Below, one piece after another: positions 1 through 37,526 of a DNA stretch of 37,526 nt (positions are counted from its first letter, which is position 1; each line of letters starts with the position of its first letter). The position numbers and the translations under genes are program-made. The DNA comes from Klebsormidium nitens (Eukaryota > Plantae > Klebsormidiophyceae). The notes below the pieces were generated by a model. That model did not search any database and was not told the DNA's origin. It saw only the letters and a program-made list of their open reading frames with translations. The stretch spans positions 1-37,526 of the forward strand of contig DF237695.1 of the NCBI GenBank assembly GCA_000708835.1, written 5' to 3'.

Positions 1-343
1 TTATACTCAGTATGGTCCAAACATCATGACTTATGATCGACAATGCATACGGCAATATGAGGTTTCCCTCATAATATCGAGAGACTGGGTTGGGGTTTCA
101 GGTGTGAGGTTGAACATATTCGCAACATAGTAACGTGGTCGAGGCTATATATTCTCGTGCAAGCGCGCGCCTCGCGCTGGAGCAACCCGCGGCCGCTTAA
201 GCAGGCCGGCAAAGCCCTGGCGCAGTGCGTGCGGTTGGTCGGTGCCAACCAGCAGTTCCTCTCTTCCTCCGGGTTTTCGGTAGTGATTTAACCCTAAACT
301 CGCAGGTGGCACTACTGTGGGTGGTCGCACCGATTTGAGTTTT

Positions 344-801
344 TGTGTCAACATATGAAAAAGGCAGCGTGTATCTGAAAAGTGAGGTTATGGAAGCTGG
401 TTCGAGGGGTTATAACATCTGATCGAGCTGTTTTGAAGTCGAGCTACCCGTTTCGTGGGTTGTTCTTTGTGCAACATCATTCCAAAGTAAGGATCGTATG
501 TCCAAGGAATCTAAAGCCTGCTCGGAATCATGTCGGAAAAACGAGGTAATTTCGAAGAGCGTTTATGATAACGCTTATTATCATAACCTAAACCTAAAGG
601 GTTTTGACGGCCAGATGTAAGGTGAGGGGAGGAAAAGGTGAATTTGGGATATCGCACTATTGGGGATGGATATTCCAGGGGAAGAATCTGCCCCCCTGGA
701 GGGCGGTTTTCATTGCTCGATTATCCTCAACCGGCCCCCCTGGAGGTCTGTTTTTTTCACGGAGTTCAGTGCACCTCTGCAAATGTGTTTTGACACGATG
801 C
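344..801. mobile_element. Probable degenerate non-autonomous TIR element (MITE-like), same family as 6414-7070
   Basis: 765-801 matches the reverse complement of 6414-6450 at 32/37 nt. A degraded left-end match lies at ~344-380 (gtgtcaacatatg...gcagcgtgtatctgaaa). No transposase ORF and no clear TSD. Confidence 0.4.
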
Positions 802-1112
802 CCAAAGATGGTTTCTTTCGGTATAGCCCAGAGGGAGCCCTGAGAGGGCAAAGCAAAAGTGTACATGTGATTGGACGGTTAAGATAAGGTTCGGAGTACA
901 AATGCACGCCTGGAGCCTGATTGCTGAGCTCGCACCGATAATGCAGTACCGTAGTCTACAGACTACCTACTACCGGTCGGAGTCGAGAGTCAGGACCACA
1001 TGCCCCGCGCAATGCGGACGGTTTGTTTGAAGGGTAATTGCTCGGCGCTCTCCGAGGCTCCACCTGGCACGCACGTCGATTGTTCGTCATTTTTATGTGG
1101 TCACCCGGACCG

Positions 1113-1135
1113 CACTGACACTGACACTGACACTG
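1113..1135 (+). repeat. (CACTGA)n hexamer microsatellite, ~3.8 units
   Basis: cactgacactgacactgacactg seen directly. Confidence 0.9.
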
Positions 1136-1325
1136 TTGTGAGCACTCCCGCTGTCGACAAGGGAGGACGGACGGTCTGGTCGTTCCGCTTGAGCGTGGCT
1201 GGCCCCTACTACTAGCTTACCACCACGAGACCAGCACTGTGCACACATCTCTGAACTTCAAAATTTGAAGGAGATTTCAAGAAACAAGCCAGCAGCTGGG
1301 CGGGTTCCTCTTTGGTTTATACACA

Positions 1326-4300
1326 ATGGCGTCTAATGCCAGCTTTGCGAAGTGGGCTGTTTTAATGCTGCTGTTAGCTAGCTTTGGAGGGGCGGCAGCG
1401 TTCAGCGTTAGCTATCTGCAGGGATGCGACAAGTCCAACAACATAACCCAGCTTTGGCTGAACAGCTCGCGCCTTAGTGGGCCTATTCCCCCTGAGATTG
1501 GCAAATGCACGGCGCTGCAGTCTCTCAGCCTGCGCAGCAATTTCAATTTGAATGGGTCCATTCCCCCAGAGATCGGCCAGCTGTCAAATCTGGTAACACT
1601 GGATTTGGGAAGCACCGGTCTCTCTGGGCCCATCCCAAAGGAAGTTGGCGATCTGGCTAGCCTCCAAACACTCAATGTGGCTTCCAGCCCTTTCTCGGGA
1701 CCCGTGCCATGGGACGCCCTGTGCGGTTTACCAAACCTTTCTTCGCTCTGGTTGAACTTCACTTATGTTGAGGGGCCCATCTCAGCGGGTATTGGCAAGT
1801 GTGCAGCACTACAAGGGCTCAGCTTGCGTGGCAGCTCTAAGGTGAACGGTTCCATTCCCAAGGAGATCGGCCAATTGACCAACCTGACAATTCTTGATTT
1901 GGGTAGCACGAACCTGACTGGGCCTATCCCGGGAGAGATAGGCGGGCTCGTTAGTCTTGGCTTGCTAAAGCTGGGTAACAGTAACTTCACTGCCCCAGTG
2001 CCCTGGGAAAGCTTGTGCCAGATGTCAAAGATTACTTTCCTGGATCTTGGCGGCAACTCAGAGCTCACTGGCCCATCGCCCCCTCCCTGTTTTTGAAACT
2101 TGACCGGGTTGCAAAACCTGTTGTTAAGCAACAGCCCAGTCTTCAATGGGACGGCGCTCCCTGTAGAGGTTTGCCAGTTGGTTAAGCTGCAAGTAGCGTA
2201 TATGGGTTCCACTAACTTGACGGGTGTGATTCCCGCTTGCGTGGGCAGCATTTCTGGGCTCCAAGAGTTGGCCCTGTTTAGTAACGCTTTAGTTGGGGGG
2301 ATCCCTCCCGAGCTTGGGTTGCTGCGTAACCTCTCTCTTCTGAGGCTTCGAGACAACCAGCTGACAGGAAACCTCCCTGAAGGGCTCAAGGGGTTATCTC
2401 AGCTAACCACATTGGACCTCAAAAACAACAATCTAAACGGCCCGCTGCCTGCTGAGGTGTTTGCGAACCTCCGTCAACTTGAAGAGTTGGACCTATCCAA
2501 CAACACTTTTACGGGGCCTATTCCCACCGAGATCGGCGCCAGCGGAGAAAACCTAACCGAGCTTGACCTAGCCCACAACAGCCTAAACGGAGTTATCCCC
2601 CCCGGTCTCGGTAATCTGGCCAACCTTACCCACCTTGACCTCAGTTACAACCGGCTGTCGGGGGCGCTTCCAGCTGAGCTGCGAGGCCTTCGACCGTCTA
2701 AACTGGAAGCAATCTATCTCTCCTTCAACAATTTGACCGGTGACGTCGCTCCAATCGGCCACCTTACCGGCCTGTCGGATATAACCCTCAACAACAACAA
2801 CTTCAGCGGGCCTATTCCCACTGGGTGGTTCAACAGTACCCAGCTCCAGGTTTCAAACCTCGCCTTCAACAGCTTCTCCGGACCCGTTCCCTTGGGGATT
2901 CGCAACATGGCACCCCCCGATCTCAGTGCCGTGCTGGCTTTGTTCTTTGCCGGGGCGCCCGCCTTTGTGCTCAGCATACTGGAGGAGGTTGCGGGGTCAA
3001 TCTTTATCGGGCTCAATTCCAACCGACTCTCCGGCAGCTTTCCGGACATCGGACGGCCAAACTACACTGCAGCGATCAACGTGTCCGACAACAATTTTTC
3101 GGGGACGTTTCGTGCAGGGCCCTTCAAGAAGAAGAATGTCACCGCGAGCTTCTTAGAGCTCATCAATAACGGCCCCCTGGACCTGATTCCCGGGTACAAC
3201 CTCAGCGGCTTGGAGCTGGTTTCCCTACCCAATATCTCCGGAACTGGTGCCCCCCTAATTGCGCCCCAAATGCGCGCGTTAAACGTAGCCGGCCGAGGGA
3301 TCCCCCCGACCGCCAAACTGGACCTGAGGCGAGTTCCTGCCACGTGCCCTTACGTCTCTTACGCCCAGCCTGAGGGTGGCGTCATCACTGACATCACTTT
3401 TTGGGACGCGTGCGAGAAATCTTTCGGATGCGTAGTGAACCTGATCGGGACCCGGGCCAAGCTGAGCCGCGCGACCCGGGAGAAGATCTGCCTCAGCAAG
3501 ATCTCGGTGTTTCTGGCGGGCGATTCGCCGGGCGTCCGGTTCTCGGTGGGGGGACCGGGTTCCGCGTTTCTGAACAACAGTCAGGGCAGCGTTTACTTCA
3601 ACGACTCTGCCTTTGTCGACCACCTCGATTTGGGCCCCGGGGGCGTTGCTTACACCGGCGTCGGCTTTGCGCGCGTGCAAGAAGGGAACCTGTGCCGGAA
3701 CGAGGGGGCCTCGGGAGTGGTGGGCATAACCTATGGCGTCTTCGCAGCGCTTATCCTGGTCAGCGCAGCCGCGTGGTGGGCTGTCCGTGCGACAGGTGTC
3801 CTCCAAAATATGGGCGGCAAGCCGACGCGGCCGCGCCTCGCGGCCGCGTTTGGCGTGGGGGCCTACCTCTGGGGCATCATCAGCGTTTTCCTGGCCTGGG
3901 CCGATCTCGTTTCGGACGTTTTGGTGGTTGTGGAGATCTGGCGGGTTTGGTCTACCTGGGTTGTTCTAACCTCGATCCTTGCACCGTTCGTGCTGAGTGC
4001 GTTGTGTGCTGGGCGCGTCCTTCTGGAGGACTCCAACCGCTGGTCGCCTTTCAAGGTGAGGAAGTTTTCACATCTCGTCAGAAGTTTTGCGGACGGTTCA
4101 ACGGTTTGGCACTTGGTTGTCCGCATACGTGTACGGCCTGCTGTGGGTCAAACAGAAAGTTCCCAGCGTAGGAGTTTAGTGTTGGACTAGGCAGTCAGAC
4201 ACGGTCGCTCAGGCTTCGAGGACCAATCAACTGCCGGAAGCACTTATGAGTGAAACTCTGTACAAGGGCCGGAAGTAACGGAAGTAGGTACTTCTGGAAG

Positions 4301-5456
4301 ACCTCCGTTTTTCGTTGGGGAGACATTTTCCTGTTTCCTCGAACTTATTTCCTGTTGGTCCGACTTTCTTTGGACGGCTGAATGGTTTACCACAAGCCTT
4401 GCCCTGTGGAAGGAAACAGAAGTGGTAGCCCAGGCTGTGTCCTATGGCTTCAGACGAAGCTGGCGCCTTCATCAGTGGAACTTTGACGCGTCCTGGGCAT
4501 TGTAGTACCAGTCTCTATAGAATCTGTCACTTTGGAAAGGTGCTTGCGAGTTGAATGTTTTGATTCAGAAGACCGTTTTAGGACCTAAAACTGAGACTTC
4601 GTGAGCAGCTTTGCCAGTGCGGACCGTGTGATCTTTCAAGCAAATCGTTTTGAGCTGTGACTAGACGAAGTATTTTCTTCGGTTCATGGTTTTCTTGGCG
4701 CAGCCGGAGTGCTTTGGGTTTTGCATCCAGGACTTTAGTCATGCGACCAAAGGTCAGGGCTTTTTGGTGTGAAAATTCAGAAGCGGGCCGTGAAGCTTCG
4801 CCGTCGAACCTGATAGACTTAACACCGCCAGATTGGAAACCCATCAGAAACGAGAAATCGTTTACCATGCCAAGGCGCCAGTTGGACTCAAGAACACTTA
4901 CTACTTCGACTTACAGGCTCGCCTCAAATGGATCCCTTTTTACAAGCTCCCCGAGCCGTCCGGTCCGCCGCCTCTGGGCGCCCTCCCTTGGTGGAAATAT
5001 GGCCTTATCCCGATCACACTTCCCGCCACCTTTGCTTACGTCATCGTTCTGGACTGCCTCGACCTGGTCGACAAAATCGGCGGTCACCTGCGGTTCGGCT
5101 TCGACGTTTACTCCCTCCACCACTATTCCCAGTTCCGGTCGCAACTGGACCTGGTATTGCGGTCGGTACCGCAAGCGGTCTTCCAGACCGCGCTCTACCT
5201 GCTGGGCAGCTCGCGCGCCACGCGCATTTACATCGACGAGCAGATTCTCCTGCGGTCTATCCTGCTGTCGCTGCTGAACGTACTGGTACAGTTCAATTTT
5301 CTCGTGCACGAGTGCCTCGTGACGCGCATCCCGGTGTGGTTAATCCTCCAGAGGCGCTTCGCCTCGCGCAACTGCCGCGCGACGCGCCTGCCCGATGCGG
5401 CCGCGGGCGACGAGGAGGCCAACGACAAGCTTTCGGAGAAGGTCGGCGAGCTGTAG
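1326..5456 (+). CDS. LRR receptor-like multi-pass membrane protein (signal peptide + plant-type LRRs + ~6 TM helices); exons 1326-4055 and 4917-5456; in-frame TGA at 2094-2096, so possibly a recent pseudogene
   Basis: ORFs 1326-2096 and 2100-4190 share a frame and read ...GPSPPPCF*NLTGLQNLL... across the stop. N-terminus is hydrophobic (WAVLMLLLASFGGAAA). Many LxxLxxLxLxxNxLxGxIP repeats. Donor AAG|GTGAG at 4055/4056 and acceptor TTACAG|GCT at 4916/4917 are both phase 0, joining RWSPFK|ARLKWIP. 1089 codons if the TGA is read through. Confidence 0.85.
4056..4916 (+). other. GT-AG intron (861 nt) of the LRR gene
   Basis: Consensus donor and acceptor, phase-compatible, and the TM-domain sequence continues across it. 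An extra internal exon cannot be excluded. Confidence 0.75.
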
Positions 5457-6413
5457 ACTTCAGGGCTCAACCCGAGGCCCCGGCCGTTCGTTTGCAGTGA
5501 TTTATACGTCATAGCGGACAGATTCAAAAGCAGCGATAGTGCCTGAACGGAACGTTTAAGTGCCAGTGCACCCGGGGTGGAGACAAGCAACAAAAAAAGC
5601 TACATATATATAAATGCAGACTATGCTGACTGAAGGAATTGCGTGCCGGAGAGGTCTCCTCACGAATGCTGCCGGCATGGCTTCTTTCAAGGTAGCCAAT
5701 GTCGTCTTGACCGTATTCTTCTCCATTCACGTCATTTATTGTGAACCTGCATTGAAACAGTCGAGCACGGGCCAACGGTTTCGATCCTGTTGACCTGCAT
5801 GGAGGGCCACGAAATAAAGTCTGCGCCACGAACTGTATCTATTGACGCCAACATGCATCACGGGGAGGTGACCGTCGGCATATGCATGGATGAGGCGCAC
5901 CATCTGCTTGAGCGACACGTGCGCAACAAGATACTACTCGATTGTACGAGTACGCGGCGCCCCGAAATTGGTTATAAAGAGGATTGCTTTTCAGAATCTA
6001 GTCAATGCCCCGTGCTTACATACACATGGCAAGTAACGTCACACAAAACAATATACCTACAAGCGGCTGCAAGCTGGCTGAGATGCACATGCAATTACGC
6101 GTGCATGCTTCAGGCCTCGCATCATAAACGTGACAAGTGATTAGTGCCGGCATCTCAGAGTACGTCAGGCTTACGTAAATCACACGCAATCCTGGGCAAG
6201 TGCAATGTTCTGAATCGCGTGATCTCAGACAACATTCGAGCGAAATTTAGAAAACGGTAAGAGGCCAAGATTATCTTAACGTTCTCGGCAGTACCCTAGT
6301 TGATGGACGTCGCGACCAGCTTCTGTTGCTAACGACGAGAGAACCGATCACAATGTTCGTTAGAGAGAAAACGAGATTAAGCATGGGTTTCAAAAAAACT
6401 TGACGGGCCATAT

Positions 6414-7070
6414 GCATCATGTCAAAACATATGTGCAGTGGTGTACTGAAAGAACTTCGGAAACAAAACCGGCTTCCTGCATGGGGGAGGTGGCTTAATG
6501 ATTGAGTATTCAGAACGGGCTTCGAGGGGGGGGGTGATTCGCCAGCAGAAAACAGCCACCACTAGACATAAACAACCCACCGACCTCCGTTCCCACCCCT
6601 TGGCATGGCAATTTCATCTCGAACCCGCTGCCTGGCCGTATCTCGTGTATGAAAGCGAGAATAACAGCTTGCCAAAAAGCTGCCAAAATGCTGCCAAATG
6701 CAAAGTGCTTTCTAGATACGACTAATTTGTCAATCTCAGTTCGCTGCGGATATTCGGACTTCGTTTCGTTTTCGAAGCCTCTGAAGGATGCTCTTTTGAC
6801 CGAAGAACACCAGCCTTAGTAAGACATAAGGGCTTGGTTCGACCTTGACGTATGGCCAAGATCTGTGGTGTCCAAAAGGCTTCACGTCACCTTGGTTAAA
6901 TCCGGCCTCCCTAGCCCCACCCCCCGTAAGAGTCATAGGGTAAAAAAGCAGAACAGGCTTCCATACCCCCCCAAACGAACCCCAAAATTGCTCAAAATCG
7001 GCCTCCATGGCCCCCTCGAAAACCTGAAAGCCGGTGTTCAGTACACCACTGGAAAAGTGTTTGACACGAT
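6414..7070. mobile_element. MITE-like element (~660 bp) bounded by ~35-bp terminal inverted repeats
   Basis: 6416-6450 and 7037-7070 are inverted repeats (29/35 nt, including a perfect 15-mer ttcagtacaccactg). Interior is non-coding with G/C runs. A TA dinucleotide lies just outside both ends, but the TSD is uncertain. Confidence 0.6.
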
Positions 7071-7229
7071 TAATACGTACCTTCTCAGCTGTTGGCACAT
7101 CGCTGAGTTTTGCAAGCGAACCGCTCGCCTCAAACACATGGGTTGTAGCACGAGAGCTTCACGTTCTGCATATATATAGCTGTCCTCTCTTCAACAGCCT
7201 AACTAGGCAGTCAACAATACGCTACGGAG

Positions 7230-8193
7230 CTAAGCGTCTAAGCCGAGCGTCAAAAGGGCGTCAACTCTTCCCACAGCCTGGCCTTCGGCGAAATGGTCTC
7301 CCGGGAACTGGACCCGGAGACGGCCCCGCGACGAGAAACAGGTCGTTGCCGGCACGTCTGTTGTCCCACTGGATCTGACTTCAAATGAATTGACAACAAG
7401 AAAGTCCCCAAACCAGAGTTGAACGTCGGCGCCTGGGTTCTCGACTCTTGATACCTGGCACAATCCGAAAGACTGAATGGCGACTTTCTCAACATTAAGC
7501 GCCCCGATAATAATCTGACCGCCTGGACTGGTCGCTGGTCCACCCCAAAAACTTTCCCACGCGATCCCGAAAGCGTCACGCAACTTATGAACCGGAAAGA
7601 GTGGCTGAAGCTGCAGCAGGCTGACGTCAGGATCTAGGTTGGGATTCGCCGTGAGGCCCGTCGTGATGTGCTCGTCACGAACCCCCCAGAACACTAGCCG
7701 TCCATGCAGCCAAACAAACGTCAGCATGACGTCACTGCAGCAACAGGAGTCAAAATGAGTGCTGCGGTCCTCTCCACCCCGGGAATCCAGCTCAGCCCGC
7801 TGAATTTGTTCACCCCCGCTGTTTTTGAAACGCCGGAACTGGGTACAAACTGCTTGGAAAACGCGACGCATTAATCTGGTCTCAATCTTTGGCGCACAGT
7901 TTCGTTTCAGTGCTCGATAATACATCATGATTACCAGCTTCCTGTACCCACACAGCTCCTCTACCGTTGCATCTAGCTTTGCACTTTCATCTGGGCAGCA
8001 CTCTTCAAGCACTGCCACCCCTTCCTTTCCATTTGCCGGCCCGCAGAACGCTTCCCTCCAAATGTTGGGGTGCTGGGCGGCCGCGCAATGGACGGGCGCC
8101 TACAGCATACGTGGCGCGTATCAAAGAAGGCGGGTCCTGCCATGCCAGCTTCCGAAGGATGACCAGTATGACGTCAGCGGGAAGCCCCTCCAT
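7230..8193 (-). pseudogene. F-box-like gene A (minus member of pair 1), single +1 frameshift near 8100
   Basis: MEGLPADVILVILRKLAWQDP (8193) shifts frame at GTA-G-GCG (8103-8097) into APVHCAAAQHPNIWREAFCG...ESAKLDATVEELCGY...GRLVFWG, colinear with intact gene B. Confidence 0.85.
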
Positions 8194-8460
8194 GGGTGCT
8201 TTGGGAGAACCGTGCGCCCTTTCAAGCAGGGATTTCAGTAACTCTAAACTTTCAAGCCGGTGCTCGAGCGGGTCTCGAGTCGCTGCGCGGATCGACCGTG
8301 GTCTGAGGGTTTAGAGCACCACGCGCCTCACGCTTGGCCGCGCTCAAGAAACCCCGCGGCCGCGTAAACGGTGTTGCGCCAGAAGTACCCGATGTGCGAA
8401 TTTGACCGCGTGCCACATACTTTATTCAAAGGAATATTTTGGGTGCATATCGCGGCCGCG

Positions 8461-8484
8461 AGCGTACTAAGTACTTAGTACGCT
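8461..8484. repeat. Perfect 24-bp palindrome AGCGTACTAAGTACTTAGTACGCT
   Basis: Seen directly; immediately preceded by the 10-bp palindrome CGCGGCCGCG (8451-8460). Confidence 0.95.
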
Positions 8485-8510
8485 AGAAGAGGGCGGCTAT
8501 ATTGAAGACT

Positions 8511-8712
8511 ATGTCTGGCGACGTTGTCTGATCATCCTGCTTAAATTAGCGGTGCCTGGTCCGAGCGACGTTCGCCCGCGAGTCCTTTGTAGTCACGTCA
8601 GACGGCAGAGGAAGGCTTCGTTCTTTGGGAAGCAACACTGTTTCGTGACCAGACATAGAGCATGGTGATCGTGATGACCCTGGACAAATGTCGTTCCCTT
8701 GGTGGACGTATG
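8511..8712 (+). pseudogene. F-box-like remnant a' (plus member of pair 1)
   Basis: ggc gac gtt gt- ctg atc atc ctg ctt aaa tta gcg gtg = GDVV(fs)LIILLKLAV vs gene C GDVVLFILRKLAV; then KASFFGK (~8612-8632) and SLGG (~8695-8706). Confidence 0.65.
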
Positions 8713-9864
8713 AAAGCGGGGCGAAATTTGATAAATCAGAAAGCTAGCGGCTTTCCCATCGTGTTTAATTTCCGAGTCTTCTTGCTGCAAGAGGAGATAA
8801 AAGGATTCGAAGGAGTAAGGAAGAATAGCTCACGTAGAAATTTTGAAAGGACAGATACTAGCACTTGTGACTTGTACTTGCGATATTGTTATTTTGGAAG
8901 CTTGCTCAACAACACAAAAACGCTAGCCCGTCATCGTTGAAAGCCGGTGGTGAACGCTTCCGCTTGGCGTGTACGATTTCGCCCACTTCCTCAACGGAAA
9001 GCCTCTCTGGCCGTTCACCGAGTTTATCAAGATCACCGTTTGCGTACGATAAATTAGCCTTTTCATTCTTCATTCTTAGGACCTTTCGTTGATTTGGACG
9101 TCAATTCAAGCTAGCATTGCAGCTGCATGATTTTGTGAACCCGAGCGTCCGATTCTGCTTTCTGGCATGTAGTGACTCGTTCATGGTTTTTATAGTATGA
9201 TTACCATGCCCGATATCTGAGAGCTACTTTTATGAAGCATGGAAGACGGAACAAGTATCTGACTTGCTCTTCAGATAGAATCGTTCTTGCTTTCTTTTGG
9301 ACCGCAAGTGGTGAGGATGCTTCCGGCTCTGCCATTCGTATCCTTACCGTTGCCCTAGCCATGCTTATGCTAATGTTTCAATTGGGAGACCAGGTCATAG
9401 ACGACCTGGTTCAAGTTAATTATTATGGGCCGCTCATAAAAGCTCGACATCTTGTGCTCACATCCCTGCTGCGAAGCAGCTAGAGTAGATTACGTAGTAG
9501 GTATGACACCTCCCATACGACTCTGGGCACGTAAATCTTTTTCACTTTATGAACACATATAAAGACTGAGCGAATCCAGAAGAAACGGCGCTGAATCTAC
9601 TAGGCTTCCTAAGTCCAAACAAGGCTTAGAAGAATACCAGTGGCTGAACTATGGCAAATAGTAGCGACACGGAAAGAGGGGCTATGTTTTACATAAGCAA
9701 ACCGTTTACAATGATTGTCAAGGTGCGAACAGAAAGCCTCCAACTTTGCATGAAAATCGTCTTACGGCCCTCAATTCACTCGATCTCGGTTTTGCCCTGG
9801 CGCCGGGACCCGCCACGAGACCGCTTTTGCATTTCTCGTCCTCTTTGAATGCTCTAGACTTTAC

Positions 9865-10821
9865 TTAGGTCAAATATTCCAAGGAGCTGTCTTCGAAACC
9901 AAGCGACAAGCGGGCGGCAACGCCTTGCACAGCAAAACCGTTTCCGCAAATACAAAGCCAGCGCCACGAAACGAAAAAGTGTTCAGCCGTTGCTCTCAAC
10001 GTGCTCTGCTTCACGGATGATTCTTGGAATAGAAAATCTTTGGTACACCAGTAGCGAATATGAGGGCGCGGGTTCTTCTGAAGCTGTACTGGGCACGATT
10101 GAAAGTCGAAGACCTCGGCAATAAGAGCTCCAGGAGGAAAGAAGTGGTCAAGCGAGAATGTGCCAGTGTATTGTCTACTTTCAGACTTTTCCAAAGTGTG
10201 CTTTAAGGCACCGAGAATATGTCGGCCCGGGAAAAGCGGCTGCAGAGGGAGGCGGAAAAGACCACAAATGCGGTGGGCATGGGGCAGCGCGGGATTGTTG
10301 CTATCGCACAGTCCCCAAAATACAAGCCGTCCATCCAGCCAGACCAGAGTCAGCAAGGCTTTGCTGCAACAAAAGGGATCAAACGGAGCGCTGCAGTCGT
10401 GTCCTCCTGAGGAAACCCTCTCGCCGCTTTGCGGTGTTTGTTCAGAAGCGCTGGCCTCGAAATGCTCCAAGCGCGGGGCGCAAACCGCTGGAAAACATTG
10501 GCGTCCTCCGTTATTCTTGAAGACCGGAGCACTCTTCTCCAGCGCCGAGGAATACCGCGCTGTCACCATTACTCTGTATCCGCATAGCTCCTCAACTCTT
10601 GCGTCCAGCTTTGCGCTCTCTTCTGAACAGGGCTCCCCAAGCAATACCCATCCCTTTTCCACTTCCAGACCGTAGAAAGCTTCCTTCCAGACGTTTAGAT
10701 CTTCGGCGGCCGCGCGGTGAAAGGATGCTGAACAAAACGTGGCGCGCAGTAAAGCAAGCGGGTCTTGGGCCGCTAGCTTGTGAAGGATGATCAAAACAAC
10801 GTCAGCAGGGAGGCCCTCCAT
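9865..10821 (-). CDS. Intronless F-box-like protein B (318 aa), minus member of pair 2
   Basis: ATG at 10821, MEGLPADVVLIILHKLAAQDPLALLRAT (F-box-like LP..V...IL..L motif); uninterrupted ORF with family motifs WKEAF, KLD, GRLVFWG, LQP. Confidence 0.85.
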   Translation of the reverse strand: MEGLPADVVLIILHKLAAQDPLALLRATFCSASFHRAAAEDLNVWKEAFYGLEVEKGWVLLGEPCSEESAKLDARVEELCGYRVMVTARYSSALEKSAPVFKNNGGRQCFPAVCAPRLEHFEASASEQTPQSGERVSSGGHDCSAPFDPFCCSKALLTLVWLDGRLVFWGLCDSNNPALPHAHRICGLFRLPLQPLFPGRHILGALKHTLEKSESRQYTGTFSLDHFFPPGALIAEVFDFQSCPVQLQKNPRPHIRYWCTKDFLFQESSVKQSTLRATAEHFFVSWRWLCICGNGFAVQGVAARLSLGFEDSSLEYLT

Positions 10822-11150
10822 GGCAGCTCGGAGAATCGTGCAAATGCCTTCCCTTGGAAACGTGGGGAAGATGTTAGTATTACTGAGGCGCTCTTTCTGA
10901 TGGTCATGCAAGCAGCGCGCCGCTTTGTCCCGGGTCGCAGCCGCTTTCACTGCGCCCGACAGGGTTTCAGGTTTGGAGATCAAAAGCCGCATCCGCGGCC
11001 GCGGTTGCTGGAGCGCAGTCAGTGGCGCCCGGCCCGCGCAATCGCACGCGTCCGCGGCCTGGATCTTGTAGGGCCGCCTTGTGACGTACCAGCTCAGGAG
11101 CTTGGGTTACGTTGAAGGACAAATTCCGCTGAGCAGCACGAAATCGCGGC

Positions 11151-11173
11151 GCGGCCGCGGCCGCCAGACGCTC
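11151..11173 (+). promoter_or_regulatory. Conserved 23-bp upstream element GCGGCCGCGGCCGCCAGACGCTC (copy before gene C)
   Basis: Identical at 11151-11173, 13993-14015 and 16285-16307, 235-285 nt upstream of the ATGs of C, D and E. Confidence 0.55.
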
Positions 11174-11412
11174 AGTCGCTGGCGCCCGCGCGAGCTTCAC
11201 GCCGCCGTGGAATGCAGCCGACCCATCTGGCAATAATTCATCCTCTAGCTTGTAAATGAGCGGGCCAGTTCTGCTCACGCCTGCAAGAAGCGGTCTCAGA
11301 TGCTGAAGCGGTCTTGTAGTTTCCTCAGACCACAGCGATCATTGGCGCTTTACGGAAAAAACAACCCGAAACGCCGCACAGGCGGTCGAGTGAGCACAAG
11401 TAGCTCGTGATA

Positions 11413-12363
11413 ATGGCTCACTGGGCGCGGTCGAGTGGATCTCCTTTCTGCGATCTTCCAGGCGACGTCGTATTGTTCATTCTCCGCAAGCTAGCAGTCA
11501 CCGACCCTTGCTCCTTGCTGCCCGCCACGTGTGTCTGCAGAGCCTTCCTTCAGCAAGTGAAGGACAACCCCGGCATTTGGAAGCAAGCATTCTTTGGCGA
11601 GGAGTCCGCATGTAAAGACCGTTGCAGAGAAGAGCAGATTGAAGATGTGGTGGTGTCTCTTGGTGGGTACGAGACGCTAATAAAGTCTCGCACTTGGGAG
11701 GAGTGCACGGAACGCATGGGATCATGTGAACAAAGCCGAAAGCCTTGGCTGCTTCCGGACGGTTCCGCTCATGCCTTACCGGAAGACAGCTCACGGGAAG
11801 AAGTCTTTCTGAAGGTGACCAAGCATTTGGTGGTCATGAGAGACCGAGGAAGACTGGTTCTTTGGGGCCTTTTAACATCGAACGTCAACCGGTCACATTA
11901 TTATAAGTCACATCACCACAAGTGGGAAACAACAGGGGACTTTGCATGGATGGGGACCTCTCGAAGCGGTCTTCCGGAGCCGCTCATTGGTGTTAGTTTG
12001 AGCACTTCTCGGCTTCAGTCAATCTCTTTTAGCGGCAGTAGCTCAGAGAATTCAAGCGAACTAGGATGGGTGACCAGGTTGACTGAAAGCGGACAAACGG
12101 TGAAGGGGCCAGTGTCTATGGAAATATACCTCTTCCCAGACCGCAGGGCAGACCCGATATGCCCATTCTGCTTACCAATGATACCAGGATCAAGGGCTTG
12201 GCACTGCAGAGTGTTCTCAGATCAGAGCAATAGAATCCCCTTTTTAAAATTGAGAGGTACTTTCGACGTCCTTTATCCCAAGAGAGAAGTGTACACGAAC
12301 CTCAGAAAAGAAAAGTGCGAAAACGCTGGGAAGCTTTTGAAGCGCATATGCACCATCTTGTGA
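11413..12363 (+). CDS. Intronless F-box-like protein C (316 aa), plus member of pair 2
   Basis: MAHW...DLPGDVVLFILRKLAVTDPCSLLPATCVCRAF; intact ORF with WKQAFFG, LGGY, RGRLVLWG, SRLQ, GPVSMEIY; ends CTIL*. Confidence 0.85.
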   Translation: MAHWARSSGSPFCDLPGDVVLFILRKLAVTDPCSLLPATCVCRAFLQQVKDNPGIWKQAFFGEESACKDRCREEQIEDVVVSLGGYETLIKSRTWEECTERMGSCEQSRKPWLLPDGSAHALPEDSSREEVFLKVTKHLVVMRDRGRLVLWGLLTSNVNRSHYYKSHHHKWETTGDFAWMGTSRSGLPEPLIGVSLSTSRLQSISFSGSSSENSSELGWVTRLTESGQTVKGPVSMEIYLFPDRRADPICPFCLPMIPGSRAWHCRVFSDQSNRIPFLKLRGTFDVLYPKREVYTNLRKEKCENAGKLLKRICTIL

Positions 12364-13512
12364 TCCAAAGGCAAGCCGGCGGGCTGAAACAGGTCTGGCA
12401 ATCTTTGAACGGCGCCCTGATCCTTGTACGTGCCCGTAGACGAAACGTAAAGGCAGCTTGTGAAACGATGGTTTGTGGCACAACCAGTTTGCCAGTGCAC
12501 CGCTGCCGCTGCCCTGGTACAAGTAAGACTTGTTTGTTATACTATTTGTGTAGAGAAACTTGACCTGGACAAGATATCAGTGCTAGAGTTTCCTAAATAT
12601 CAGATTGATAGTGTTCACAAAACTGGTTTCTGCATGTCTTTTCTTAGAGAATCAATCATGCAGATAATGAACCGTTGATTGCGTTCGGGCGCGCGCTGCT
12701 CGACAATTCGATGATGCTTTCGTATGTTGCATGGATACAGCACACACGTGTCAACGTACTCGTCCCAAACGAGATTGTAGCAGGTCGTGAAGACTCACGT
12801 TCCTATATCCATTAATACATGTCACCACGTTTGCAAATTAACGAGACTGCTTGCTACACCGCGACTGGATCGAGCCGCTCTTGGATAACGGTCGCGCTGG
12901 TGCATGCCTATTGCACTAAGTAGAAAGACAAGGGAAGTCTAAGGCTGGGACATCCTCCGAGACTCAAGTAAACTAAGCGAGCGCTTGGATGAAGCAGTCT
13001 CCTGACCATATTCCGACTTTAGCGTACTGCGAGCGTGCCGCTGCCATGTACGTATCTCGTTTTACTTCAAGTTTGATAGCAGGCGATTAAAACGTAACCT
13101 GCAACAGTTGCCAACTTTTTTCGTCGATCGCTGTAGTGATCTCCTGTGGCACTCGAAGAAACTTAGATGCCCGAGAGTAATTTTGTATGGTTCAGATCAA
13201 CCGGAGAGGTGAATACAAGACAACGCAATAAGCGACTAGAGTAATGTCCAAGTAGCCCATTACGATAGCGGCCGCCGTTCGTGCCTGGTGCACGTCACAG
13301 GCGTGCATTTGTGCAACTACGTGGGTTGCAACAAGCAAATGAAACTGCCGACGAGCTGCAGAACTGCTACTTTCAAGACTGCGATCGCCATCAAGTAATT
13401 GTTACCTGATGGTTGACGACAATGATCAAACCAAGTTACTACTCGTTATCTCGTCGATATATGCGTCAGCTTCCAAGGTGCCCAGAACAAACTAGAGAAG
13501 ACCAACGTACGC

Positions 13513-13649
13513 TAGTAAGTCGGGATGTTCTGCCACCGTGCGGTACAAGGGCGCCAAATCACAGGTGCTTCGTGGGAAAGAGAGAGGGCGTCCAGAGCAG
13601 CCAGCTCTTGCAAATTTATCGGGATCAAGCCGCCCGAAAGGCGCTTTAT
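13513..13649 (-). pseudogene. F-box-like remnant d' (minus member of pair 3); ATG replaced by ATA
   Basis: IKRLSGGLIPINLQELAALDALSL, frameshift, then STCDLAPLYRTVAEHPDL vs gene F MDRLPSELILIILHKLAALDPLSLLQSTCAWAPFYRVAAANPHL. Confidence 0.8.
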
Positions 13650-13992
13650 GCCTGCGCTGAGAGTGGCTAGGCGGGTTGAATCCCCAGCACGGCCGCGCGC
13701 GGATTCGACCCGGCGCGGGCGGCTGCGGGGCTCAATGCGCGGCGTGGCCGCGCCGGTTCGCGGGGAGTGCCGAGACGGAGGCTGCCGCGGCTGGTCTTGG
13801 ACGCGGCCGCTGCAGTGCCCCCGGGGCCGAGTCGGCGCGCGCTGGAATATATGTAGCGCGCGCCGCCGCGTGGAGGCGCGTCAGTCGGCATCATGGCATG
13901 ACGCGCGACCCAAACCGTCTGTGATCGTACGTACGTCCGACCACAAAGCGCCTCCGGTGCATGAAACAAGGGTTTGAAGACCCACATGAACC

Positions 13993-14015
13993 GCGGCCGC
14001 GGCCGCCAGACGCTC
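13993..14015 (+). promoter_or_regulatory. Conserved 23-bp upstream element (copy before gene D)
   Basis: Identical to 11151-11173 and 16285-16307. Confidence 0.55.
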
Positions 14016-14227
14016 AGTCACCGGTGCCGTCGCGCCGCCTTGGATTACCTTGAGCAAGCCAGCATGCAGTACATTGTTCGCATGGCGCGCCAGCTCTGCT
14101 GACGCCTGCGAAATTCCCTTATCTCGAGCGGACCTGTCTCTTGAGCTGGACTCTAGCAGGTTTTGGCGCTTTCAGTTTAGCAAGAAAGAGAACCCACCTT
14201 GAGATACGGAAAGAGCTGGATCTGATA

Positions 14228-15151
14228 ATGGCCCACAGGGCGGCGTACTGTAACTCTTCTATAAGCGACCTTCCAGGCGAAGTTCACTTGAGTATTCTCC
14301 GCAAGCTAGCGGTCCTTGACCCATGCTCATTGCTGCCTGCCACGTGGGCCTGCAGAGCCTTCCGTCAGCAAGTGAAGGACAACCCTGATATCTGGAAGCA
14401 AGCCTTCTTTGGCGGGGACCCCATGTTTGAAGACCGTTCGAGAGAGGTGGAGATTGAAAATGTAGTGGTGTCGCTTGGTGGCTACGGGAGGCTCGTAAAG
14501 GCCCGCACTTGGGGGGAGTGCCCGGAACGCATGGGGTTGGCACGTGAACAAACCCAGAGACCTAATTTGTTGCCAAGGGACGAGTCTGCTCATACCTCAC
14601 CGGGAAACAGCCCAGGAAAGGACTTTTATAAAGTGACCAAGCGTTTGGTGGTAATGAGACACCAAGGAAGACTAGTTCTTTGGGGCCTTTTGATATCGCA
14701 CATCAGGAGCTCGAGGCGGCGACCCGATTTTTGGGGCGAGAGGGGCGACTTTTCATGGGGGCGAACGTCTGGGGGCTTTGGATACCCGGATCCTCACAAA
14801 GGTGTGAGCCTGGGAACTCATAGCCTTCAGCCAGTTCGTTGTAGCGGCAGTGGTTCAGATAAATCTGCAAGCAGACCAGGACGTGTGGAGTTCTCCGTAA
14901 GCGGACGCACCTTGACTGGACCAGTCTCTGTGGAGATGTATCTCTTGCTAGACCGGGCTGCAGAACCATTCCCGTTCTGGTCACCAATCAACCGCGGAGC
15001 AAGGGCTTGGAAGTGCAAAATAGTTTCCTTTAAGAGTCCTAAGATTCCCGCCTTTCGCTTGAGGTGCAGATCCCACGTCGTCGTGCCTGAGACAGACGAG
15101 TGTATCAGGGCTTGCAAACAGAGTCCGAAGCGTTTCTGCACTATCTTGTGA
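14228..15151 (+). CDS. Intronless F-box-like protein D (307 aa), plus member of pair 3
   Basis: MAHR...DLPGEVHLSILRKLAVLDPCSLLPAT; intact paralog of C; ends CTIL*. Confidence 0.85.
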   Translation: MAHRAAYCNSSISDLPGEVHLSILRKLAVLDPCSLLPATWACRAFRQQVKDNPDIWKQAFFGGDPMFEDRSREVEIENVVVSLGGYGRLVKARTWGECPERMGLAREQTQRPNLLPRDESAHTSPGNSPGKDFYKVTKRLVVMRHQGRLVLWGLLISHIRSSRRRPDFWGERGDFSWGRTSGGFGYPDPHKGVSLGTHSLQPVRCSGSGSDKSASRPGRVEFSVSGRTLTGPVSVEMYLLLDRAAEPFPFWSPINRGARAWKCKIVSFKSPKIPAFRLRCRSHVVVPETDECIRACKQSPKRFCTIL

Positions 15152-15340
15152 TCAAGGAAGGAGCTTGAGCCGCTCGATCAGCTTTAAGTGGTACTCTGAT
15201 AAGAACACAGCGTCTCGCTTCTCAGAATCCTTTAAGGACTAGAATAGACAAAGTATACCTTGTGTTATAGCTGCGGCCAAATTTCGGTAGTGCACCGCTT
15301 GTGTCGAACTTCTTTCTCGTTCCTTCTAGGGTCAGAGAAG

Positions 15341-15925
15341 GTCGGCCCGGGCAAGAGTCGATTGCATGAATCCTGCCAAGTCGTCAAGGCTCAGAAACAT
15401 TTTGATTTGACATCAGAGCTCGTTCTGGGCCTTTTTTTGAGTTAGAGGACAACCATAGTGGAAATAGGTTGTTTATTTGCTCCGTTCAGGCGCGCGTTGC
15501 TGGACATAATGTATGTGTTCCTGGACACTCTTAAATACATCGGACCGTATGGCATGCATACTTATATACTATATATACGGCCAGTCGCGAGTCGACCACG
15601 CCCGCGAGTCGAGAGGCCAACTTAATCTGCGCCCCGCACTTGTGAGGCACTTGTGCCCTGTAGACGTATATGCACACGCCTGACAAGCCCTCGCTATTAT
15701 TGTAGGTAAGAAGCCCAGCAACATAACAAAAACCCTTGTCTTTCGAAGCTTCCATAATTACAACAAGGCAGCCGGCCGATCTAAGTCTAGCCGCTCGCCC
15801 GGCTTATAACTGTTTCGATTCTCGTAACTGTGCCCATTCTTCACACCTGTGCTCGCTCAAAACACGCTTCTTAGTAACGAGAGGTGGTCCAGAGCCGCCA
15901 GCTCGCAAAGGATGACCAAGAGCAA
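15341..15925 (-). pseudogene. Decayed F-box-like gene e' (minus member of pair 4), start deleted
   Basis: LLLVILCELAALDHLSLLRS at 15925-15866 vs gene F LILIILHKLAALDPLSLLQS. The 11-mer gtcggcccggg at 15341 matches gene B 10221 (PGR motif) at colinear spacing (584 vs 579 nt). Confidence 0.7.
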
Positions 15926-16284
15926 TCCGGCCGCCTGCGCTGACTTAGCGCAGCCCCAATCCGACGCGGCGGGCGCGTGCAACCGTGCGCGGCCGCGGTT
16001 CATGTGGGCCGCGCCCGTCAGATTAAAGCGGCCCCCTATTCAGTCGGCGCACAGCACCGCGCGCGGCTTTCGTCCCTGTGCATCAATCCACCGAAGCCGC
16101 CACAAGACACGGCCGCGCCTGGGTTGCCCAACGCGGCGGCAACGCGGACCTCGTTTGAGCGGCCGCGGGCTGCGCTTTAAAGACGCGGGGCGAGAATCCG
16201 TTGAATGGCATTTTGCGCCAGCCGCCGGCCAGCCTGACCGAGTGGGCAGGACAACTGTCAGGGTTTTAAGATTTGAACCGCAAC

Positions 16285-16307
16285 GCGGCCGCGGCCGCCA
16301 GACGCTC
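16285..16307 (+). promoter_or_regulatory. Conserved 23-bp upstream element (copy before gene E)
   Basis: Identical to the copies before C and D. Confidence 0.55.
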
Positions 16308-16569
16308 GGCCACTGGCGCCCGCGCAGCCGTCACGCGGCCTTGGTCATGAAGCAACATGCTTCGCCAGAACATTAGAATACGTTCACAATCACTTGTCAC
16401 ACCTCGCATGGGCACTCCGGCACTCTGCCGGCAGATCCCTTCACCCAGGAAGAAGCGGTCTCAATCTCTCACGCGGACTTGGTTTGAACTTAGCGATGTG
16501 GAGTCTTGGCGCTTAACGGCTGAAGAACAAAAGCCCAAAGGTGACGCGACATCTCTGCGCTCGAGGATA

Positions 16570-17492
16570 ATGGCCCACAGGGCGCCAGCGCATGCAACTT
16601 CTTTGAGCGATCTTCCAGGCGAAAATCACATCATTCTCCGCAAGCTAGCTCTCCTCAACCCTTGCTCCTTGCTGCCTGCCACGTGTGCAAGTAGAGCCTT
16701 TCGTCAGCAAGTGAAAGAAGACCCTGATGTCTGGAAGCTTGCCTTCTTTGGCAAGGAGTCGAGGCTTGAAGACTGTTGTAAAGAAGAGGAGATTACAGAT
16801 GCGGTCAATTCTCTTGGTGGGTTTGAGATGCTTGTGAAGGTTCGCACTTGGGAGGAATGCCCGGAACGCATGGGGTTGGCATGTGAACAAATCCGGCGAT
16901 CTGGGCTGCTATGGGGCGGTTACCGGAAGACAGCTCGCCGGAAATGTATCCCGGAGTGACCAAGTATTTGGTAGTGATAAGAGACCGAGCTTGAGGGGAA
17001 CTTCTCCTATGCGGTCTCCGAGTCCTTACAGTCACTGTCAACGGACCGGATTTGCTGCACGATAAGGGCGACTTGAAGCTTCGGGTAGCCTCTCACATCA
17101 AAGATCCACCGCACTGCACCGAGTTCCGTTTGAAAACATCTCGGCTCCAACCAAGCGGACCAGTCTCCATGGAGATGTACATCTTCCCAAAGAGCATAAC
17201 AGCACCACGACCGTTCGGACTAACAACCAGAGGGAAACTAAGAGTCACAACTTTGTACTGGAAGTGCAAACTTTTCTTTGGGGGTACTGGTTTTGCATCT
17301 TTGTTCAGCGACAATTACTACGTCGTGTATCCAGAGACGGGAGAGGACACGAACCGTTCTGCGTTTTCGACGCACTCATGCGCCATCTTGTCATCCAAAA
17401 GCGAACCACCATCAGTGCGGTCGTCTCATGTTCGACTCCGGCCAGAACCCTTTCCTAGCTTTGCTGACATTACGCTGGAAAGACTACCGTAG
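16570..17492 (+). pseudogene. F-box-like gene E (plus member of pair 4), frameshift plus nonsense
   Basis: Paralog of C/D. A ~13-nt deletion at ~16920 relative to C shifts the frame. The new frame reads LPEDSSPEMYPGVTKYLVVIRDRA*GELLLCGL...SRLQPSGPVSMEMYIF. Confidence 0.85.
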
Positions 17493-18534
17493 TCTGCATA
17501 TGTTCTCGTTCAAAACATCTCAGCAAAGTACAGATGATCCATAGGCAGAGTTGGAATCAAGTCAGAAACCTGCTGACCAGAGAAACAATCGACTTCATAT
17601 GGATTTCAAAGGTGCGTGTCCTGTAGGAACCTCAAGCGCAGTCGTCTTTATACCACGCGCGCTGCGGAATGTGTTTGATTTGCTGGCTAGCATGCGTTTC
17701 GTAAGGACCGACGAGAATTGCATAAGTGTCCGCACGAAGATGCTCCATGTTGATGTATTCAACACGTACGCCCAGCAAGTTGTCGGACTACGTCACCGGG
17801 CTTGTACCAGTCTGATCAGTGACGTACTTCCAAGCGGAGGTTTTCAGCACTTGTCAGACTGGACGATAAGTCTGCTTGCTGCAAAAGGGATGTGAATTTT
17901 ACGCGAGCAGATGGGCCGCTTGCCGCTTGCCCTGAATAAGAAAGATGACGTACTTGATGAGGACGAGCCTTTTTCAGGACTTCATGAGAATGTGACAATT
18001 CAGCGCCAAGCCTGGGCTTTCACCGTGCAGAGTTATTTTATGGCTGCGCAGCGCGCTACTTCGAGCGGCCGCCTGGCCGTTGCTGGGAATCATTGCGATC
18101 CACAGCAACATGATATCGATGTACATATATTGTTCATCAGATGCTCAAACAGTTGCAGTTAGTAGATTCCCTGCTTCAAAAAGTTCAGACCGGTATGCAG
18201 AGCATGATACTCAAGGTGTTTGACGGTTGAATGCAGTCTTCCAAACATCCATCCGTGCTTCGATGTGCCCAGATTGAAGTCCAACTGAAGTCTAGGTTAC
18301 AATCGAGAGACTTCAAAGGATTTCCGGTTAACATGGACTGCTCTCATGTCTTAATTACAAATTGTTTAGAAAGTGGATCCTCACTCGACGAGTTGGCAAA
18401 AATAGAAACAGACAAAATCTAAATTTGTCTCGTTCCTGGCCGATGTCCTATTCAAAAACATGGTTTTTGAGGGTCATATTGTGTCCTCGGTGTAAGAACG
18501 AACTCTTGATTTTCCGATGCCCTCTTCAGATAGC

Positions 18535-19440
18535 TTATGTCCCATTGCTGGGCTCCGGCCCCTCTTCCCAACAAATCCTCCAAATGGGCTCAGTCGCGTT
18601 AAACTTTATCTTCAAATACGAAAACACGTCACACATCGAATCCTCGTGATGCGGGTTTGACTCACGACTCAAAAAGCCGCGCAAGGATAACCATCTCCAC
18701 ATTTCGTAATCCACCCAACCATGACGTTCCGGGGAAAATGTGCCCCAGCAGACACCACTCGGTGGTCCTTTCAAAGCGGGTGCCCCTGTCTCACAGGGTG
18801 AAAAACTGTAGACCTCGACGGAAACGGGACCAGTCTCAGGAGTATCGAGACGGCCAATCTGGACGGTCCGCGTTTGGCATATTTCGCTCAGTACTGCGTC
18901 GGAATGTATGGACCACAACTGCTGGAGCCGAACGCCCCAAGAATCCTCCCCTAGAACCGCTGGGTACAATTTTGCACTGAGATCATATGGGATCTTGTCA
19001 TGGGGGTAGATGCCCCACATCCAAATACTTCCCCGTACGCGAACAAGGGTCATGATTACCCCACCGGACCAAAGCCGCGCCACGAAGCAGCGACTAGCGC
19101 GTTCATGATCGAGGTCGGAAATGGAGCCTCCAACCTTTTGGCTTTGTTCAGCACGCTTGCTGTTCCGTGCCGCACAAAAACGTGCTGTCAACAGTCGTTT
19201 GTATCCTCCTAACGCTACAACCGCTGCATCCAGCTTTTCGACCCGTTCTAGCTGTTGATATTGTTCAGACTGTTTCCCGCTTGCCGGTCCACAAAAGGCT
19301 TCTTTCCAAAGGTGTGGATTCGCTGCCGCCACGCGGTAGAAGGGCGCCCACGCACAAGTACTTTGCAGTAACGAGAGGGGGTCCAGAGCCGCCAGCTTGT
19401 GAAGGATGATCAGGATCAACTCACTCGGAAGGCGGTCCAT
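18535..19440 (-). CDS. Intronless F-box-like protein F (301 aa), minus member of pair 5
   Basis: MDRLPSELILIILHKLAALDPLSLLQSTCAW; intact ORF with WKEAF, KLDAAVVALGGY, LQQ, GPVSVEVY. Confidence 0.85.
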   Translation of the reverse strand: MDRLPSELILIILHKLAALDPLSLLQSTCAWAPFYRVAAANPHLWKEAFCGPASGKQSEQYQQLERVEKLDAAVVALGGYKRLLTARFCAARNSKRAEQSQKVGGSISDLDHERASRCFVARLWSGGVIMTLVRVRGSIWMWGIYPHDKIPYDLSAKLYPAVLGEDSWGVRLQQLWSIHSDAVLSEICQTRTVQIGRLDTPETGPVSVEVYSFSPCETGAPALKGPPSGVCWGTFSPERHGWVDYEMWRWLSLRGFLSRESNPHHEDSMCDVFSYLKIKFNATEPIWRICWEEGPEPSNGT

Positions 19441-19827
19441 GCCTCTGCGCTAAGAATCTGAAAATTGGCTGAATACTACTAGACCGGCCGCCTGCTGAGT
19501 TGGTCGAACCGGCGCGGCGCGGCGGCCGCGCTGGCCTCAGTGCGCCGCTTCGTTTTGGCGCGGCAGGGGGTCCACGGACGCTGCCGCCGCTGGTTTTAGG
19601 CGCGGCCGTCACAGCGGCTCCCTTCCGGGCCCGCGCAGTGGCGCGCGCGGCGGCGCGCGCAGCCTGCCGCAGCCATGTGGCGTTGTGCCCAGGCGCCTTG
19701 ATTTTCGCTCGGAGGGTTTAGCAGAACCGCCCGCGCGGCCACGTTCGTAAGCCGCCGCGTCAGGATGATAGCGACCGAGGCCTAGCTTCTCTCCCACGAG
19801 ACGGTTCTTGAATTTGGAGGAAAGGCG

Positions 19828-20636
19828 ATGGAGCCACTTCCAGGCGACATTGTTACTCTGATCCTCCGCAAGCTGGCCGCTCAGAACCCAGTCTCTTTGT
19901 TGAACGCCACGTGCGCATTGGCGAGCTTTCACTGCGCCGCTTCACCGGACCCAGACATCTGGAAGGAGGCCTTCTTTGATGAGAAAGAAAGGGTTTCGGT
20001 TGAAGTCTTTAGCGCGCGAGATTCTGCCAAGTTGGACTCAGAGGCCGCAGCTCTGGGCAGGTACAGACGTTCGATGGTTGCAAAACATGGCGATAGACTT
20101 CCTTGCAGTGGCAGATCTGCACGGAATCACAAGGCTCAGCGTCTCAATCTACCACTTTGCTGCAAGTTCCATCTTGAGGTCAACAAATTTCAGAACGGAG
20201 TTCTTTTTCCCTACAGGAGACTTGTCTTTGTTGCGACTTGCAATATTTTTGTTTATCCCCCTTGAAGAGCTGTCAGAACGTAGTCGTTGTCGGCAGATCT
20301 AGCTACTAGTAGTTCCCCTGCACCAGAGCTTCCGTTTTGGATTCAGACGTTACTCCTAGGCAAAAAGTGCAGAGAAAGTCAAGCAGAACCCCTTTCTAAA
20401 AAGGAGCTATCTCACGGGTTGCAACGTACGGACCCTCCCTGAAACTTCTTCATTGCAAAGGGGTAGAACATAGATTAGCCAGTTAGAAGGAGAACTAGAA
20501 CGTTTGAAGCAACCCAATATTTGGCAAGATTCTTGGACCTCAGGTTTACTCCAAGAGATTCAACAGCTTTTGGTCGCGATGATTCGTGACATTGCCACCT
20601 CATGCTGGACCTTCATATAGTATGGAAACGTACAGC
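19828..20636 (+). pseudogene. F-box-like gene G (plus member of pair 5); ORF stops at 20265 (145 aa), decayed tail beyond
   Basis: MEPLPGDIVTLILRKLAAQNP...WKEAFF...SAKLD...RRLVF; out-of-frame remnant GPSYSMETYS at 20607-20636 matches the GPVSMEIY motif. Confidence 0.75.
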
Positions 20637-21477
20637 GATCAACGAACCTGATTGCATACAACTTGTAGTACGGTCGGCTTTGGAACGGAAAGCTTAGACT
20701 GCTCCTGAGATTGCTATGATGGCCGACCCGCCTGTGACGGCAATGCAACGTCTGAACCAAGAAAATCTTATCGGAGACAGACATGCGTTTTCAGCACTTT
20801 AGATCTCCTACTAGCCGGATGGTGCCTTGCACACGGACGGCCGGAATCCTTTAGATGCACCGTCTCATGCCATTTATATCCTGGCCCGGATCTTGCCAAA
20901 CCTTTTCGTCCATTAACCCAAACACACCGCTTTTTGCGGTACTTTGTAAAGGCTTTTGCAAGACGCCATTATTTAACAATCCACCACCTGCTCCGGCTAA
21001 AGCAAACCTGAGACAGTCCAGACGAGGCCTTGCATGTGTCAAACAATGCAGAAAGGAGGAGGAGATAGAAGTCCGCCATTGTCGTAACTTGGTGGAAGCC
21101 ATGACCAGAACCCAAAAAGCGTACACAAAATCTCTGTCGAAACCGTCCGATGGAAGTTCAGCGGGGCTTCTGCGACCGTTGGATCGAAAAGTCCTGGAAA
21201 AATGCGGGCCAGGATATAAACAGCATGAGCGTCAACGGTCTCGGCCTAAGTTATCCAGCGGTTGAAAGCACCAGATTAACCAGATGTCTCGCCCGCCTGG
21301 TCTATAGTAGTTGGCACTTGCAACTCGGAGTCAATCCTTCGCAATGAATGTTTTGAAGTACGTTCCATTGGCCAGCCAGTGCTGGTAGCAAGCCTTTTCT
21401 GCCTTTTTGTGCAAAGCACCAAAGCACCAAAGCACCGAAAGGCGACAGCGAACTTCCTGAAGGATGAAGCTTGTGAA

Positions 21478-21544
21478 GCAGCTTGTGAACCTCTTGTGAA
21501 AGATATTAGGTAAAGAGGAAGTCACCCGGAAGGCGCTTGATCAT
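21478..21544 (-). pseudogene. F-box-like remnant h' (minus member of pair 6)
   Basis: MIKRLPGDFLFT* then out-of-frame IFHK; upstream sequence (ccggccgcctg at 21575) matches that of gene F (19484). Confidence 0.65.
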
Positions 21545-21954
21545 GCTGCGGCTAAGCTGAATTGCTATATAAAACCGGCCGCCTGACGAGCTGTGAGGCC
21601 GATTCCAGCGCGCCGAAGCGGCGCGGCGCGGCCGCGAGGCTCTGGCAGTGCGCCGCTTCATTTGGCGCGGAAGAGGGTACGTCCAATCTAAGGACGCGGC
21701 CGCGGCTGGTTTCAGGCGCGGCCTGGCACAGCGCCCCATTTTCCCGGTCCTCACATTGGCGCGCGCGGCGGCGCGCGCAGCGTGTTATGCCCAGGCGCGT
21801 CACTGGTCGAAGGGTTTAACAAAACCGCCCGCGCGGCCACATTTGTAAGCGGCCGCGTCAGAGCGTCAGGATGAGAGCGACATTCGTATGGCTGTTTTCT
21901 CCCAAATCAACTACTACTGGTACCAGGTACTCTAGGACCAGAGGAGATAAGGCG

Positions 21955-22696
21955 ATGGAGCGACTTCCAGGGGAGCTTCTCCTTATTATTCTCCGCAAGC
22001 TGGCCGCCCAAGACCCGGCCTCCTTGGTGACGGCCACCAGCACAGTGGCGAGCTTTCACCGCGCCATAGCAAAGAATCCGATCATCTGGAAGGAGGCACT
22101 CTTGAATGAGGAGGAAGATTCATCGCTTGATCACTGGACTGCGGAACAGTCTGCTCGGTTGGACGCACAAGCGGCCTTTCTAGCTGGCGGGTACAGGCGT
22201 TTGGTGGTGGCACAAAATGTCCCCCAGCTTTCGTGCAGCAGATCTGAGTCGGAGAATCACTACGAGGCTCAGCTGGATCCACCATTCTGTTGCAGAATCC
22301 ATTTCAACGAGAGGTATCGCCTTATGTTCGCCTTCAATAGCTATATATTTGACATGCTGCGCTTCTCTACTAGCTAATGAAACCCCGGAGGGCCGTGCTG
22401 TCGGAGTGTAGTCTTTATATGGTTGGCCGCTAAACCCCACCACCCTGCATCGACAGAATTCCATTCTTGAATCAGACGCTCTCTGCAGGGAGAAGCCCCA
22501 AGAGGAAGTCAAGCAAAAGCTTTTTTTAAACAAGAGCTATCCAGCTGGTTGAGAAGTGATTAGCCTCAATAATAGAATTTAGAATCCGTATTGTATGGTT
22601 ATACGCAGGCCTCAAGCTGACTCCAGGAGATGCTTCTATCTTTGGGCGCCTCAATTTGCGACGGAGCCACCTCATGCTGGCCCCGCAATGGAGATA
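21955..22696 (+). pseudogene. F-box-like gene H (plus member of pair 6); ORF stops at 22377 (140 aa), decayed tail beyond
   Basis: MERLPGELLLIILRKLAAQDP...WKEALL...SARLD..GGY; remnant GPAMEI at 22679-22696. The ~21520-22700 segment is a diverged duplicate of ~19420-20640. Confidence 0.75.
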
Positions 22697-22740
22697 CCAG
22701 CGAATTCTGCTCGGTTGTGAGAAGTCGATTGACGCCGCAA

Positions 22741-22803
22741 AGCTTAGCTTGCTCTTTCCATAGCTTAGCTTGCTCTTTCCATAGCTTAGCTTGCTCTTTC
22801 CAT
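22741..22803 (+). repeat. Perfect 3 x 21-bp tandem repeat (AGCTTAGCTTGCTCTTTCCAT)
   Basis: Three contiguous identical units, no spacers. Confidence 0.95.
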
Positions 22804-24222
22804 ATTGGCTATCGGAGAAGAATATACTGGACAAGTTGGATCTGTCCGTCTCTCACAGGGAGTATCAGACCAGTGAAATGGTACAGTGGGGATCTTCATC
22901 TTAGTCGCATTCAGTGAGTGGAGTTCCCGTGGAGTTACTGCGAGTGCATTGGGCGAGAGACTCCTCGAGGTCTAGTCTGAGCTTGCTCTCGTCCGACTGG
23001 TACTGCTCAATGTCTTCTGACTGGCTGTCATTCAAACGGGCTAGCTGGGAATATGACTCCACACTGACAAACCATGCATGGCTTTTCTTGCGCATGTACA
23101 TAAATCGAAAAGTGTTTTTCATGCAAGACTTCCGCGGGTATCAGGAGAACGTTGTTGCAGTTTAGCTCATATATTTTATCATAAAGATGGAAAGCTAGAA
23201 GCATAACTCACAAGAAAGTGCCGCGCCTAAGCTCTTGTAGCTTGCTGACGGTCAGGTTCACTTCTTCAAAATGGTCTGCCCATTGCTGATCGAGTGTACG
23301 TTCAGGGGAATCGCGGCGGGTAAATCTGGTCTATCCTGAATATTCGTCAACCGGATAATACTGATGACCCAGCTATATATTGAACAGAACCGACGTGCCC
23401 AACTTAGGTGCATCAATCATGATCGAGCAATTGGACATTAATGTCCAATCACTTATTATCAAGTGGCGGGTCGGTACATGGTCACTAATGACCATATACC
23501 ATACCGTGGCAGCAGGGTGCATGCTTATGTTTTCATTTGAAAGCGGCGGCGCTAGCTCGCGATCGGACACACTTTCTATCTCATGCCCGCTAGCTGGGTC
23601 CATGAAAGTCGGATCGAATGAATCAAGCAAGACCGCATCGTGCAGACCGGTCGGAATGATCCTGTTGACCGTCTAAGACGTACAAAAGATCGAAGACATG
23701 GGACAATGTGCCAGACAATCCATTCATCTTGGCGAGTGAATCTCGTAAAACCTAAAAGCTCTAATCTAGCGTGCTCAGTTTACCGGCCTTCATTTGAAGG
23801 TGTGTGTCCGTCACATAGCATTAAGTGTTCGGGCCTATCTAATCTACTCGCGTCATCTTCGATGGCCGGCTGACATAATGTTTCCAAGTATCCGAGTCCA
23901 AGCAATTCCGTTGGATCCGCCATACAGCATTGCACCCCGGTACTTCGATTACACTCTGGGACGGTCCTATGAACACATAGACTGCGAAGCACTTGAGATG
24001 GGCCAAAACTGTCGATATTCAGCTGTCAAGCTGAGCGGCATAATGTGAAGCATCTTAGAAGAGGAGCTCGTACATGCGACGCTTTCCGCTTCGAATTTAA
24101 GCTTGGAGCAATGCGCTCATCTGCTTTCCCCCACCTGCCTTCGTCTCCCATTCAATCAGCAAATCCATATCTCTAATTTGGCTGCAGCATTCAACTGCGG
24201 ATCTCCTTCGCCGTGTCCTGGA

Positions 24223-24894
24223 TTACCCGCCCGGCAAATCGTCCGACCCTCGTGCCACGTCTTCGTTCCGCTGTCCTGCCACGTCTTCATTTATCTGTCC
24301 TGCCGCATCTCGCCCCTCCTGGTTATGCCACGTGTCAGAAGCCCGCGGCGTCAGTTCCCCTTCAAAGTCTCCCTCCTCAACCAGACTCAACGACCGGTGG
24401 TTCCTCGGTGTCGGTTGCGAATCCAGACTCCTGGTCATCGACAACCTTTGGTCCAGTCTCCGTCCCGTTTCCTTCCCGTCCGCTTTCGCCACGGCCGCCG
24501 CCGCTGCGGCCTCGGTCGACCCCTCGGGGGGGCTCTTTTCCCCCACATCCGGCCCCCCCAGCGGCGTGCTCATACTCCGCTGCAGGATCGACTGCGTAAA
24601 CGGCCCCTGCGTCTTCGCTTGGAGATCGTGACCGGGCGATTGTCCCAAAGCAGAACCAAGCATCTCTAGTTCTCGGGGGAAGAGTCGCCGGGAGCCCTGG
24701 CGAACTAGACCGGGGTATTTCGGCGCGGGCGCCTTCGCGGTCGGGCCTTTGGGTTTGGGCGGGGGTTTGTCCTTGCGCATGGTTTGGACGTCCGCCATCT
24801 GGCGCAGCGCGCGGCCCTGCTCGCGGCGCATCGTGCTCGCGCGCTGCAGCTTCTGCTCGCTCGGGGCCTGCAGAACCGGGCGGTACTCGGGGAC
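24223..24894 (-). CDS. Lipase exon 9 (terminal; VPEYRPVLQ...LPGG*)
   Basis: Acceptor ttgccag|GTC at 24895/24894; open to TAA at 24223. Confidence 0.8.
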   Translation of the reverse strand, partial: VPEYRPVLQAPSEQKLQRASTMRREQGRALRQMADVQTMRKDKPPPKPKGPTAKAPAPKYPGLVRQGSRRLFPRELEMLGSALGQSPGHDLQAKTQGPFTQSILQRSMSTPLGGPDVGEKSPPEGSTEAAAAAAVAKADGKETGRRLDQRLSMTRSLDSQPTPRNHRSLSLVEEGDFEGELTPRASDTWHNQEGRDAAGQINEDVAGQRNEDVARGSDDLPGG

Positions 24895-27800
24895 CTGGCA
24901 ATGGGGGGAAACGTATTTTGTTAAGTGCGATGGAAAATCTGAGATCAGGATACTCGCACCCAAAAAGGAAATGTTCTCAGAGGATAAATGTTCTCGCACT
25001 ACCAGGAAAGTCGAGAAACTTTGATTCTGGGAATTGGCAGAAGACTACAGAAAACATGGCATTATGCTGGACTAGCTCGTGAGCTGCAATCCGGGCGGTA
25101 CTCGGGGACCTGGCAAGGGGGGAACTTGCCCGGGTGCATTGAGAACAATCGTTGTTGGACAGCGAAAGGTGCCTTCAAAGGGACGAGTAGACAAAATACG
25201 GAAAAAGCTGTGTAGATTGCATAAGCCAGCTTCTGCTCGGTCGGAGGCTGCAAAACCGGGCGGTTTTCGGAGACCTGGCAGACGGCAGAACATGCCAGAT
25301 GGGTTAATTGAGCGTCGGTGTGACAAGAACGAAAACGTCGAGAGCCAGACATTCCGTTAAGAGTGACAAACAGAAGCAGAATCTAACAAGGAACCCTCTT
25401 TTAAGTCAAAAGCTAGCTTTCTTGGCTTTCTGAACGGACCTCTGCGCAGCCCCTTTACGTTCCGAAATCAAGGAACAGGTCGGAATTGATGCTTCTAGTG
25501 GAATCACAACAGAGGTTACAAAACATTTCAATCTTGACAGCCAAGAACAGGGCCTAGCCGGTGTCTTAAGGCAGAAAGAGCACGTTATCTAAAAAGAAAA
25601 CCGACAAAAGGCGCGAGCTAGACCCAATCGGCTCAACCATTGGCGTTCGCAAAAGAGAGACTGTTGCAGTGGCGGACGGACAAGCTACAAGAGGCAACTC
25701 ACTCGCACTCCGCTGGCGTAAGACGCGAACTGAATGCAATCAGCTAACTGTGCAGGTAGACTGCCAGAGAGGCCTTGCAAAAAGCAGCAAAGAGGTAGCT
25801 CACATGTAGCTCCTCTTTGAGGACTCTGATGAGCGCCGTCAGGTTGTGGTCGAAGAATGTGGAGCCCGTCAGCACCGCGCGCTCGAAGCGGCTCTTAACC
25901 GGGATGTCCGTCTTCACTTTGGTGGGCGCCTTGGCGCAGCTACACCTGCGGGGTTAGCACGATAACCCGGGTTAGCTATCCAATCCGCGCAAGGTGCATC
26001 ATGTGCCTTAAAATGTAGGTTCATAGTTGAACCAATCTTCACACGGATATCCGTCTTCCCCTTGGTGGGCGCCTTGGCGCACTGACACCTGCGAGGTTAG
26101 CACGAGAAACCGGGTTAGGTTGCTGCGAGGTGAATCAAATGCCTGGATAGTGACTTTTAGGTGGAAACGCAGGTCGATAGGTATTTCTCGACCGAGACGT
26201 CCGTCTTCACCTTCGTGGGCCTCCGCGCAGCTACACCTGCGGGTTTAGCACGATAACCCGGGTTAGCAGTTTGACTGCTGTGAAGTAAGCCCGGTGTCTG
26301 ACGGTGGTTTTGGGTGCGAAAAGCGTAGGTCAACGAACGACCTAGCCGACGACCAGAATGTCCGTCTTCAGCTTGATAAATACTCTCACGCAGCCATATT
26401 TCAGGTCAGATTCCTGAAGCGACTTTGTTGATTCAATAACAAAGAACGAGCTGTACTTTAATCGCCACGCGATATTTAGCCCATCATCAAGTCCTCACAC
26501 GAGAACACGCATCTTGCTCTGGTTAAAAGGATACACGAAATCTTAAGTAAGATACGAAAGCGAAAGTCGAACTCAACAAGGAGAATGGGGTCAGGTTCCG
26601 CATGTACAGGATTTTGAGGCAAGCGCTCCCTCGTGAATGGGTACTTGTGAACCACGTGATGGACTCGGCTGGGCGGGTAGAACCGGTACGGATCCTTAAG
26701 AAAAATCCTCAGCTTTCCGCAGTCCGGTTGTTCTGAATGAAGACTGTGATACAGGTAAAAGCAACTCAACTATGCGACTCCCAAACTGCACGAAAACGTG
26801 CATCAAAGGAGGGCTCTCACGTGCAGGGGAACTTATGTACCACGTGGTAGACTCGGCCGGGCGGGTAGAGCCGGTACGGGTCTTGCAGGAGCGCCTTCTG
26901 GGGGACGAACGTGTCGCGCAAGCAGCGTTTGCAGAGAGACCAGCAAGCGCTGCGAGGAGGAGGCGGGCCAGGTCAGTCGTGAAAAATCTCAACAAATGAA
27001 AGAGACTTCGGTGGGAAACATAGGTAGTGAGGTCCTCCTTGGAAAGTGTCGCGAAGGCACCTCTTGCATAGAGACCAGCACGCGCTGCGAGGACAAAGAA
27101 GGCCAGGTCAGTCGTGAAAATCTCCGAAAACAGGAAGATTTTTTGGTGTCAAACGATAGGTAGTGAGGTCCTCCCTGGAACGTGTCGCGCAAGTACCGCT
27201 TGCACAGGGACCAGCACGCACTGCGAGAAGAAACAGACGAGAGTCACTCGTGAGCACATCCGGATAAAGAGAGACTGTTTTGTTATCAGGTTGCAAGCAT
27301 CAGCTATCTTGTCTGCGCATCATCTTCGCTTGCGCGAGGGGCGACTTGTCCCTCCGCACCTCGCAAAAGTGAACAATCCTTCGATGAAACGTGAGAGGCT
27401 GGTAACGAAGTGACACGAGAAGTGCCGCACAAACCGGGAGGGTTGTAGACTGTCAATTCAATCAGCGGGAAAAAAATTCAGACATCAACGTGCTCCCTTT
27501 GTCCTCGACTCAGATGGATGTCGACGATTATGTTGAAGAAGCAGCACCGACCGAGCGGACTCGACCAGTAAAGGTGTCGACTACAGCAGAATCCTACGGA
27601 ACGTCCGGATCACCCTTATCAAGGAGGAGATGTCCGTCGAGCATCACCATTATCAAGGAAGAAATGATTACTGAGCGGTCTATAGCCTCAACGAGAAGTA
27701 GACGCTCTGGATCTGATAAATCGGACGGCACGTGCTTACTAGTTGACAATGAAGCGGCAGAAGCAGTTGGTCTTGCCGGCGAGGGGGAAGATGGCGGTCA

Positions 27801-30800
27801 CAGTGGCGGTGCTGATTCGCGGTAGGAAGTCGTCCTGCAAAGAACAAGCAATGCGTTAGAATGTTGCTCAACTATTTAGTGACAAACGGGTTGTAAAGGG
27901 GCAGATGCTCGGCATCTTGCGACACGTAGCTCGTAGATTGTTTTGTGCTTTCGAGCGTTTCTCGTGGACTCGTGGACGCTGACGACTGCAAGTATTGCGA
28001 CTCGACTGGATTACGACATCCTGCGCGCCTTATTCCGCGCCTTTCAAGTAAGGGATTGTGGTTAGCGTTTCCCTCCTTCCGTTCCGGTTTGGTCGATAAC
28101 CAGACTTGTCCACCGGACAGAGTCCAGAATTAGTACACCGCTCAAATACACCGATCAAAATCCTGTTCCTTGCAGAGGCAACATGACAAAAGAACTGACA
28201 GCCTAACCAACCGCTTGACAAAGCCACTCGAACAGGAACTGCAAACTTGCACGAAAGGAGGGTACGAGAGAGGGGAAGAGGGAACTTTTCTCATCTGCTT
28301 CTTGTCGACTTTGCCAAGAAGTCACTCACTTGCAAGACGACGCTGTTGATGACGTGGGAGTACTTGACGGAGAGGTCGAGGGAGAAGCAGCGCGGAGGGG
28401 CGACGCCGTAGCACTTGATTTGTTCCGCCCTCAAGCCGCCCACCGTTGCGGGGTTGTCGGTGATCATCATGGTGAAGGTCATTGCGATCCCTGGAATCGG
28501 TTTGAAACGTTGTTGAGAGATGAGATTTGGTGAAATAGATGGAGGACTCTAACAAGATGGACTGAGGTAAGTTTAATTTGTTCCAGGAGTAAGCCACCGA
28601 CGATTGCAGGGTTGTTGGTAAACATCATGGCAACACTTGAGATGGATTGGGTCAAAACGTTAGCGAGAGAAACGCTTTGTAGAAAACAGAAGAGAAGGAC
28701 GTGACTTGTAGTGCAATGAGGATACGTATGTAGATACTCGATATGTCCCAGCCGTAGGCCGCCGTTGCTTGCGGGGTTATCGGCGATTAACAGTGGCAAA
28801 GTCCGTGGGGTCGTATTCGTTCACAATATAAAAGCGAACTGAATCTGGTAAAATCCAGGTCAGTAGTTTCATTGAACTTTGAAAAGTGGAGTGGATAGAT
28901 TGCGCTTTAAGACTCCATGTATTCCGCCAAAATGCTGCCCATCGTTGAGGAATTGTCCCTTGTCCACCTTGCAAAGAAAAACCTTACAGAGGAACACTCT
29001 CAAGAACGAACGTCTTTGTCGAATCAGTAGAAGAGCAAAACAACGCACGCACTCTTCTCAGCTGCAACTGCGACACACTAGAGCGCCCAGAGGAGTGCAA
29101 AAAGAATATCAAACGGGGACGAGCGGGCATCTGCGAGCACAGTTTAGCAGGGACGAATGTGAGCATGTCTCGGCCATGGGTGCTCTGTTCTTCGCTCGTC
29201 ATCATTGCCAGAATCCCCTATCCCATGCCAAAACAGCAAACCGCTTACAAGGGAATGGAGCGTGCAAAGTTGGAGACGTACAACAAGTGAAGACCGGAAG
29301 CGTGCTCAAGGAGTCGTCCAAAACAAAGAAGCAATCAATCAGAGCTTCTACAAGAAGCACTGTGATTGAATGTGTTTGTTCTTAGGATGGGGCCAAAGCG
29401 AATGCTGAACTACCGACTGAACGATGACAGGTCAGACAAGAAACTAATCTGAGGAGGGCACAATATACAGACGAACAGAAGTCAGGTGTCTGATCGGGAC
29501 CACAATCAGACAAACTCCGCGCACTTGCCTACGCGAGTCGCGATTTAGTTGAGCTCTGAAGACGGGGTGACTTCCAGATGATTACCACGTTTGCTCAGGT
29601 AGCCCTGCACAAATCAGTCGCTGCCCCCAACGCTGCCGCCAGGGCCATTTTGGGTCCATCATTCCAAGGGCGTTGTTGAGTTCGAGCTGACTCAACAACT
29701 TCTTCCTTATTTCGACAGGAGCGCGTTCTTTTTGATGGGATGAGAATCGTGTAATACCGAGAGGAGACACTTAGCAGCAGTCTAAGTGTGGCTCTCGGTA
29801 CAGGAAAACGATCCCTGAGACATTGCAAATAGCAAAAGCTCAGCGCTGTGGTCGTCCCTGCCACGTGGTGTTTATCAGGAGATTCTTCTTGGCAAGTGCG
29901 TTGGCTTTCTAGTCGTTCAAGTGAGCTTCCCTAATACGAAAAGGACAAAGGACAAGCGACTAAGAAGTGTGCAGAAAGCTGCATCTTGTTTACATGAATG
30001 AAGACTTGAGGTTGAAATAGATTATCTCCAGCGCCAAGTACAAGACCTTTAACATAACAAACGAAGGCAGCATCCGGTTCGTGTACTTCGCTCCTACCGA
30101 CCCAGGAGAGGAGGAGATATCAATACCGGCATCGTCGAAAACCTGTCTTTGAGCAATCAAGGCAGCATGTGCTCAGGTGGTTTCGTTTCGCTTCATTGCC
30201 GCTTTGATACAGGAGACCTGGTCAAGCTGTTAAAGAAGAGAGAAGTTTCTGCCAAAGCTGCGACTACCACTGGGCAATTGTCGCCGAATGATTCAAGTAG
30301 TAAAAAGTTGCAAGAGTGCGATCGATTGTCAGTCACTTCTCAGCTCCTTCACTACATAGCAGAGGTTCGTAACGTCAGAGTACGAAACTGAAGCGAACGG
30401 CCCCGAACTTCAGAGCGTCCTTCGCAGCACCCTCTTGAAAACTGCAGACTACAGTGGCTTGCCGAACCTCACGCTCCTGAATGAATTTCATTGCCGAGAA
30501 GTTAGGGCAAAGTCGCCCACACATTGACCTCCAGGCGCTGAAATTAGAACATCTTCTAACGTGGATGCACGGCATCAGATAACATCGAAGAAGAGCTGAG
30601 CGCTCATCAAGAGAAGCTCAGAGATGTGGAACGTCGTCAAGGCCTATGGTGCAGGATCACGTTACACAAGTAGCTCACAAGATGATGACGGAAGCTGTAC
30701 AAGTTGACATCTGAAGTGGACGAACGGCCTAGGACTGCCTGCTTATAGCCACACGTCTAACGGAAGGGCGGACATTTTGGTCTTCAGGGAAACGAGGGAG

Positions 30801-33800
30801 GAGGCTTCAATCTATCATTGGGAAAAGGTCTAAAAGACTGAGAAAGGCTCACAGCTTATCACTGCAACCGCAGAGGTTCGAAACACATTTTACTGCTAGA
30901 GCCTAGCTGGAACATTGAAACCACAGACCAACGATCTGCGCGATTGCCCTAACATCGTCGGAGCACTCCTGTGATCCGGCTCCGAGGCCAAGCTGTCCAT
31001 ATATCCGTGGCGATTTCAGCCCTTTGGTGTGAAAAAGAGATAAAATTCCCTTTCCTGAAACCCAAGGAAGACTCGGCCGGGGGTGCACGAATCGCTGGTG
31101 AGGAGGAGGCATACGACTGCAGTGGTTGCGAGACGTACTGCAGCCAAGATGCTGGGGTCTAGATGCTAAGCTATCTCCAGAAAGCAGACTTCGCATCAGA
31201 CCGGAAGCTCCAGCTCTGAGCCCTGACTGAAGTTCTCACTTGGGTGGGTCGTCATTGCCAAGAACTCAAAACCCCAGACGTCAACGTGGTGTCCGAGCAG
31301 ATTAACGAGGAAAAAGCTGACGATACTTTCTGCTCGAGTGCGAAATCTAATACTTGAAGGATCTGTTTGAGGTCCAATGCTTTCCGAATAGATTACCTCC
31401 TGTTGCAGCAACATAAACAGATGGTTAAGAATCGGTGCGAGTTTTCACTTGGGCGCAGCTTTTCGGGACTGCGCAGCCTTTCCAATGGTCATTACTGCTT
31501 GTCTCTTCATTGAAAGCACCCAGGTTAAAGAGGCAATCCAAGTACTCCGATTTGATTGTGGAGACACAATCTTCAAAGAGGACAATCTCTATTCATTGAT
31601 CGATATGAGATAGGTTTCTCGAGTAAGCTCTAAGGCTCCACTGACTACACCAAAAAGGGAAGCCTGAGAAGCTGTTCGTACTCAAGCTCAGCAAATTGGG
31701 TTCAGGGAACCGTAATGGATAAACAGCCCGTTCTACCTCAAAAGGTGGCTGTGACCGCCAAACAACAGGCAGACACTAAATAATAGGAAACAACGGCCGA
31801 ACAAGCTGCACGTCTATTCTTGCGAATGCAGGACTACCATATTCATACTGGCGTGAAATAATTCAGACTTGCAAAGGTCGGCATCCAAACTCTGGCAGTG
31901 CTATGAGCCACGTGGTGTTTATGCAACAGATGATAGAAGCGTGTCACAGTCGAAGGAAGCCACCCGAGCAAGCGGAAACAACCGAGAAATCCTTTCCAGA
32001 CGCAGGACTAGTGACTTTGTTCTAGAAAGCAAACAAATGCTTCACCTGCAGTTATCCACTGGCGGCTGTCGCTGTGGCTGTGCTCAAGTCCTTTTAAAGC
32101 ACATCGTGTTGTGAGCCAGTCATGACAAAGCAACGACCAGTATTTCCCGGAGGACCCAAAAACACGTCTACGTGCACAGCAGGCCGTTGACCATTCACTC
32201 GACCAGCGAGAGCCCCGAAACAAGGCACGAAGAGAGCACTGCATCGCATCAGGTTATCACAGAGCCCGTTTAGGGGCAAACGCTGGCCGGTCTGTACCGG
32301 CGGATTGCAGAACGAATAAGCGAAAGCCTTCATCGCAAAAGCTTTGGTCATCAACCTTCGATTCTTGCAAAGAGGTGGGTGACATCAGCTCAACAGATAT
32401 ACCGGTGAGCATCATGAGGAGCTCAGTGGGAAGCCATCATTGCCTGAACAAGGTATGTCTTTAGTGACATCGCCAGGCCCTCGTCCAAGGCCTCTGATGG
32501 AGTTACTTCGGCACTTTTATCTTATCTTGTGATATGCGACCACTCAACATTGGAGAGCGCGAACATAGTCCGATCTCGAAAGAGGCCTTTGTTCTGCCGG
32601 TGCAGAATAATCAAAGATGACGAGACAAGAGTTCGGAAACGTTTCCGAAACGCCGAGCAGCTTACCCGCGCCCAGAGAGTGCCCCACCATGACGAGGCGG
32701 AAGTCGGGGTTCTCCTTCACCAGGTTCGCGATGAAGGGGCCCTCGTTCTCTACCAACCACTGCGCAGCCTGCGCCCAAACGATATTCGAGTCAAAAACCA
32801 ATAAAAGCTGCATCGAAGACGGGTTCGCTCTCCCAAGCCCTCGATACCCGGTGCCGAAATGCATTGAAGAGACAGGCAACGGGAAGTACGCTCCGATTTC
32901 CCTCGATGAAGACGTCAAGCTTGCAAAATAGTATCTTCAAAGACACGGGTTGCAAACACGGGGCCTGAGCTCGCGACCAGCCGCTGCGCGACTTAATCTG
33001 GAAAGAAGCAACGCAACGGTTTTGCCCAGATTCCTAAAAGGGCATTGCCGTACAGTTGCGGAGGCATCAGATTCGTCCCTGGCGGTTGACGGGGCTCATA
33101 TTGATGTAAGCACGAAGCTCAACTGATTCCAGAACCGTTGCCGAAGCTTTATCTAGAAAGTTTGACTTTCGTGAGCTGTGCGCAAGATCTTGATTTGCTC
33201 GGTCTCTACAATTGCCTCCATCTCGAGCCCCAGGTCTTTGAGCCTCGACACCAGCAACGGATTGACAGGACACTTCTACGCAATACCTGGACGTGGATTG
33301 TATGTTTGCTTTTCAGTTGGCACGAAGGAAGCGTCAGAAAAATCAAAAGAACTGACTCCCTTCCATCAGTGCACGTGCCCTAAAGAAGCCTCAAGAACAA
33401 CAGAAGCACGACCGCCAAGCCAGGTGCGGTCAACGTAAAGCCCTGGTTCCTCACCAAGAACTATGAATGCGCACGTAAGATGTGGCGCAGACGTGGCCGT
33501 CCCGTACAATTCCTGCTTCTGCAACTCGAGATTTCATGGAGCTCGATTCCTCTTACAAAAAAAAAGGTAAATGGCTCACCTTGTAGAAGCCGGCGTGCAC
33601 GTACCCGTCCATGTACGCTTGCTGCCCCCGGTAGTTGTCCTCCAAAATGTTGAAGTCGTCCACTGACGTCATGTCCAGGCCACGCACCGCCAGCACGATG
33701 TCCCGCCGCTCCTTGTCCAGGTAGATGATCTGAACATGGGAAGACCAAATTACTAGCGTCATTTTCCAAATCGAATCGAAACAGATACCTCGGTATAGCC

Positions 33801-36093
33801 CGCAGCATGTCCTCCAATAATTTGCCGCTCCTTGTTCGGGTAGATGATCTGAACAGAAGACGAAGAATATCTAGGTTCAGCTGCTACTGTGAGTCCAGAA
33901 AAATATTTTCTTACAAATAAAGTCTGATGTTTTGCCACTCCATGTCTGGCTGGATAGCTGGACATTAAAGATCAGGATTCTGCGTCAGCTTTTCCGACGA
34001 TGCGAAAACGACGTCTTTCGCAGATCGTCTTGTCGAACAAGTCCCTTACAGATGTTTTGCTACTCATTTTCAAGATGATCGCAAACTCCTGGGAATCCAA
34101 TCTGCAATGGTCTCCTTCTCAGTGCTCGCGTCGAAGTCCTGTACATAAGAACAAAGCATCCTGCGCAGTCGAATTCTGCAAAGCAACGACGTGAAAAAAA
34201 GCGGCTGCATTCTTACATCCTCTGCCGGCTAACCGTCTACTCTCATGGTAGTTCAGCGACCCGTGGTCTCATGTCAGACCCGGAGAAGGTCGTACCAATC
34301 TTCAGCAGCGTAGTTTCTGACTGGGGCAGAGTCTCAACACTCACATGCGCGGGGCACTTCCCCTCCGCATTGTGCGACACGAGCTTCGCCACCGACTCCA
34401 CCTTGACCACGTGCTCCGAGTCCTTGACCGCATCTTCCGCTGTTAGCGAGTATGCACCCATGCATAACTTAGCGTAGTGAAGCAGCTCCTGCGGCCAAGA
34501 AGCACGTGCATGAGAATTTAAAGCAAGCGGGATGTCAGCGTTGCTTAACTGGGACGTTTGCAGTAGTCAAAAGCGTGTGAGCGGCTGCCCAGCTGCTCAC
34601 AGCTGCTGAGGGCCGCAAAGTCTGTTCACGTTAGTTGCGAGATATAGTTGCAAGAATTGGTCCTATGCTTACGGGTACCCTCTTCATTAGCTGTTGGTGA
34701 AGAATGCCCGAGGTCACCCCGATGTCTTTCGGAACCCGAGAATAGTGGGGAGCAGGCGACATGAAAGCGGACCAAGTTATGTTCAGACAACTCGAGGAGG
34801 CGGTAAAAGCATGGATACGGCGAAGTTATGGTGCCCTCATGTTTCGAAGAGGAGCTTGGACTTCCTTCAAGCCCCAGATTTCGATCCAACATGAGAACAT
34901 CAAACTTTCAGAAAAGAAAAGGGCTCTCGTCACGAAGACAAGCCATCCCAACACAAGCTTTCGTTTTACAATCTAGACTTGGAAAGCACTGTGCTTAGCT
35001 ATTGAAAAACGAAGACTCCCTTGCAAAGACTCCATACCTGTATCTCCTCGTCCCCTGCCTCGTTCCACGTCAGGCTTTCCACGCTCCCGTCCCGACACAG
35101 CCGGTAGAATAACGCGACCACAGGGGTCAGCGGTCGCGGCGCATACTCCAGCACTTCCTTGGCGCTCTGACTCAGATACTGCAGGCCCTCGTTCACTTTC
35201 TCCGGCAGCTTGGACTGCGGGTTCTGTTCCGTCCTGTGCGACGGCCGCCGCTCGGGCGTCTTTCCCTCCTTCCCCGACTCAGACCCGGTATCGCTCACCA
35301 GCTTCGCCATGACCCCCGTCTGGGCGTCGAGCTTCTCCGCCTCCCCTAGTTCCGAGTTGGACCCCCGCTTTTCCGACTTGGCCTTCTCGAGCCGGTTCTC
35401 CACCTCCTGGTGGCTCACGTTTTTCCGGACGCTCTCGGGAAGGGCCCTGAACAGCTCCTCCGCTTCTTTCTCCAAGTCCCGCTTCCGTCCGCTGCGGCTG
35501 TTGTTCCGGCTGTGCTTGTGCTTCTCCCCGTCTGCCTCTTTCTTGCTGTGCGACCCGCTCGCTTCGCTTTCTGACCCCCCGCTCCGCTCTGAAAGCGACC
35601 TCCCCACAACAGGCCTCTCGTCAGCTGCACCCCCTGCACCGCCTCCATCCTTGGCCCGTTCTTCGCTAAATGAGTTTTCCATCGCAAGCCCTCTTCGGTC
35701 AGACTCTTGGATCTCAGGGGGGCCAGTGCGCTCCTGCTCATGCCTCTCCTCCACCCTGGGGGGGTGCGCTGCCATTAGCGACGCCTCGTCATCTTCCACC
35801 GGCCGTGCTTCCTCTCCGCCCCCTCGCATTCTGTGACCTGTCGGCATCCCCCCGCTGTAATTGTCGTCAGCGTCCTGCATAGCGGCCAGAGCGATTGTCT
35901 GACTGCCAGCTGTCGCGGCGTCTACAACTGGCTTTGGTTTCGACGTAAGTTCTGTGTGCTCAACTTCTGAGCTGACTCTTAGCATGGCCACGGGGCCAGA
36001 TTCAAGGCTGATTTGCAGGCCTGGTGCTGAGATCTCGCTGTTTGCAATAGCTGTTTCTTCTAAAGTGGATTTCTCGTTATCCTGGATGGTCAT
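24223..36093 (-). CDS. Class 3 (alpha/beta-hydrolase) lipase, plant mono/diacylglycerol-lipase-like family (recalled similarity to Arabidopsis At3g49050/At5g37710 type); 9 coding exons, 883 aa
   Basis: Exons 36093-35038, 34488-34345, 33729-33580, 32768-32666, 28490-28330, 27834-27740, 26949-26821, 25945-25804, 24894-24223. All junctions are GT-AG with matching phases (0,0,0,1,0,2,2,0); total 2652 nt. Motifs: IVLAVRG, GYVHAGF, GHSLGAG (Ser), VVLQ|DDFLPR (Asp), LYPPGRVYH, FFDHNL (His). An additional upstream coding exon cannot be excluded. Confidence 0.9.
25091..25280 (-). repeat. Two intronic echoes of the exon 9 acceptor and 5' end (acceptors at 25109 and 25274)
   Basis: 25091-25116 is identical to 24876-24901 (26 nt); 25227-25280 matches 24847-24900 at 47/54. 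Confidence 0.9.
25804..25945 (-). CDS. Lipase exon 8 (CSCAKAPTKVKTDIPVKSRFERAVLTGSTFFDHNL...ELH)
   Basis: cgcag|G acceptor, CAT|GTGAG donor; 142 nt; carries the catalytic His motif. Confidence 0.9.
26046..26410 (-). repeat. Two clear plus one faint intronic echo of the exon 8 branch point, acceptor and 5' end (~145-bp period)
   Basis: 26046-26119 matches 25903-25976 at 64/74; 26196-26267 is a second copy with a 2-nt deletion; a faint KLKTDI copy lies at ~26357-26400. Confidence 0.9.
26633..26703 (-). repeat. Downstream echo of the exon 7 3' half, donor mutated GT to GA
   Basis: FLKDPYRFYPPSRVHHVVHKYPFT vs LLQDPYRLYPPGRVYHVVHKFPCT. Confidence 0.9.
26821..26949 (-). CDS. Lipase exon 7 (ACWSLCKRCLRDTF...HKFPC)
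   Basis: cgcag|C acceptor, AC|GTGAG donor; 129 nt; phases 2/2. Confidence 0.9.
27020..27255 (-). repeat. Two upstream echoes of exon 7 with intact acceptors (27084, 27220), ~136-bp period
   Basis: They encode ACWSLCKRCLRDTFQGGPHYL and ACWSLCKRYLRDTFQGGPHYL after cgcag acceptors. Confidence 0.9.
27740..27834 (-). CDS. Lipase exon 6 (DDFLPRISTA...FIVN)
   Basis: ttgcag|GAC acceptor, TA|GTAAGC donor; 95 nt. Confidence 0.85.
28330..28490 (-). CDS. Lipase exon 5 (IAMTF...APPRCFSLDLSVKYSHVINSVVLQ)
   Basis: ttccag|GG acceptor, CAA|GTGAGT donor; 161 nt. Confidence 0.9.
28570..28960 (-). repeat. Three upstream echoes of exon 5 (offsets 158, 165, 176 nt)
   Basis: MMFTNNPAIVGGLLLEQIK, LLIADNPASNGGLRLGHIE and DNSSTMGSILAEYME vs real MMITDNPATVGGLRAEQIK. 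Confidence 0.85.
32666..32768 (-). CDS. Lipase exon 4 (AAQWL...GHSLGA; catalytic Ser)
   Basis: cgcag|GCT acceptor, G|GTAAG donor; 103 nt. Confidence 0.9.
32933..32992 (-). repeat. Upstream echo of exon 4 (acceptor AG lost)
   Basis: VAQRLVASSGPVFATRVFED vs AAQWLVENEGPFIANLVKEN; offset 224 nt. Confidence 0.7.
33470..33510 (-). repeat. Downstream echo of the exon 3 3' end
   Basis: RDGHVCATSY vs MDGYVHAGFY; about 19/28 nt identity by hand. Confidence 0.5.
33580..33729 (-). CDS. Lipase exon 3 (IIYLDKERRDIVLAVRG...GYVHAGFYK)
   Basis: gttcag|ATC acceptor, AAG|GTGAG donor; 150 nt. Confidence 0.9.
33825..33855 (-). repeat. Upstream echo of the exon 3 acceptor and 5' end
   Basis: 29/31 nt identical to 33706-33736, including the tgttcag acceptor; encodes IIYPNKER. 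Confidence 0.9.
34345..34488 (-). CDS. Lipase exon 2 (ELLHYAKLCMGAY...KCPAH)
   Basis: cgcag|GAG acceptor, CAT|GTGAGT donor; 144 nt. Confidence 0.85.
35038..36093 (-). CDS. Lipase exon 1 (long charged, low-complexity N-terminal extension, then start of the lipase N-domain)
   Basis: First ATG after the acceptor ctgcag|A at 36129/36128; CAG|GTATGG donor at 35038; 352 codons. Confidence 0.75.
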
Positions 36094-37019
36094 CGCTTGC
36101 ACCAGGGACTGCCGGTAGGGCCTCAGATCTGCAGAAGCAGGTGAAATCAAAAGAATGAGCCAAAGCACACCTGGATGAGGGCGGGGATACTGGGTGAAAC
36201 TGAGTTTACACGTTACAGACTACAAGAAGTCAACCCAACCAACAGGAATTGACAGTTGCAAACACCTCAGCTTACAGAAGGCCACATGGAAATCTTGCTC
36301 CAAATGATACTTGGCTCACAAATTGGATTACTGAGAGAAACCACGGTGGCAAGTCATCATGTTGAGTGACAGGATGATGGACGAGCGAGTACTATTCAGC
36401 TTCGTCTTCAGGCAGGATTCTAAAGCGAGCAGTTTAGTCTGCACATTCTTTTCTTTTAAGCAATGCAGACACGAAACCCTTCTAGCATTTTAATTGCTCG
36501 GTGATTGAAGGTGCGGCGATCACCTTCCACTAGGCACGAGTTTGAGCTCGCAAGATGCAACAGGTTCTGCCATTTTACTGTTGTTCAGATCTTTTGCAAC
36601 CAGGTTGACAATAAACAAAAGAATGCTTGGGGCACAGAGAAGCATGAATGTTGCCACTAGGCAGATGAACTGAAAGAGCCTATGCGCAACATGAACTTCT
36701 GACATTTTAAAGGATGTTCTTGTCGTCTTTGTACAATCGTAGCAACCGCAGACGAAATTTGCTACTGTACAGAAATACCGCAGCACCTCATTGGTCTCGA
36801 ATGGAGCTTATACATGTGTCAGTGAGGATGAATACTTGCCTGCACTCCACTTCAGCGTCCGATTATGCTGCGCTGCATACGCATCAACACTAGATGGAAC
36901 CACAAGGAGATAACACTCAAAGCCGCATCACGGGTTCGCATCGCAACCGGCAGATGCTGATCAAAAGGCTGCAGGGATATAGAGTAGACTCGAAGATCCT
37001 TGAGGAAGCGCGCGTCTCC

Positions 37020-37460
37020 ATAGAACCTAGTAGCTGTGGCTAGTACCGTACTGCGCCCTCTGCCCGCCTCTGCCACAGACAGCAGCTGGAGCGGCAAAAG
37101 CAGCCACCATGCCAGCTGGCAGCCAATCACTCGTGACAGCTGGCACCCCAGGACCCTTACTTGCCCAGTTAATAGTTATTCCGGCCCGCGGAATGGACGG
37201 ACTCCGCGGTCCCCGGCAGCGAGCCTCCCGACAGGGTTTTACAAAATACGCGTTCCTACCGCGGCCGGGCGGCTGCATGCGCCCGCGCTACTAAGCTGCG
37301 CGCTGACCGTACATATATGGGGCGGCGCGAGCTTGCATTCTAACCAAACTCCATCGAACGACCGATGCCGAAAGTTGAAACCCTCGACACTCTGTGCACC
37401 GTCGATGGTCGAACACGAATTTAACGAGCGATCATCGACGGCGCGCGAGTTCTGAATCAG
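37020..37460. promoter_or_regulatory. GC-rich island with telobox-like AAACCCT motifs; likely lipase promoter/TSS region
   Basis: cccgacagggttt at 37227-37239 (identical to 10955-10967 upstream of gene B), gaaaccctc at ~37377, and a candidate 5'UTR donor GCAA|GTAAGG near 37159. Confidence 0.4.
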
Positions 37461-37526
37461 TCCCCGAGCAGGTCGGCGCCGTCGATGACCAATTCGGTAG
37501 TCTTTTGCGTACGGTGACTCCGAAAC

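What the first reader, a model, noticed from the sequence alone, without database searches (positions are those of the whole stretch)
3700..5456. LRR ectodomain fused to an XK-like multi-pass membrane domain instead of a kinase
Seen: after splicing, the LRRs are followed by about six hydrophobic segments, including LAWADLVSDVLVV and VLRSVPQAVFQTALY, and a short cytosolic tail with no kinase motifs. Established: plant LRR-RLKs and RLPs are single-pass. XK-related proteins (XK, XKR8, CED-8 scramblases) carry a D..xD motif in an early helix and an ES.PQ..LQ motif. Inference: the two motifs resemble those of the XK family, which suggests a ligand-sensing LRR directly coupled to a scramblase- or channel-like module, a receptor architecture I do not recognise from land plants. 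The conserved Glu is Arg here.
Basis: partly seen in the sequence, partly recalled or inferred. Interest (0 to 1): 0.72.

Follow-up and report, generated by a model that had tools for sequence, protein, structure and literature searches.

The report
LRR receptor fused to half-scramblase module
A gene of the streptophyte alga Klebsormidium nitens joins a plant-type leucine-rich-repeat receptor ectodomain to a membrane module resembling the first half of animal XK-related lipid scramblases instead of a kinase. I found no paper describing this design, and this particular copy carries a premature stop codon.

Summary
The window is Klebsormidium nitens. Transcript contigs from two studies confirm the splice 4055|4917, and the annotated protein P0001 uses the same junction.

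After the LRRs come one membrane helix (TM0), then four membrane helices and a hydrophobic hairpin, then a 43-residue tail. No kinase domain is present.

The XK idea is supported, but only for half of the fold:
- Pfam does not hit this protein. Two divergent family members hit PF09815 below threshold (E 2e-4 and 3e-3), collinear with profile positions 3-190 of 337.
- 24 of the 30 nearest named ESM-Atlas clusters carry PF09815.

The Xkr acidic residues are conserved as D568 and D572. The third position is Arg here and Glu in 13 of 31 relatives.

The family has 53 representatives. Every named one is Klebsormidium, 19 of 31 have LRRs and none has a kinase. First-stage notes of this scan flag the same architecture on five other pieces of this genome.

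Caveat: an in-frame TGA at 2094-2096 (TGG in a relative), also present in transcripts, cuts off the signal peptide and first LRRs. Scrambling activity is untested.

The parts
1326..2093 (+). First part of the coding region: signal peptide (MASNASFAKWAVLMLLLASFGGAAA) and about ten plant-type LRRs
   Evidence: ORF. Pfam LRR_14, LRR_1, LRR_8 with E down to 1e-21. Covered by the same transcript contigs as the rest of the gene.
2094..2096 (+). In-frame TGA inside an LRR (…PPPCF*NLTGL…), a premature stop
   Evidence: Unchanged in RNA-derived contigs of runs X1, X5, X6 and X9. The related environmental locus L003 has TGG (Trp) at this codon in an uninterrupted ORF. No SECIS or other Rfam match in 1-7300.
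2100..3353 (+). Further LRRs with a low-confidence helical, hydrophobic island at about 2913-3014. The annotated protein P0001 starts at the ATG at 2202.
   Evidence: Pfam LRR families. Full-length model pLDDT 88.8, island residues 241-264 at pLDDT 51-59. Foldseek matches MIK2, FLS2, RGFR1 and BRI1 ectodomains at E 1e-18 to 1e-13.
3354..3707 (+). Membrane-proximal extracellular module with conserved Cys residues. It is family-specific (…LGPxGxxYTGVxFxxVQxGNLCGNPxA…) and has no Pfam family.
   Evidence: Consensus of alignments A1 and A2. Beta-rich and confident in the model. No Pfam hit.
3708..3791 (+). TM0: single membrane helix linking the ectodomain to the cytosolic side (P0001 503-530)
   Evidence: Hydropathy. 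Helix 9-36 of the domain model and 503-530 of the full model. It is followed by a K/R-rich loop.
3831..3935 (+). TM1 of the Xkr-ND-like module, with D568-x-x-S-D572 at 3903-3917
   Evidence: D568 is kept in 23/28 and D572 in 22/27 relatives. By motif spacing and by the collinear Pfam and structural matches, these are read as equivalent to hXkr8 D26/D30 and hXkr4 D125/D129 (PMC12334663). No residue-level alignment was available.
3951..4028 (+). TM2 of the ND-like module
   Evidence: Helix 584-609
4056..4916 (+). Intron: GT..AG, 861 nt, phase 0, between TM2 and the hairpin region
   Evidence: The joint is seen in contigs of X1, X5 and X6. The intron sits at the same position in relative L003. 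No Rfam match.
4989..5078 (+). Hydrophobic helical hairpin (P0001 643-672), at the position of the partly inserted helix IH1 of Xkr proteins
   Evidence: Model helices 149-157 and 159-178. The Xkr architecture is described in PMC8298096. The equivalence is inferred from order and position.
5118..5204 (+). TM3 of the ND-like module, with R700-S-V-P703-Q at 5160-5174
   Evidence: Position 700 is Arg in 15 and Glu in 13 of 31 relatives. P703 is kept in 31/32 and Q708 in 30/32. Read as equivalent to hXkr4 E313…P316 and hXkr8 E141 (PMC12334663), an equivalence inferred from motif spacing.
5238..5324 (+). TM4 of the ND-like module
   Evidence: Helix 726-754
5325..5456 (+). Short basic-then-acidic cytosolic tail (43 aa) and stop codon. 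No kinase and no second Xkr repeat.

Best explanation
The gene belongs to a small family that, among labelled sequences, occurs only in Klebsormidium.

Domain order:
1. A signal peptide.
2. A long plant-type LRR ectodomain with an island.
3. A conserved Cys-containing membrane-proximal module.
4. One membrane helix (TM0).
5. A module of four membrane helices plus a hydrophobic hairpin.
6. A short cytosolic tail.

Shown or well supported: the membrane module is a distant homologue of the N-terminal repeat (ND) of XK-related (Xkr) scramblases. There is no kinase and no second Xkr repeat.

Topology (inferred, and consistent with Xkr): ectodomain outside, the loop after TM0 inside, TM1 running from inside to outside, tail inside.

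Mechanism (inferred, about 25-30% likely):
- Ligand binding brings two LRR ectodomains together.
- Two half-modules then pair side by side in parallel, as ND and CD do in Xkr proteins.
- The buried charged cluster (D568, D572, Glu or Arg 700) then acts on the bilayer, through local thinning or lipid scrambling, or on a cation.
- This would be a receptor that signals through the membrane rather than by phosphorylation.

In this copy and about half the family the Xkr glutamate is an arginine. It could pair with the two aspartates, so these members may be locked or regulatory variants.

This locus in the sequenced strain:
- A TGG-to-TGA change at 2094-2096 separates the signal peptide and first LRRs from the rest, although the mRNA is still made and correctly spliced.
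- The full receptor is therefore probably not produced here. It is a young nonsense allele or expressed pseudogene (about 65%).
- Intact paralogues such as GAQ78274 and GAQ93027 carry the architecture.
For: Identity and gene model:
- P0001 is 100% identical to the window's product and is named as K. nitens.
- Splice and transcript continuity are shown by contigs from two studies.

Family:
- 53 representatives at E<=1e-3 among 1.84 billion proteins.
- Every named one is K. nitens or K. subtile.
- 19 of 31 full-length members carry LRRs. No kinase family appears among the hits.

Link to Xkr:
- PF09815 hits in P0032 (E 2.3e-4, residues 61-260 against profile 3-174 of 337) and P0041 (E 2.7e-3, 64-272 against 4-190). 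PF09815 gives the strongest non-LRR hit to the membrane module, and it recurs in two members.
- AlphaFold2 model with pLDDT 89.7 and pTM 0.85.
- ESM features on residues 540-765: first hit 0.90 with 200 shared features, and 24 of 30 nearest named clusters carry PF09815.

Motifs and architecture:
- Motif conservation is given.
- The Xkr papers describe ND and CD repeats of four TM helices plus a partly inserted helix, with conserved acidic residues on TM1 and TM3 (PMC8298096).
- D125N, D129N and E313Q lower hXkr4 scrambling (PMC12334663).

Stop codon.

Ectodomain: Foldseek matches MIK2, FLS2 and RGFR1 at E about 1e-18.
Against: - P0001 itself has no Pfam hit even at E<=10.
- The family profile finds no Xkr chain in the PDB by sequence.
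- Foldseek gives XKR8 only E 1.7, at rank 50.
- The Atlas shape search returned noise.
- Half of the Xkr fold is missing, so no Xkr activity can be assumed.
- hXkr4 works as a monomer with both repeats (PMC12334663), and nothing here shows dimerisation.
- Arg at the Glu position reverses a charge that matters for scrambling.
- The premature stop means this copy may do nothing.
Confidence: 0.78

Rival explanations
1. The membrane module is a lineage-specific multi-pass anchor or oligomerisation platform. It only looks like the Xkr N-terminal repeat through convergent helix packing and short chance motifs, and is not homologous to it.
Against: - collinear PF09815 hits in two members;
- 24 of 30 nearest named Atlas clusters carry PF09815;
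- the conserved D-x-x-x-D and [E/R]-S-x-P fall at the spacing of the functional Xkr residues (PMC12334663).
Confidence: 0.1
2. The module is homologous to the Xkr ND but does not act on lipids. It serves as a docking or partner-binding membrane domain, for example recruiting a separate effector or co-receptor. This would make the proteins elaborate receptor-like proteins.
For: - Half of the Xkr fold is absent.
- About half the family replaces the Glu needed for scrambling by Arg.
- Purified Xkr8 and Xkr9 showed no scrambling in proteoliposomes, as cited in PMC12334663.
- Xkr8 needs a single-pass partner, basigin (PMC8500837).
Against: The buried charged residues and the P-Q…Q motif are strongly conserved across a divergent family. 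This argues for more than a passive anchor. There is no direct evidence either way.
Confidence: 0.35
3. The TGA at 2094-2096 is read through, for example by near-cognate tRNA-Trp, or is a strain-limited variant. Under this reading the locus still yields the full receptor with its signal peptide.
For: - The rest of the 3.2-kb reading frame is intact.
- The mRNA is abundant enough to assemble and is correctly spliced.
- The ancestral codon appears to be TGG.
Against: - The stop is present in all contigs laid, from several studies.
- No SECIS or other RNA element was found.
- The following base context (TGA A) is not, to my knowledge, a known read-through context.
- The official annotation starts the protein after the stop.
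Confidence: 0.15

Closest known systems
XK-related (Xkr) scramblases: XKR8, XKR9, XKR4, CED-8, XK (Pfam PF09815)
   Same: - The fold of the N-terminal repeat is shared: TM1, TM2, partly inserted helix, TM3, TM4.
- The inferred orientation in the membrane is the same.
- D-x-x-x-D on TM1 and [E]-S/T-x-P-Q on TM3 fall at the spacing of the Xkr charged residues.
(PMC8298096, PMC12334663.)
   Different: - Only one of the two repeats is present.
- There is an extra N-terminal membrane helix and a large LRR ectodomain.
- There is no caspase-regulated C-terminal tail.
- Glu is replaced by Arg in this gene.
- The protein falls below Pfam's threshold.
- The host is a streptophyte alga rather than an animal.
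Plant LRR receptor kinases and receptor-like proteins (MIK2, FLS2, RGFR1, HAESA, BRI1; LRR-RLPs)
   Same: Signal peptide, plant-type 24-residue LRR solenoid with an island, and a membrane-proximal Cys pair. Foldseek E 1e-18 to 1e-13.
   Different: No kinase domain. The protein is not single-pass: five membrane helices plus a hairpin replace one helix and a tail.
Xkr8-basigin (or neuroplastin) complex
   Same: It combines a single-pass type-I protein bearing an ectodomain with an Xkr membrane body (PMC8500837). The alga has an ectodomain, TM0 and an Xkr-like module in one chain.
   Different: - The animal case is non-covalent.
- Basigin has Ig domains and contacts helix alpha-9 of the C-terminal repeat, which is absent here.
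- Basigin acts as a chaperone for surface delivery, not as a known ligand sensor.
Short XK-related-like proteins of about 195-270 aa in ESM-Atlas clusters (labels Mollusca, Euglenozoa, Foraminifera, Mucoromycota)
   Same: They are the nearest neighbours by language-model features. Part of their members carry PF09815, and their size fits a single repeat.
   Different: They have no LRR ectodomain. The relationship rests on embedding similarity only, and I could not align them.

Membership tests
XK-related protein family (Pfam PF09815) | Sequence match to the family profile at or above the gathering score (24.8 bits) | tested here: not met
   P0001 and its exons: no hit at E<=10. Best family members: 20.7 and 17.2 bits.
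XK-related protein family (Pfam PF09815) | Two structurally related repeats (ND and CD), each with four TM helices and a partly inserted helix (PMC8298096) | tested here: not met
   Only profile positions 3-190 of 337 and XKR9 residues 2-189 are matched. After TM4 only a 43-residue tail remains.
XK-related protein family (Pfam PF09815) | Fold of the N-terminal repeat | tested here: met
XK-related protein family (Pfam PF09815) | Conserved acidic residues on TM1 (D, D) and TM3 (E, followed by P): hXkr8 D26, D30, E141 and hXkr4 D125, D129, E313, P316 | tested here: inconclusive
   D568, D572 and P703 are present. Position 700 is Arg in this gene and Glu in 13 of 31 relatives. Residue equivalence is inferred from motif spacing, not from a printed alignment.
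XK-related protein family (Pfam PF09815) | Phospholipid scrambling activity | not testable with these tools
   Needs a proteoliposome or cell assay.
Plant LRR receptor-like kinase | Cytoplasmic protein kinase domain | tested here: not met
   No kinase family among the Pfam hits of P0001 or of the 31 relatives.
Plant LRR receptor-like protein (RLP) | Single membrane helix and short cytoplasmic tail | tested here: not met
   Five membrane helices plus a hydrophobic hairpin in confident models.
Plant LRR receptor ectodomain | Signal peptide and plant-type LRR solenoid | tested here: met
   Pfam LRR families. Foldseek matches to MIK2, FLS2 and RGFR1. The signal-peptide-like N-terminus at 1326 is separated from the rest by the TGA.

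The most novel reading that the evidence does not exclude
These proteins are ligand-gated half-scramblases. Binding of an extracellular ligand would dimerise the LRR ectodomains and assemble two single Xkr repeats into a two-repeat unit that thins or scrambles the plasma membrane. That would be the first receptor-scramblase fusion. It would also be a living single-repeat form of the Xkr fold, showing how the two-repeat animal scramblases arose by duplication.
Probability: 0.15. Interest if true: 0.88.

Novelty: new variant of a known kind. Interest (0 to 1): 0.62.

Why it matters
Land-plant surface receptors signal through kinases or kinase-bearing partners. A receptor ectodomain wired directly to a scramblase-like membrane module would be a different way of passing a signal across a membrane. 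It occurs in a lineage close to the origin of land plants.

It also extends the XK-related fold, studied mainly in animals for apoptosis and McLeod syndrome, into streptophyte algae in a single-repeat form. That bears on how the two-repeat Xkr fold evolved, and on whether one repeat with its charged cluster is enough to act on a bilayer.

The family is small, has intact paralogues and is easy to test in proteoliposomes.

Tried and rejected
- Pfam and NCBIfam on each exon and on the annotated C-terminal region gave no family.
- phmmer and the family profile against PDB sequences gave only chance matches, NDUFV1 and BMX kinase at E about 1.
- Foldseek against the PDB gave nothing at E<=0.001. 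XKR8 appeared only at rank 50, though with the best probability and TM-score in the list.
- The ESM-Atlas shape search with my model, and the Atlas's own low-confidence model, returned unrelated bacterial proteins.
- The word-based search with the family alignment found only seven close relatives and no Xkr protein.
- I considered a tiny intron that would remove the TGA (GT at 2089 to AG at 2139, 51 nt). I rejected it because the transcript contigs are colinear with the genome there and it would delete 17 residues of an LRR.
- I considered selenocysteine and rejected it: there is no SECIS and the relative has Trp.
- The hydrophobic stretch at 2913-3014 is not a membrane helix. It is a low-confidence island within the solenoid.
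- The joint 3451 to 5180 has 27-letter sides and comes from contigs of paralogues, so it is not a splice.
- Literature searches found no paper linking XK-related proteins with Klebsormidium or with LRR receptors.
For the spliced product I used the database protein P0001 by reference.
Full report
**What is there**

The window is a contig of Klebsormidium nitens. A word search with the membrane part of the ORF returned a 797-aa NCBI/UniProt protein, P0001. It is 100% identical to the window's product, sits on a contig of exactly the window's length, and is named 'LRR receptor-like serine/threonine-protein kinase FLS2 [Klebsormidium nitens]'.

The gene runs on the + strand:
- An ATG at 1326 opens a signal-peptide-like N-terminus followed by plant-type LRRs.
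- The frame continues to 4055.
- A GT..AG intron of 861 nt, phase 0, spans 4056-4916.
- The last exon, 4917-5456, ends in a stop codon.

**The splice is real**

I laid contigs of four public runs on 1300-5600.
- Runs X5 and X6 (one study) each have a single contig of about 3.08 kb. It covers 1300-4053 and continues at 4915-5220 without any difference.
- Run X1 (another study) has the same joint at depth about 100, plus an unspliced contig at depth 11.
- The tool places the cut two bases to the right as equally good, which gives 4055|4917. This is the junction used in P0001 (…SPFK|ARLKW…).
- The runs are not on record as RNA. The dominant intron-less form with GT..AG ends shows that they are.
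- A related environmental locus (L003, 49-70% amino-acid identity) has an intron at the same position.

- ORF 1326-2093 and ORF 2100-4055 are in the same frame and are separated only by TGA at 2094-2096. The TGA lies inside a regular LRR (…PPPCF*NLTGLQNLLLSN…).
- The TGA is present unchanged in all the contigs laid, so no intron removes it and it is not an assembly error of the window.
- L003 has TGG (Trp) at that codon in an uninterrupted ORF that begins with a signal peptide.
- No SECIS or other Rfam family is found in 1-7300.
- The annotated protein therefore begins at the Met at 2202 and lacks a signal peptide.
- The most likely reading is a recent TGG-to-TGA nonsense change in an otherwise intact, still transcribed gene. 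Read-through cannot be excluded.

**The membrane part**

AlphaFold2 on the C-terminal 303 residues, with 36 aligned relatives, gave pLDDT 89.7 and pTM 0.85. The full 797-aa protein gave pLDDT 88.8.

Both models show, in P0001 numbering:
- TM0 at 503-530, then a short K/R-rich loop;
- TM1 at 544-578;
- TM2 at 584-609;
- a beta-hairpin and a hydrophobic helical hairpin at 643-672;
- TM3 at 686-714;
- TM4 at 726-754;
- a 43-residue tail.

No kinase family is found in this protein or in 31 relatives. The hydrophobic stretch inside the LRR region (residues 241-264) is a low-confidence island of the solenoid, not a membrane helix. The ectodomain resembles MIK2, FLS2, RGFR1, ERL, HAESA and BRI1 ectodomains at Foldseek E 1e-18 to 1e-13.

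**Is it XK-like?**

Direct sequence tests on this protein fail:
- No Pfam or NCBIfam hit on either exon or on the joined region of P0001.
- No Xkr chain by phmmer or by the family profile against PDB sequences.
- Foldseek puts XKR8 only at rank 50 with E 1.7, although with the best probability (0.28) and TM-score in the list.

1. An exhaustive HMMER search found 53 relatives. Two of the more divergent ones hit PF09815 XK-related at E 2.3e-4 (20.7 bits) and 2.7e-3 (17.2 bits). These are below the 24.8-bit cut-off but collinear: protein 61-260 and 64-272 against profile positions 3-174 and 4-190 of 337. PF09815 gives the strongest non-LRR hit to the membrane module, and it recurs in two members.
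4. Language-model features of residues 540-765 gave a first hit of 0.90 with 200 shared features to a cluster carrying PF09815. 24 of the 30 nearest named clusters carry that family (weaker).

**Only half of the fold**

XKR9 consists of two related repeats, ND and CD. Each has four membrane helices and a helix partly inserted in the inner leaflet (PMC8298096). The Pfam and structural matches cover only the ND. After TM4 the algal protein ends.

The ND carries the hallmark acidic cluster on TM1 and TM3 (PMC8298096). In hXkr4 these are D125, D129 and E313, next to P316. They are equivalent to hXkr8 D26, D30 and E141, and D125N, D129N and E313Q lower scrambling (PMC12334663).

In the algal family the same spacing is conserved:
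- D568 in 23/28 and D572 in 22/27 relatives;
- [R or E]700-S-x-P703 with P in 31/32;
- Q704 in 27/31 and Q708 in 30/32.

Position 700 is Arg in 15 and Glu in 13 of 31. The states are clustered on a poorly resolved tree, and the two deepest members (P0041, P0042) are D-D-E as in Xkr.

**Family and distribution**

- 53 representatives at E<=1e-3, 36 at E<=1e-10.
- Named members are K. nitens (GAQ78110, 78274, 78170, 93027, 84842, 79501, 80901) and a K. subtile transcript. The rest are unlabelled metagenome or SRA-assembly contigs.
- 19 of 31 full-length members have LRRs.
- Several, such as P0017, P0041 and P0044, start with signal-peptide-like sequences, so intact versions of the architecture exist.
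- First-stage notes of this scan record the same reading on five other pieces of this genome. I did not check those windows.
- I found no paper that describes this architecture.

**How it may work**

The topology places the module as in Xkr proteins: start and end in the cytosol. Because each repeat has an even number of helices, two copies could pair in parallel as ND and CD do.

My working model, an inference at roughly 25-30%, is that ligand-driven pairing of ectodomains assembles two half-modules. Their buried charges would then act on the bilayer or on a cation. The Arg variants may form an internal salt bridge and behave differently.

The main functional rival is a non-catalytic docking domain. 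In this locus the premature stop probably prevents any of this.

**Limits**

The spliced product was used only as the stored database protein P0001.
- No residue-level structural alignment was available, so residue equivalences rest on motif spacing and on collinear Pfam and structure ranges.

Noticed in passing
window 2094-2096: In-frame TGA inside an LRR splits the receptor ORF. It is present in transcript contigs. A related environmental locus has TGG (Trp) there. The annotated protein starts downstream, without a signal peptide.
   Followed up: yes
window 3354-3707: Membrane-proximal extracellular module of about 115 aa, with conserved Cys residues and a G-N-L-C-G-N-P motif just before TM0. 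It is conserved across the family, is beta-rich in the model and has no Pfam family.
   Followed up: partly
window 2913-3014: Hydrophobic, helical, low-confidence island (P0001 241-264) interrupting the LRR solenoid. Hydropathy alone would call it a membrane helix.
   Followed up: partly
window 4027-4944: Run X1 holds an intron-retaining contig at depth about 11 beside the spliced form at about 100. Runs X5 and X6 show only the spliced form.
   Followed up: no
L003 4185-8667: Ortholog-like gene on a soil or environmental metagenome contig. The prokaryotic gene caller split it into three ORFs. It has an extra intron (about 5496-6015) that the window's gene lacks, and the same intron before the last exon.
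   Followed up: partly
ESM Atlas clusters: The nearest named clusters are short proteins of 195-270 aa from diverse eukaryotes, partly annotated XK-related. This hints that free single-repeat XK-like proteins exist outside animals.
   Followed up: no
window 3451 and 5180 (table 5): A 'joint' skipping 1728 bases with CC..GT ends and 27-letter sides, in contigs that otherwise differ from the window. It most likely reflects paralogue contigs matching two conserved stretches, not a splice.
   Followed up: no

Follow-up and report, generated by a model that had tools for sequence, protein, structure and literature searches.

We found that 12 related F-box gene starts occupy about 15 kb of Klebsormidium nitens contig DF237695.1, analysed here over a window of 37,526 nt, and that they form six back-to-back pairs. 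We judge, with a probability of roughly 0.7, that the locus is an ordinary case of birth-and-death evolution: a tandem array from an F-box family that expanded in the lineage of this Klebsormidium-type streptophyte alga, assembled through several local duplications that overlapped, and later decayed. Homology between its units is colinear and includes non-coding DNA, and intact copies, pseudogenes and relics coexist. Eight clear members (A to H) were located by tblastn and a protein HMM. Scanning both strands of the whole window with an nhmmer DNA profile built from the first 165 nt of these eight genes returned exactly 12 matches at E<0.01, namely the eight clear genes and four remnants (a', d', e' and h'); the 13th-ranked match had an E-value of 0.09. 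The loci fall into three types, denoted Q, L and C.

7233..8193, minus strand: A, Q-type gene, full length, with a frameshift near 8100; tblastn and HMM matches in two frames
8502..8632, plus strand: a', decayed C-type 5' remnant (nhmmer 8515-8632, E 1.2e-3)
9865..10821, minus strand: B, intact Q-type gene, 318 aa from the ATG at 10821; homology over 10821..9868 (tblastn/HMM)
11413..12363, plus strand: C, intact C-type gene, 316 aa; Pfam PF12937 at 24.3 bits; AF2 pLDDT 71
13517..13649, minus strand: d', L-type (F-like) 5' remnant (nhmmer E 1.1e-13)
14228..15151, plus strand: D, intact C-type gene, 307 aa; Pfam PF12937 at 26.4 bits
15868..15946, minus strand: e', short L-type 5' remnant (nhmmer 15926-15868, E 1.1e-7; protein HMM E 0.016)
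16570..17492, plus strand: E, C-type gene, frameshifted near 16920, its C-terminal half decayed; tblastn HSPs in two frames
18535..19440, minus strand: F, intact L-type gene, 301 aa; homology over 19440..18538 (tblastn/HMM)
19828..20265, plus strand: G, Q-like gene with an open frame of only 145 aa, without the C-terminal domain
21493..21544, minus strand: h', L-type 5' remnant of about 48 nt, start codon lost (nhmmer 21540-21493, E 6.3e-3)
21955..22377, plus strand: H, Q-like gene with an open frame of 140 aa from this ATG, without the C-terminal domain

Minus and plus genes alternate throughout the array, and an island rich in GC and CpG separates the facing starts of each of the six pairs, which lie 309-623 bp apart. 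A first-pass annotation of this DNA had described the six divergent pairs, placed the four remnants and held the minus- and plus-strand members to be homologous. All of these points were borne out: each remnant matched the DNA profile at the expected place and strand, and the common F-box profile matched genes on both strands. It is very improbable that the remnants are chance matches in GC-rich DNA, which would leave an array of just eight genes lying in either orientation. The E-values of a' and h' are modest and the protein-level matches for both are not significant, but none of 200 composition-matched shuffles of the window (500-nt blocks, dinucleotides kept) reached the score of either remnant, the best shuffled score being 9.8 as against 10.5 for h' and 12.8 for a'. 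All four remnants also lie on the predicted strand, about 0.3-0.6 kb from the start of their partner, and h' is followed by a clear copy of the upstream module found at other L-type starts. For d' and e', which are highly significant, the chance explanation is refuted.

Type Q comprises A, B, G and H; type L comprises F, d', e' and h'; and type C comprises C, D, E and a'. The pairs, in order, are therefore Q/C, Q/C, L/C, L/C, L/Q and L/Q. Only four of the 12 loci remain intact, namely B, C, D and F. A and E carry frameshifts, which could be assembly errors, and are probably pseudogenes; the C-terminal half of E has left a weak HMM match at 17124-17192. G and H are truncated, and a search of the window for their C-terminal domain found none. 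The remnants each retain only about 48-135 nt of 5' coding sequence, and tblastn and HMM searches revealed no trace of their gene bodies or C-terminal parts. The a' remnant reads M-S-G-D-V-V, followed by a frameshift and then LIILLKLAVPGPS ... KASFFG, and d' has its start codon changed to ATA and carries a frameshift. Synonymous divergence is 0.5-0.8 among C/D/E and G/H (C-D, dS 0.69 with dN/dS 0.48; G-H, dS 0.80 with dN/dS 0.58) and about 1.6 for A/B. Because dN/dS lies below 1 (0.3-0.6 across the array comparisons), the coding sequences were constrained.

The islands between the starts have a GC content of 0.555-0.677, compared with 0.45-0.49 in the spacers, and a CpG observed/expected ratio of 1.16-1.35.

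8194..8501, no strand: island 1 (A to a'), GC 0.555, two GCGGCCGC sites
10822..11412, no strand: island 2 (B to C), a B-side part (10822-11141) and an R-module (11142-11412), GC 0.60
13650..14227, no strand: island 3 (d' to D), an L-module (13652-13842), about 140 nt of other sequence and an R-module (13985-14227)
15947..16569, no strand: island 4 (e' to E), a partial L-module (15948-16067), other middle sequence and an R-module (16276-16569)
19441..19827, no strand: island 5 (F to G), an L-module (19441-19648) and a G/H module (19652-19827), GC 0.677
21545..21954, no strand: island 6 (h' to H), a copy of island 5, with an L-module (21553-21765) and a G/H module

Each island consists of two gene-specific, non-homologous upstream modules side by side. 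The L-module adjoins d', F, h' and, in part, e', where its score of 24 was reached by 0 of 300 dinucleotide shuffles; the R-module adjoins C, D and E (nhmmer module profile, E 3e-66); and the G/H module adjoins G and H. Comparing the islands with one another did not show homology among all six; there are three module classes, and neither island 1 nor the B side of island 2 had detectable relatives among the other islands. We looked for inverted symmetry between the two halves of an island and detected none. The palindrome GCGGCCGC is present in every island (16 copies compared with 0.69 expected) and is found within coding sequence at other places in the window too. The islands may act as promoters.

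Neighbouring units are colinear duplicates that cover the island and parts of both genes. In a blastn self-comparison, A and B were colinear at an offset of 2629 (66.5% DNA identity over 541 nt), C was colinear with D (11150-12293 and 13992-15104), and d'/D was colinear with e'/E at offsets of 2291-2342. F/G and h'/H formed one alignment that includes the island (19396-20421 and 21493-22551), and d' with its upstream region (13523-13842) aligned over 342 nt with the 5' end and upstream region of F (19316-19648; E 2e-33). Because no shared homology was detected in the spacers between units, the 3' boundaries of the duplications cannot be fixed. These relationships suggest that segments of 2.1-3.4 kb were duplicated locally in three or more overlapping rounds, probably through unequal crossing-over whose breakpoints fell within the islands or close to them. 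In an old first round, a divergent Q(-)/C(+) pair would have been duplicated to give A|a' and B|C. In a second, a unit of one C-type and one L-type gene would have been triplicated to give (C..d'), (D..e') and (E..F); in the other phase, these units read as d'|D and e'|E, with C and F left over as half units at the ends. In a third, a partial copy that took in G and the complete island but no more than the first ~45 nt of F would have produced h'|H. Later decay would then have frameshifted A and E, truncated G and H, and cut a', d', e' and h' down to 48-135 nt.

The first-pass annotation had read the array differently, as a single inverted duplication around a bidirectional promoter that yielded a minus/plus cassette, which was then amplified whole six times so that the minus and plus lineages mirror each other. 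Part of this stands, in that neighbouring units are indeed colinear across the island and parts of both genes. All 12 loci sit in divergent pairs, two congruent classes, A|a' with B|C and F|G with h'|H, account for four of the six pairs, and the best DNA tree separates the six minus from the six plus segments. However, the support for that split is only 29/0, in a tree of 163 F-box columns in which e' and h' fill less than 40% of the columns and resolution is poor. Its better supported clades are a' with C, D and E (94/96), G with H (88/95), F with e' (85/92), and F with d', e' and h' (58/93). In the protein tree, A and B are joined with G and H (97/95), although monophyly of the minus genes is not rejected on proteins (AU p 0.197). 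Strict pair-wise co-duplication predicts a clade of B, d' and e' mirroring that of C, D and E. The latter was recovered, but the mirrored clade was rejected (delta lnL 18.7, p-AU 0.015) and d' and e' grouped with F, which partly refutes the cassette. Moreover, d' and e' have F-type sequence and module whereas D and E have C-type sequence and module, the pairs have three compositions, the islands are mosaics with halves that lack inverted symmetry, and many lineages from outside the window stand between the C type and the distant L and Q types in the family tree. We therefore consider amplification of one ancestral cassette unlikely, although the ultimate ancestor may have been a single, very old inverted pair.

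A somewhat stronger contender, though still the less probable account, is that single genes were duplicated: a plus gene would have been copied with an upstream region reaching into the first dozens of bases of its minus neighbour, in which case d', e' and h' were never complete and no two-gene unit existed. The h' remnant, at about 48 nt, is exactly the left edge of the continuous 1.1-kb G-to-H alignment (blastn, E 1e-90). A copy taken from part of d' (about 133 nt) would be shorter than d' itself, which is true of e' (about 60-80 nt), and the two remnants share substitutions relative to F; no remnants of gene bodies were found, even though the 5' pieces retain 67-87% identity to F. By contrast, e' shares 87% identity with F over 53 nt and only 62% with d', which requires rate differences or gene conversion, and the core contains exactly three C-type (C, D and E) and three L-type (d', e' and F) loci, as fits a triplicated two-gene unit. 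Other assemblies report several longer L-type genes on contigs with C-type genes. The asymmetry is not general either, since in the A|a' pair it is the plus-strand gene that is reduced to a remnant and the minus gene that is full length. Overlapping duplication of units holding parts of two genes, followed by decay, is the reading that we prefer.

The proteins carry the F-box motif of about 45 residues (PF12937 or PF00646). C just reaches the PF12937 cut-off of 24.3 bits and D exceeds it, and B, F, H and E score below it; at E<=0.01, PF12937 was detected in 25 of 40 family members, with a best E-value of 9.3e-9. [quoted passage not shown] An AF2 model of C, made from a 96-sequence alignment, has an overall pLDDT of 71 and about 90 over residues 11-100, and the predicted model contains the three-helix F-box fold. 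Using VIA-align, residues 8-94 superposed on many Skp1-bound F-boxes, including those of Skp2 (1fs1_C; Z 4.5, rmsd 1.8 A over 41 residues) and Fbl10 (Z 4.8, rmsd 1.6 over 40 residues), and the top 50 matches also included FBXL5, FBXL17, FBXO31, FBXO3, Cdc4, Fbw7 and beta-TrCP1. These Z scores are low, as expected for a domain of 40 residues, and the weight lies in the recurrence of Skp1 complexes in the list. The proteins presumably dock on SKP1 in an SCF ubiquitin ligase through the N-terminal F-box. A beta-rich C-terminal domain spans residues 134-287, where 10-residue blocks of the full-length C model have a pLDDT of about 55-89, and is presumably the substrate-binding part. We found no Pfam family other than the F-box in the 40 members, no PDB sequence match to the family profile and no Foldseek match. 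No known substrate-binding class (LRR, WD40, Kelch, FBA or others) was found for this domain, the VIA-align matches of the full-length model covering only residues 8-94. The family comprises 172 cluster representatives at E<=1e-3, and three of the 25 representatives looked up carry a name, all three being K. nitens proteins. In the family tree, F groups with P0004, P0005 and P0007 (98*) and, as in the DNA and protein trees, G groups with H; P0028, from another assembly, is 65% identical to B.

It is doubtful that the head-to-head pairing is functional in itself, with partners co-expressed from a shared bidirectional promoter in a sensor/helper or toxin/antidote-like relationship and kept together by selection. 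The GCGGCCGC palindrome in every island and the constraint on the coding sequences argue for such pairing. So does another assembly, in which C-type and L-type proteins, as well as C-type and B-like proteins, are reported on contigs of equal size (10379, 7422 and 8550 nt), an apparent co-residence judged from the equal sizes alone. Because the same type combinations seem to recur there, this hints that the alternating head-to-head arrangement of two deep subfamilies, the C type and the L/Q type, is a conserved, family-wide Klebsormidium architecture, in which bidirectional islands carrying GCGGCCGC would co-regulate the partners and selection would act on them as functional pairs, a reading of the sequence to which we give little credence. 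Only B|C has both partners intact; in F|G the second gene is truncated, and each of the remaining four includes a relic, so that five of the six have a broken or stub partner. The partner types are also interchangeable (Q/C, L/C and L/Q), and the occurrence of GCGGCCGC inside coding regions likewise speaks against such pairing. The comparisons that the first-pass annotation drew with paired NLRs, S-locus F-box clusters and nematode F-box antidotes gain no support from this array.

Tandem arrays of lineage-specific F-box genes are known from land plants and nematodes, where the FBX superfamily evolves by birth and death, or 'genomic drift', and mostly broken copies are usual in fast-evolving gene families. 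The K. nitens array resembles these in belonging to a large, fast-diverging family with local tandem duplication, in mixing intact, frameshifted and truncated genes with short relics, and in combining a conserved F-box with a variable C-terminal half under relaxed purifying selection (dN/dS 0.3-0.6 here). It differs from them in coming from a streptophyte alga, in having a C-terminal domain without a match to a Pfam family or solved fold, in alternating strand regularly with all starts facing each other, and in having duplicated units that span portions of two genes. NLR immune receptor genes paired head to head, which act as sensor/helper pairs, are likewise related and divergent, share a short upstream region and lie in a cluster that duplicates. 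Unlike the NLR pairs, the K. nitens genes belong to another protein family, swap partner types and have a broken partner in five of six cases.

Divergent gene pairs with bidirectional CpG-rich promoters (for example PMC2670823 and PMC3403606) share with the array starts less than 1 kb apart and GC/CpG-rich islands, with a palindrome in each. Compared with such pairs, the K. nitens partners are paralogues of one family, and their islands are two non-homologous modules rather than one shared symmetric element. In dimorphic Mucorales, head-to-head paralogous loci have swapped promoters, and promoter function was shown by promoter exchange (PMC12957363). Those loci, like the array, are duplicated head-to-head two-gene loci in which the upstream region travels with the pair; they join two different, functionally linked families, whereas the K. 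nitens pairs, as read from their sequence, are drawn from one.

Searches with tblastn and a protein HMM placed eight paralogous genes (A to H) between 7.2 and 22.7 kb of the window, which is eukaryotic with a GC content of about 52%; A, B and F lie on the minus strand and C, D, E, G and H on the plus strand. All eight have the N-terminal pattern M-E/D-x-L-P-x-D-V..I-L-x-K-L-A-x-x-D-P-x-S-L-L..A-T-C, then N-P-x-I-W-K-E-A-F-x-G, followed by a helix, L-G-G-Y-x-x-L, and the full-length members in the alignment also carry a beta-rich C-terminal half. The reading frames of B, C, D and F are complete. By tblastn, the reading frame shifts near 8100 in A and near 16920 in E; these changes are not introns, because the overlapping HSP pairs lie in different frames with no gap between them. 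The open frames of G (145 codons) and H (140 codons) lack the C-terminal domain, as judged with a C-terminal HMM. Among C, D and E, and for G and H, dS was 0.5-0.8, rising to about 1.6 for A and B, and dN/dS among the array genes was 0.3-0.6, which indicates that their coding sequences were under relaxed purifying selection. Nine ORFs in the spacers and islands gave no Pfam matches, and Rfam and tRNA scans of the whole window were empty. ORFs with plant-type leucine-rich repeats (Pfam LRR_1, LRR_8 and LRR_4) lie upstream of the array, at 1326-4190.

To the eight genes the first-pass annotation had added four remnants found by hand (a', d', e' and h'), completing six divergent pairs: A/a', B/C, d'/D, e'/E, F/G and h'/H. 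A DNA profile built from the 5'-most 165 nt of each of the eight genes, searched on both strands of the whole window, gave exactly 12 matches at E<0.01, namely the eight genes and these four loci; the next match had an E value of 0.09.

DNA-profile matches of the four remnants
13649-13517, minus strand: d', E 1.1e-13
15926-15868, minus strand: e', E 1.1e-7
8515-8632, plus strand: a', E 1.2e-3, score 12.8
21540-21493, minus strand: h', E 6.3e-3, score 10.5

The best score in 200 shuffled windows (500-nt blocks, dinucleotides preserved) was 9.8, below those of both h' and a'. Independent alignments also upheld the remnants. Together with its adjoining island, d' aligns over 342 nt with the 5' end of F and its island (E 2e-33), e' shares 87% identity with F across 53 nt, and h' forms the left end of an unbroken 1.1-kb alignment of the F/G region with the h'/H region (E 1e-90), and is followed by a clear copy of the F upstream module. 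The translation of a' reads M-S-G-D-V-V and, after a one-base shift, L-I-I-L-L-K-L-A-V-P-G-P-S, with K-A-S-F-F-G farther on. The remnants measure 48-135 nt, and neither tblastn nor the C-terminal HMM on six-frame fragments detected their gene bodies beyond chance. One candidate body match at 12308-12460 (E 0.045) was set aside as its alignment was unconvincing. The 12 copies thus comprise four intact genes, four damaged genes and four relics, and the six-pair layout is confirmed, with paired starts 309-623 bp apart and GC-rich islands between them.

The proteins are recognizable as F-box proteins. C and D reach the cut-off of the Pfam F-box-like family PF12937, which was matched by 25 of 40 family members (best E 9e-9). 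An AlphaFold2 model of C from a 96-sequence alignment had a pLDDT of 71 and a pTM of 0.72, with pLDDT of about 90 over helical residues 11-100; an earlier model from nine sequences (pLDDT 41) was set aside and excluded from structure searching. With VIA-align, residues 8-94 of the model superposed on many Skp1-bound F-boxes, including those of Skp2, Fbl10, FBXL5, FBXO31, Cdc4, Fbw7 and beta-TrCP1 (for those that fitted best, Z was 3.4-4.8 and rmsd was 1.6-2.4 A across some 40-48 residues), and the ESM Atlas neighbours were F-box clusters. Foldseek gave no match between the model and the PDB at E<=0.001, and the family profile matched no PDB sequence. The beta-rich C-terminal domain (residues 134-287), modelled only within the whole protein, had no Pfam, PDB-sequence or fold match; we make no claim of a new fold for it.

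An identity matrix and trees assigned the 12 loci to three sequence types: Q (A, B, G and H, with A-A-Q-D-P, S-A-K-L-D and F-C-C in common), L (F, d', e' and h') and C (genes C, D and E, and a'). In order along the array, the pairs are therefore Q/C, Q/C, L/C, L/C, L/Q and L/Q. A tree of the twelve F-box DNA segments placed a' with C, D and E (94/96), G with H (88/95), F with e' (85/92) and F, d', e' and h' in one group (58/93); this tree also separated minus from plus genes, with support of 29/0. The protein tree joined A and B with G and H (97/95), and the AU test did not reject monophyly of the minus genes (p 0.197).

The islands are likewise composite. Their GC content is 0.555-0.677, compared with 0.45-0.49 in the spacers, and their CpG observed/expected ratio is 1.16-1.35. 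Profiles identified two recurrent upstream blocks, the L-module and the R-module, and a third, separate module adjoining G and H.

Upstream modules in the islands
13652-13842: L-module, adjoins d' (profile)
19441-19648: L-module, adjoins F (profile)
21553-21765: L-module, adjoins h' (profile)
15948-16067: partial L-module, adjoins e' (match level reached by none of 300 dinucleotide shuffles)
11142-11412: R-module, adjoins C (profile)
13985-14227: R-module, adjoins D (profile)
16276-16569: R-module, adjoins E (profile)

As the modules differ with gene type, each island joins two upstream regions back to back, each specific to its own gene; island 3, between d' and D, is visibly mosaic, combining an L-module with an R-module. 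Island 1 (A/a') and the B side of island 2 (B/C) had no detectable relatives among the compared islands, and the 3' spacers showed no homology to each other except for the G/H blocks.

These results argue against the proposal that one inverted-duplication cassette was copied six times. Constant pair-wise copying would unite B, d' and e' in a clade, since their partners are C, D and E, but the tree with that clade was 18.7 log-likelihood units worse and was rejected (p-AU 0.015); the three pair compositions and the non-homologous island modules likewise contradict a single cassette. On sequence evidence, the array is best read as the product of birth-and-death evolution through overlapping duplications of two-gene and one-and-a-bit-gene segments, not as six cassette copies. 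Suggested parallels with paired NLRs, with S-locus F-box clusters and with the antidotes of selfish elements found no support, and both partners are intact in B/C only.

In the history that we propose, the core of the array would be a triplicated unit of one C-type and one L-type gene, and the window contains exactly three C-type (C, D and E) and three L-type (d', e' and F) core loci. Because the phase of a tandem array is arbitrary, these three copies allow two readings: as convergent units (C..d'), (D..e') and (E..F), or as divergent units d'/D and e'/E with C and F as end halves. The unit junction would lie within the island, at the start of the R-module, where the palindrome GCGGCCGC is doubled. 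To the left of the core, an older duplication of a Q(-)/C(+) pair would have given A/a' and B/C. To the right, a segment that starts some 45 nt into F and takes in the island, G and the 3' flank of G would have been duplicated with a period of about 2.1 kb to give h'/H; a copy starting at that point implies that h' was probably never a complete gene.

Either d' and e' may once have been complete genes that were later deleted, or they may have arisen by partial copying. The equal count of three C-type and three L-type loci favours deletion, as do the longer L-type relatives P0004, P0007, P0039 and P0150, with P0138, which apparently share contigs with C-type proteins in another assembly. Partial copying is favoured by the lack of detected body remnants and by the substitutions common to d' and e'. 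The greater similarity of e' to F than to d' requires gene conversion or uneven rates.

The window contains 24 copies of the palindrome GCGGCCGC, compared with 0.85 expected. The six islands (8194-8514, 10822-11412, 13650-14227, 15947-16569, 19441-19827 and 21545-21954) hold 16 copies, compared with 0.69 expected when the islands' own sequence is dinucleotide-shuffled. In the comparisons between islands, mononucleotide shuffles inflated z-scores for short GC motifs, and the critical comparisons rest on dinucleotide shuffles. Every island has at least one copy, including those with mutually non-homologous modules, and the doubled copy conserved at the R-module start accounts for six of the 16. 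Copies are also found within coding sequence, at 3827, 3840 and 5397. The palindrome may serve as a promoter element or mark a recombination hotspot.

Several other repeats lie in and around the array. Just beyond the 3' end of A, a segment of about 680 bp (6402-7084) is flanked at both ends by imperfect inverted repeats (6402-6450 and 7084-7037, 75%), and its ends also match 657-801 (66-85%); the segment thus resembles a MITE-like element or dispersed repeat at the array's left edge. In the spacer between G and h', inverted arms of 45-50 nt (20864-20912 and 21180-21229, 82% identity) enclose about 270 bp; this segment, 20864-21229, may be a small inserted element, with no obvious target-site duplication. 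Short tandem repeats with 8- and 12-nt units lie just left of h' (21412-21441) and across its end (21468-21500), the latter built on the F-box codons GCTTGTGAAG. Downstream of H, at 22741-22804, is a perfect tandem repeat of three copies of a 21-nt unit.

A full HMM search for relatives gave 172 cluster representatives at E<=1e-3 and 143 at E<=1e-10. Of 25 looked up, three were named, all as K. nitens hypothetical or F-box proteins (GAQ92358.1, GAQ91656.1 and GAQ85612.1); the other 22 were unnamed, 21 from Logan assemblies and one from ENA. One relative, P0010 (GAQ85612.1, 338 aa), has two consecutive F-box-plus-helix modules, which reflect either a genuine internal duplication or two same-strand tandem genes that the gene model has fused. 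In a quick 158-row tree, A pairs with P0012 and B with P0028 (97), F groups with seven L-type proteins (98), and C, D and E group with five C-type proteins. The large clade that holds the C type does not include the A/B, F and G/H types, albeit with weak deep nodes, which makes the partners within each pair distant family members, so any founding inverted duplication would be ancient. Several of the relatives have one reported contig apiece, and the sizes of these contigs coincide.

Relatives on equal-sized contigs in another assembly
10379 nt: C-type P0003 with L-types P0004, P0039, P0150 and P0138
7422 nt: C-type P0002 with L-types P0007 and P0127
8550 nt: C-type P0006 with B-like P0028

If contigs of equal size are identical, another genome has the Q/C and L/C combinations as well. 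A metagenome scan with the C-type alignment gave no relative. The four intact window proteins were absent from a word search of 5.8 billion proteins, although K. nitens family members exist in NCBI; their genes may be unannotated in the public proteome, or the window may belong to another Klebsormidium assembly. A literature search found no paper on this array.

These data show that a streptophyte alga near the land-plant lineage already possesses a large, fast-turnover F-box family in tandem arrays, an evolutionary mode familiar from flowering plants and from nematodes. The locus offers a worked example of how overlapping segmental duplications with putative breakpoints in candidate promoter islands can build an array that looks like regular 'cassettes' and leave behind short 5' relics from adjacent genes. 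It also provides four intact genes in which SKP1 binding can be tested, a beta-rich presumed substrate domain and a candidate island palindrome. The locus belongs to a well-known kind and is no new kind of system; its points of note are the algal setting, the C-terminal domain without an assigned fold and the island palindrome.
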